NCBI GenBank assembly: GCA_009103225.1
Contig: RHPI01002048.1
Coordinates: 237,702-301,701, forward strand
From: Chlorokybus atmophyticus
Lineage: Eukaryota > Plantae > Mesostigma and Chlorokybus algae
Direction: 5' to 3'
Length of the DNA stretch: 64,000 nt
Shown: positions 1 to 64,000 of the stretch, in pieces
Numbering within the stretch: position 1 is the stretch's first letter
How the letters are laid out: each line of letters begins with the position of its first letter
Program-made: the position numbers and the translations under genes
Notes under the pieces: model-generated
What the model saw: the letters and a program-made list of their open reading frames with translations, nothing else
Databases searched by the model: none
What the model was told of the DNA's origin: nothing

Positions 1-1786
1 AATTACCATCCGTAAACGAAGTGAAGTGGTCTCATGAGGCGAGCTGACCACCTAGTACAACCGATGGTTGTACGCGAGTTGCGACTAGCTCCTCTAATGT
101 TTCGCTGGCAGGTGGTGACCCCTGCTGCATGCGCATACAGCACTCAAATAATGTGTCCAATTGTCGATGGCAAGAGCCACAGTGATTGATAAAGTACCTA
201 AGCTTGGGCAGACTGCCGGCTTCAACTCGTAGCGGGTGGGTGCAGAAGCCACATCGGATGTTGCATTGTGCTGTGGTCTCCGGTTGTGGCAAGAAGGATT
301 GTTGCACCGCAATCACCGGTGCTGCTCGTGGACGAGACGGCAGTACATGAAGGACTGGTGCCGCAGAAGGTGGATGCGCTCTGGCTGCGAGGGGAGCAGG
401 TGCGGAAGGTGAGACCCATGATAAGATGGCTCACAATGTTGCAAAGGACGACCATAAGCTTATGCATGTGCCTGACGCATTGTTACTAAGGCACAATCAT
501 AAAAGACAGCGTCTTACCTCAATGGCCCGTGGGCTGCATAGAGCAGGGGAAGCCATGGGGGCTGACAAGATGGTATTGGGTGCACTCCCCGCCACCCTCA
601 ATTGCAGACTCGTCACGGAGCTCGAGCCATGGGCACAGGATGCGCCACTGCCCCAATGGACATGTCGGGATTCAACAGGCCAACATGCATGTCAAACTAA
701 TGCCGCATTCCGCCGCGCCCATCAGCAAGTTGGATTGAAGGACTAGGTGATGGGATTGAATCCAGGCTTGCATAGGAGCTCCAACAAGACCTGGTGCATT
801 GTGGTGCTGTCAACCAATCACATATGGGTTAGCTGCATACTTGCGACAATGCAAATGCAATAGTTAACTGCGTCACACCGTCATCAGTTCGTTGCTTCGA
901 ACAGTCACCTGCGGCATTGCTGGTTGATGCACGAATGATTGCATGAACTGCGTTATTGCTGGTTGTTGTTCTACTGATTAACATGCCAGATGAATGGCCA
1001 CGCGCCCCTGTGCTCAAACCCAGCCTACTTCGTTCGGCACGCGCGCGCGACTTCGCACGCTCACGCACATTTTTGCATGCAAAGATAGGCATGCATTGGT
1101 GGTGCATGCAGTCGACATGCACAGCGAGGTTCGCAATAACATACCACCGCCCAGCTCTGTCTATCTGCTCTGGCTTCCGCAATATCGGCTTGACTGTGGC
1201 GTAGGTATGGGTGAATAGTGGCGGCCTGCAGCCACGCTACATGTATCGCATGGACTGCGTCAAAACCCAAATTGCTCTTGCAAGGAAATGCATGTGACTG
1301 TTGAGCGTATTTTTGCATTCCTTTGAGCCTGTTCCCACAGCCGCAATTGGTCCCGCATGGTTCTGACAAGGGGCTCCAAGGACTGCAGCTCCTGATCCAC
1401 TCTTTGTTGTAGAACGCGAGCCACAAAGCAGCTTCTTATGTGAAGATCGTCCTTGATGGCTTGCCTGCTGGTTTGTCCAATGTTGGTGACGCATGTTAGA
1501 CAGCCCCATTGCTGACGCCTACCATGATCCATGACGTGGCGCCCGTTATTTGCTGGCTTCGCTGCTTGAACTTTTACGACGACAACTTCTCGCAAGATGA
1601 GCCACGCCGCCGCTGCCGCCGCCGCCGCCTCCCACTCCTCTTGGTCCTCCGCCTTCTAGTTGAACCCAGGTCCACTATGCCCAACATTCGACCCGTCATT
1701 GACCCGATGCCTCTGCTTGCCATCATCCGGCCATCAATGAAGCTGTTAGGGTGAGTGCACGCTAACTCCAATTAAAGCTGGTCGAG

Positions 1787-1828
1787 CAATGGCTCTGTCG
1801 TACCATTGATGGTACGACAGAGCCATTG
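1787..1828. repeat. Perfect 42-bp hairpin (20-bp arms, 2-nt loop); first unit of a GTACCAT/ATGGTAC cluster extending to ~1950
   Basis: CAATGGCTCTGTCGTACCAT-TG-ATGGTACGACAGAGCCATTG. Partial copies of TCGTACCAT/ATGGTACGA at ~1860 and ~1915-1945. Confidence 0.9.
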
Positions 1829-2049
1829 TACGCCAATGGCTGGGGTTGGACGACATGCCTCTGTCGTACCATAAATGTTATGCCAAGCCATTGTTACCCT
1901 TGGTTGTACGAAGCATTGATGGTACGAATACATAAGTCGTACCATCAACCATAGGAGAGAAGGACGCACTACAAGTGCGACTCTAACGCGGGACACTAGA
2001 CGTTAAAAATCGCCTCAATTCTGTTTTCACGCCTCGTGCATTTGGGCGG

Positions 2050-2504
2050 TGTTGAAGGTATTACATGGGTGATGCTTGTATCCGGTCAGCTTGCCCTTCA
2101 TACAGGTCGAGGGTCGAAGGTACCAGGAAGAAGCGCGTGGACTCCAGACTTAGCAAGACGGTCGAGTCATGACGGACTCCGGACCAGGCTGCTTGGTAGA
2201 GCCTTGGGAGAAATCGCGTAGCTTCGTGGATACGTAAGCTTAGCAGGCGTGGCTTAGCTTGTTGGAAAGCTCTGGTTGTGAGCTAGACAGCGTAGCTTAC
2301 AGAACAGCAATCGGCTGAGTATAGCGCACGCGGTGCTTACCAATGTAGACGTGTGTAGAGACTGGCGGGGTATAAAGCCCAGACTTGTTGCAATGAAGAA
2401 AAGAGGTCACGATGTAGCATGTGTGCGGATGCTATGGCAGCAGTAGCAGTTATGCTCTTGTGTTGATGTTGTTGGCGTGTTACTTGCACGTGTGTATGTC
2501 AACA
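2050..2504. mobile_element. Solo LTR (455 bp)
   Basis: Starts TGTTGA and ends TCAACA (inverted termini). Flanked by a perfect 5-bp duplication GGCGG (2045-2049 and 2505-2509). TATAAA at 2371-2376. Confidence 0.88.
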
Positions 2505-3494
2505 GGCGGGCCAACTAGCAACAGCAGCGTTGCTGCGGCAGCGCCACCATCAGCTAAGCTGGCGGCACCCAACTATCAGTTAGATGATGCCTCGTGGTCC
2601 ATCTGTAGGTGCACCTCGTTGTGGAGGCCGGCGCCCCAAGTCCACATTGCCCCCAGTGTTCAACCGGCAACGGTCGCCGACCAGCAGCAGCCACTCTTGG
2701 CCAACCAATCGCAGCAAGACCCCGCGCTAACACCCAACCTACACAACCCCCACCTGACACCGCAGTCGCAAGGGCTAGAATGCATGCGTTTTCTCAGTGC
2801 ACCGTGCACGTTGCTTCTTGCTCAACTTCAAACATTGATGCTTGCTTCTTTTATGACTGGCACAGTTACTCACTGCATGCGTTCTGGATGCACTGTGCAT
2901 GTTCAACAAGTTGCTTCTTGGTCAACCGTGAGGGTTGCATCTTTCACGGCTGACAGCATGACTTACGTGGTGTGCTTCAGAGGGTTAAATGGAACCCCCA
3001 ACCAAAACGCATTTGGCTGTCACATAGCAACCTGGGTCGTCAGCAACCCTTCCCCAAGCAAGTCGAAGATTGGCAACAAGGTAAGCACTGTGTGACACCG
3101 TGACACTGTGTGTAACGGATTGTTCTTGTGGACAGCATTTGCGAAATGCCGTTGTTGAAATCATTAACGGCCACTAGGTAGAGAGCCACGTTTATCCCAA
3201 GGAGGACACTATTCTTCACGTTATGTGTCAAGTGCTGTGAATGCTTTAAGAGCTCACTGCAACGTGATACTGACCAACCTGCCCGTCACAGGCAGTTGGC
3301 TTTGACCATGACGACGAGGCCGATGCGGCCAAGTTCTATGAGGTGTACTGACCGCCCAAGGAGTGCCCCTGCCATTGGAGTGTCGCCTTGAAGAAAGCTA
3401 CGCAAGTCCGATTTGAGAACGTCACGAAGATCAAGCATGACCTTGAAGGAGTACAAATGACACTGTTTGATAGCACACACGGAGTTTTTTCCAC

Positions 3495-3720
3495 GGACCA
3501 GCCCTGGTCCGCACGTACGGACCAGGGCCAAAACGCCAGGGCGGCTTGGGGCCCGGACCAGGGTCGCCCGCCTTGGTCTGCACGAGGGGACCAAGCCTGG
3601 TCCAAAAATGCGGGTTTGTCACGCTTGGTCCCCGGACCCGGACTAGGGCTGGTCACGATCATAGACCGATACTAACCGGACCAGTTATGGTCCTCTGTAA
3701 GGACCATCATTGGTCCGATT
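3495..3720. repeat. Cluster of GGACCAG/CTGGTCC motifs with a short hairpin, resembling a transposon subterminal repeat
   Basis: GCCCTGGTCCG-CACGTA-CGGACCAGGGC at 3501-3528 plus several more GGACC(A/C)G motifs. Similar motifs recur at ~25590-25750. Confidence 0.6.
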
Positions 3721-4429
3721 TTGTATGAAATCCTTGCACTCTGAACCATGTGTGGTCCGGTTGGCACCTTTTGTGGTAATTTCTGGCCGGCTGCAGCCGG
3801 ACCAGCATGATAAACTGACCGGCGGCGGTTAGATGCTATCAATCAACCGTTGCGGCTGACTACGGTCAGCCACAGCTCCACCGTAATTAGGCCTGGCGGG
3901 CGGCCTGGTGCTCTATACCAAGAAAACCAGGCCACATCGCTGCCCTGGTAGTGCGGGCCTCGAAGCGACCAGGCCAGCATGATTAAGGCCAAGGGCTTGG
4001 CGGTCGCCAGGCCATAGACATGGCTACCACCATCACCAACGGCGCCACCGCTGTTGCAAGCCTGGGTAACAACATACACCAGGCCACAAGCACATGTGTA
4101 CATGCAATTCCTCTAGACCCTTCATGCAGATGTAATGACGCTCAGGCCGCATACACACCAGCAATAAGTGCATTACCTGCCACTAACAGCATGCAACAAC
4201 CACACTTACACGTCAACATAGCAGTAAACAGTAGAATGGGTATAGCGGTCTTTCAAGTAAAATAGTAAAGCCAGTACAATGAAGCTTCACAACCCTCTAT
4301 GACAAGCAACCGCTTATACTTGCTAACCAAACACTAGCAAAACCAATGCATGATAATGAGCGCAACTACGCCAACTTCTTACCTGCTGCGTCACCCTTGT
4401 GCTATCTTCACTGCCCTCCTTGAGTGATG

Positions 4430-5000
4430 CGCCTCCTTCATGTGCGAGGCCTACCAGCGTTTGTGATTGCAAATGTTGATGTAAGCATCATGAACATGAT
4501 GTTCACTAGAAATGCATGCGTAGGTGGGTGTGGGAGAGATGGTAATGATCACACACGATGTGTATACATGCGTGTGTTTGTGACTGAGCGTGTGCTGCAT
4601 AATACGTGCAACCTTTGAGGTGAGGATGTGCAACCAGTGTGCGAACGACTTCAACGTTGTCTGAGTGCACCTTACCAGCCGCCTGCTCGTGCACACACAC
4701 GCAGGCGGTTTGTAAATGTCAATGTGCATAACGAATGTGCGGGTGCCTGCATGTGTGCAGAACCGTGAATGAATGTGCGACTGCGTGTGACTGTTCATTT
4801 GCTCGTGCTACTATTGATATGGATGTCAGTGCATACACGCGACTGTGTGTGTGCAACTGTTCATGTTCATGTGTTTGAATGCGTGTAACAATTGCGCAAA
4901 TAAGTGCATGTGCAACGGATGCGTGTGTGTGCGCGTGCATTCTTACATGTGTACGAGTGCAAATCTGTTCATGCGTATGTAGGTGCATGAGCTTATGCAA
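4430..5000. repeat. TG/CA-rich low-complexity tract
   Basis: Dense GTGT/GTGC/GCAT alternations. The overlapping ORFs are His/Thr/Cys/Val-rich artefacts. Confidence 0.7.
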
Positions 5001-5434
5001 GACTCACATTTGCCACTCAACGGTGCCGGCCTGCACGAGCCTTGACTTTGTTAGCAGTGCTGAGACCATTCAGCACCGCTGCATGCGCGGACACCAATGT
5101 CATCGCTCCTTGCTGCACCACCATCGCATGGGAGTGGTGGTTTGAACGCGGTTGCGCTGGAGCAGGCACATGTCTGCACATACGGGGTAGCCTACATTTT
5201 ATACAAAGGCTGCAATGCAGCAATCATCAACACAACAGCACATACCAACTTCTCTCCCTTTGCCCCCATTGCGGAAAGGGCCCTTCCGCTCTCGCCCCTA
5301 CTGAGCACTAATTAGCGCGCCATCCGCATCCTGTACGTGCTGAGCAGGAGTGAGTTGAGAAGCAAGCGCCTGCACGTGCGCGCTTGTATGCGCCTCGTTT
5401 AAAGAGAAGGGAAGGGCGAGGGGGGGGGGGGGGG

Positions 5435-5472
5435 NNNNNNNNNNNNNNNNNNNNNNNNNNNNNNNNNNNNNN
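5435..5472. other. Assembly gap; other N-runs at 7232-7269, 36332-36413 and 57784-58103
   Basis: N-runs seen directly. Each abuts a poly-G run, and the last also abuts a GA microsatellite. Confidence 0.95.
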
Positions 5473-5529
5473 GGGGGGGGGGGGGGGGGAGACACACACC
5501 TCTTCACATGCATAGTGTACAAGACCTGT

Positions 5530-7399
5530 CTCGCAGGCAGCACTGACCAGCGCCGCCTATAACAGTTGCTACAGGCAAGTTCATAGGCCGCACTGGTCAG
5601 TGCAGACTATGAGCCCATCTACATCTCATAGGTCGCACTGGCGCAGTGCGGCCTATAAGAAATAGGCATGCTATAAACTCAATTACATCATGCGCGTGCA
5701 CAGCAACACACATGACACGTGGGAGTGACTCATGCAGTAACGCACGGACATGCACACGCTCCCCGCAAGAAAACACACACACACACTCATGCACACTCAA
5801 GCGCGTGCGCACACAAACACGCACATTTATCGCATTTTTAAGTTGAAGGAAGCCACGAACAGCTGGCTCATAGGCCGCACTGGTCCGAGCGGTCTATAAA
5901 CCAACCTATAGATATTGCCTCATAGGCCGCACTGGTCAGTGCGGGTCATGAGCCAGCCTGATAGGCTGCACTATTGTGCATGTGTGTTGTGACATTGCTC
6001 ATGCGTGAATTTGCACGCATACATTTAAAATGCAGTTCATAGACCGCACCATACAGGCATGCAAGTACTCTGTGTCACACACGTATGCATGTGCACACAC
6101 ACTTGTTGTATATAAGGCTGGCTTGTTAGATGTCGCTGGCTCAGAGACCGCACTGACCAGTGCGGCCTATGAGAGAGCGATGCTTGGTCACTAGATTCTA
6201 GAAGTCGTAGGCGGCGGCTGAAAGAGAGTGGTTTGTAGTGCACAGCTCTGCGTACGCAGGCACCTTTCGCCCCAGCTCCGTGCCCTCCGCCATCATTAAG
6301 TGCAATGAGTGTGTGTGCACATGAGTGCGTTTTAAGGTGCAATGAGTGCGCAATTGTGCGTGCGTGAGTGCACACATCTGTTGGGCTACACGTTATAATA
6401 GTACGCACAAGCGTACCCAACTGTTCCAGCAACGCAGCCACGTATACTGGGCGAACCTTGCTTGTGTGACACAATGCTCCTGTGCATGCTTAGCTATTGT
6501 GGGCACTTACATGGGGGCGGGCAAGGAGGGCATCGCCAGAGCCGCAGGCAAAGAGGTAGGCGGTGTAGGGGAGGTGAGACAGATCAGCGAGGGTGAACTT
6601 GTTGCTCACAAGGTACTGGTTGCCAGTCTTGGCGAAACGGGCCTCATAGTTGTCCAGCACCCGCTCCTTGGCCGTCTCAGCGTCAACCACACCCTGGTTG
6701 GTCTGGGCGCCCATCTTAGGGAGGAAGAACTTCTGGACGACAATGCAAGAGGCAGGGGGATTGTAGTTCGCCTGTCATCCAAGTGTGTGTGTGAGAGACA
6801 TGCAACTCTCGCTTGCTACCATGAGAGCTGGCATGGGCATGCGAAGCATGAGAATGGGTCACATTAAGTCTCAGTCATACACTGACCTGCTCAACTTCCA
6901 GCCACTCGTCAGCGAGGGCCTGCTCCTCGAGGGTGGAGCCGTCAAGGTTGTCGCCGTTCTTGCTGGTGCGGATGAGGTGGCGGGCAATGGCCCTGAACTC
7001 GTACACGCGAAGGTTGCCATCCTCCAGCACGGGGATCTGGCCAAAGGGCTGCATGGCCAGGTACTCTGGCTTTTTATGGTCGCCCGGTGGTAGTGCTTGT
7101 GTATGCAGAGCCGCGCAGCCCAAACTTCTCTCTTCTCAGCAGCGGGTGATTGCCAGCCGCTTGTGCGCGGACTGCCCAAGCGGCTTGGGCAGTCCGCGAA
7201 CCTGCACGTGCGCACGCGCGCGCATGTGCTTNNNNNNNNNNNNNNNNNNNNNNNNNNNNNNNNNNNNNNGGGGGGGACACCTGTTCACATGCGTTATGCA
7301 CACGCAGACCTGCCTCATAGGCCGCACTGGTCAGTGCGGTCTGTGAGCCAGCCCATAGCAACTGCCTCATAGGCCGCACTGGACAGTGCAGCCTATGAG
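5530..7399. repeat. Dispersed 34-bp palindromic repeat, at least 8 copies (consensus CTCATAGGCCGCACTG-NN-CAGTGCGGCCTATGAG)
   Basis: Copies start at ~5530 (degenerate), 5580, 5625, 5867, 5919, 6140, 7314 and 7366, with a half copy at ~6036. Loops are GT/AC/GA/GCG, so both orientations occur. Confidence 0.9.
6490..7180 (-). pseudogene. GSTF: Phi-class (plant GSTF-like) glutathione S-transferase, probably a pseudogene
   Basis: Exon ~7088-6887 gives GDHKKPEYLAMQPFGQIPVLEDGNLRVYEFRAIARHL...ADEWLEVEQ. A GT-AG intron follows. Exon 6771-6490 gives ANYNPPASCIVVQKFFLPKMG...VLDNYEARF...FTLADLSHLPYTAYL...ARPHVSA. ESRAI reads EFRAI, the N-terminus appears frameshifted (EKFGL...TTG), and the C-terminus stops before the usual WW. 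No start exon found; an N-gap lies just upstream. Confidence 0.8.
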
Positions 7400-8914
7400 G
7401 CAGATGCCATAGGCCTATAGCCTAATTTCAACAAGTGTGCATGTTCATGCGTGTGTGATACAGAACACATGCTTGCACATGCCCGTGTGCATGTGCTTGC
7501 ATGTGCATACGTATGCGGTGCGCTTTACGCCTTCACGTGCGTATGCTTTTGCTTGGCCAAGTGGGTGGGTGAGTGCGTGAAGAAGGTTCGTGTTACGTAG
7601 TACATGTGGCTGTAGGAGTAAAGTACAAGCAAATACGTCTGCAAGCTGGACACGCAGTTGGACGCATGCATGCATGACCATACAACAGAAACCCTTACAT
7701 ACGTGTGTGCTAGCCAGCTGTGCATGTGCATATCTGATTTTCAACGTACAGAAAATCTGCCAAGTATGTGGGCTTCTCGATATATTGACGGCGGGTCCTT
7801 CCAGCACAGGTTGGGTGACCACTTGGAAAAGCTCCATCTGCACATAGTGCGTGTAAGGAGAGTTGTGTTGGGAGGNGGGGGGCGCGGGGTGGATGTTTTC
7901 ATTAGACACATCGAAAACGACAAAACCAACAGCAGGGGAGACAGCAACAACGACGATAACAACCCATTGACAAAATAAAAAATTGACGATAGCAACAGTC
8001 GCTCTTCCCACTGCAACGGCTGCTGCCAGTACAGCTGATTCTTTGCAAGCTATGCAGTCCGCTGCATAGCTTGCAAAGTATGACAGCCGCAGCTAGAAGC
8101 AAGCTTTAAAGTAGTGCGGCAATTGTTAATGCATTTGTTTCCAGGATGAAAGCATGCATGCCAAGGCAGCAGCAACGCTAACCAACAATGTAAATGGGGG
8201 GAAGCTGTCAGTGGCTTGCTGAGCAGTACAAACGACAATGAGACCGACAAGACAAAGAAACTACGGTGAGTAATCAACAGCCGCCCACTTGCACGCTTCC
8301 CCATGGTCGCTGTGCAGAAGTAAAGCATATGTTGTTTGCAGCACAGCAGCACTCACCGTGTCCACTTTGCGACAATGCAGGATACGGTGAGGTTGATTGT
8401 CTATAGATCACTCTACTAGTGCTTGTAAGCTGTGCCGCCAGCATGCAAGCGCCACCTCCGCCGCCTCCAGCTTGTGGGCGGCATCACCGTCAGTAGAGGC
8501 GGCAAGGCAATGCATGGCATGGCCGGCTTGGACTTATCGTATGCTTACACCTGTACTTGCTGACGTGTGCAAGGCGCAAGCCGCGACTTGCTCGCGTCAG
8601 CAAGTAAGCACAAGCGACTTGCGGCTCGTCTACCCTGGTCCTGGTACGCTATACTTAATGCAATGCGGTACATGTGAATTGCGCGTCTAGTGCAAGTCGG
8701 AGTCGGAACCATCGACGGGGCTCTGGACACCCGCGCGGGGTCGCGACCGGCGGCATTGTCCGGGGATCGAGCCGCGCTGCCGGCACCCCGCCGGCCGCGC
8801 GGTTAACCGCGCTGACCGCGCGTCGGCGGAGGGCAGCGCCGAGCGCCGACGAGGGCGAGCGCCGACCAACGTGTAAATTACATCAAAAGGCATATAGTAT
8901 ATACCTCGCATAAA

Positions 8915-9640
8915 GCAATATATATATATATGTACATAATTACATATATGTATATATATGCATATGTACATATATGTATGTAAGTATATCCATATATGTA
9001 CATATATATATATATGTGTATATATGTATGTATATATATTTGTACATATATATATACATACATATATGTATATATATACATATATGTATATATATACATA
9101 TATGCATACATATATATGTATATATGTATATATGTACATATATGTACATATATATATGTGTATATATGTATGTATATATATATACATACATATATGTACA
9201 TATATACATATATGCATACATATATACATATATATGTATATATGTATATATGTATGCATATATGTATATATGTACATATACACATATATACCTATATATA
9301 TGCACATATATACATATATATATAGTATATATACATTCAATGTATATATACATTCAATGTATAAATAGTATATATGTACATATATACATATATGTATATA
9401 TGTATATACATATATGCGTGTATATATATATATATATGTATACATGTAAGCATACAAGTGTATAAATACATAATCAATATGCAACAAGTTTTCATATTGT
9501 GCAGATCTGCATACATGCATATGTGAATGCGTGCGTGCGTGTGTGCGCGGGCATGTGCGCGCGTGTGTGTGTCCCAAAATACACGTACGCAGTACATCCA
9601 ATATGTACTCAGATATAGTTACATGTGTATATATATAATC
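8915..9640. repeat. Degenerate (TA)n/(TATG)/(TACA) microsatellite
   Basis: About 700 bp of TATATGTACATATATAC-type repeats. They produce the spurious Y/I/M/H/C ORFs at 8687-9601. Confidence 0.95.
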
Positions 9641-11156
9641 ATTTCACGGTAGTGTTCCCTTAGAGCAAATTCCCGGAGCATGGCAAAGCATGTTGTGCGC
9701 GTGCGCACATGTGCAGAGCCTCGCAAGCACATGATATCAACTAAGCACTATCAGCATTGTGCTTTGGCCGTAACATATCAATCAACTCTGCAACAGTCAA
9801 TGGTCGAAAACTCTTGTCACAAGGCTTCTGCTGTTGCTCACGCATGTGATCCAATCGCTGCGCTGCCTCCTCTTCACTCACACCCTCCTTCACTGCCATC
9901 TCCTTGATGGCTTTGTACAAAACGTTGCACTTGCCATAGTGCGTCTTCATTCTGTTGTCGCCGGCTCGCCATGTGGTCTTGAACCTTGCATCCAACTCGC
10001 GCACAGCAGGACCACCGTCGATCCCCTCGCTGTACTCTTTCCAAACAGCTGCAACCGTTGGCAGCTTCAACTTCATTTGATACTTGATAGGCACAGATGT
10101 GGCAACATGTGCTGCGGTTGAAGTGGACGGGGCTGCGTCCTCGTGTGGCTTTGGCTCGTTCGCGCGTGCTCGCTTGCATGAAGGTGACTTTGTGATATTA
10201 GGGGAAGTAGGAGTTGGGGATGATAGCGACTTCCTTGGCAGGGGAACGTTGAGGTTGTGCAGACCGTTGTGCAGACTCTCAATGAGAGACACGACCACCT
10301 TCAGTTGTGTCTTGGTTTCTGCAAATCCCGTCTCCACAATAGAGTTCAAGCGTTGTACCTTGCTCGCCACATCAACGATGCGATCCGAAATCGTTGTTGA
10401 CAGTGCATAGCTCCCTTGCAAGATCAAAGCCAACTGTGAACAGGCTTCAAGTCAGTATAAAAAGCAACACAAGTCACATACTCGAGCATCTACTTATGTT
10501 GAAATGCACACATATGCTTACCCGATCAGGCAAGTGTTGGTTTTCGGCTCGTTCCTCTTACATGGATAAATTGTGCGCAGTGACGACGGGTGTTGCCCAC
10601 TCGTCAAATTCGGGGTTGTTGAAAATGTCATGTTGGCAAATCGCCAGCGCATCAAGACCGAGAATGCTAGCACCCATCAATTGCACTCTACCGCTGCGCA
10701 TGATGGCTACATCCTGTTGCAAACAACGAAGGCATATGTTATGCACAGCTTATGTCACCTGCTCGGTCACATGTGCATACCTGAGCAATGACGTCCCGAA
10801 AATAATCCAACATCTCAAGATGCTTGTGCGCTGCCAGATCCTTGACCTCTCCTTCAAAGTTGCGCTGCACAATACACACGTTACACTCATGTCACGCACA
10901 AGTTACACATGCACACGCATGTGTACGCGCATACGCGCGCATGCATGCGCGCGTTGCTAATGACATACCTGTAATACTTCAGCAAACCGTCTGTCAAGGT
11001 CAGGAAAGATTTGCTTCCGCATGGAATCTGGCAATGTAAACCGCGATCGAGCCAGCACATGTTTTGACTCATGATTACGAGGTCCGTATCCAGCCACTAC
11101 TGCACACGTTGCCACATGTAGCTGTGTCCAGTACGACTTGTTAGAATGGTCATTAT

Positions 11157-11395
11157 TGTCGGGTCGAGGGGAGTCGAGGGTCACGCTGTCTTGGACAGCT
11201 GCATGGACAGCTATGTGCTGGACATGCTGCTGCGCCACCTGGGTGACGCGTAGCAAGAACAGAAAGATGACCTCCACCCTCATGGTGACAAGTGCTTCGT
11301 GCAGCTGGGGTGCTGCTGCTGGGTAGTACGGGCAGATGGAGTCGGTGTTTTCCCTAAGAACATGCTGTGCCGTAGCATACAAAGTCAACAAGCCA
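11157..11395 (-). repeat. Repeat B2 (239 bp), 3'-terminal copy of B
   Basis: Matches 11989-12230 with about 4-5 substitutions and a 3-nt indel (by eye). Confidence 0.95.
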
Positions 11396-11986
11396 CTACT
11401 ATGGGTAGTGCTGTTTACACAGTTCTTTGCGTGAGTGGGAGAGGAATTACACTGTTAAGTGAGGTGAATGAGCAAGCAACACGTGGATGCTATGCCCTGA
11501 CTGATGCCAACAAGCACACCGCGACCAAGTACACAAAGCTCACAGCAAGAACAAGCACAGTGCACAAGAACATGCACAGGCTCTCACACGGTGAGGGGAT
11601 TCTTGGGAACCAGGACGGTGTGTTCGTAGTTCAAGTCGCTTCACAAGCTCTTAGCTTTCTCACTTACAGTGTCACCAGCTGATCCGGTGAACACTGTGCC
11701 TACTTATACAAGTCAACTCATGACTGTCCAGAACATGAGCTAACGGTCATATTGAGGCTATTTCCACAAGAAATGCCCACTCGATATAGAACCAGACTTA
11801 TAACTGCACTCACAACTGAACAGCTACGCGCGGTGCCTATGCAGGCTATGGTCACGAGCTACTCTAGGGACATGACCTAGCTACTGGTCAGAGGCGCGTG
11901 CGGGTTGCCATGCTGGTAAGCCGGGCGAGGGTCTCGCTGTAGGCATGCCCGATGACGACTGGCATGCTTGGGCGATAGGCATGACA
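11396..11986 (-). repeat. Repeat A2 (591 bp)
   Basis: Matches 21652-22242, same length, about 9 substitutions by eye, mostly transitions. Confidence 0.95.
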
Positions 11987-11988
11987 GC

Positions 11989-12230
11989 TGTCGGGTCAAG
12001 GGGAGTCGAGGGTCACGCTGTCTCGGACAGCTGCATGGACAGCCATATTGTGCTGGACATGCTGCTGCACCACCTGGGTGACGCGTAGCAAGAACAGAAA
12101 GATGACCTCCACCCTCATGGTGACAAGTGCTTCGTGCAGCTGGGGTGCTGCTGCTGGGTAGTACGGGCAGATGGAGTCGGTGTTTTCCCTAAGAACATGC
12201 TGTGCCGTAGCATACAGAGTCAACAAGCCA
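11989..12230 (-). repeat. Repeat B1 (242 bp), directly after a short G-rich polypurine tract (AGGGGGGG, 12238-12231 on minus)
   Basis: Copy of 11157-11395. Separated from A2 by the dinucleotide GC at 11987-11988. The PPT is only 8 purines long, so that call is weak. Confidence 0.9.
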
Positions 12231-12275
12231 CCCCCCCTGGGCTCTGGGGAAGGTTCCAGCTCCAGAGCTCAGCTG

Positions 12276-15200
12276 CTAGCGCAAGTGAGGAGGGCCGTTG
12301 GTACGGCAGTCGTCGCACCAATATTCTTCCATAGGTATCGTGTCCAAAGGTGGCTCCAGGCAGTAGCAATGCAGGCCTTTGTTGCCATCGCAGAGCATCA
12401 TGAGTGCGTCGTCGCCGGCGCTGCCGCAGTGTTCACAGCGTGTGCTGCGCGCCGGACGAGGGTGCTGGATACGCCCGAAGCCGGCTACGTAAGGGAGGTG
12501 ACATGGCGCACAGTTCACCATGTTGTCCTTCGACCTTTCTCCGTTTTGACTAAGGAGGTCCAGCACCCCTGTGGGGTACACTTTGAGTACCTTGTAGACG
12601 GTGCGGCCTACGGAGGTGTCAAGCGTGTCTTTGGTGGCTGCCATGCGATAGGCAAAGTCCCCCGCTTGGAATCGCCGTTGGCGCTCCTTGTAAAAGCCGC
12701 TGCGTACGCGCTCGTAGCGCAGCGTGTCGCGATGCTGCGCGATGCGCAGATTGTTGAAGGCCATGGGGACGGTGCGCTCGAAAAGTGCGGCGCGCGTGGT
12801 GATGTCGTGGTGCATCCAGTCAGGGTCGTCGAGGTTGTTCACGACGCGATCCACCTCCTGTTGCGCACGGAAGGGGAGCAATGGTGGTCGCCCAAACAAC
12901 AGGTAGTACGGGCTGTACTCCCGCAGAGCTGCCTGTTTTGACAACCGATACCCAAGGGCCACCCATGGTAGGTGGTCATCCCAAGTGTCCTTCTTGTACT
13001 CCAACACGTATTTGCGGAGTGCCTTCTTGATGGTCTGTACCGTCCGCTCGGCGAGGCCGTCGGCTTGAGGGTGATCACGCGAGGTACGGCGGTGGTCGAT
13101 GTAACATTTGTCCAAGAGGGTGTCGAATTCCCCTCTGAACTCAGTACCTTGGTCGGTGATGACCTCGGCGCAGCTGCCAAAGCGGCTGAGAACGTGAGAG
13201 AGGAAGGCTTGAGACACCCCCCTGCTGCTCTTGTCGGGTAATGGCACCAGCTCCACCCATTTGGAGAAGTGCTCAATCATGACCAGGATGTAACGGTTGC
13301 CACGTGCTGAGGGTGCCAAGTCCCCCAAGATGTCGAGTCCCCATCGGTAAAAGAGACCGGAGATGGGGAGTGGGTGCAAGGTGGCGCTACGCGTGTTGAG
13401 GCTGGCACGCACCATGTCACACTGCTGGCAGTGGCTGACGAACCTTTGCACCTGTTTTGTTAATCCATACCACCAATATTGTGCTCTCACTAGACTGACC
13501 GTGCGCTTGACACCAAAGTGTCCAAGCTCAGTGTGGAGGGAAGTGATGATGTCCTCGCGTGTGACTGGTGTCGGCACTTCCTTGTCTTCGTCGTGGAAGC
13601 GGCGATACAGCTTGTCACCTGCCCATCGATAGTGACGGGTGCGTTGATTGACCCGGTCCTTCTCTCGAGCGCTCATGCCAGAGGGGAGATGGCCACGTTG
13701 AAGAAAGGAGAGTGATGGCTTGTCGTGCCATATGTCCTGCCTGGTGTCAGTGGACGCCAGCTCTGTGTCATCGACGTCAATGTCGGCTGCGTGGGCGTCT
13801 CCCAAGGGTGTGATTGCCGCAGGGTCGGTAGACTCAAGGGCAGGGTTCTCCTCTACCACTGCTGAGGTTGTGGTGTTGGTGTTGCGCCCTGAGCGCAACG
13901 CGGCAGCAGCAAACATGGCTGCCATGGTGGGAGCTGTTGCTGCAGGGATGAGCTCATGCCGCGCTCCAGTTGCGTCGTTGGTGCTGAGGTGGGGGTTGCG
14001 ACTGAGGCCATCGGCGTCTTGGTTGGTGAGGCCAGCGCGGTGGTCAATCTCGAAGTCGTATTCCTGTAACAGCAGGGCCCATCGAGCAAGTTTCCCTGTC
14101 AGATGTTGGTTGGTCATCAGCCACTTGAGGGGCTGATAATCGGTGATCAGTTGGAACTGTCGACCAAAGAGGAAAGGTCGGAAGAAGGAGATGGCCCACA
14201 CTGCAGCGAGGCATTCCCCTTTATAGCTGCTGTAGTTGGCCTCGGCGCTGTTGTTGCTTCGGCTGGCGTATGCCACCACCCGCTCCTTCTTGTGCTCATC
14301 GTGCTGCACCAGCACCGCTCCCATCCCCAGCTTGCTCCAGTCGGTGTGAAGGATGAAAGGCTTGGCGTAGTCCGGACGTTGAAGGATGGGAGCGCTGGTG
14401 AGTCTGCTCTTCAGCTCCTCGAAGGCCTGCTGTTGCGGCTCCTTCCACGCGAACTCCACCTCCTTTTTCAGTAGCTCGTTGAGGGGCCTTGCGATCTTCG
14501 CGAAGTCCTTCACGAATCGGCGATAATAGTTGGCAAGTCCCAAGAAAGCGCGCAGGCGCGTGAGGTCTGTCGGGGCAGGGATAGCTGCCAGAGCCTCTAC
14601 TTTTGCCTGCTGCACATACACACCATGGGGCACAATCATGTGCCCTAAGTACGGCACCTTGTGGGTGAAGAAGGTACACTTGTCGGGGTGTACGGTCATC
14701 CCCACTCCCTTGAGTCGTTCCAGCACCGCTTCGATGTGCTGAAGATGCTCCTCGTTGCTGCGGCTGAAGATGAGGATGTCATCGATGTAGCACCGCGCGC
14801 AGTCCAACCCCTTCAAGGCTTTGTCCATGACGCGTTGAAACTTGGCGGGGGCATTCTTCAGCCCGAACGGCATTACCTTCCATTGGTACAACTGTCGGTT
14901 GCCCCAGAAGGAGGTCTTGTGCTTGTCCTCATTCTTGATGGCGATCTGGTTGTACCCCTGACGCATGTCCAGGATGCTGAAGACTGTGCAGTCTCCCACA
15001 TCATCAAAAATACCCTCTGCTGTGGGCATGGGGTACCGGTCTTGCTTGGTCTTGTTGTTGAGGGGACGATAGTCGCCACACATGCGTCGCTCTGTCCAGT
15101 TGCCTGCTAAATCCTTCTTCAGGGGCATGACGGTTGCTGCTGCGAAGTCCGATGTGGACTCTTCGATAAGGCCTGCATCCAGCAGCGCCTTACATCTCTG

Positions 15201-16982
15201 TTCCACCAAGTCTTCTTCCAACTTGGAGAGCCTGTATTGTCGCCGAAACACCGGCTCAGTGTCCACTAGCTCGATGTCCATCTGGTACACCGAACATGTA
15301 CCCAATTCCTTCACATTGAAGCTGAATTGGCTCCTCCGTATATTGAGGAGAGCCTCCAGCTTCTCTCGAGTGTCTTCCGTGGCCAACGGGCCAATGGCAT
15401 GGTCCCAGGAGGTTGCATTGGCAACCACAGGAATGTCCTCCACTGTCACTGCCGCTTGCTCCTCCATGTGGACCACCTCGAGAGCTGTGTGAGCTGCCTT
15501 GGTGTCGACGCGATCAGCCCACCCCCCAGCCAAGTGTTCGAGATCCTCGAAGGACACGTGGCGGTCCGGCAACGCGAAGCTCAGCTCCAGCAGCCATACC
15601 ATGCTGTTCTGGTCCATGTCGCGACCAAGCAGCTGGCATTGCTGATTGTCCGTCAGCGATGAACCTGTGATGCTGTTGGGGAAGAAGCCCATGGCGCGTT
15701 CACGTTCGCGTGCGTTGGGTTCTTCCAACGTGTTGGTGGTCGCATCAAATACCATCCCGTCACCACCGTTCCGAAATGCGTCGGAGCCCGGGTAGGACAC
15801 CAATGTGGGGAGTGCGCGACGGGGCTGACCGGGCTGGTTGCACTGGTAGAAGTGGTTGTGGTCATGATGCAGGACAGGTTGTGATGTGCGGCCGGGGTCA
15901 AGGATGTCGTCGACCAGCAGGTTGCGCGGCCGAGCGCTACGCGTGTATTCGGCGGTCATGAGCTCCTCCACGGTGGCCAAGTTTGTCCATTTGGCACGTA
16001 CACGATGTGCGCGCGAGCCATGTCGTGCCGCGTTCACCTTGAGTGGGTGCCCCAGAATCGAGCAAACTTGTCGGTAGCTGGAGGTCACGTGCGGACGCTT
16101 GTCGTCCTCTGAATGCACATTTTTGATGACGTACCCCAGGGGTCTGGAGATCTGGTGGTGTTGAAGGAGGTGGATGATCCTCATCAGCTCCCAGAACAAG
16201 CTGGAGCGAGGGTTGTCGAGGCCTTGTCCCTTGCCTGCCCTGGAGTGCCCTTGGCATTCCCATCCAGCTATTAACAGGTCGACATTGCCGAGGGACAGTA
16301 GGTGATCTTCAGTGATCAGCCGGACGTCCTGTGGCAATGCTTTGAGGCTGCCTTGCAACGCCGAGAGGGGTAGTTGACGTGGATACCTGGTGTGCAGTTG
16401 GCGTAAGTGGTGCTTGAGGACCGTTTGCGCGTGTGGGTCTGGGTCGCAGTAATAGTATTTGGTAACCTTCACGCCCGTGTTGAGGACCGCAGCAAGACCA
16501 CTGCCAATGCCTCCAAACAGCTCCAACACTGTGATGCCCTGTTGCCTACGAATGGTGTGGAATTCCACCACTCCGGTGGCCACCATATGGTGGTCCTGCA
16601 CCTTGACGTGGCTTCGGTAGTTGGGGAAGCGCGTGGTGATCAGTGGGTGGCTGAGCAAGATGTGTGCGTCCACATGTGCGCGCCAGCGCCGTTCAGCTGG
16701 GTCTTGTAATGCTACTTCCACGGTGGCATCCTCCTGCTCCTCGTTGTACGGGATGGGAGAGGGGTCGCCGGTTTGACACGGGGTTGTGGCACCAGCAACA
16801 ACTTGCGTCCGAGCACCGTCGTATATGGCCATTACAGCCTTCCGGGTGCGGGCGTGTCTGCGTGTGGCCATGGCAGCCATTTTGCGTTGGGCGCGCGTGC
16901 GCGAGACCAACTCGAGAGGCAGGAAGCCCTGTACCTCTCCGTCATCCTCATCCCAATGTGGCCGGAACCACGCTCGTTCTGT
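12276..16982 (-). CDS. Pol portion: C5-MTase - reverse transcriptase - RNase H - DDE integrase - PHD finger
   Basis: RT: FSILDMRQGYNQI, MPFGLKNAPAKFQ, YIDD (~14778-14789). RNase H: LHTDWS, ECLAAVWA. Integrase: HHCC (LHTELGH...CQQC), WGLD, TDQGTEF, GLAER. C-terminal PHD. In frame with the upstream ORF across a single TGA at 16983-16985. Confidence 0.92.
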   Translation of the reverse strand, partial: TERAWFRPHWDEDDGEVQGFLPLELVSRTRAQRKMAAMATRRHARTRKAVMAIYDGARTQVVAGATTPCQTGDPSPIPYNEEQEDATVEVALQDPAERRWRAHVDAHILLSHPLITTRFPNYRSHVKVQDHHMVATGVVEFHTIRRQQGITVLELFGGIGSGLAAVLNTGVKVTKYYYCDPDPHAQTVLKHHLRQLHTRYPRQLPLSALQGSLKALPQDVRLITEDHLLSLGNVDLLIAGWECQGHSRAGKGQGLDNPRSSLFWELMRIIHLLQHHQISRPLGYVIKNVHSEDDKRPHVTSSYRQVCSILGHPLKVNAARHGSRAHRVRAKWTNLATVEELMTAEYTRSARPRNLLVDDILDPGRTSQPVLHHDHNHFYQCNQPGQPRRALPTLVSYPGSDAFRNGGDGMVFDATTNTLEEPNARERERAMGFFPNSITGSSLTDNQQCQLLGRDMDQNSMVWLLELSFALPDRHVSFEDLEHLAGGWADRVDTKAAHTALEVVHMEEQAAVTVEDIPVVANATSWDHAIGPLATEDTREKLEALLNIRRSQFSFNVKELGTCSVYQMDIELVDTEPVFRRQYRLSKLEEDLVEQRCKALLDAGLIEESTSDFAAATVMPLKKDLAGNWTERRMCGDYRPLNNKTKQDRYPMPTAEGIFDDVGDCTVFSILDMRQGYNQIAIKNEDKHKTSFWGNRQLYQWKVMPFGLKNAPAKFQRVMDKALKGLDCARCYIDDILIFSRSNEEHLQHIEAVLERLKGVGMTVHPDKCTFFTHKVPYLGHMIVPHGVYVQQAKVEALAAIPAPTDLTRLRAFLGLANYYRRFVKDFAKIARPLNELLKKEVEFAWKEPQQQAFEELKSRLTSAPILQRPDYAKPFILHTDWSKLGMGAVLVQHDEHKKERVVAYASRSNNSAEANYSSYKGECLAAVWAISFFRPFLFGRQFQLITDYQPLKWLMTNQHLTGKLARWALLLQEYDFEIDHRAGLTNQDADGLSRNPHLSTNDATGARHELIPAATAPTMAAMFAAAALRSGRNTNTTTSAVVEENPALESTDPAAITPLGDAHAADIDVDDTELASTDTRQDIWHDKPSLSFLQRGHLPSGMSAREKDRVNQRTRHYRWAGDKLYRRFHDEDKEVPTPVTREDIITSLHTELGHFGVKRTVSLVRAQYWWYGLTKQVQRFVSHCQQCDMVRASLNTRSATLHPLPISGLFYRWGLDILGDLAPSARGNRYILVMIEHFSKWVELVPLPDKSSRGVSQAFLSHVLSRFGSCAEVITDQGTEFRGEFDTLLDKCYIDHRRTSRDHPQADGLAERTVQTIKKALRKYVLEYKKDTWDDHLPWVALGYRLSKQAALREYSPYYLLFGRPPLLPFRAQQEVDRVVNNLDDPDWMHHDITTRAALFERTVPMAFNNLRIAQHRDTLRYERVRSGFYKERQRRFQAGDFAYRMAATKDTLDTSVGRTVYKVLKVYPTGVLDLLSQNGERSKDNMVNCAPCHLPYVAGFGRIQHPRPARSTRCEHCGSAGDDALMMLCDGNKGLHCYCLEPPLDTIPMEEYWCDDCRTNGPPHLR
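12293..12437 (-). other. PHD finger at the integrase C-terminus (one Cys apparently lost)
   Basis: CEHCGSAGDDALMMLCDG-NKGLHCYCLEPPLDTIPMEEYWCDDC fits the C4HC3 pattern except for the fourth Cys. Confidence 0.85.
15590..16535 (-). other. C5 cytosine DNA methyltransferase domain (DNMT3-like motif style) inside the polyprotein
   Basis: Motif I VLELFGGIG; motif IV DLLIAGWECQGHSRAG with the catalytic Cys kept; LDNPRSSLFWE; motif VI VIKNV (ENV expected); motif VIII AHRVRAKWTN; motif IX ERERAMGF; motif X QLLGRDMD. Confidence 0.9.
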
Positions 16983-19649
16983 TCAGCAGTCGAGGCCTAT
17001 GCCCACAGGGAAGTTGAAATCCTGCCCAAGCAGAAAGTCGAAGGAGCCGGCATTGGTGACCACGCATTGCTGGACGATCTCGGTCGTGTGGGTTGGGTCC
17101 AGCCCTGTCAACCGAATGCAAAAGGCCTCCCTGGTGACTCCCATCACCTTATCCCGGCTACCTGTGGCAGTGTCCAACACGTACGGGCAAGGCACCAAGT
17201 CGGAACTGGTTATGCCTAGGGACCGCGCGAGGAAGCGCCCGATGATGACAGGCTGTTCTCCGGTGTTCAACATTACCCGCTTGGGTGCCAGACCGTTGAT
17301 GGTAACGTGCTTGCCTTGGTTGGCCACTATGGCAGCGTTGGCGTCGATACGCAACCTCTTCATACGAGGTGTCTGTTCCTCTGACTCAGTTGTCTCAGCT
17401 GGAGATGCTGAGCGCATGGCAGCCAGAGCTCCTCTGCCTGCTGGATCCGGAGAACCCTCTCCTTGCCCTCTCCCTCTGCCGAACCGACCTTGTCGAGGTG
17501 GTTGGTAGACACGGGGGGGCCTCGGTGCTGGAGGTTCCGGCGCCGGTTGTGGTGGCGGCGCAGGTGGATGACGCCTCTGCGAAGCTGGAATCATGCCCGC
17601 GGGCGTACCCAGTGGCTGTGGAGGGAACCCCGGCGGACCCGGTGTTTGTGGGCCTGCCTCGCGTTCAGCTTGCTCCGCGGCGTACGTCCATCGCACAGCA
17701 TGAGCCGCTTCTCTGACCAATGTCCCTTCCCACGTGGCCGTGGGCTCGGTGTCCGTGTCGGTCCAATGACGATATTGAGGCATGGGCTGCAGGTATACGG
17801 CGCGTAGTAGCTGTCGCCGCATGTCGTGAGTAATGGTGGGGACTCGTAAGATCCCTGCCATGTAGGCATCCCACCTTCTTTGTACCACTCCCACATCGAG
17901 CACAGTCATGGCGCGAGCACGTAGGGTGCGCTGGAGGTCAGTCTGCTGTGCGTGTAGCTCATGAGCAATGGCGATGCGCCGCCGTTGCCGTGCGGCTTCC
18001 ACCCCTGGCAGCCGAAGCATTGCCTCTTGCACTCCCTCCAACGTGTCCGGGGCTGTGGTGGCAGCCTCGTCGTATGCTTGTCGCAGCGAGCGAACGAATG
18101 CCCCCAACCATGATGCTCGGTTGCCAAAGGCAAACAGGGGGACAGCAGGGTGATTGGCAACGAGCCATGTCACGAGACGAGCTCGAGCGGCGCTGCCCTC
18201 TTGCATCCCCATCATCTGTCTTAATGTGTTGCCCTCAGGCCTGTGCAACATGACTGCTTGCCGGATGAGTGCGGTACGGAGTTGTTGCTCCCCCACCATA
18301 CCAGCTCCTCCTCGTTGTGTGGTGTCCCCTTGCGGGGTGAGGTACCCTCGCCCTGCATCGCGTTGATCCTCAGGCATGTCTTCGACCAAAGGAGGCAGCA
18401 ACGGGGCGATTACTCCCCTCAATTGTTGCGCCAACGCCCTCGCTTGGTCTGCAACAGTTGCGTGTCCCGGCTGCTCGATGGCGATCGCCGTGGAGTGTGC
18501 TGTGGTCGGCGCCGTGGAGGCGCTGGTAACATGTGTTGGCGCTACGGTTGGTACGATAACGGCGTGTGCTGCTTCGTACGCTTGTCGGCGCGCGTCCACT
18601 TGGGCAGCTTGGTCCATGCGATACCGATGGGCCTGTTCGAGTGCAGAGAAACGCTCTTGACGACTACCTGGAGTGAGCCCCCGGAGAGCGGGATCAGCGC
18701 CCAGCGCGATGTCAGACATCGTGACCACGAGGTCTTGCAGTTTGTGTCGCTGGAGGCTGAGTGGGTCCAGTGGTGAAGGCTCGAAGTCGATCTGTTGAGC
18801 GGGCATGGGCTGTCGCGATTGACTGGGTGCGCCCTGCAACCGTGCGTGTAATGCCAGGAATAACTGGATGGCCAGTTCCAACACCGCAGGTCGGCGATAG
18901 GTGACCCCGAACAGACGATCCCTCATCTCTGGTGCAGTGCCGGCGAGGATTTCATCCTCCAGCTGCTGTTGTGTGGGTTCCGGCAGCGTGTGGTATTCTG
19001 GCGGTGGTAGGGGCAAGATGCGATCATCGCGTGCCACGCGCGTGGTGCGTTGCCCCCCTGGTCCGTACGCAATAGTGGTGGGCTCTTCGTTGCGTAGAAT
19101 CGACGCCCAGGCGCGTTCCGCTTGCGGCTCGCGTGGCACTTGCTGTGTGACGTCTAATGCTGGTGGCGGTGCCGTCCGGCCCTCATGAAGTGGTGCGGTG
19201 GGTAGGGCAGCACTACTTGAGGCGATGGTGGTGGCACCTGCCGCAGTCGTCGTCACTGAAGTGGCGGCTGTGAGGGTGGCAGCAGTTGCGGTTGATGTGG
19301 TCGCTCCGATGGAGGCTGGAGTGGTGGATTCACCACTTACGAACCCAACGACCATGGTTGCTGCGGCGTGGGTGCTCTCTATCACCGGGAACAGCGTGGT
19401 GCCACGAGTGCTGACACCTGCTGTCGTGGTCGGTGTGGACGCCGACGGTGTCATCAACGGCGTCGTCCCAGCGGTGGTTGTGGCTGCCGAGGCCGCACCA
19501 CTTGTGGCGTCCGACGATGCCGCTGTTGACGACGCGCCAGCTTCCCTGCGCGCCCGTCTGGATGTTTGTACGCGTGACGGCGTGGGAGTGTCCCTATCCC
19601 GTTTCGGTGCCATCAATGCCCACCTAGCAGCATAGCAGGCTTGATAGTC
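16983..19649 (-). CDS. Middle part of the polyprotein: low-complexity + unknown helical region + aspartic protease
   Basis: 877-aa ORF ending in VMLNTGEQPVII (DTG reads NTG)...FDFLLGQDF. Same frame as gag (after TAG at 19650-19652) and pol (after TGA at 16983-16985). Confidence 0.8.
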   Translation of the reverse strand, partial: DYQACYAARWALMAPKRDRDTPTPSRVQTSRRARREAGASSTAASSDATSGAASAATTTAGTTPLMTPSASTPTTTAGVSTRGTTLFPVIESTHAAATMVVGFVSGESTTPASIGATTSTATAATLTAATSVTTTAAGATTIASSSAALPTAPLHEGRTAPPPALDVTQQVPREPQAERAWASILRNEEPTTIAYGPGGQRTTRVARDDRILPLPPPEYHTLPEPTQQQLEDEILAGTAPEMRDRLFGVTYRRPAVLELAIQLFLALHARLQGAPSQSRQPMPAQQIDFEPSPLDPLSLQRHKLQDLVVTMSDIALGADPALRGLTPGSRQERFSALEQAHRYRMDQAAQVDARRQAYEAAHAVIVPTVAPTHVTSASTAPTTAHSTAIAIEQPGHATVADQARALAQQLRGVIAPLLPPLVEDMPEDQRDAGRGYLTPQGDTTQRGGAGMVGEQQLRTALIRQAVMLHRPEGNTLRQMMGMQEGSAARARLVTWLVANHPAVPLFAFGNRASWLGAFVRSLRQAYDEAATTAPDTLEGVQEAMLRLPGVEAARQRRRIAIAHELHAQQTDLQRTLRARAMTVLDVGVVQRRWDAYMAGILRVPTITHDMRRQLLRAVYLQPMPQYRHWTDTDTEPTATWEGTLVREAAHAVRWTYAAEQAEREAGPQTPGPPGFPPQPLGTPAGMIPASQRRHPPAPPPQPAPEPPAPRPPRVYQPPRQGRFGRGRGQGEGSPDPAGRGALAAMRSASPAETTESEEQTPRMKRLRIDANAAIVANQGKHVTINGLAPKRVMLNTGEQPVIIGRFLARSLGITSSDLVPCPYVLDTATGSRDKVMGVTREAFCIRLTGLDPTHTTEIVQQCVVTNAGSFDFLLGQDFNFPVGIGLDC

Positions 19650-21427
19650 CTACTCCTTGTTTTCCTCCAGCTGTGCCACGCGCGCCATCAGGGCTGCCAC
19701 TTGGTCGATAGCCGGTGGATTGGTTGGTGCATTTACGGCAGCAGCTCCAGCGCGAGGACGTCCCTCAAGTCCTTTGTGCTGTGGAGGGCGGTTTTTCCCT
19801 CTATAGCCAGCTTCTTCCTTGCGGCCGCCAGCGTTGTTGTTGTTGTTGGGGTTGTGGCCACCAGCGTTCTTGCCGTTGTTGCGACCACCAGCGTTGTTGC
19901 TGTTGTTGTGGCCGCCAGCGTGGTTGCTGTTGTTGTAGCCCCCGTTGTTGTTGTGGTTGTTGTGGCCGCGGTAGCCAACAGCGTTGTTGCTGTTGTTGTA
20001 GCCAATAGGGGGCCGCAGCTCAGGGAACTTGAGCCAGCATACTGTCTCCAAGTGTCCCGTCTTGTGGCAGTGGTCGCACACAAGGTTGCCGTAATCTTCG
20101 GTGCACTCCTTTTGGTAGTGGCCATGTCGACCACACCGGTGGCACAGCACTGGAGCCACAAGGGCAGCATGAGCTGACCGTTCATCCTTGTAATAGATGC
20201 CTTGCGACGCCCGGCTGCGGTCCCGCCGAAAAGGCTCTGCACTTGTGCCTGCCATAGGCCGTGAGGCACTGCGGTTGGTGTCCAGCACCGCTTTCTCATA
20301 CACTGCGCGCTTATGGATGGCTTGTGCAGTCTCGAAAGCTTCCTTGAGGGTGTAGCCAAGGGGCCTGCTGTAGTTCAGAGTCAGGCGTGTCGACTCGCTC
20401 AGAGCAGCATCCACCTCATTGATGTATATCACTGCAGCAGCCTCCTTACTGACAATCCTGTAGTCAGTGTCCTTCAGCAGACCTTCCAGTCTGGAGTACA
20501 AGCGGAGGGGATCCTCATTGGGCTTGCGTCGGAAGCGTCTCAGCTCCTCAACCTTGCTGGTGGTCTGAGGAGGGAAGGTGCGGCGCAGGGCAGAGTACAG
20601 GTCCTTGAGTGGCGAATCAGAGATGGCAGCACCTACGGAGATGGCTGGTGCGCGCAGTGCTACTGACCCGAGGGTGAAGGTACTGCCTCCTGCACGAGAG
20701 CCAGGTGTTGCCGGAGGTAGAGGAGTACCCCACTCTGCGGCTGCCGCTTGCTGTGCAGCTCTTTGTTCCTCAATGATGACGGCAGAACGGTCAAGGATGC
20801 GGACTCGACGTGTGGCCTCCTTGGACTCAACTTGTGCAGGGGTCAAGTTGACAAGTACCAACTCCGGTTCCTCCTCCTCTGCCTGCTTGAGAGCTGCAGC
20901 TATGGACAAGCCTGTTACTGCAACTGAAGTGGCAGGTGGAACGACACCTGTTGGACGGTGCAGCGATGCAGATGCTATGGTGCTGGCAAGCTCGCCATAG
21001 CCGTCTACTCGATGCAGTTCAGCAACGGACTTCCAGACATCGTGTGCTTCATAATCAAGATACTGAGCAGCAATGTGGAAAGAGATCTCATCTGACCAGT
21101 CTTTGTTCTTCAGAGCTTGCTGCCGCATCTTGGAGTGGAACTTGATGATGAATCACCCAGCGAGGTGGTGCCGGCACGTCCGGAGAAGCGCAGGGATGTG
21201 GTTGAACTGAAAGACTCCATCTCGTTGTCGTCGCTGTCCGATGATAGTGGAGAAGCTTGATGACGAGGAGTAGAGTGGAGCGGGGTGAAGCTGGAGATGG
21301 AGCGCGAGCCTCTGCTGCTGCGGTCGATGCTCCCGTCACTGGTCCGCTCGTAGGTGAGGTTGGTGGTTGGGCTCCAACTGCTGAGGTCACCCTCGTCTAT
21401 TGGGGAGAACGGGGTGGGCCTGCTCAT
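19650..21427 (-). CDS. Gag with two CCHC-type zinc knuckles; apparent 1-bp frameshift near 21150
   Basis: ELRRFRRKPNEDPLRLYSRL, CHRCGRHGHYQKEC, CDHCHKTGHLETVC. The upstream ORF 21427-21110 (...RFSGRAGTTSLGD) joins FIIKFHSKMRQQ if one T is restored. Confidence 0.8.
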
Positions 21428-21626
21428 ACAGCTGGTGCGATGGTGAAAGTGGATGAAGGGTAGAGTGTTTGTGTTCTACAATGGGATCTCCAGTGCTGCT
21501 ATCACCCAACACACTAGCGCTTGTGCGCGCTATGCGATGACGGTGACAACACTGCACTGTGATGTGTGCAACTACAGATTGCGATGCTGATGTACAGCTT
21601 GCAACTACACTCACTTGAGCAAAGAG

Positions 21627-21641
21627 GGTGACACTGTAAGT
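21627..21641 (-). other. Candidate self-priming primer-binding site
   Basis: The 15 nt ACTTACAGTGTCACC (minus strand) lie at the inner edge of A1 and are the exact complement of 21932-21918 within A1. Confidence 0.7.
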
Positions 21642-21651
21642 CAACAAGCCA

Positions 21652-22242
21652 CTACTATGGGTAGTGCTGTTTACACAGTTCTCTGCGTGAGTGGGAGAGG
21701 AATTACACTGTTAAGTGAGGTGAATGAGCAAGCAACACGTGGATGCTATGCCCTGACTGATGCCAACAAGCACACCGCGACCAAGTACACAAAGCTCACA
21801 GCAAGAACAAGCACAGTGCACAAGAACATGCACAGGCTCTCACACGGTGAGGGGATTCTTGGGAACCAGGACGGTGTGTTCGTAGTTCAAGTCGCTTCAC
21901 AAGCTCTTAGCTTTCTCACTTACAGTGTCACCAGCTGATCCGGTGAACACTGTGCCTACTTATACAAGTCAACTCATGACTGTCCAGAACATAAGCTAAC
22001 GGTCATATCGAGGCTATTTCCACAGGAAATGCCCACTCGATACAGAACCGGACTTATAACTGAACTCACAACTGAACAGCTACGCGCGGTGCCTATGCAG
22101 GCTATGGTCACGAGCTACTCTAGGGACATGACCTAGCTACTGGTCAGAGGCGCGCGCGGGTTGCCATGCTGATAAGCCGGGCGAGGGTCTCGCTGTAGGC
22201 ATGCCCGATGACGACTGGCATGCTTGGGCGATAGGCATGACA
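21652..22242 (-). repeat. Repeat A1 (591 bp), 5'-terminal, containing the putative promoter
   Basis: Copy of 11396-11986; begins TGTCATG on the coding strand. Confidence 0.95.
21959..21964 (-). promoter_or_regulatory. TATA box of the retroelement; predicted TSS at ~21932
   Basis: TATAAG on the minus strand, 32 nt upstream of the first base of the sequence complementary to the primer site. Confidence 0.55.
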
Positions 22243-25200
22243 TTATTCCAACGACCATTCTGTTTGACGCCATCCTCAGAAGCCCTGCATGTATACATGT
22301 ATACTCAACAAACACATAAAGCACTTGTGACAAAATCATGCTTTTATACATGTTCTATCAGCTCAACATGTACGACGTACCCCGCATTGATAGCTTGTTG
22401 CGCATACCCCTTGCGCACAGCATGCACGCAAGTGGCTGTGACAATCTTGCATGTTCGATTGACCTCGCGCTGTCGCTGCCACTGTTGCCTGTAGGTAATG
22501 GGGTCACCTGGCTTCATGCCTGAAATCACATGTGTCCCATACCTACATTTCACATCAACACTCAATTAAGGCACCCATAATAGCAGCAACATGACAACCA
22601 CCACAAAATATTAGACTAGCTCACCATGATTGGCGAGTCTCAAATGCAGGTTCTGACGCACGAGCAATATGATACTTGTAGAAGTAATGGAAAGCCAAAG
22701 CATTGTGAAGATCAATGACTGGGTTCCAATTGCGCAGGCCCTCAATGTACTCAATGTTGCCATTCTGCAACAGCAACAGACAGTAGTTTATGACATACAC
22801 GGTGTCAACATAAATTGATTGATAGTATCCAAGATCTCACCTTGTTCATTTTGCCATTCCGCGAGACAAAACAGAGCATGACACCGTGATCTGGGCCCAA
22901 GACTTCCACAGGGACGTTATACTTGTAGAAGTCACATTCTTCTACAGCTCGACAAACGTCCCCTTTTTAAATGCACGAGTGGCGCAATACCGGATCCAAG
23001 CTGTTGCACACCATATATCAGGGAACCTTTGCAGGGTTACAACACAATCACTTGCAACTCATCAGTCAATTCATACCGCGCATTTAAGGATGCGGCTTGC
23101 TTCAACTGGTTGCTGGTGTTAGCGCTTTTGCGAAGCCAGTACTCATTCATGTTGCAGTAGTCTTCTTGAGTGTAGCCCTCAGCATCAGTGCCGGCTAGTC
23201 GGTCATGAAACTCCCTGAGCAATCATCGCTACTCAGTGCACATACTTGTGGCAACATCATTTTAACATGTGCATGCTCCGGACTACACTTACTTTTTGGC
23301 TATCTCGCTGATGCTGCGCCTCGCATCACTAAGCACTTGCTTTACAATGGGGCTGCGTCTACAATCGAGAGGACTAGTTCCATGCCCATCCCTCATTGCC
23401 TGGTCTTTTGCCGCATCTTGCACGCTTTTGATGATGTTCTCTAGCACACTCCATTTCCAGTGCTGATGTGCCAGCATGAACTTCTCTACATTCCCCACCT
23501 CAATCCGCTCATGGAGCTGTTGCTGTGAGCACCACTCATGCATGATTGCAATGATCTCAATCGTCTTCATAGCCAAAGAGTATACAAATGCATATTCATA
23601 TGTAACTCACCCTATATTGTTTCAAACCGCGGTCATATTTGCTACTTGTGTTCTTTGGGCGTTGCGTCTGCTTTTTGTTAAGCAGGTCATCAATGTTGAG
23701 TGGTCGCATGCTGCGCGCAATAGTTTCTTCTTGTTGACGGGCATCGTCGTCAACATGTGTCTCTACGTCGCTTTCATCGCCGCTCGTACTTGCCTGCAAT
23801 AGTCAATGCCATTCACCTCATGAACATGTCACGCCAACATTGTGCACGTGACATCATGTATATTGTATTGCTTAAACAAATGGCTCTTACTTGCGATGGT
23901 GAAAAACACAGCGCGGCTGCCGCAACAGGGAGCATGCTCCATCCTTTGAGCAGGTTGTGCTTGTGTTGATGGTAATGATGCTGCGATGCAACAATAGGGC
24001 TTGGCCAGTGCTGTAGCGATGACAACAAGGGAGCAGGCGCGCCGCCGCTGATGCTGAATGCCAAAACCAACCTGCACACATTGCGCAAGCGCAGTGCCCG
24101 CATGAACAACGGTGCTAACAATCAGCAATTGACGTTAGCAACTATCACATGATGTTGCATGGCATATAGCAGAGCGCAACATAATAGTGTCAGTTACCTT
24201 GGCTAGCCATCTACACAACTCGCAAGCATCAATGCCTATGGTAAGGAGTAAAGGCACAGAGGTGTACAGTGTGAGCACTATATACGCATGGCCGCGCGTA
24301 TGCCCACGCGTGCAAGCCCCTTCGCCTACAGCAGCTGACTCTCCAGCACCGGCACCTGTACAATGTCACTGTTAACAATGTTATTATCGTTGTTGTTGTT
24401 GTTGCACAGACCAAGCAGCCCTAAGATGACAACAATAACCTAAATATGCTGGTTCTGTTTGTTGTTGTGCATAATGCGTGCGCATGTACATGTTTTTGTT
24501 TGTTGATGTGTGTGTGTCTGTTTGTTGTTGTCTTCACGCATTTGTGCCAACGTGAATGCGTGCTGTTAGTGTGTTCAAGTGAATACGAACCTCGTGCATG
24601 GTGGTGGTGCGATGCTAGAATGCGCAACCCCCTTGAGACTTGAGCACCGCCCCACGCTGCTGTCAACTCTTCCTTCACCTGCAGCAGCTGCCTCTCCAGC
24701 AACACCTGCACACTGTCATGTCGTTAATGTTGTTGTGAAACGGTAAAGTGTTGTTCAACATGCGCACACACAATGCATACACTCACCACACACTACATGC
24801 GCGCACACAGTAACGCGCATATACTAACCAACCGACACACCACACAAATAGGCGCACATAACAAAATTAAGAAGACATCTATTATAATTGATTTACACAA
24901 AACCGCTGTATTATAGACCAACATAACTCACCGAAACTTGAACAACTCTACCAACATAAGTTGCTACATAACTTGCTTGAAGCTGCTGGACTTGGCGCTC
25001 AAGCGCCTCCAGCAGCTCCGACTCCGCCGCCGCTAGGCCGGCACCTGCAGCTCCCGAACTGCGAGCTCCTGATGGCTCGCAGCCGCTGCGCCGCCGCCTG
25101 GAAAACCCACCGCCGCAGCCACAGCCGCCGCAATCAGCTACTACTACTGCTTCTCCTCATCTTCCTCCTCCTCCTCCTCCTCCTCCTCCTCCTCCGCCGC

Positions 25201-25338
25201 CGCCGCCCCAACCCCACCGCCCCTGCAGCAGCTGACCAGCGCGCACAGGAGACCGCCAGTTCGTTGACATCTTCGCTACCACTCACAAAAATGTGATATC
25301 GATGTTATAAAATAGATATCTGTAACTCACAGTTAGTA

Positions 25339-28300
25339 AGGGACTTTTGACGTCCCTGACTCGACTGGCCGGTAGACACCCAGAGGGTGTTCAATGCTTA
25401 TATAGAAGGGTGTCTAGACACCACTGCGACCTCACTATACTATTACGGTACATTGTTTTGCACAACACGTGCCGGGTGTGGCGCGTTCCATTATTGTACA
25501 CCTGTACCGCGTATGCTCCGATTTGCAAGCCGCGGGTGGGCGACTAGCCCTGGTCTTGTTGACCGAATGGCGTAGCGTACCAGTGCTGCACTGGTTCGCA
25601 GGCCGCGGGGCCCGCAACCAGCCATAGTCCGGTCCATCGGACCAGGCCATTCAGCTCCGGGGCGGGACCACATGTGGTTTGGTCACGCCGGACCAGTCGC
25701 GGCACTGGTACGCCAGCAAACCAGACGTGGTTTGCGGGCCGCGTACAACTGATCCGCGCGTAAAAAGCCATGTGGCAACAAGCAATAAAGTTGGGTCCTT
25801 CACCACCATGACTGCTATGCAACACTGCCTTCTTACATAGCCTACATACACACGTACGCATCTCGCCTATTGTAATTGATTTAATCAGGCACATCGACGC
25901 CCCAATGGACCCCGAGATCCAAAAAGCCCAGATGCGCAACGCGCTCCAAAGTAAGTCGCAGGCACTATTGTAGCCTAGTGCAGGCTCAACTTAAACTATC
26001 TATATCGCGATTAATGCCTTGTTGGTATGACTCTCGTAGACAAGTCATGGCGGAAGTTTCAGGTAACCGACAATGCAAACCCGGCGCGGAGGAGATACAT
26101 CCATGAATGGGGCAATCCCACAATCTGACAAATGATCGTGCAATGCTGGTCTTACGCCGTCACTACACCTGGTCGCCGACAGGTGACAGTCAACCACCTC
26201 GCATACCTGTTGCTTACGGTGAGCACTCTGAACTGAATCACTAGCAATTTAAGAATGCTGTAGCCCCAAACTACAGACTTGCAGACGCGCTGCAGTGAAT
26301 AGCGGGTTTCAATACTACTAAGACATGCCTGTAAACTACGTAGGTGGAGTGCATTATAAAGGGCAAGGATGGAGACCCTCTTCTAGCTGCCATCATCAAC
26401 ACACATGAAGAATAGCTCAGCGAAATCAACACCATGATTAAATCAATGAAGCGGCAGATGAGGCAACTGTACGCAGCCCTCCAGCCATTCATCCTTGTAG
26501 ACGCCGCACTGCATCTTGTGTTGAATACCTGAAAGATCGCAATCGGCGCCGGCCGCAAGAGACAGCAGCTTGTGACCCACTCGCAAAGGCAGAAGCGGCA
26601 TTTGATTGGCTGGTGCAACCCGTTTCAGAAGGAGGAACAGCAAGCTCCGGCCTCCTCTACATTCCCCAGCGCGTGGTGCTTTGTCTCATGATGACGTGCA
26701 ATGATTGAGAGGTGCTGTAGCGCAGTTGGTAGTCCGTTTAGCTGGTAGTATACACAGCTGCAAGGCTTTTGTGACTTAGTGTTGTGCATCTTAAACCGGC
26801 TCAATCAATCGTCATTATGCTCATGCATGTAAATGGTGCATCCCTATGATATGCAACAGAACTGCAGGCATTCAAGTCACATAATTAAACCACAAGCCTT
26901 GGCAAGTAACTAAAAGACACTATACACACCTCAGGTACCTGTACACAACAGGCACATAACGATGCTGGCAGTCAGTGACAGTTGCGTATAGTCATGCTAT
27001 GCAAATACATATAACGACAGTTGTGCATCAATCACTTCAATCGCTTGAAGAATGCCTTATCTTGTTGACAATTACCTAGTTAATGCTTGTGTATTAGGCT
27101 CAGGCGCCTGCGCTGGACGGGTGTGTAACCAACAGGTGCCTGCCACATAGGCTGAGTCACCTAAGTTAGACTGATCTATAACTTGCAGGTGCCCGTTAAT
27201 TACGTCTTGTCACCTGTTAAAGCCTGGTAAGTAACTGACAGGTGCCTGTTAATTAGGCATAGTCAACTGTTAAAGACTACATTGTAACAAGAAGGGCCTG
27301 ATAGTAACGAAAGTTATACTCACATTCCTATATTTAGACTACAGGTGGACTGAGCCACGAGAGTCAAATTAAGCATCTCTAAGTGCACGGCCGTTGCCAA
27401 TATTTCGTCGGCCGGCAGGGGAAAGATTTTGCGACGCATGCATAAATGCATGTTGCATGAATAGTATAATCTGTCTATATGCTCACACCAAATCTTTAAG
27501 CATATAACTGAATATTTAAAGATCGTTTACAACATATCACCATGCACGTCAATTCGAGTTCAATTACAATGACACGCCGATAGTGGGAGCTTCCCGCCGT
27601 GCATGCTGCCTGGACAGTTTGATTCATTTATGCAATTACGGACACAGCATGCATGCATGTTATTTGAACAGTGGAATCTGTGCATATGGTCAAAGACAAT
27701 TGCAAACCATATTCGTGCATGGGTTTTGAATATTGCAAATAAATTATCAAAGACGTTCATCCTGTGAGTTTAAACATGATGCGACGACAATGTCAGCATA
27801 CCTCTTGCACCAGTGTGTGCATCAAGCGTCCTGTGCCTATGAGAATACCTTCCGATCAGACACTTTGATAAAGGTCTCCTCCGTAATCACATCCTGCGCA
27901 AACCGCATTGCGCCCGCCAGGTTGGATACAACACCCGCAACCGATAGCCCAACCAACAGGGCTACCAACAACGACCGGCACTGCCGTATATCGCCAACTC
28001 GCAGACAACGACCACGCGGCCGTCTGTAACACAACGCCTCCAACACAGTGCTTGATAGGCAACGTGTGGGTGGTGCTAACGCCGACGCCTTACCAACACC
28101 GCCCAATACGAATACGGCGTTGCTAGCGGCCAATGCAATTAGGGTTGTCAACCCGGTTGATATTGACGGCGATCAGCCCTAAGCAGTAACCTAGGTGACA
28201 CAAGGAGGGGCCGCGGACCTACAAGAAGTAACCGAGTGAATTACTCGCAAATGACGTTTGCTTCCCATGCTCGCAGTCGAATTGACGATTGCTTCCTGGC

Positions 28301-29064
28301 GTTTTAGGTCTCAGTTAAGATTTGCATTTTATATTTTATAAATACTGTAAGTAACTCGAAACGGGTACGTAGTACGATTTGAGGTTGAGCGCCGCGCCGA
28401 GTCGTGGTTGTCATCACATTCGATGTTGCGAAAGCGGAGAATTGAGGTGGTTGTCGGTCACCAGACATCAATTTCCACTTTTTCGGACATCATGAACGTC
28501 ACATCGAGTTCACTCGTGGTGTGACTTTTGTCCGAAACGGTAGGTAGCCATCCACATCACATCTCCCCCCGTCCCATCAAGTTGGAGCCCCCAGTGTACT
28601 GCAGTGTGCACGGTAGGGATAATCGGTTGCTTCGAGCAGACATCAACAATTTCACTTTTCAATCAGCAGGCCCTCGCCACGTGCGGTCACACCGGTCGCC
28701 TGGCGCGCAATCCGCTCTCGTCTTTCTGCCGCTAACGCCTTCACCCTGACAGATCCCACACATCACTCTGAATGCAATCCAAACGCAAATTCAGAAACTC
28801 AGGAAGTCATAATGCCGTAACGTCGTACACTGGATATAAGCACTGCTAGTACCAGTGCTACAGGCCATAACAATTGGCCCTGATTTCGAGGGTGACACAG
28901 TGGACACAAATGTCGACGCATTGTGATTGGCTCCTTGTGCGAATGTCCGAAGCGTTTTTCGGGGCGTTTCGGCCTGTGCGGCGTACTGTGGCCAGCTGGG
29001 TTGCAAGCATTAATCGAAACATTGCCGATGTCAACGGACAAGTTTACACTCGTAGGAAGTCCCT
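25339..29064. mobile_element. Possible non-autonomous TIR element (AGGGACTT termini) with repeat-rich subtermini and decayed exon-like fragments
   Basis: AGGGACTTTT at 25339 and AAGTCCCT at ~29057-29064. The target duplication is imperfect (TAA/TAG). GGACCAG repeats at ~25590-25750 and AGGTGCCTG/AGGTACC repeats at ~26930-27260 resemble those at 3495-3720 and 39000-39200. Confidence 0.3.
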
Positions 29065-29832
29065 AGCGGTACCTTGTGTGCGTTGAGGAACACCTTTATA
29101 AATCCGCAATTGACTGTCATCGTGTCCATGGATGATTCAAAGCTATAGACCTGATGAAAATTATCAGGTATAACAATGGAGTGCATTTGTTAGCGCGTTA
29201 AATCCATCTCCGGATCGCTGACTTGGGCTCGCTTGTCCTCTAGCGAGAATTGCCGAGGGGTTTGTGGAGGGAAAAAAATCTGGCCATCTCTCAAAGCAAA
29301 GCAGCAGCGAGGAAAGTCGAAAGCTGGGGACCAATCAGCAGTCAATTAACACAAATCACTCCACTCGCGCGAGCTCACATCGCTGATTCACTCGAGAGCG
29401 ATTCACTGTTTCAGGCAGGCTTGTGTTTCTGTGTGCATTTGAGCGCACCGTAGCTTTGAACTCAGCTCTTGGCTTCAGCGTAGCGCCGCCGCCGCTTTCG
29501 CCTGCTGGTGCAGCGAGGGCAGGGCGTCGCTGCGGGCATTGGCGGCGTTGGGGACCCGGCGTTGGGGTCCCGGCATTGGGGTTGTGCTGGCACAGTGCTG
29601 TCGCGTTGAGGGAATTGGCTGTGAATTGTCTCATTTAGTATGCTGTCGGAGTTAGCTAGCGGTGATTGAGCGTGACTGGTTTCGTGAGCCTGGGCTGGCC
29701 TGCTTGTGGAAGCTTGAGCTGAGTGCAGTTGAAGCTGCTTGTGGCATGTCAATGCGCAAGATTTGGTTTGACGGGAGGTTAGGAGTTTTGAGAAAAAAGG
29801 TCAGCCAGCTACCACCTCTAGGCGAGGAGAGC

Positions 29833-32303
29833 ATGGAGGAATGTCAGGCCAGTGGCAAGCCACAACCACAGCAAGAGCATGAACAATTGAAGCAGCAGCA
29901 GCAGTGCGGAGAGCAGCAGCATTGCACAGGCAGCAGGTTCAGCGTAGCCAGCACCACCGCCTCACCAGCTGCAGCCATGCCTGACAGGGTCAAAGGTTTC
30001 AGGCAGATGAAAAGAAAACGCAAGCGCATGCTTGCAGAGCAATTGGACGGCATCCTGGTGAGCCTTGTCGGGGCGGAGTGCAATGGAGACGTCGATGAGG
30101 AAGAGCACGACGAGCAGCAGCAACAGCAGCCGGAGCCTAGCGCACCTGCGCCCTCGCCTGCCCATTGCAGTCACCAACCACACGGGCGTGCCGGCAACGT
30201 GGTGGACAACGACGAGGACGACGACATGGATGACGGGTCGGGCGCCAGGCTCAGGAAACATACTAAGGTGACCGTGACAGGCAACCACAGGACGAAGCAG
30301 GCGTACATTGGGCTTCATGGCACTGTCACCAAGTCCGTTGGGCCTGGTGGATGGCATTGGCTGGTACGTTGGCATGCATGCACGTATTGTCAGATACTAC
30401 CTTAGGAGACTTGACCTCAAATTGTTGTTGCGATATCGACTAACAATCTTTGCCAGATGAGTCTTGGGGATGAACGTTTTGAACAACAAGCTGGTATATA
30501 CTGCATGTGCGGTGGTGCATGCAGTTGAGACGCAGCTTCGTAGTGCGTATTTGACTGTGGAGAGTGCCTGGCTACAATGTGTAACAGTCAAGCGAGTTGG
30601 ATGACGTCAAGTTGTACAGTGTTTACTCAGTCAGCAAGGCAGTTGTACAATACAACCTTTTCAGCGCAGCTGGCCAGCTGGTTTTCTTGCCATGTGCATC
30701 GTTAACAGCTTGGGGAGGTCTCTGCGTGTTCATTGGGGCATGCAGTTGATACCTCATCGCTGTGTCAAATGTTGCTGTGTGCTCAGTAGAGGGCTTATAA
30801 ATGAAGTTAATGCGTGATGGGCCAACAAATTGAAGGCATTCTGCTTGGCAGTCAGTAGTTGTAACACTTCTTGTAGCCCTTTGCATTCTCCTCCCGACGT
30901 TGTGGTGTACCTGCTTCTTTCTATCTTGTCTGTAATGTTTGCATTTTGGTTGCAAGACTTGACAGCAAGAACGCTTGCGGTGTTGCAACAGCTAGGCTCA
31001 GTCTTAAGCGCTACGATTTTGCAAGTGCTTATCCTCCACAGAGAAAATGTCTGCAAGTGGGGCTGATTTGCATGGGTCTAAAGATGTATTTGGTTATGTG
31101 CTTGTTGGGCTTAGCATGTTGTGCTCTGAGTGCAGGTGCTTTCCAATGGTGAGGAGGTTCGACTGCAACGGAATGCGCTGACAATCAATGAACTGCCGCC
31201 GGAAGAAGGCGATGATGCAGACAGCAATTCTTCACCCACATCACAAGTAACAGGTATGCTGTCATAACAAACACTGGTAGTGCGTGCAAGTACGCGCTGA
31301 CTTACCTGTAGCAAAGTCTAGCATTGTTGATGTCAAGTAGCAGTTGGCCTACCATCTAACGTATGTTGGGACTCGGGTTGTGCCGACAGCGTGTTGAGCA
31401 GTTGCACGTTGAGTTTGCGCTGCTCATGCGCATAGTGCAGTAAGCTGAGTTGTTGTGCACAGTACTGGCGAGTGCGCTGTCCCCTTCAACAATGGCATGA
31501 CATCAAACAACAACACAATTATGAAGTTTGGCTTGACCTCCCTAAGGAGTGTTGTTTGTATCCGCACAGGAAACTTGCGGCTATGGATTACATTGCGCTG
31601 ACCTGGTAATGTACGCAGACCCCGGGCAGGCAACACAGCCTGTCAGATTGAAACGTCTGAAGCAGCTGCACAGCATCACTGGAACAGACTGCATCACAGG
31701 TGCAACCCAGCAACGGCAATTGCTGCAATCAAAACCTGCTAGGAAAATTCTTCGGGGCAGCATGGTGAGTGCACGACAACCTGAGCTTTCTGGCACCTGT
31801 ACTGCTTGCTTCCCCTATGCAACAAGTCGTTTGTTCTGACTGAAGTGGCCTGCAGAGAGTGAATTTCAACCGAGTAGAGACGTCAATTTTGCGGAGATAC
31901 AGAAGACACTATCATCTGGTAAGCAAGCAACGCTGGTTGATCTGTTTGTCAGTTGTTGAGGTCTGCGGTGTCGTATCCGGTCTCAACCAGCGTGTGTGCA
32001 AGACTTGTGTCAAGTTGTTTATCTTGTCCGTTCTATCTATGTCAGGCTGAAGTAGGACCACCACAGTCAACCAAAGCACAGCTTGCATCTGCTGTGGCAC
32101 GGCATTTTCTAGCACAGGTATTTTTGACAATCGGGTTCGTGTTAATGTTGTTTCGTGTTAATGTTGATTGCCAGTTGCGTTGTTTATCAAGCAACATTGC
32201 CAGGCAAGCTGCAAGTCTGATGCTGTCGTGCGCTTTGCAGACAGTGGATGAGTATCAAGTCTTGGTGGCTTTCGTGGACGCAGCGAGGCGGGTGAAGGTG
32301 TGA
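29833..32303 (+). CDS. SAP30: SAP30-like histone deacetylase complex subunit (plant AFR1/AFR2 type)
   Basis: Exons 29833-30363, 31136-31253, 31619-31764, 31856-31918, 32046-32117 and 32241-32303 splice in frame with GT-AG introns. Motifs TKVTVTGNHRTKQAYIGLHGTVTKSVGPGGWHWLVLSNGEEVRLQRNAL and the C-terminal Sin3-binding-like VNFNRVETSILRRYRRHYHL...TKAQLASAVARHF...DEYQVLVAFVDAARR. Start codon is a best guess. Confidence 0.88.
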
Positions 32304-33151
32304 ACGATAAGTTGCCGCACAGGCCTCAAGAAGTTGTGCAACACAGCAGCCTCTCAGGCACCCTTGTCTATAATGTTTGTGTATAGCTACTACTAGTATC
32401 TGTAATCCAAGTTGTGGTCTCGCTAGACACTGCTGTGCAAGTGCTGCTGCACTTGGCCCTGTCTATGCAGGGATCTACACATACCAGTAGTGCTGGAGTA
32501 TTGTTCTGGCAGCACAGTGGGTTGAATATGCCAACATACAACCCTTCAATAGGTGTGAATTGCAATCATGTGGTGGTGCGGTTGCACATGCCATCCGTTG
32601 TTTGTGTGGGAGCTGCCACTCTTGTTGGTGCAGGTATCATAATGATTGAGTGTGTGCGCATTCATGTTGTTAAACTTTGCCTTCTGCAAAAGTGTTGTAA
32701 TATATAAAGAAATGTCCCATTCAACAGCGTGTGTGGAGATGTTATCAGTGGTGAATCGCTCAGAACACTTCATTGCTTATTTTAATTAGCAACATTCATC
32801 AGCACCATTGGCTACAGATTGACAATCTGATAGTTGGCAAACTTTACACACCAGCTTCTTATTGCAACTCATTCCAAAACATGTGTGCATGCTTGCACTG
32901 CTAGCCCGCTGCTCACACCTCTGCCCGCCTAGCACGCACTCGCACTTGCGCTGGCATTTGCATACATAAGTTAGCGGTACCGCGCTGGCCTAGTTGGTAA
33001 AACGGTTAATGTTATAAAGTTGAATATTGACGCTTCAATTGTTCAGCATCGTTTGTCACTAACTTGCAATATCGCGCGATACTTCTTAACTTTGCATGCC
33101 TTGAGCGAACATACGTGAACGTATTCAGTATCCCAATAACCCTCACTACTA

Positions 33152-36100
33152 CAGTCTGCCCTCGATATAAGAGCCACGTTTGGACAGCACCAAGCTGCTC
33201 TTATATCAAGGTGCTCTTAACTCGAAATAAAAGCAATTGGCCTATTTTGCTCATATAACAAAAGTCAGGCCAAAACACACCAATCTATTCCGTTTTGCAT
33301 TGTCCAACGCGTGGAGTAGCTCACGTTCGACATTGTGATGTAAAACATCACATTGTGCAGCAGTACAAACAACATCTGCACCCAAAACTCAACACGCATA
33401 GTGAATTCATGTGTGTGCGCATGCGTGCAAGTGCGAGACATTGGATTGCTCAATCATGAGCATGTTGCAAAAAACTCACGAATGTCTGCCTGCTGCCTAC
33501 GACTAATGTTGGCAACAACTAACTTTGTCACTCTATCTATAAAACGTTGCCCAAAGTGCATCTTGTGGTGAGAACACATCTTGGTTGTCCGCAATGAACA
33601 CTCCCACTCCGGTAGCAGATTGCACTGCGTCAGACATAGCAATAGGGGCAGGTGGGATCTCATCCACGTCCTCCTCCTCATCTTCTTCAACCTCCTCCAC
33701 CACCTGCTCTGGTGCAACCACAGCCACCAACTCTTCCACAGTGAGTTCGGCCTGAACATTAAGTTCTGTGACTAGGTCGACATAGTCCTCCGCATCCATG
33801 GCGCACAAGCGCGCTGGACTGGTGATGTGCAGGAGTTGTCTTCATTGATAGCAGATTTGCAGCTTAGAGACAACGCCATGGATGCGGAGGACTATGTCGA
33901 CCTAGTCACAGAACTTAATGTTCAGGCCGAACTCACTGTGGAAGAGTTGGTGCGCGCTCTCGCACGTTGTCGTTGCGGCTATCTGCTTGCCATGAGACAG
34001 GTGGGATGTTGGCCTTGCGAAAGCAGTTGCGTATGATGGAAGCCTCCACTGTCGACCAGATGTCAACGGACCAGAACAGAGCTTGTTTAACATTGACCTT
34101 GATATTCTTCAGCTTCACACCTAGTTTAAGTCCCTACCTTCAACAATGACGCAAGCAACGCTACGATGATGTTAAGAATGAACATAACAAGTTGTTACCA
34201 ATTGCATACCTGGGTTTTGCTCCATCATCAGCAACAACCATGCCACCAGCTGTTTCCTGAAACGCAACTTGAAAGAAGCGATGATGCCCTGGTCCATCGG
34301 CTGCACGTGAGAGGTAGTGTTGGCAGGAAAAAAAACGATGGTGACATGGGATAGCTTGATGATGTCCAGGCCATGCAGCTTTTCCCGCTTGTCACCGGGC
34401 ACATCGTGACTGGAGGCGTTGTCAATCAACACCACAATCTTCCTGTCTGCAATTTTCATGTCCGTATTCACCCCTTGGATCCAATGCACAAACACTTTGG
34501 TGGTCAACCACGCTGTTGGGTTGCTGTACCAATGCACAAAGTTTTCAAGCTTGAAGCCTTTGGGAAAACATTGAGGCTTTGCGCTCTTGTTGACAATCAC
34601 TAGCCTCAATTTGTCGCTACCATCCGCGTTGGCAGCAAATGCGACTGTTATGCGCTCTATGGCCTTCTTGCATCCACGCACATGCTCGGACTCTACCGTG
34701 AGAGTCTTATCAGGTTGCGCTCTGATTATGAGTCCGCCTTCGTCAAAGTTGCAGGTTGTGGCAGGTGTTGCTTCAAGTGCTTCCAAAACAAGACGCACCT
34801 TTTGCCTCGCCGCGCTGACACCCTCCATGTCCGCATCTGCAGCCTCTCCATGCATCCTCTTGCATGAGATGTTGTATCTGCAACAGAATTTTGCAGTCAT
34901 GCAAATGCACGCAATGCACATGCAACTCTACCGGCGCTATACCTGAGTTTGTAGTTGCTGAGCCAGCCATTTGAGGCTTTGAAGTCTGCCTCTGGTATTT
35001 TCATGTGGTCGCGAATCTTCTTTGCTTGAGTCTTCACCATCTCATCTGAGATAGGTAACTCCTGCGCGCGCGCCTGCACGGTGTAGAAACTAAACTTACA
35101 TATAATGTTGCTATCACAGTGCATGACAGACAACAAACTACGCAATGCACAACTCACTGCTTTGAACCATGTGTACACCGCCTCTTCCAACAGCACATGT
35201 GCTGCCTGACGATGACTTTTCCTTTTGGCTGCATGCTTGTTGTGCTCATCAACTTGTAGCCATTGCTCTTCCTGTTGTAAGATTTTTTGACAGCGTCTGC
35301 CGCTTCACATACTTTTTCATTGCTTTTTCACCTTCAGGACCTGCTGATCGTGACTCAACTCTTCATGCTTTTGCCTCAGTTCACATATCTGCTTCTTCTC
35401 AAGATCGGTGAGATGCACACGGCTCTTTTTGGGTGATCGCATGTTTGCGGTTGTGTTGGCATCCAGAGTTTGACAATGGCTTGCACTACGTTCATGAGGA
35501 ATGCACAACACAACTGATTGCAATGCACAATGCACAAACATACGCCCACTTGAGTAGTGGACATGTGCAGTTGAAGAAGTGAACGTAAAAACAGTCACAT
35601 AAGGCTACCAAACACACCTACACTTCGTCTGAGTAATGGCAAGCTGTCTTCGCACATAGGAACATGTATGTATGCTTTTGGCATGCACGTCGTAGCCGTG
35701 CACTTGTAACTAGCACACAACAGAAGCATCAGTGACTTACTTAGCGCCCTAGGCCAGGCTGACTTGACCAGGACTACAAAGCACAAGCTCGCAAGCATTG
35801 ACCGCACACAATGTGACCATTGCACCTGTACCAGTCGCCTCTGCGCCGCCCTCCTGCTTCTCTCTCTTAATCCTGCACCGCCGCCGCTGCCGCCGTCGCC
35901 GCGCGGCCTGTCTGTTGCAGCAGGCAACAGTTGGCGGACATCCTTGCTGACGCTGACAGTCTGCCGATTGTCAGCTTTAACGTTCGCTGACTGTCGGCTT
36001 AAGCAGCGTCGCAGGAGTGCAGACAACCAATGGTCGCCGCCCTCGTTGTAAGAGCAATGGGCACTTTTAACTGCTCTTAAACCAAGTGATCTAGCTCTTA

Positions 36101-36200
36101 TTCAGAGGGAGATTTGCCACATGTACGTCCGATCTGCAAAAATGTGCTCTTCACACGAGGGATATGTCCAATCGAGGGCTCTTATATCTAGGGCAGTCTG
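33152..36200 (-). mobile_element. pogo/Tigger-like (Tc1/mariner superfamily) DNA transposon, ~3.05 kb
   Basis: ~23-bp TIRs CAGTCTGCCCTCGATATAAGAGC / GCTCTTATATCTAGGGCAGTCTG, with TA duplications at 33150-33151 and 36201-36202. Confidence 0.93.
33533..35442 (-). pseudogene. pogo transposase (CENP-B-type HTH + DDE_1), intron-containing, disrupted
   Basis: MRSPKKSRVHLTDLEKKQIC, LEEAVYTWF, FKASNGWL, RMHGEAAD, NFDEGG, LIDNASSH, VQPMDQGII (42 residues between the second and third Asp), IRNCFRKA. Frameshift near 35330 and an inversion-duplication near 33725-33952. Confidence 0.88.
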
Positions 36201-38181
36201 TACTTGGTAGTCACCAATGTTGTTATTATCATGTTTAATATGCTCATGAGATGGTGGACGTCGTGTTGTATGGCACGTGCGATTACAGGCTTTGATGTAC
36301 TCGTAATGCGCCGAGAGGGGGGGGGGGGGGGNNNNNNNNNNNNNNNNNNNNNNNNNNNNNNNNNNNNNNNNNNNNNNNNNNNNNNNNNNNNNNNNNNNNN
36401 NNNNNNNNNNNNNGGGGGGGGGGGGGGCGGCATGGGTGCGGGTGTATGTGGTATAGGAAAACACATGCGCAAAAGCATATCTTCATGTATATCTTGCAAT
36501 GGTTGTATGCCTTACAATAACATGTAACATGTCCGTATCAAACATGGATAGCATAATGTGTTTGCGTACGCTTATATATTTGATAATGTGTTATATTCTC
36601 GATCGTGAGTTGGGGGGCGTAACGCACACTAGTTTACATTGAAGGTTTTGGCCCGTGTAATCACATGATGTCTTGCTATTGTGGCTGGCTTTTTATAAAT
36701 AGCCGTTGTGGCTTAACTTTTATCCTCACCAATACTGTATACATGACATTTTGCGTTTTCAACTTGCAATATCCTTTTTACGTATGTCACATATCTACAT
36801 CATGTTTGATAAGGGTAAAATTGCATAAAAACGAATTAACAACATGCAATTTTCCACTGCGCTTGGCACGTGTCGAAACCATCAACATGAGACGAGAAAA
36901 CACCTTTCGCTCGGATGTATAAGTGCGAACAAATTCAAGCCTAACGCAATTGATTATTTTTTTGGGGGGGAGGATTTTTTTGGAAGGATAAATGCATTCA
37001 TTCGTGAATTTGCGGTAGCATACTCATTTATAATCATGGTGCTATATATTTTTCAATTTGTTTGTGTACAATTTGTGTGTGCATATTTGTCTCTAAATTG
37101 CTTGTACTAATATTCATGCTACTTGGTTGCATCATGCTGTAATGTGCGTATGGCATACAGCACTACATTCATGACAATATGATCACTTACCCTTGCATAG
37201 CATATATATAATAACAGACCAACTTTTCCACGCTAATAAGAAGCATATATCGTATTATCTGAGTACACTCATCCCACATAATATGACTGTGATAATATGC
37301 CATTGGTCCATTTTTCTGTAAAAGTCTATGACACAGTACCACATGCATCATCAACATGTATTACCAACACATACCGTAGAAATACATACATATTGTCTTT
37401 AAGATAATCATAAGACTTCTCGACCCCCAATTTCAATCATACATTTGGGGCAATTTTCGTAACATAATCAATGCAACTTATTGATTTATTGACTAACACA
37501 TAAAAGGGACGAAGTAAAAAGTATATTTCACAAATGTGGACTTGAGGTGAAATATGTGGGGTACGGTACTCTATGCGGCACGAACGCAGTTGATGTTTAT
37601 GGCCATGTAGGCCCAATCTATCACTGTCATGGTAATGGTGATAAGTTATGACATCCTATAGGCAATTGTGACTCACAGCTCGGAGCTGCATATGGCAATT
37701 TACGTTTACATGGCATAAATTACCATTCGCTGTCTATTGTGAGCAGTAAGAAGCTGTTAATGGCATATGTTGTTATGTGTTGAACAGTTCAAGGTTGATG
37801 TTCTGCGATGGGACGGGGTATATGTTGGAAATTGGAAATGCGCGCTAAGCCAATGTTGCTTTTTTTGAGGTAGATTATCAAGTCTTTAGCTGAATAAGTC
37901 ATGAGACAGGTTTGCAAATGATGCCAAGGCCTTCAATGTGTGACAGGCTTTGAACATTTGTTGTGTCAGGTCAATAAAGAAGCAAGACTTGCTTAGCAAG
38001 TGAGTACATACCTATAGGCGGCTTTTCAATACAAGAATTGATTGACGTCATACTTCAAGTGTTAGTTGCGAGTTGCAGGGAGAGACTTCGAAGCACCATT
38101 GTCGACGCCCTCTCGGGGTCAGCGGGACTCCGAGCCCACTGTTGCCAACGCTGTGAGGGCGTCGACAGCACCAATGCGAAT

Positions 38182-38232
38182 TGTCGGGCCGAGGTGAGTC
38201 GGGGGTCACGCTGTCTCGAACAACTGCATGGA
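38182..38232 (-). mobile_element. Diverged 51-bp terminal fragment of the B repeat of the DNMT retroelement family
   Basis: About 45/51 identical to 11157-11207; begins at the same TGTCGGG terminus. Confidence 0.75.
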
Positions 38233-41200
38233 AAGACGTGCTTGAAATGATTCCCAACTATCAGTGGGAGAGTGGGAGCATGGATCTGATTATAGATGTA
38301 CCGGTAAAAAAGAGAGGACACAGCGCTATCATTGTCTTCGTTGACCGCTTGATCGAGATAGTCAGATTTGAGCCGTGTCGCAATGACACAGATGCGCAAG
38401 AGGTTGCGTTTATCTTTCTGAACTCGGTGTTCAGATCACACAGCGTCCTCAAGAGTCGGTTTCATCATGATTCCAAGTTTGTAAGCCACTTTTTGCAGGC
38501 TGTATGCCAGTACTTGGGAACCAAGCAGAGCTTAAGCACTGACTACCACCCACACAATGACAGACAGACGGAGCACGCGCCAAATTAAGTACTAGAAGAT
38601 GTACTGCCGCAATGGCGGCGCCACTACACATCACCCATGTTTGATAATTGGGATGTGCACTTGCCATTGGCTGAGTTTTGCGTAAGCAATGCATGGCATA
38701 AGTCGCCTCATAGCACTCCGTTCCATATTACTACGGCCGTCATGTGGTGACGCCCATGTCTTTAAAAGTTGAGTCGTTCAGCAAAGTGCCGACGGCTACA
38801 AAATTTACAATGAACATGCATGCATCATCGTCGCAAAATGTTTCCCCTGCCGACCAAATTTTGGCAACGGCTGTGCACCTGAGGATACTCATTTTGACTG
38901 TCGACCTTCAGTCTACCGGCGATCTCGATACAGGGACCTGAGCATAACGGCCGTCACCATTAGTTGGTGGCCGTCTGCATAAAGGGACTGACCCTAATTA
39001 ATAGGTGCCTGTCAGGTACTCAACAGTTAAGCAAAGGGGACTTGACCTACCTAAGAAATAACTGACCGGTACCTATCAGTTAGGTACCGGCAACAGGACG
39101 CTAACTGAGCGAGATTGTCAGGTATCTTAAGGTACCTGAAGTTAATGATGTGTACCTTCAAAGGTACCGCTCAGTCATGATTAGGTGTCACACGTGATTG
39201 TCGTCATCAGCTGTGCAAGAATGCGTGACAAATAATAAAAAACAAAAAAATAATAAATTACAATGTAATATACTGAGCTACTACTACTGCTAGCACAACT
39301 AGACTACCACTACTGCTACCACTACCACTACTGCTACTACTACCTTAGGTACTGCTGCTAGTACTACCCTTGTACTGAGCTGAGCAACCTGCACCGCCCG
39401 CTCCAGCTCCGCCGCCGCCGTTCCTTCTCCGCCGCCGCTGCCGCCGCCTGGCCTGGTCTGGCCTAGCATGGCCTGGCCTGGCCGCCCTAAGGCAAGGAGG
39501 GTGGTTAGATGGCATGCGGTGTTGCGCGTAGTACAACGCCAGACAGTAACCAAGCTCACCTACTGTAAACCGTTGCCGCCGCCGCCGCCGCCGCCATCAC
39601 CGCCGCCGCCGCCGCCCATAACGCTCTGTTCAACTTGAAGCCGTTGAGCGTTTGAACAGCCCAAGTTATTCAAACGCGTTGTCGAAACGTGACTCGCAAC
39701 GGCATTATCGTATTATTATAATGGTACGAAAGTACCATTGTCGCTATGGCACGATCGTACCATTAGTATGGTACGATAGTGCCATTGCGACAATGGCACT
39801 GTTCATGCCATTGACATAATACGGCGGCTGCATTGTACCAGCGTCTCGACTTGCCGGCCGGTACTACCGTCCCGACTTGCCGACCTTTTGGGACCGGCGG
39901 TCACTTGCTTATCATACTTGACACACAATAAGTAGGTCGCCGCCGCATTAAGTGCACGACCGGCGATCGGCCGTCACTTAACAAATGCGGTAAGGTAATC
40001 TGATAGGGACCAACGGTAACTGGCTTGCCACAGTGGGCATGCCGTTGCGCATACTTTTCGATGATCAGGGTACGGCCGACGGTCGGCCGTCACTGTATGT
40101 GACCAAATCGTTACTTATCTGCTATACAGAAAGGTGGCCATCGCGCAACTGTGACGACCGACAATCGGCCGTTACCTTAAAGTGCGGTGTTGCCGTCACA
40201 GGCAGGTCGCCGTCGATTGTACTTATGGGTCGACCGCTTGCCGTTGGTATATGTTGCTTGATAGTAACGTCCGTCCCAAAAAGTCCCTTTATGGACCACT
40301 CCGTTACGTCAGGTAGGGTCAGGCACCCGTCAGTCCCTTAATCCCTTGTCAGTCCCCGTGTAAAATTTGCGACGATTGGCAAGCAAAAGACTGCCTGATA
40401 ACAGCACAAGACGAATAGAATAAGTATGCCGGCAGGCAATTTAGGTTTGGAGATGAGCTCCAAGTGGGAGACCAAGTGTTACTCAATTAAAAGTACATTT
40501 GACTTCAGACAAGCAAGGTACGTACCCTGAATACGCAAGTTGCTACCTAGGAGGCTAGGTGTTACAATTGTAGCATAAATTCATATTAACTCCTCAACCA
40601 TCAGCGTCTTTTGCTGATGTGACCTAGTAGAACACCCTCATCTTATAACACTAAGGCCATTCCGCATTATTTTGACAAGGTCGATAAACATGCCTTTCGG
40701 CTAGAATTGCCAAAGAGCATACTGGTAGACAATATGTTTCACAAGGCACTGCTGAAACTGTACAGAAGTGACGGTCCATTGCAACCTTCTTCTCCTTCAA
40801 TTGCGGTTGAGGGCGATCTTGAGTATGAGGTCGAGTCCATCGTTGGCAAATGATTAAGAAAAGTATAATCAAAGCTTTTGGATTTAATACTTGGTAAAGT
40901 GGCTTAGTTATGGCAAGGAACATAACATTTGGGAGCCCATTTCTAACTTGCGCTCATACTGCCAAGCTAGACGAATTCGAGAATGAGCTTCAATCCACAT
41001 GCGCCACTTGAGCTTGTGCTCGTTGCAAGAGCATGGACGAATGCCTGCAACCTCTTCATGTGACATATCAACACAGTGCACACCGATATTCAGTATTAAA
41101 GTTGTGTGAACACTCCCACGGCTTGCACTACTTTCACGCGTGGAGCGCAGCCTCTTCGGTGAGTTTGGCCAACTTTGCTTGTGGTATGTTCGAGACAAGT

Positions 41201-41247
41201 TTTCCATCTTTTTGCAACGCGGGCTTTGCAATGCAAGTGGGGAGGAA
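38233..41247 (+). mobile_element. Old, decayed Ty3/gypsy chromovirus (integrase core + chromodomain remnants), interrupted by a MITE
   Basis: SMDLIIDVP...IIVFVDRL...TDYHPHNDRQTE at 38250-38590. AFRLELPKS...EYEVESIV...YLVKWLSYGKEHNIWEP at ~40680-40950. PPT-like AAGTGGGGAGGA followed by TGTCACG at 41248, the probable 3' LTR start. Confidence 0.75.
38983..40338. mobile_element. Non-autonomous TIR element (PIF/Harbinger-like MITE), 1.36 kb
   Basis: 10-bp TIRs AGGGACTGAC / GTCAGTCCCT with TAA on both sides (38980-38982, 40339-40341). Left subterminal AGGTACC repeats, right subterminal CGGCCGTCAC/CGACCG repeats, internal (ACT)n and (GCC)n. Extra TIR-like motifs at ~40281 and ~40348 make the right end somewhat ambiguous. 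Confidence 0.65.
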
Positions 41248-41855
41248 TGTCACGCCCATGAGGCAAAAGTCAATCTATGTTCCTTACTTATGTTAGTAAG
41301 AGATTGAGTGGGAATTTCCATCTCATAGGCTTGTGTAGTGCTTGTGAGGTGTGCCCTCATGTAGGTCTACTCTTAAGCCTATATGGCCTTGGGTGTGATG
41401 AACACAAAGCACTGTATGTTAGCAAGCACAAGGCTGATTAGTGCCATAGGCTCTGCATGACTTGTGGAATGCCAGTGCTGTAACACTGGGACAGCATGTG
41501 TGCTGCCAGTGGCAAATGGCAACTCAGTCATGCGGTTTGCCAGTATAATGTGTTTTGAGCGCACACATGACGGATTGTGGCAGTTCACCAATTTGAGGTT
41601 GACTTGTCATGTGTTTGATAATCCCGAGGTTGATGCCTTATGATAGGACATGTTCCATGTTGGACACAGTCAGCTTGTGCTGATAGGTCGGCACACAGTG
41701 ATAAGGCCTTGGGCCCTGGACATCCTGTGTGCCTGGTCGGGAGAGCAGGAAGTGGTATAAAGGCTTGGTAGCAACCTTGAGTAGCTATCAAAGTGTTCAC
41801 CACGTGAGGGCCACCTGTGTGTGGGGTGCCTGAATGTAGCTGTTGAAGGGGCTCT

Positions 41856-44800
41856 AGTAACGGCGTGCTACCTCCATTGAGGTTCCGTGCTCTCATTTAG
41901 CATTGAAAAAGGGTCCCAACGGGTATATACAGCCAAACAAGCCGGATTAAGGCCGTTAACCTAGTGTTAAGGTCCTAATTTAGTGTTACTTATCTGTAAC
42001 ACTGATCTCGATGAGACTCATGTCGAGTGGCGAAATCTACCGCATGGCGGCTGCTAACGCAGTAGCCGCCATAGCCAGGGGATTTTTGCTCTGGCAGTCG
42101 CCCTGGCGGCGTCAGCGGCGGTGTCGGCGTGGCTGGTGGCGGTGTTGGGGTAGGGGTAGGGGATTGTAGGGGATGGTAGCACACCCTCTTTCTTACATTT
42201 GGTATCGGAGCTAGGGCGTCAAGGGCTGTGGGGGCGGCGGCGGCTCTGGCGATGGCAGGAGCAGCTGCAACAAGTGACGGCAGCAGGCGGCGGCACCGAG
42301 CACTAGTAGCCGCTACCCACGAGCTAGAGTGGGTAGTGGTAGTTGTTGTTGTTGTTGTTGTTGTTGTCGCTGCTGCTGGTGCAGCATAGCCTTGCTTGCT
42401 TGTTTGCTTGTTTGCTTGCTTGCTTGCTAGCTTAGCCTGGCCTAGCCTAGCTGCCCTGGCCTAGCCTAGCTTGTTAGTGTGAAGGGGAGCGGCCACTCAG
42501 GCAGCCTCACCTCAAGTTTTGCATCCCAGCATCATTTGTAATCAATTATCACATTATTACTTGTAAGTGTGCTCCTGGTTGCGGCTGCCATCGCGTGGAT
42601 TCATAGTGGTGTAAGGGGGTTTGTGGTTGTTGACACTTCTCCCACCCCAAGGAAGTAGTATAGCGCCAACTTGGGCTGGCTTGGCCACCATTCAGCGCGG
42701 TGGGGCCGCCAGATTCAATCTGAGCGATCGATATCAAAATCACGACTTACAACTTGTCGATATCAGCATGTAGGGCTGATTCACAAGAGTTTAGCACCTT
42801 TTGTGTCATTTACAAATGTGAGATGAGCTGGGTTGTACAAATTGAAAACTTTGAGTTACTATAGCTTGTGAACCGTCGCGTGGATTTGCATACGGTTTCT
42901 TTACAAGCGAGCATCTTGTTGAGGGGTGTTGGGCACTTATTTTACGTGCTGTTTTACCCAAGTACAGCACCTTGAAATCAACAAGGAAGAAACCATAAGC
43001 TTCAGCACTTTTGGAGTGCACAACTAGTGTGGTTGTGCACTTAAACACTTCATTTACTTACGACTTCATTCTTGGGCAGATGTCTGAGGGGAAGGGGACA
43101 AGGCAGAGGGATACCCCCCTATGCCAAGCTTCTCCTCATCCGCATATGAGCGGTCAAGTGATGAGGAGGAAGTGAAAAAGAGCTTTTTGGGTGAGAGTGA
43201 GAGCAAGGGTGGCAATTGAGAGAAGGCCTCGAAGCACGAAAGTGCTAAAGCTTCCGGCTCGTCCTCTTATGGTGCTGCAACGATAGACCCTTCACTTGTC
43301 ATCGGTGGGGCCATTGAGAAGTATGCACAAGGGCGAGCTTGTTGCTCGCTACCCTTGCATGCCTAAGGAAGTGTGGGATAAGTGAGCAGCAATAGTCCGC
43401 CATGGGAGGCGGACTTCACAACACTTCCTTAAGCAAGCAAAGAGATGGTGAACCAGATGCTCAAGCACGAGTTGACTAATAACATTCCACCGCTCGTGCG
43501 CAATGATCCCGCAGTAACTACCCTCATAGCCACTTGGGACAAGCCAGGCCCATTCCCGGGTATTAATATGCCGTTGAGGCTTTGGCCATGTTAACAGTAG
43601 AGACTCAGATGCGCTGCAAGGATCTGTTTTGGTACCTTGGGCCTGATTTGGAAGAACGCTTGGCTCGTGAGGAAGTGTAGGATAAGTGACCAGCAATAGT
43701 CCGCCATGGGAGGCGGACTTCACAACACTTCCTCAAGCAAGCAAAGAGATGGTGAACCAGATGCTCAAGCACGAGTTGACTAATAACATTCCACCACTCG
43801 TGCGCAATGATCCCGCAGTAACTACCCTCATAGCCACTTGGGACAAGCCAGGCCAATTCCCGGGTATTAATATGGCGTTGAGGCTTTGGCCATGTTAACA
43901 GTAGAGACTCAGATGCGCTGCAAGGATCTGTTTTGGTACCTTGGGCTTGATTTGGAAGAACGCTTGGCTTGTGAGGAACGGGTGACGGCGCGCCTTGGTG
44001 CGCTGCAGGCTGAGTTGGTGGATTTACGTCAGCAAGTGGCTGGAGCTGCCACAACAAGGGGTGGTACATCGGCGGGGATGCTTGTCACACCACTAAACAA
44101 GCCTAAGAAGTTCAAGCCCAGCGGTACTGTTATCATTGATGATTGGGTGGTAACTGTTCAAAGGTACTTGACAGCACTTTATCGCCAAATTAGTGAGCAC
44201 ATTGCTGTTGCTGATTTGCTCATGCCACCTGATGCGTTGGCCGAGTGGGCGAGACAGAGTGCGGACGGTGCTCCCACGACAGTGGAGGCACTGTTGCAGT
44301 TCATGGGGGAGCGCTATGGTGGCATAGACCCGGCCACTGCTGCTCGCAACAAGCTCAGCAAGCTGCGGCAGAATGGCAGAGCGGCTTCAGTTTATCTGCA
44401 GGAGTTCCAGGCATTGGTTGGCCGCGCGAATAGTGGACTTATGCCTATGGACAAGGCTGAGCAGTTTAACAACTACAAGCGCGGGATGGATGCGCGTCTG
44501 CGCGATCAGTTGCAGTACAACACATTTACGGAAAAGCCTTGGGTGCCCGATAACCTCGCAACCCTACAGAGGTTGAGTGTGTTGTTGTACCATGATGATT
44601 CTGCGGGCTGTGCAGGACAAGTCGCGAGTGGCAGCTTCGACCAAGCCGCAGGAAGGGGGAAAGCGATCCCCCCCACCAAGTGCATGCGGCGAAGGAGGCC
44701 TCCCATTCACACCTGCAGCTGCTGCTGGTGGTGCGCCTTCGGCAATACGCGCATGTCATGTGTGTCATCAGCCGGGTCACATTGCGAAGAACCGCCCAAC

Positions 44801-47800
44801 CAAGGGGAAGGGCAAGAAGGTTGAATAGGATTACGTCGTGGCCGATGTGGCAGCTGGTGGCCGGTTGCTAGAGCTACATGTAGCAAACTGGTTGAATGAG
44901 TTGTCCCGTGTGCATGTAATGACACATGCATGGCAAGCACATGACAAGTTGACACTTCTTTGACGTTGAAAAAGTGGGGGATAATGCTTGTGTGCTGGTG
45001 CATGTAACATTTAACATGCTTGCAGATGTATTGCGCACTTAGTGTGAGTTACAAGGTAAACACAAGACTCCAAGTATGGTGGTGATGGTGCCTAAATATC
45101 ATGGGCCATGGTCAAAACATACTCGGGGGGGAATTGTGTTGAAGCAATTCGCAAAGCGTGAACAGGGACGGTGAGGATGTCGGCAATACTGATTAACCCT
45201 CGCATAAGTCACGAAATCTTGGCTACCTTTTAAGGACGAGTAATACCGCTGCTGTGGACATTTACAGGCACATCGCAGTTTATTACAAGTTCGTTTTCGA
45301 TTGACACAGGTGCAGCGCATAACTTCGTTGAGGAACGATGGGTTGTGCGCAATGAGATAGCTTGCAAACCCTCAGCATTCTCAGCAGCTGGTGCGGGGGG
45401 GTCGTTATCAGTGACAGGTGAAATTAAATTGAAAGTAAATATTGGTAATGATCATGCCAATTTGCCTTGCATTGTGGGATTTATCAACATACCTGGTGTT
45501 GATGTGGTACTAGGGCAAGAATGGCAAGATGATGTAAAAATGACATATGACACGATTGTGCACAGTGCAAAAAGGGGCATAAGCGGATTGCACTGTCCGT
45601 AAAAGGGTCGCATAGCTTGGAACACAAGCAAACGGACCCTGCGCTACTCACGGCACTGCAAGTGAAACGTGCATTGTGTAAAAACGCACCGGCTTGTCTG
45701 GTACATTTGACATGAAGTGATGATGTCGTACTCAGAAATACAGAAGGTGTGGCGGACATCATTACGAAATATCAAGATCTTTTCTCGGATAAGTTGCCAG
45801 GCTTGCCCCCTAATCGAGGTGTCGGACACACAATACCACTAATTCTTGGTAGTGAGCCTCCATTTCGACCAATATATAGGTTAAGCCTAAACGAGAGGGG
45901 GGAAATGAAATCTCAAAGCAAAGGGTTATTGGAAAAGGGACTGATTGAACCAAGTATTTCACCCTTTGGCACGTTTACTTTGTTTGTGATAAAAAAGAAT
46001 GGGTTGCGCGTGTGTGTGAATTACCGTGCTTTGAACAAGATCACGGTAAAGAACAGATCCCCGTTGCCAAGAATTGATGATGTGTTTGACAAGTTGTCGG
46101 GAAATGCGTATTTCAGTACGCGAGACTTGACAATCGGATATCATATAATCCGCATTCATCCTTCTAATGTCTACAAGACAGCATTTTAAACATCCTCCCC
46201 CTCAGGCCATTATCAATACAATAAATTATTTTTTGGATTGACAAATGGGCCCGCAGTGTTTCAGAAGGAAATGAAATCTTTGGTGACATGCTTGGCAAAC
46301 ATGTCATGGTTTATCTTTGATGACATTATTGTCTTTAGTAAAACAAAGGAAGAGCATAGGCAACATGTAAAAGCAGTGTTTGCACGACTGCGTGAACATC
46401 GCTTGGTTGCAAACTTGACAATATGTGATTTTTGCAAAATGGAGTTGCCTTTTGGTCACATTGCGAGTGGTGCGGGCATTAAGCCTGACCCTCGCAAAGT
46501 ACAAATTGAAAGAGTGGCCTCAACCTCAAAATGTCCATCATGTAAGGTCATTCTTGGGGTTGGCAATCTATTTTTGCAAGTTTATGATGGGATACTCAAC
46601 AGTTGTCATGCCTTTGACTAGACTGTTGCACAGAGATACCCCACTTGTCTGGACACAAGCTCAAGAAGCTGCTATGCAACACATGAAATTGGCTTCAACG
46701 TCGGCGCCAATGTTGGCGCTACCAAATTGGGAAAAGCATTTCACTATGATTAGTGATGCATCAACACTTGGGTGTGGTGCAATCTTGTTGCAAGATGGCA
46801 GGCCTTGTGCTTGTGAGAGTAGGAAGTTTATTCCTGCAGAGGTGAACTATACTACAGCTGAACAAGAGCTGCTTGGCATAGTACATGCCTGGAAAACATG
46901 GAGATTTTACTTGGAGGGGGTTCAGGTCACTGTAGTGACTGATCATAACCCATTGGTGTATTTTTTAACATAACAGAACTTGTCACAACGACAAGCGCGC
47001 TGGAATGAGTTTTTGTCCCGGTTTACCTTTGATTAGGTGTATCGGCCGGGAAGAAAACCAATGTAGCTGACCCTCTGAGTCGTTGCCCGTCACTACTGGC
47101 GGTCGTGCGCGCGCAGTTGATTGCAACACGCGGTACATTATCTCCGGATGATGAGTTTGTTCAAGCAGTTGTGCAAGGGTACGCTTTAGACCCGTGGTTT
47201 TCTTTAGCAAAAAACGTGCGAAAGCTTGAAAAGCGTGACAACTTGAATTACATGGGCACTAGTTTGGTTATACCCGACCATGCTGGTTTGATTGTGAAAT
47301 GCATAACTGATGTACATAATCCACCATACGCTGGGTATTTTGGCAGTCGCAACACCACCAAGGCAGCGCAACAGTTGTAATGGTGGCCATCGTTGCCTGT
47401 TGATGTGAAGCAGTATGTGGACACTTGTGACAAATGTGAATGTGACAAACCTTCACGTCAGAAAACAGCTGGGTTATTACGACTATTGCCTATCCCTAAT
47501 AGCAAATGAAAACGTGTATGTATGGATCTCATCACTGAGCTTCCAAAGTCAGCATTGGGTCATACTGCGGTTGCAGTGTTTGTGGATCGCATAACTAAAA
47601 TGGTTCACATATTTTTTGCCGCTCGGAGATAGGCTCCCGTGAGTTCGCGATGGTTTTTGTCGCATCGGTGTTTACGTCGCAAAGCTTGCCTCGCAACATT
47701 GTGTCTGACCGTGATCCATGGTTGGTGGCTCAGTTTTGAAAGTCGTTATGCAACTTCATGCAGATACAGCTAGCATACGAGCACTGCTTGTCACCCGTAA

Positions 47801-49027
47801 ATTGATAGTTAGACAGAACGCGTCAATCAAATGATTGAGGTCCCCATCCGGCATTATGTGAGGCTGAATCAGTCTAACTGGGATGTACACCTTCCTATGG
47901 CTGAATTCGCGATTAACAATGCATGGCAAGAAAGTGTGCAGAAACTCCGATTTTCCTGGATTACGGAGTGCATCCACTGAGTCATGAGAACATCGAATTG
48001 CCCGCTAATGATGTAACTCGTGCAACTGCAGCGCGAGGTGGCTGCGGCCATGCAAGATCGATTGGCGATGGCAAAGAGCTGACTGCACAGCGCTGGACAG
48101 ACAAAAAAGTTGATAAACATTGTAAACAGGCCGACTATGATGTGGGCAATCAGGTGCTTTTGAGCACCAAAAACATATCCATCAAGGGAGTGGGTACCCG
48201 CAAGTTTTTCCCTCGTTGGATAGGCCCCTTCAAAGTGGTTGATCGGGTCGGCACTGACGCGTATTGTGTAGATTTGCCAAAGTCAATACACATTTGCAAT
48301 GTGTTTCACGTGAATACATTGAAATCGTACCGTTCTGACAGTCGAGTTCAACCTCCTCCACCCCCCGTCGCAGTGGATGGCGATGATACCTTCGAGTATG
48401 AAGCGGAATCAATCCTTAGTCACCGTAAGGGTTGGCTCGGACGCGCGCCGTCTTACTTGATGAAGTGGAAAGGGTATGATGTTGAACACGATACATGAAA
48501 ACCTGAAAGGAATTTTACCAATTGCAAACAGATTCTTCGGGAGTAGGCTGGAATGCTGTGTCCACACGCGAACGGTAATAGGGTGTTGGCAGACATCTTT
48601 ACCGCTTCGGCCCTAATTTTCTCGACTACTATGGTTACCAATGCTCGTAGTGGGGCTTAGCTAACCCCTCAATGAGGACATTGATATAAGTGGGGGGGGA
48701 TTATAACGGTGTGCTACCTCCATAGAGGTTGCCCGCCCTTATTGAGGATGAGATAAGGGTTCCACCGGGTATATACAATCCATTAAGCTAGATTAAGGCC
48801 GTTAACCTAGTGTTAAGGCCCTAATCTAATGTTATACATTTGTAACACAAATATCGACACGATGAATGAGTCTCATGTCGATATCAACGCATGGCGGCGC
48901 TGCTAACGCAGCAGCCGCCATAGCCAGGGGACTTGGCAGTTGCCCTGGCGGCGGCGGTGTCAGCGTGGCTGGTGGCGGTGTTGGGGTAGGGGATTGGTGG
49001 GGGTGGTAGCACACCCTCTCTCTTACA
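41856..49027 (+). mobile_element. Full-length but decayed Ty3/gypsy chromovirus LTR retrotransposon
   Basis: LTRs at 41856-42197 and 48702-49027, both ending CTTACA. GCTCT duplication at 41851-41855 and 49028-49032. tRNA-iMet-type PBS TGGTATCGGAGC at 42200-42211. G-rich PPT before 48702. Confidence 0.92.
43886..48498 (+). pseudogene. gag-pol of the chromovirus (gag, CCHC, PR, RT, RNase H, IN, chromodomain) with many stops and frameshifts
   Basis: LSKLRQNG, CHVCHQPGHIAKN, FSIDTGAAHNFV, LRVCVNYRALNK, IFDDIIVFS, SDASTLGCGA, EQELLGIV, TDHNPL, RWIGPFKV, YEAESILSH...YLMKWKGY. A ~304-bp tandem duplication lies at ~43367-43974. Confidence 0.9.
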
Positions 49028-52000
49028 GCTCTCCCCTTCATCCCTTGTGGGGCGTGCTGTTGTGGGTGTGTATTGTGTGGGTGTGCCTGGGGCTGAAGCT
49101 GTGTGAGAGGTTGGTGGTCATCCTCTTCTCCCTTGATGCGCTGCTGCAACTTCCACTGCACCGTGGTGCTGGTGGGACTTCCGCTATACGTCTTTAGTGC
49201 TTATGCTTAAGTTTGCAAAGAACCGATCAGGACGCAAGTAGTGGTATCGTTACATGTGTGGTGCACTACAGCAAAACCACTTGTGTGTGGTGTACCGTAC
49301 ATGGCCTGCTTCAGAGCTGTTTCAGGGGCTCGCCCCCTCCACCATCCCTCATGAGTGGGTAAAATAAGAGACTGCAAGATCTTTGATTAAAAGCATGAAT
49401 TTGTGACTAAATAACGCAATGTATACGATGCTCACGCTTGTTGATGACTTTATGGTGTACGCACAACTTGTGCCCATATTGCAGATACGCTGTGGATGCA
49501 TACATTGTTGAATTCATTCATTTATCGCGAAGCATTTAAGCAATTGCACACTTAAAAGCTCTATTGGAATTTGTTAAACCTTTTCACTCATTTTGTATAA
49601 ATGATCAATCTGGTTATTCACGCATTTGAATTTTATCTGCTACAATAAAAGTACAGCCAAACCTTATTCTTGCCTTGCACGTGACGCTAATATGCACCAA
49701 CCCTTGACCTCGCTTAGCTCAGCTCATCGTTAGTGGTTAAACTGTACATAGAATCATGATGTATGTGTTAGTTGCTGGGTTGTTTTTCTGCCTCTTGTGC
49801 ATCATTGTGTTTATTGTGTGCTTGTATTCCGGGCCCCTCTGTTTTATCCTATATAGCATCAAGGTTGTGCATAAAGAGAGTGTGCACGTATAGAGGTTGG
49901 ACTGTGCCAAGTGGTGTGGCTAGCGTAGTGGCCGCCGCTATATTATAAATGATTGATGAACATGCAGTTTCTTAGCAATGCAATCGTAACGGTCGCGTCA
50001 AATGGGCTCGCCGCAGGATGCGACTTGCTTCGCGTGGCGGGGCCACATGCCCGCTGTGCTTGTCGCTTGCCGGCATGCGTCTCTCGAACGCAGCGCCCGC
50101 GAAGCAAAGTACCAAACTGGCCACCTTCACCGTGCCGAAAAGGTACTGGTATGATTTAACCGCCATGTTATAACTTTCGCACGTCACGTCACGTAGGCCT
50201 AACACGGAGCAAGCTAGGTGAAAAACGCAACGACAAGAAATAACGCACCATTAATTTCAGACGTTTGTAGGCGTAGGGACAAATCTGACGCCAAGCGGCA
50301 ACCAAAGGAAAGAAAAAAGCACAGCTAAATCAAACTTTTAGCCGTTGGCTGAGTAACTCTTTTTCCCCAGCCGTCGTGTTTCGCAACGCGGCTGGACCAT
50401 CGTGGGTCCCAGGAACATTTCGGCCCTGCGGGCTGCCGCTGCGAGTCGCCTGCGACAAGCCTGCGTGGCCCGCAGAAGCGTATCTTGGTGACATCCCTGC
50501 GGGTGCGAGATACGGCGGGAATTGCCAGCAGAGGTGTTCAGCAAAGTCTCGCCGTGCGTTGAGCAAACAGGAACTTTTTGAATGCAGTTTACCGCCGCCA
50601 CCAGCGGCGGCAGGCGCGCCGCTGCCGCCGCCGCTGTGGTTGCCGCCCACAACCTTACGGCAGTCTCCGGAGCTACCAGCTGGCCTTTGGAGCCGTCGAT
50701 CTGTACGATGCGGTCGCGCTAAGCTGGAGGTGTGGACCTTCAGGAGATCTCGTTGGGGTGCGCTGCCGGTGAGTTTGCGGTTGAGTATGCTGTTATAAGA
50801 GCGTGTGCTCCGCAATTGAGACGGTGGATGCTGACATTGGTCGGTTCTTGTGGAATGTCTGCCCTGTGTAGTTGAAACACAGCAAATTACGTGTTTTCAC
50901 TGCACTGTTTGCGCTGTCTTTCCGCCAAGCGTACAAGTGACTTTTGTGGGTTGGTTTTGACTGGGTTTCTGCTTGCTGGTCACTGGTGACGTACTCACCG
51001 ATCAGTAGCTTGTACTTCTGTCGACGAGCATGTGTGCCAGCAGCATACATTGAGATTGTCAACCACTGTAAAATTGTTACGTTCAGGTGTCACAGCATGA
51101 GTTGAGGTTAAGCACAACTCAAAGCGTAATGGTAGGTCAAGCACAATGACTAGCTTGACGGTAGGTTGCGAACCTGTGTTTATGCACTTTATGCTTACTG
51201 TTGCGTGGCGCCAGCTGCTTTCCTGACCAAGTGTGGTTCCTAGTTTTTGCTGTTCACTAGTGCGTCAAGCAGCCATGTGTGTTGGCCAAGCACTCTGAAG
51301 TCGTATTATAAGCACAAGCTTCTTGTTACTGCCTTGGACAGAGCAGATAGCCCCCTGAAGTTTGTGCGTTCCGTTGTTGATGGTCATTGTTTGTCTAGCA
51401 GCTTGTCAGCCCTGTTTGAGTTGTGACCAAGCAACAGCTGTGTGCAAGCTTGTACACAGCTGGGACAAGTGTGTTGTCGTCAGCCAAGCAGGGTCTCTCT
51501 CTCTCTTGTGCTTGTGTTTGTTCAGGCAGCTGTAGGTCCTTGGGATTTCGTGCAGAGAGCTTGCCCTGAAGTCAGTAAGAGTGCCAGTACTGCTTGCATA
51601 CTTGTGTAATTGTGACATTAGCCTGAAGACAGCTTCAGCACGTGACTTGCTGCTCAGTGTGTCGTACATACGTGAAAATTACACAAGCGAACTGAAGTTA
51701 TCAGCTAAGACAGTTGCATGTAATTAATGCGTGCATCACAATCCGAGTATATGTACACCTGCTTTCCAGCTGATCGGCCATGACGTATGCCTGCAACTAT
51801 TGTACTGATTGATTGTTCAATTTCAGGACAGGACACATGAAACTGGCAGGCTGCAGTTGCACTAGGAAGTGCTGGACCATTGCACTTTAACCGGTAATGT
51901 TTTAGGCTTGTTTCAATTCATTAGCAACCTAGGTTTGATAAGCACCTAGCTAACCTTGACCAACAGTTCTGTTAGTCATTGCATTTTGCGGGCACATGCC

Positions 52001-52166
52001 TTGAATCTTGCAGACTGGTAGCCAGTAGCCAGTGCAGTTGTGCAGAGTGCAATGTGCTGCTAAGAACACCATGTGCTTAGAATAGCCCTATCTACAAGGT
52101 GGCAGAAGTCATTTTTAGAGTAGTCTCTGGTTGCCGTTGAATGTCATTGTCTGGCAGGGCAGGTGA

Positions 52167-55100
52167 ATGGCACCGCAAATGCAGGGGCCCCAAGGCACCC
52201 AGGCTCATCTTCCACCTCGACGTCCAGCAGCTGGCACTGGTTCCTTTCACCCCAACATTGCTGGCGAAACATTGGGAGCAGGTTGTCAGGGTGCATCACA
52301 GCAATCGGCCACAGCACGAGATAAGAGCGGTTGGTTGAGGTCTGTTTCAGAACCATTGCCATACCCGGAACAGACACCATCCTCTCCACGCGCTCGGCTT
52401 CAGGCTGCTGCGCAGAGGCAGCGATCCAATTCTCCTGCACCAGTGCGGCCGGTCCTTAGATTGCCAAGGAATGCTGCAAATTCTCGAGCTACTGTGGCAG
52501 CAGCAGCTGCAGCAGCCGCTGTTGCACAGGGCTTTCATGGAGAGCTTGGTGCTCAAGGTCATGGTGGGGCGCTACCTCCCGCCGCTGGCGCTTTGCTGTT
52601 GCAGTCACTGGTATCCTCTATCAAGGTTGGTGGTCTGTGTCTCATCACAACAGTTTGTTGCACGCTGCAGCATAGTGCAAGTGGCCCCTTGCAACCAGCC
52701 TGCTGCGGGCAAAAACAAAGTAAAGAGCAGCACTTCACTTGACACATGCTTGCTCCACAGACTCCGCACATACTCATCACCAACGTCTCAGCTTCTGCAA
52801 GTGAAGAGCGACTGTCAGCACTGCTAGGTGCCTACGGTCGAGTTGCGTCTCTGCACCTGCTGCGATCTCAGGTCTGTGACGTGTGCCCTAGCATGCTTGT
52901 TGCCAGGCGTCTTGTCTGCAATGTGCGCAAACCCATCATCTGGCAGGAAGCTGCACTTGCGTCCATGGAAACTGTTGGGGAGGCGACAGCAGCAGTATCA
53001 CTATTAAACAACAGTTGGCTGTTGGGAAGTCGTCTCATGGTAACATTTCTTGCACAGGTAAGCTTGCTGCTGTTGTCATTTTGTGCTGGTGTGTTGTGCT
53101 GCAGTTGCACTGGCTCTGCTCTTGTGTTACTCACTTGCAGTGGTTGAGTGTGCCATGACACACGCTTGTTTGTTTGGTGCAGCCTGCTAGTGAAGTGGCC
53201 CTGGTGCTCTCTTCACCGGTCCCAACATTTCCAGAAGTTGTTGCATCTGCTGCAAGAGATGCCGCCGTTCGCATTGCCCGTCAGGCTCATGCAGGCACAT
53301 CCTACGCTGGCCGGGCAAATGATCTGCGTGGCAGCCATGCACATCAACCCGCTGGTTGGCTAGCAGAAGCCACTCATAACACAGGAAGAGATCCAGCCGA
53401 GACTATCAGAAATGCATGGGATGCACACGCGCGCCAAACCATTGGGGCTTCCGGTATATTAGATCCCTTTGGCACTGAATATCGCTTTGGTCAGGTAAGG
53501 ACACTGTCTTTTTGCCCCAGTGCATTGAATTGCGGTCGTCTTGAGCTGGCTCTTGCAGGTAATATGGTGTACCCCAGAGGGACTTGAGAGCTATGCGCAG
53601 AAATGGCGCAACACTTGTGCCAGTCCGTTCGACACAGAATATCACTTGCCTTTGGAGATTCTGCGACGCCCTCAGCGCGAACCGCCCTACTCCACCGCGC
53701 TGCTTCTTTTTGATGCCTACACTCAGCTTCTGCATGGCCTCTATCAACAGGTACCTGCCCATGGTGCAAACTTGTAGAAGTAAAGCAAAGAGCAACTGGT
53801 GGAAATTTGAGTTGACAATGCAGTGCATGACTAGCTTGCAAGGTAGCGGGACTGCACACTGAGTTGCCAGCATGTTGGCCTATTTTGTTGACATACCAAC
53901 TGGTGGAAATTTGAGTTGACAATGCAGTGCATGACTAGCTTGCAAGGTAGCGGGACTGCACACTGAGTTGCCAGCATGTTGGCCTATTTTGTTGACATAC
54001 CGAGTTGCAGGTTGATTGCGTCCCAGCTGCTGGGTGGCATAGTGCCAAGGGTGGAGCTGCCACTGCTGGACCCTCTCATGCTCGGCGCTCGGTTGCCAAG
54101 TTCATGCTTGTGCGAGATTGTCCACCCCTTGTGCGCTGGGAATTTGAGAGCATATTCCCGTCCAAACGCGTAGATGAACGGATGCTTCCCTTCCGCTTAG
54201 ATCGTCGCCAGATGCAGTTTGTTTTGGAGGCATTCCAACGGAAGGAGAACATTATCAAGCAGCTTACGGAAAATACTCCAGGCGTGAGTCCAACTGAAGG
54301 TCAAGAAGGCTCACAATGGGGCAGCAACAGTGACCAGCAGTCTGGAGGTAGCGGTCCAGCTGTGAGCGATGAGTCACCCCCACAGCCATCATCTGCAGAA
54401 TCAGTAGCTGACAACCAAATGTGGCCTTGGCAATCTGAGGCTCCACAGCAACACTCCAATCTGCCACAACGGTCTGATCATTCTCCCCAGCTATCGCGTG
54501 TGAATTCAGGGAGGATGGCACCAGGGTTGTCACGTGTGGACAGTTTAAAGGAGTTTCAGCGAAGTTTTAGCCTGCCACTTGAAGGACAGCATGCTGCTTC
54601 GTCTGCCTCCTATCTTTCATCTGAAGCACTTGGCCTGCAGTCAGTGCCTGAAACTAGTGGCATGCCAGCAAACAGTCTGGCAAAAGTGACTGCTGCTCGG
54701 TGCAGTCCGCTTGGACAAAGGCAGCCAACTCCACAGGAGGATGATGGCGTGCAAGAGTTTCAGGCGTTGGTGGCTTGGGTGCTCCACCGGGGCGGTCCTG
54801 TTGAGGTGCGTACAGGCTCTGCGCCCGCCCTTTCAGAACAATCATTCTGCCTTGGCATGGATGGTTTTTATTGTTTGGAGTCGCTAATTGCTCAATTGCT
54901 CAATTGCTCAATTGCTCAATTGCTCCTTTGTGCAGAGCCCAAAAGATGAAGGTGTGATGGTCGCCGAAAATCAGTCAAAGTGGGACGACAGCCCCAGTGA
55001 CTTATCTGAAGTTTTGAACCAACGACTCTCAAATGGTGTTGCTGCTTTTTCAGCTGAGGCGCTTCACACAGATGGCCTGGCTCAGTTGCCCGGTGCTAGC

Positions 55101-56117
55101 GCAAGTACCACCGATTGGTCAACATCTCATGACCAGCAGGCTTGGTCACTGCAAGATAGCCTCAACTTAAATTCCAGTCTGCTCAACTGGGCCACAGCTG
55201 ACGAGCAGTTCACAGGCAGGGCAGTTGAGTCGACGTCAATTGATACAGGAAGGGCCAGTCCATTGCAGAGCTCACCAGATGCGCGTCTAGCACGGAGGTC
55301 AGACACAGACAAACGCGCAGAGCAACTTGGTGTGATTGGGCGACGCTCCTCTGACAGCAAACCAGCTGTGCATTCTGCCAATGCTTTCAGTTCTTCACTT
55401 TGGAACAGTTCCATTGAATCCCAGTTTGCTGCGCTGAACGTAAGGTCCAGTGCTAACAGTCTCCTGCGTCGTAGCCACACTGCTGAGATATCCTCCAACG
55501 CATCGTTGTTGTCCACTCCTGGCACCACTCCCTCCACTTCAGAAGGTGCTGAAGAGGAAGTACAGCGAATGATTGCATTCTTGTACCAAAAAGACCAGAC
55601 ATATGAGCTCGAAGCCTCTGCTACTGTTGAGTACCCCTCCACCACAGCCAGCATGCACCATTCCAGCAGCACTGGCAACTTGCGCGCGAGCACTCTCCCG
55701 TCCCACATGCAGAACGGCAGCAAAGGCGCAGCAGACTGGCTATCTGCTGTGCGTCGCCAGCCAGCACCATCGCTTGCTGCCAGCAATGGTGCCAGCAAAG
55801 CCTCTGCAGGCCCATGGGGGCGCAAGCTGTCCAATCTGCGGAACTCCGACAGACCTTGGGAGCGGAGTCACTCTGGGCCAGTTGCTTGCTCTCAGCCAGG
55901 GTTTGCGGCCTTCACAAATGCACAGGAGTCGTCATCACTGAAGAACAGTGCTGCTATGTGTGTCGTTTGCAGAGTGCAGCAGTCTACCACCGCAGTTCTT
56001 CCTTGTGGCCATCGGTGCTTGTGCAGCGATGATGCCGAGCACATTCGCGTCAACAGTGGGTTATGCCCAATCTGTTGTGGCCGCTTTGAAAGTGCAGTGG
56101 TCATCCACGACATCTAG
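52167..56117 (+). CDS. ~1050-aa protein with one RRM, an unassigned central domain, a long disordered region and a C-terminal C3HC4 RING finger (probable RNA-binding E3 ligase)
   Basis: In-frame GT-AG exons 52167-52610, 52761-52871, 52947-53057, 53183-53494, 53559-53750, 54011-54805, 54936-56117. RRM-like HILITNVSASASEERLSALLGAYGRV...ALASMETVGEATAAVSLLNNSWLLGSRLMVTF. RING CVVCRVQQSTTAVLPCGHRCLCSDDA...CPIC. ATG is preceded by an in-frame TGA. Confidence 0.8.
53793..54000. repeat. Perfect 104-bp tandem duplication in an intron
   Basis: 53793-53896 is repeated at 53897-54000. Confidence 0.9.
54886..54925. repeat. (AATTGCTC)5 minisatellite just before a splice acceptor
   Basis: Five exact 8-mers seen directly. 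Confidence 0.9.
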
Positions 56118-56689
56118 GCTCACTGCACGGCGGTAGTTGTTACAGCTGCAAGGGGTTTTTAGGCAGGAATAAGATGCGGTCCTTGGCTCTGCCCATCATC
56201 GTGGAACAGGTCTCCACGCATGGGGCAAGCGCAACGACGCGGTGCGTGTTTGGTGTGTGTATGTTGCGGAAAGTGAATAAGGCTCTTATGGCACCAGCAT
56301 GGGTATTCGGAGTCACATAGCAGCCAGGCCCAACAACGTGCCCATGCTATGGACGCTTCAAAGTACCCAGCAGGCTGGGACAAGACTAGTGTGTTAGTTG
56401 AAAGTGCGTATGGTGTGCCTGCTTTGACATTTCAAATCGTGGTGTGCTTTGTGTAGTGCAGGACTTTGTAGTGTTTCATTTTTGTTTGATACCTGTAAGA
56501 TTGTCCCCTTGATTGTAGTGCAGTTAAATTCTTGCCTGCAACGGCTTTTTCACTTCCCTGATTTGACTTCTGGCTCGCTTTTTCTCTTCCTCATCCACTG
56601 AAATCACTGCGGATCTGTGACTTCAGAGCGCTTGGCACTGTCAGACATTTGTCACTGGTTGTTGGCGGTTTCGTGTTGCCCCTGTTGTG

Positions 56690-57031
56690 ACCGAGTGGTG
56701 TCAAGTAGTAAATTGGTATGTGCGACCATCCTCCGGCGAACGAATTCTTTCCGTTGGTCGCCGAGACCCACGGGACATTGGGCGCCGCCTTCAGCGACGT
56801 CCTCAACAGGTGCGCTCACCAAGCAGTGCACGGGCGTGGCCTCCCGCTGGCCAGACTGGGTGGGTACGTAGCGCGGTTCAGGCAGCGCATGGCCTGCAGC
56901 GGGCCCAGGCCATGGCCCTGCTGGACAGGGTGGCGGCGGCGGTGGCGGCGGCTCCGGATTGGCAGCCATTGCAGGTGACTCACCCCACGGCGGACGTTGC
57001 ACTAGCTGGGACGACTGCTGGCACCTGTTAG
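56690..57031 (+). mobile_element. 3' fragment of an RLE-type non-LTR retrotransposon (CRE/R2/RandI-like C-terminus)
   Basis: EFFPLVAETHGTLGAAFSDVLNRCAHQA...FRQRMA, then frameshifted LQRAQAMALLDR. This resembles the FxPLxxETxGxxG...LQRxxA tail of RLE elements. Confidence 0.5.
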
Positions 57032-57494
57032 AGCCCCGTTAGTAGCTTGGTTGCTGTGCTGGCTTCTGTGCTTGCTGCTGTGCATGTAGTTTGTGGCTAG
57101 GTACGGACATGGTGTACGTTGTGCCCGCGTTTTTGTTAATGCCATAAGTGTTTGAGAAAAATTGGGGCTTGTTGTACACAAGGTGCAACGGGGATGTGCT
57201 TGTTGTAAGACCATGCTCGTTCATGTAATCATACCGTTGTCCTTGCGTAAGTAGTGCTGCCTCATGCAGTCTTCCCCAAAGTGTTTGGGGTCTAGCTAGT
57301 GTACAAAGATCGTATGCTGCATGCATGGGTTGTTATCACAATGCATGGTGCGTCACTCATCACAAGCACAACCTAACCCCACCACCCAACCCCACCAGTA
57401 GCACCTATGTAAACGCCAGCAACTGCACAGCAAGGGTGATGTCGGAGGGAGGGGCAGGGCAGGGGGGCCCTGTCGAATAAAGAACAACAAGGGT

Positions 57495-57678
57495 AAGAGC
57501 GAGAGCGAGAGCGAGAGCGAGCGAGCGAGCGAGCGAGAGAACAAGAGTGAGCGAGAGAGCGACAGAGCGAGAGCGAGCGAGAGAGAGCGAGAGAGCGAGA
57601 GAGCGAGAGAGCGAGAGAGCGAGAGAGCGAGAGCGAGAGAGCGAGAGAGCGAGAGAGCGAGAGAGCGAGCGAGAGAGC

Positions 57679-57758
<80 letters not shown>

Positions 57759-57783
57759 GAGCGAGAGAGCGAGAGAGCGAGAG
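57495..57783. repeat. (GA)n/(GAGC)n microsatellite running into an assembly gap
   Basis: Seen directly. Confidence 0.95.
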
Positions 57784-60089
57784 NNNNNNNNNNNNNNNNN
57801 NNNNNNNNNNNNNNNNNNNNNNNNNNNNNNNNNNNNNNNNNNNNNNNNNNNNNNNNNNNNNNNNNNNNNNNNNNNNNNNNNNNNNNNNNNNNNNNNNNNN
57901 NNNNNNNNNNNNNNNNNNNNNNNNNNNNNNNNNNNNNNNNNNNNNNNNNNNNNNNNNNNNNNNNNNNNNNNNNNNNNNNNNNNNNNNNNNNNNNNNNNNN
58001 NNNNNNNNNNNNNNNNNNNNNNNNNNNNNNNNNNNNNNNNNNNNNNNNNNNNNNNNNNNNNNNNNNNNNNNNNNNNNNNNNNNNNNNNNNNNNNNNNNNN
58101 NNNNGGGGGGGCTGGGAGGAGGAGGGGCACATTCGCACGCTGCATGTTGACACAATCACCACTTTGCCGTTGATATTGTGGCTGACGCTGCGACTGTGCT
58201 TGAAACAGGTAGCCACTGCATGTGCATAACTAACAGGGTGGGGTAGCTGGTAGTAGTAGACATAGCGGTGAGTTGTAGTTGGCTATGCCCGTTGGTGCTG
58301 CTTGTTGAATGAAGGTATGTGTTGAGGAATGCGGCCTGCTAAGTGACATTGTGCATGTACAATGGATGTGCAGCACTTATTGCATGCCTAGAATAGGTTT
58401 GGAGATCTATGCACATACAACACCACATCTTACATGATCCACCACCGGCTATGCTACCTATGCTACTACTACTACTCTACTCACCTTCCCCGTTAGTCAT
58501 ACAAGCATGCACGTGTTAAGTCATCACGTCACCCTCAGTGCGCGGTGCATCGCCATTGTGCGCACTACTGTGTGCGCACAATGGCGATGCGACGCTTGCA
58601 TCAGACAACGTGACGCTACTCGTGTATGAGAGATAGTATGCGAGATCTGTAGCATACATCGTGTCAAGCACAAGCGGTGTCATGCATAGCATGCAGCACA
58701 CGGCACGTGCAGTCTCATGCTGACACTTCATACCACAACTCACCACCATGCTATTTGCTGACTCTAAGTGTGGCTGATGCATTGTGGCACAGGCAAGCGC
58801 ACTAAATCATAGTCGATAGCACACACACACAAACAAGCGCAGATTAGCACACACGGTATCATACACCTTTTGTACACGTCATGAATTACAAGCGGCACGG
58901 GCAACTCGCCTACATGTGTGCTTGTAGCTAAGTGCACGCAGGGCGATGGCGAAAGCGCGTAGGCAAAGTTCAAGGCAAGAACTTGTTGCACAAGGGCTAT
59001 ATGTATGTAGACGCTCCCTTGCATGGACCTTTTTCGTATCCTGATGCACGGAAGGCTTCATGCTGTTGGTCGCATGTGGCTGTAATACGCATGGTCACAT
59101 GAGAAGCTTGTAGTCGTACGTATGGTTGCACAGGCCGGTAATACGATTGACCCACTCGCGGTGGGGACTCACGGCCTTGGTGAAGCACTTTTAGCGCGTG
59201 TTGCGGCTATGTGTAAGAGGCTTGGTGGGGTGCAGGGCGTAGAGCAGCCTCCTTGCAGCTGCCCTGCATCATAGGCATGCACCACTACCTTCTCCCGACC
59301 TTCCCTCCTTGCCTCCCCTGCATTGCTGTTGCTGTTGCCTCGCGATCTACGCATCTTGACCATAGGGATGTGCTACAGGTTTGTGATTACATTGGTGCTG
59401 CTGCCTACTACCTTGCATGTGACGTAGCTGTCGTTCCTTCGTTGGCGATAATGGCAATGGGGGTGCTGCTGTCATAGTGGCGTTTGCAAATGCATGACCG
59501 ATTTACTCCACCACTGCGATGAAAGCCGTGGCGTGTTGTGCGAACAAACGCTTCCATAGCCTCAGACCTAGCCCTCGCGCATGTGACAATATGTGACTAT
59601 GCAACATACGGCAAATGGCTTCGGCCTTGAGAATGCTGTACACAGTCATGTCATTACGCATACAGCCAAGCCCTCACCTCGCTCACACCACCCGACCAGC
59701 CCACTCAGCCGCAGCACAACGCCCCAGTGCTATTAATTGCTCATGCCGCCTTCCTAACCGCCACATTGCGCGCCGACGCCGTCACCGCCATTACCCGGCC
59801 CACCCTGGCCCGATGTCACACCATGGCTAGCGCCGCATCAGCCTCAGCGACAGGCAGGCACGGGTGTGTGGGAGTGTGCAGTGCCATACCATCAACGTTG
59901 CTTATGTGCGGCTTCATGATACAAAGCGGTGTGCTTGCAACTGTGCAAGTTCAAAGATGAACTGCGCGGACTTCTAATCAATGCTGTTTAGCAACATTAA
60001 GACTGGTGAAGATTCTGAGAGGACAGCTATGCACGAAAATTACTGCACCTCCCAAGCAGGTGAAACTTGCCGGCTTTGGAACACACATA

Positions 60090-61858
60090 TTAGAAACGTT
60101 TTACCCTCCAATCAAACATGACATCCTCAGGTATCTCTTCCCCTTCACTATCTTCTTCATCTTGGTGTTGAGACTCCTGTTTGTGTCGCGCAGCTGCAGC
60201 AGCTCTTCTCCTGCGCTCCTCTGTTTCTTTCCGCAAAGTTTCAATTTTTTCTACTTGCAACCTGCAGCATAGAGGAACAAGCAGTTACATGCACTGCAGG
60301 TGCCCTATGCCTCCTTTTTGAGCGACCCACACAAATCCATGTGAACGCCAAGCGGTGCACATACATTTGTTCAAATGCGTCGCGCTCCTCCCTTACTTCA
60401 GCGGCCTCCATCTGGCAATGCACAGACATGCTGAGCTTGCCGTTGCATTCATATGGCAACACGATGCAGCTGCCATATTGCGCGCATGGCTTACCAATTG
60501 CGCATCATCTTCATCATCCGCATGCTCCAGATCACCCTGGATTGCCTGTTGAAACTGCTGCAGCTGGTCCCTATATTGAAAAAAACACGTTACACAACAG
60601 GATAATGCCATGATATACACCAGCCGTACCACAACATCACATCTGCACATGTCAAAGAAGCAAAGGGGCTTACACAACATCCGGTTTGACAAGCTCGATG
60701 CCGCGCGCTTTGTGGTCAGCAACGGTGTCATCGAAGAAGCCCTCCGGCAATGCCGCGTTGGTGGGCTTTTCCTTCTCCGCTGCTGCCGGCTGGCCACTCT
60801 TCTGTGCAGCTCCTTGCACCTTGGCACCAGGCTGGACCGGCTGCGATACAGACTGAACTGAGGGAACAGCCTTTGCAGGCAGATCCTGATGATGATTCGC
60901 TGCAACACCTGGCTGAGGTTTTGCTGCGGGATCGGCTGTATGACAAAAGACACATCAGCGCTACTGATTACATGCTTACGCACTGTTGCAGTGCACATAT
61001 GCAAGTGTCACAGCAAACCAAATGCAAATACGTGCCTGGCCTTGGCTTCTTTGCAGTGGGTGCGGCGTCGAAGAAGTCGGCCGGCAGGCCGGCTGCGGCC
61101 GTTTTAGGTGCAACGGCGGAAGGAGGAGGCAGCTTTGTTGCTGCGCTGGCTGCAGGCTTGGTGGGTGTTGGATTAGACGCAGTGTTGACGGCTCCAGCTG
61201 GCTGTAACGCGCGCGCCTTCAATGCTTGCACTGCCTAGCACAAGGAGGATGCATCAAGCCACTGGTCACAACGTGACGCAGTGCTTGTCACAAAAGCCAG
61301 CGTACTACAACAGCGCCACCGAATGACATGCAGTGGTACGCTGCCATGCAAAAGTAGCAACAAGTATATCGCAGCGTAAAAAGTATGGGTGCGCTTTCGC
61401 ACCTCAGTGTGCTTTTTGGAGCCGCAGTGTACCGACCAGATGGCTTCGGACTTGACAACCACTTGGCATACTGCGCAAGTGAGCTGACCCGACGCATTGT
61501 ACCTGCGGGTAAGCGCAGAGAGTCTGGTCACACAACAGCAAGCACACAGACACTCCACGCTTGCACGCGTGGGATGCTGATGCAATGCCACTGCCAACAC
61601 AAACCATGCAGTTGCACACAACGACGCAGCAGCTTATGCACTTAGCATGACAACATGCATGCTGAAGCCGCGGCATGCGAGCAAGTGCAACAGCTAGCCA
61701 AGTGTGTGCAATGCCAATGCAATACCCAAGCACGAGATTAAGCTTAGCTAAGCTTAACACAACATTGCTCACTTGGCGAGCGGGTGGTCTATACGGTTGT
61801 CTCGCTTCTGCACGGCTCCTTTCATCAGCGACCGCAGCGCCGCTTTGCGGTCAGCCAT
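60090..61858 (-). CDS. ZNF830: Zinc finger protein 830 (CCDC16) homologue
   Basis: Exons 61858-61773, 61502-61403, 61234-61036, 60935-60674, 60570-60495, ~60410-60364 and ~60263-60090. MADRKAALRSL...RIDHPLAKYNASGQLTCAVCQVVVKSEAIWSVHCGSKKH, LPADFFD, LPEGFFDD, C-terminal MFDWRVKRF*. Confidence 0.88.
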
Positions 61859-62535
61859 TCTGGCTTGCCCTCCTTGACGACTCTTAATCAAAGGAAGACA
61901 TCTACGCTAGCTGCGTGGAACAGCACGGCAAGCCTGAAAAAATGCTATGCCTCAACAAGCCTCCTCCAGACTGTTTCAGGCAGGCACACAAGCAGCAGCA
62001 AGACAAGCAGTCATTGAGCTATTCGTCGCTACAGTTCCTTAATCAACCAAGCTCTAAGAATGTGCATGCGCCCTCGCTGGAAAGTCTAGCTTATCGACCA
62101 GCATAGTGTAGCTGGTTAACAACACCCGCCTTTGGCACTACACCTCAACCTGCCGCCACGCTGACACAGCCAGGCCAGAGTCGATCAGGCCACAATACCA
62201 GCTTGATGACAGTTAACCTCTCAGCTTCCTACAAGCTAGTTTGCCCGCCCGCGACACTCGCACTCAACTCGCAGCGCGCATTAGCGTCCACCTTCCGACC
62301 TCTTCAATTAGGGTTTGTTGAACGCAACCAATCGATCAGACTACACCAGGCCAGGCCAGGCCAAGCTAGGGCAGTGCTGCTTGCGCCGGATGGGGCTGAG
62401 GCGCACTGGTTGGAGCTGAAGTGGTGGAATGCCGGCGGCGGTTGCGGACATCGGCGCATGCCTGGAGCTGGGCGTCCAAGATGTAGTACGCTACATCTGT
62501 AGGAAGGGGTTGATAGCTGGCTGATGTGAGGTGGC
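61859..62535. promoter_or_regulatory. Probable shared or bidirectional promoter region of ZNF830 and VPS53
   Basis: Head-to-head start codons only ~680 bp apart. No TSS evidence. Confidence 0.45.
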
Positions 62536-63924
62536 ATGGCGGCGACTTTGGCTGCAGTGAAGCCTAGGCCTGATGTTTCATTGGGAAGACAGGTACTCTA
62601 TAGGTCGCAATCACACCTCAGGTGCTGCAGATCTGTTGGTGCGTCCACCCTTGCTCCTAACTGTCTGTAGTGCTTGCTTGAGACAGTTGGATTTGCTCAG
62701 TTGTTCAATTTGTTAGCACTATTGAGCTGTGCAAGTTATCATCTGGTGGCTGAGTTGATGAAAGATACAGCTTGTACTGCACATACCTAGGTCACAACAC
62801 GGACAAGATGTGCAGCTCAATGGTAGCGCAAACAACTTTGTTGTGGCAATGAAGCAGCATTCCTCTCTGCGCTTGATAATCGGGTACCAATGCGGATCTC
62901 AATTTCGTCTTGAAACTGCTTGTAACAACTAGCAGTGGGTATGTTGAGATTCATGCTCCTGAGTTGGTCGTGTTGGTGATGACTCGCCAAGTGCACACCA
63001 CGTTTGTTGACTACGCTGCATGATGCTCGCAAATTTGTCCTGACTATAAATCGTGCGTGCATGTCAACGCAATGCACGCGTGACGCGTGCATTGCGTATG
63101 ACCATGCGCACTATGCATTGTGCGTGGTACATATGACCACGCACAATGCATAGTGTGCGTGGTCATATGTGTTGGTGCGCTGTCAAGAGTGCATATGATG
63201 ACGCCTTCGGTGGCAGGCATCCTCGCCACTGAGGCGTGCCATTTCAACGCCAAGAGGCAAGCACACAGGAGAAGATGGCGCCAGCCGAGCGCCGGACTTG
63301 GACTCGGCCGGCTTCAGTGTCATTGATTTTGTCAACCAGATTTTCCCCAATGGTGGTGACAATTCCCCCAGTAATATGCACATGGTTATCAGTGTACCGG
63401 TCTCATTGTCCCCCAATGTGCAGAAGCCTCGTTGGTTGGTGTTGACCCGCTCATAAACAAGTTGAAGAACCGCATAAGACATGTCGATGCGGAGATACTC
63501 ACCGCAGTCCGGCAGCAGGTAAGGCTTACAACACCACTAGTGTGAACATATGGAGTCACACAGTTTTTGAGTGATATACGTCAGTACCAGTCCAGCCTTT
63601 GAATGTGCGCATGTGCGTGACACATTGCATTATCTGCAGAGCACATCTGGCTCGCAAGCGCGACACGATCTCGCCGACGCTCAAAGGGCAATACAGGTAG
63701 AATTGACGGTTCGGTAATGTGTGTGCCAGGCGTTATGCGCTATTGTCAAATAATGGTTGTGCGTGTCATCTAGGAGCTGTTCACCAAGATCAAGGAGATC
63801 AAGAAGAAGGCAGAGCAGAGTGAAGTCATGGTCCAGGAGATCTGCAGGGACATCAAGAAGCTCGACTACGCGAAGAAGCACCTTACAACCACCATCACAG
63901 CACTCCGGCGCCTTGCTATGCTCG
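62536..63924 (+). CDS. VPS53: Vacuolar protein sorting 53 (GARP/EARP subunit), 5' part; continues beyond the window
   Basis: Exons 62536-62592 (tentative), 63217-63352, 63424-63518, 63640-63696 and 63774-63924. [26 protein letters not shown]...[14 protein letters not shown]...[50 protein letters not shown]. Confidence 0.93.
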
Positions 63925-64000
63925 GTGCGTTACCTTTGGCGTGCATGTGCATGTATGTGTATGTGGGGCGTGTGTGCGTGTGCGTGCATGGCTCCTTGAC

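Follow-up and report, generated by a model that had tools for sequence, protein, structure and literature searches.

A Ty3/gypsy retrotransposon with a DDE integrase and split direct repeats, and its green-algal relatives

The 64,000-nucleotide stretch of DNA analyzed here (the window) harbors, at positions 11157-22242 of the minus strand, an 11-kb Ty3/gypsy retrotransposon of a green alga that combines a DDE integrase with split direct repeats. In the textbook classification, split direct repeats denote tyrosine-recombinase retroelements, and two matching LTRs denote integrase elements. The clade of the window element breaks this tie between repeat layout and integration enzyme. The split layout is common to this green-algal clade, as read in the loci with readable repeats. 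We conclude that the element is probably a slightly decayed copy of the KnitGypsy-Dnmt3 type, with a functional LTR of the form B-NN-A and an integration route via a two-LTR circle and an internal integrase site.

On the minus strand, the element reads A1 (591 bp), gag-pol, a G7 tract, B1 (242 bp), GC, A2 (591 bp), and B2 (239 bp) (Table 1). The repeat pairs were detected by self-BLAST and repeat finding. In plus-strand coordinates, 11382-11986 aligned with 21638-22242 (605 bp, 98.5% identity, E = 0) and 11157-11396 aligned with 11989-12231 (243 bp, 97.1% identity, E = 4e-115), the two pairs overlapping by 13-14 nt. These coordinates returned the same lengths that an earlier note on this DNA had given for an A1-ORFs-B1-GC-A2-B2 arrangement. 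Two matching LTRs at both ends are absent; the left end consists of A only, and the right end of B-GC-A-B. The A copies differ by nine substitutions and the B copies by four, indicating that they are not assembler duplicates, and the N-runs of the window all lie outside the element. The termini are TG (reverse complement of 22241-22242) and CA (reverse complement of 11157-11158). TTAT is found on both sides of the element, and the chance of such a 4-bp match at fixed positions is 1/256. Both the TG...CA ends and the TTAT duplication had been claimed before and could be read at the element flanks.

Table 1. Positions of the element's repeats, junctions, and coding regions in the window
Feature	Position	Strand	Remarks
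Target-site duplication copy TTAT, adjoining A1	22243..22246	-	Same letters as 11153-11156
A1 repeat, 591 bp	21652..22242	-	Start TGTCATGCC; TGTAA 23 nt before end (R/U5-like part of LTR)
r1, 13-nt TGGCTTGTTGACT	21639..21651	-	Primer-binding-site position, directly 3' of A1
Internal part	21651-12231	-	Between A1 and B1
gag-like ORF, 492 aa	19653..21128	-	CCHC knuckle, N/G/H-rich 27-bp repeats; stop is in-frame TAG 19650-19652
Long Ala/Thr/Pro-rich region and aspartic protease	16986..19649	-	Same frame as gag; stop is in-frame TGA 16983-16985
DNMT3-like C5-methyltransferase, RT, RNase H, HHCC zinc finger, DD35E integrase core, PHD finger	12279..16982	-	Same frame
G7 polypurine tract	12231..12237	-	Directly upstream of B1; kept in L004, L005, L007, L036, L076, L081, L084
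B1 repeat, 242 bp	11989..12230	-	Start is r2 (12218-12230); end ...CCCGACA
GC spacer	11987..11988	-	Within palindrome GACA-GC-TGTC (11982-11991); proposed internal integrase site
A2 repeat, 591 bp	11396..11986	-	98.5% identity to A1
B2 repeat, 239 bp	11157..11395	-	Start is r3 (11383-11395) at A2/B2 junction; ...CCCGACA is element end
Target-site duplication copy TTAT, adjoining B2	11153..11156	-	

The order gag-PR-DNMT3-RT-RH-IN-PHD forms a single polyprotein frame, which is interrupted in the window copy by two in-frame stops. Pfam domains in pol occur in the order Asp_protease, RVT_1, RT_RNaseH, Integrase_H2C2, and rve, the integrase core matching rve with an E-value of 2.5e-9. In an alignment with 19 relatives, the integrase residues H567, H572, C602, C605, D634, D694, and E729 were invariant. 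The three sense pieces and 11 antisense ORFs contained no match to Phage_integrase or to any other recombinase domain. The earlier description of a DDE integrase without a recombinase holds; the integrase is of the HHCC/DD35E type. The methyltransferase domain matches PF00145, with DNMT3A/3B/3C as its best solved relatives, and among the protein matches of pol are 'transposon 17.6' and polyproteins of plant gypsy elements. The RT groups within Ty3/gypsy, not DIRS, and its position in the tree is beside plant two-LTR gypsy elements.

The insertion is flanked by Crypton-like ORFs on the minus strand, in which GCR1_C was matched at 9741-10433 (E = 2e-18) and NDC10_II, weakly, at 10960-11154. When the element and one TTAT were removed in a script, an open stretch of 85 minus-strand codons spanned the junction. 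The proposal that excision restores the Crypton frame was therefore borne out only in part, as just 19 of these codons lie on the far side.

The same order of G-run, short B, CA-NN-TG, and A recurred in at least five further lineages, which come from independent assemblies and have 40-57% pol identity. The TGTCAYG start of A and the 2-bp spacer are conserved across these related lineages. One relative (L004) is a complete A1-int-B1-AC-A2-B2 copy with no recognizable target duplication. B1-NN-A2-B2 was read in L007, L008/L009, and L036, A1...G-run-B1-GC-A2 in L076, and G-run-B-GC-A in L081, L012, and L084. Relative L005 is an A-int-B copy with a TTTT target duplication and corresponds to the A-ORFs-B product that had been predicted. 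Copies of the A-int-B form can arise by recombination between B1 and B2 as well. A Coleochaete scutata transcript and metagenome contigs come closest to the element (55-57% identity), and a scan of viral contigs for relatives yielded none. The layout-bearing loci fall into one clade (SH 0.98) with proteins from Klebsormidium, Closterium, Coleochaete, and Chlamydomonas, the latter including CHLRE_09g398141v5. The loci with two LTRs, which carry the classic TGGTATCAGAGC primer site, group in a clade of their own, and none of them lies inside the clade of the element. By the earlier note, its reading would be refuted if other family members were ordinary LTR elements. Among the element-clade loci with readable repeats, we found G-run-B-CA-NN-TG-A(-B) and no ordinary B-A...B-A two-LTR element, an outcome in favor of that reading. 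As part of the explanation we favor, A1-internal-B1-NN-A2-B2 is likely the normal integrated form of the clade.

How could such a form arise from an element with a DDE integrase? We take B-NN-A as the functional LTR because B1 directly follows the G-run in all lineages, because the poly(A) signal TGTAA sits 23 nt before the end of A and is absent from B, and because the A2/B2 junction joins the base before the primer site exactly to the base after the G-run. The U3 region would then begin immediately downstream of the G-run polypurine tract, and the end of R would coincide with that of A. The transcript would start within A1 and have its poly(A) site where A2 ends, and ordinary reverse transcription would yield a linear (B-NN-A)-internal-(B-NN-A) DNA. 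Joining of its ends would give a two-LTR circle and thereby create the A/B junction; A2/B2 indeed corresponds to a U5-end/U3-start junction like that of a two-LTR circle. The DDE integrase would bypass the LTR tips and act on the internal near-palindrome CA-NN-TG of the LTR adjoining the primer site, where it would cut each strand 3' of its CA. Such a cut would leave recessed CA-OH ends with 2-nt 5' overhangs, and their joining to the target would produce the 4-bp duplication. Palindromic LTR-LTR junctions are reported to be cleavable by retroviral integrases (PMC1905944, PMC1180852). A circle with two palindromes that is cut at random predicts the permutation A-B-NN-A-int-B, too, which was seen at none of the four readable 5' ends (window, L004, L005, L076), a small sample. 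Likewise, neither solo A-B units nor this alternative permutation occurred in the window or the related loci, whose contigs carry few 5' ends. The circle route fits the anatomy of the element, from which we infer the transcript ends, the circle, and the internal cleavage. More tentatively, and with doubts that outweigh our confidence, we suggest that the whole green-lineage clade, including the Klebsormidium, Coleochaete, Closterium, and Chlamydomonas relatives, may integrate obligatorily from a two-LTR-circle-like intermediate that the DDE integrase opens at a CA-NN-TG palindrome encoded by the template within the LTR. In that case the split layout would follow from replication through a circle, reached independently by integrase and tyrosine-recombinase elements, rather than a recombinase signature.

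The primer site deviates from that of the two-LTR outgroup, as the tRNA-iMet primer site is absent from the element. The letters that follow A1 begin with TGG, but their complement would form an AU-rich acceptor end and is not tRNA-like. No tRNA genes were found in the window. Tf1-style self-priming received no support either, since the reverse complement of r had no match in A at up to three mismatches; the only matches are internal, with three mismatches each. The 13-nt r occurs exactly three times, namely at the primer position after A1, at the start of B1, and at the A2/B2 junction. These are precisely the three places needed if no circle were formed and extra template switches using r instead gave rise to a linear tandem-LTR DNA, (B-NN-A)-int-(B-NN-A)(B-NN-A), of which the integrase would process the first and the last CA-NN-TG. 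The occurrence of r at the primer position and at the start of B hints at this route, and a single r at the A2/B2 junction is expected for homology-guided joining. However, r is missing from the L004/L005, L076, and L081 families despite their identical layout, so that a general mechanism cannot depend on it. It is confined to the family of the window element and was rejected as a clade-wide feature. Template switching would furthermore require several non-canonical switches and the removal of long flaps. Altogether, we regard it as unlikely.

It is far less probable that a tyrosine recombinase moves the element in trans, as in PAT/Ngaro/DIRS, and that the encoded DDE integrase is vestigial, even though the layout equals the one described for DIRS-type elements in a published figure legend (PMC5890265, Fig. 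1e) and a Crypton-like element adjoins the insertion. All 19 aligned relatives keep the HHCC and DD35E residues unchanged, no ORF on either strand encodes a recombinase domain, and the Crypton is the interrupted target and lies outside the element. Moreover, TG...CA ends combined with a 4-bp duplication, present in L005 likewise, are the mark of a DDE integrase. DIRS-type elements are not known to make a target-site duplication.

The window contains a single copy, but a one-off event in an ordinary two-LTR element, be it aberrant integration, nested insertion, post-insertion rearrangement, or misassembly, is hardly credible given that the order and the junctions recur in independently assembled DNA of at least five further lineages and that the same layout is reported for K. 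nitens elements (PMC5890265). A nested insertion, with an A+B LTR split by the internal part, was rejected because in all lineages the G-run is directly next to B1 and the internal part directly next to A1; misassembly was rejected because the repeat copies carry point differences and the element is free of N-runs.

A one-line remark from 2018 has now become a conserved anatomy comprising the G-run, a short B, the CA-NN-TG near-palindrome, the TGTCAYG start of A, the 4-bp duplication, and A-int-B by-products. Repeat layout alone is an insufficient ground for assignment to DIRS, and LTR-finding software will mis-annotate such elements. If the circle route is true, the cutting of a circle junction by integrase, a side path in retroviruses, would be the main path here, and the old question of circles as integration precursors would become testable in an alga.

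A DIRS-like repeat arrangement on a Gypsy body has been in print since 2018 for KnitGypsy-Dnmt3 of Klebsormidium nitens (de Mendoza et al., 2018, Nat Commun 9:1341, PMC5890265, Fig. 4c legend), and the window element is a further member of that type. Both share a Dnmt3-like methylase inside the Gypsy Pol ORF and the A-coding-B-A-B repeats, which the published legend gives for KnitGypsy-Dnmt3. The K. nitens protein KFL_009030040 (DNMT-RT-RH-IN) is collinear with the window pol, with 40% identity over 1341 aa. The window element nevertheless represents a separate family, showing 40-47% identity to K. nitens proteins. The 2018 paper does not describe how the junctions are built, nor a target duplication or a mechanism. 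The present analysis adds the PHD finger and the CA-NN-TG site. A C-terminal PHD finger is also present in the Chlamydomonas elements REM1 and Gypsy-7a_cRei (PMC9940879), the comparison with Chlamydomonas being one of proteins.

With PAT/Ngaro/DIRS elements, such as TOC1/TOC3 of Chlamydomonas and SymbioDIRS-Dnmt3, the window element shares the A1-ORFs-B1-A2-B2 split direct repeats and an internal B-A junction that holds the information for rebuilding the ends. These elements are usually modeled with a circular intermediate. In contrast to them, the window element lacks a tyrosine recombinase and possesses a DDE integrase, TG...CA ends, a 4-bp duplication, and a Ty3/gypsy RT. It resembles ordinary Ty3/gypsy elements in its PR-RT-RH-IN order, CCHC gag, polypurine tract, TG...CA ends, and a duplication within the 4-6 bp typical of that group, but the ends used by its integrase would lie inside the LTR and not at the tips, resulting in a circularly permuted integrated copy. 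Dictyostelium DGLT-A was considered as a split-LTR precedent and rejected, since it is depicted with ordinary LTRs. In the retroviral two-LTR circles of HIV-1 and PFV (PMC1905944, PMC1180852), a DDE integrase similarly cleaves both strands of a palindromic junction at CA and regenerates integration-competent ends. Cleavage at that tip-to-tip junction is, however, a side or salvage reaction, whereas the window element carries a fixed, template-encoded palindrome with a 2-bp spacer in each LTR, whose cleavage would be the obligatory route.

Repeat search and self-BLAST of the window gave two matches on the plus strand, one of 605 bp (11382-11986 and 21638-22242; 98.5% identity) and one of 243 bp (11157-11396 and 11989-12231; 97.1%), confirming the repeat positions claimed in the earlier note. 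All long ORFs of the element lie on the minus strand, on which it starts with TGTCATGCC and ends with CCCGACA. TTAT adjoins both ends, and the claimed termini and target duplication were thus recovered as well. The copies of A and of B differ by point changes and were therefore not duplicated by the assembler, and all N-runs of the window lie outside the element. We conclude that the observation in the earlier note is real and that its interpretation is supported. A separate 51-bp fragment is 88% identical to the outer B end, and no other part of the element adjoins it.

Features of the window, with positions and strands
Feature	Position	Strand	Remark
A1	22242-21652	-	repeat pair
Internal region	between A1 and B1	-
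B1	12230-11989	-	repeat pair
GC spacer	11988-11987	-	between B1 and A2
A2	11986-11396	-	repeat pair
B2	11395-11157	-	repeat pair
ORF piece 1		-	CCHC knuckle
ORF piece 2		-	aspartic protease at piece end
ORF piece 3		-	C5 DNA methylase, RT, RNase H, HHCC finger, rve core, PHD finger
In-frame TAG	19650-19652	-	between ORFs
In-frame TGA	16983-16985	-	between ORFs
Methylase	15471-16568	-	DNMT3-like; within pol, upstream of RT
27-bp repeats	19839-20009		Asn/Gly/His-rich units in C-terminal gag part
GCR1_C domain	9741-10433	-	left flank; E 2e-18
NDC10_II-like match	10960-11154	-	junction stretch; weak, E 0.06
Fragment of B end	38182-38232		51 bp
Older element, LTRs	41848-42197 and 48696-49027	+	79% identical
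Older element, gag	43886-44824	+
Older element, RT	45842-47051	+
Older element, integrase	47303-47896	+
RING-finger ORF	54888-56117	+	409 aa; C3HC4

The three ORFs share one frame, a gag-pol of about 2950 codons split by two in-frame stops; their domains were searched piece by piece, without read-through. When the integrase was aligned with 18 relatives, its HHCC and D,D,35,E residues showed no variation, and no recombinase domain was found in the sense pieces or in 11 antisense ORFs, the latter yielding 0 family matches. A DDE integrase without a recombinase, as noted earlier, was thus borne out. In three relative proteins (P0135, P0015, P0019), a single unbroken ORF covers gag, protease, methylase, RT, and integrase and reads on at both stop positions. 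The two stops therefore look like decay, and the window copy appears defective. Among solved structures, its methylase matches DNMT3A/3B/3C best. Its motif IV is ECQ and its motif VI IKNV; most relatives have ENx, and one K. nitens relative has EHV. Given these motifs, the methylase of the window copy may be inactive.

The RT-integrase query retrieved more than 1500 relatives. The best were 53-57% identical and came from metagenomes and one transcriptome; proteins of K. nitens, Closterium, and Chlamydomonas were 43-48% identical, many with methylase and PHD finger, and P0001 is a Coleochaete scutata transcript. The closest of these relatives suggest a streptophyte alga as the source of the window. 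Loci were taken from scans of metagenome and genome collections. The complete copy L004 (48% identity) reads flank, A1 starting TGTCATGCC, internal region, G9, B1 ending ACGACA, spacer AC, A2 starting TGTCATGCC, B2 ending TTACA, flank. L007, L008/L009, and L036 have a G-run followed by B1-NN-A2-B2. In L076 (57%), A1 starts with TGTCATGACC, and G6 precedes a B1 of ~116 bp ending ACGACA, then spacer GC and an A2 that starts TGTCATGACC and is cut by the contig end; L081 (56%), L012, and L084 show a G-run, then B ending ACA, spacer GC, and TGTCAYG. The spacer is 2 bp in all (GC, AT, AC), and the palindrome arms around it share TGTC plus further matches, up to a 16-bp perfect palindrome in L084. 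L081, L082, L084, and L087 are assigned to bacterial MAGs (Synechococcales, Mollicutes, Halanaerobiaceae), yet are algal retrotransposon DNA; the two ends of the L081 contig share an identical 127 bp, as expected if the assembly path became circular through collapsed repeats.

A FastTree phylogeny (LG+G) of 58 query-anchored RT-integrase sequences placed all split-anatomy loci in one 35-tip clade (SH-like support 0.98), which also holds the proteins from Klebsormidium, Closterium, Coleochaete, and Chlamydomonas. The earlier note had raised the possibility that relatives are ordinary two-LTR elements, but no locus of the 35-tip clade with readable repeats is of this type. The loci that carry a single ordinary LTR pair (L028, L046, L057, L071, L079, L097) group apart in a plant-type clade (support 1.0); there the 5' LTR ends CA(T), and a primer site of the classic TGGTATCAGAGC type follows a few bases on (L057, L071). 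Thus, the layout is a clade character and not an accident.

A G-run stands directly before B1 in every lineage, so that plus-strand priming there would start the LTR at B. The internal region adjoins A1, and the window element has a TGTAA signal 23 nt before the A end and none in B; A would thus hold R and the transcript 3' end, leaving B2 untranscribed. With its start at B and R in A, the LTR in reverse-transcription sense would be B-NN-A. The A2/B2 junction resembles that of a two-LTR circle: the base just ahead of the primer position is fused to the one just behind the G-run. The CA and TG used for integration face each other over 2 bp inside B-NN-A, and cutting the circle 3' of both CAs would leave CA-OH ends recessed behind 2-nt 5' overhangs, on which DDE integrases normally act. 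A cut in the LTR next to the primer site would give exactly A-int-B-NN-A-B; beyond the anatomy, we infer these steps from sequence. The other permutation expected from random circle opening was not seen among four readable 5' ends. Cleavage at palindromic LTR-LTR junctions has been reported for retroviral integrases (PMC1905944, PMC1180852).

The window element holds three copies of a 13-nt string, TGGCTTGTTGACT: one behind A1, one behind the G-run, and one at A2/B2. The string could help a circle to close precisely or, alternatively, support template switching that generates tandem LTRs without a circle. The string is confined to the window element, and relatives show no comparable overlap. 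Under the circle model, a one-LTR circle would yield A-int-B. L005 (2245-11436), with A1, internal region, G-run, and a single B before the flank and TTTT on both sides, is this form with a target duplication, a product that had been predicted. L002 (2279-2456) and L006 (9007-9182), which belong with L005 to the L004 family, also end in internal region, G-run, and B before the flank, without A2-B2. B1 x B2 recombination can produce the A-int-B form as well, and the three loci stem either from recombination or from integration of the one-LTR type.

The interrupted host sequence (9741-11156, minus strand) looks Crypton-like, judged from its GCR1_C domain and the NDC10_II-like stretch; Pfam detected no recombinase catalytic domain in it. 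After removal of the element and one TTAT by script, the minus strand is open over 85 codons spanning the junction, 19 of them on the far side. As the two flanks were searched each on its own, the claim that excision restores a Crypton frame is only partly confirmed. Elsewhere, the window carries two tandem duplications (309 bp x2, 97%; 105 bp x2, 100%) and a 79-bp perfect inverted repeat (43366-43978; 53793-54001; 33725-33952), and a RING-finger ORF that may be an exon of a host gene. Another Ty3/gypsy element (41848-49027, plus strand), older than the split-repeat element and ~30% identical to it, has an ordinary LTR pair.

TOC1 has been called a non-autonomous DIRS element, and PHD fingers were noted in Chlamydomonas Gypsy elements (Craig et al., 2022; PMC9940879). 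KnitGypsy-Dnmt3 was described from K. nitens (de Mendoza et al., 2018; PMC5890265), and the legend to Fig. 4c there already gives this Gypsy element a DIRS-like repeat order (A-coding-B-A-B); that paper and its supplement give no mechanism, junction, or duplication for it, and our literature search found no further paper on it. What appears new here is the predicted internal integrase site conserved across the clade, together with the by-product forms, and through these the circle hypothesis is open to testing. The window element itself represents a new family, though one whose kind had been noted before, and its pol is collinear with the methylase-bearing pol of K. nitens at 40% identity.
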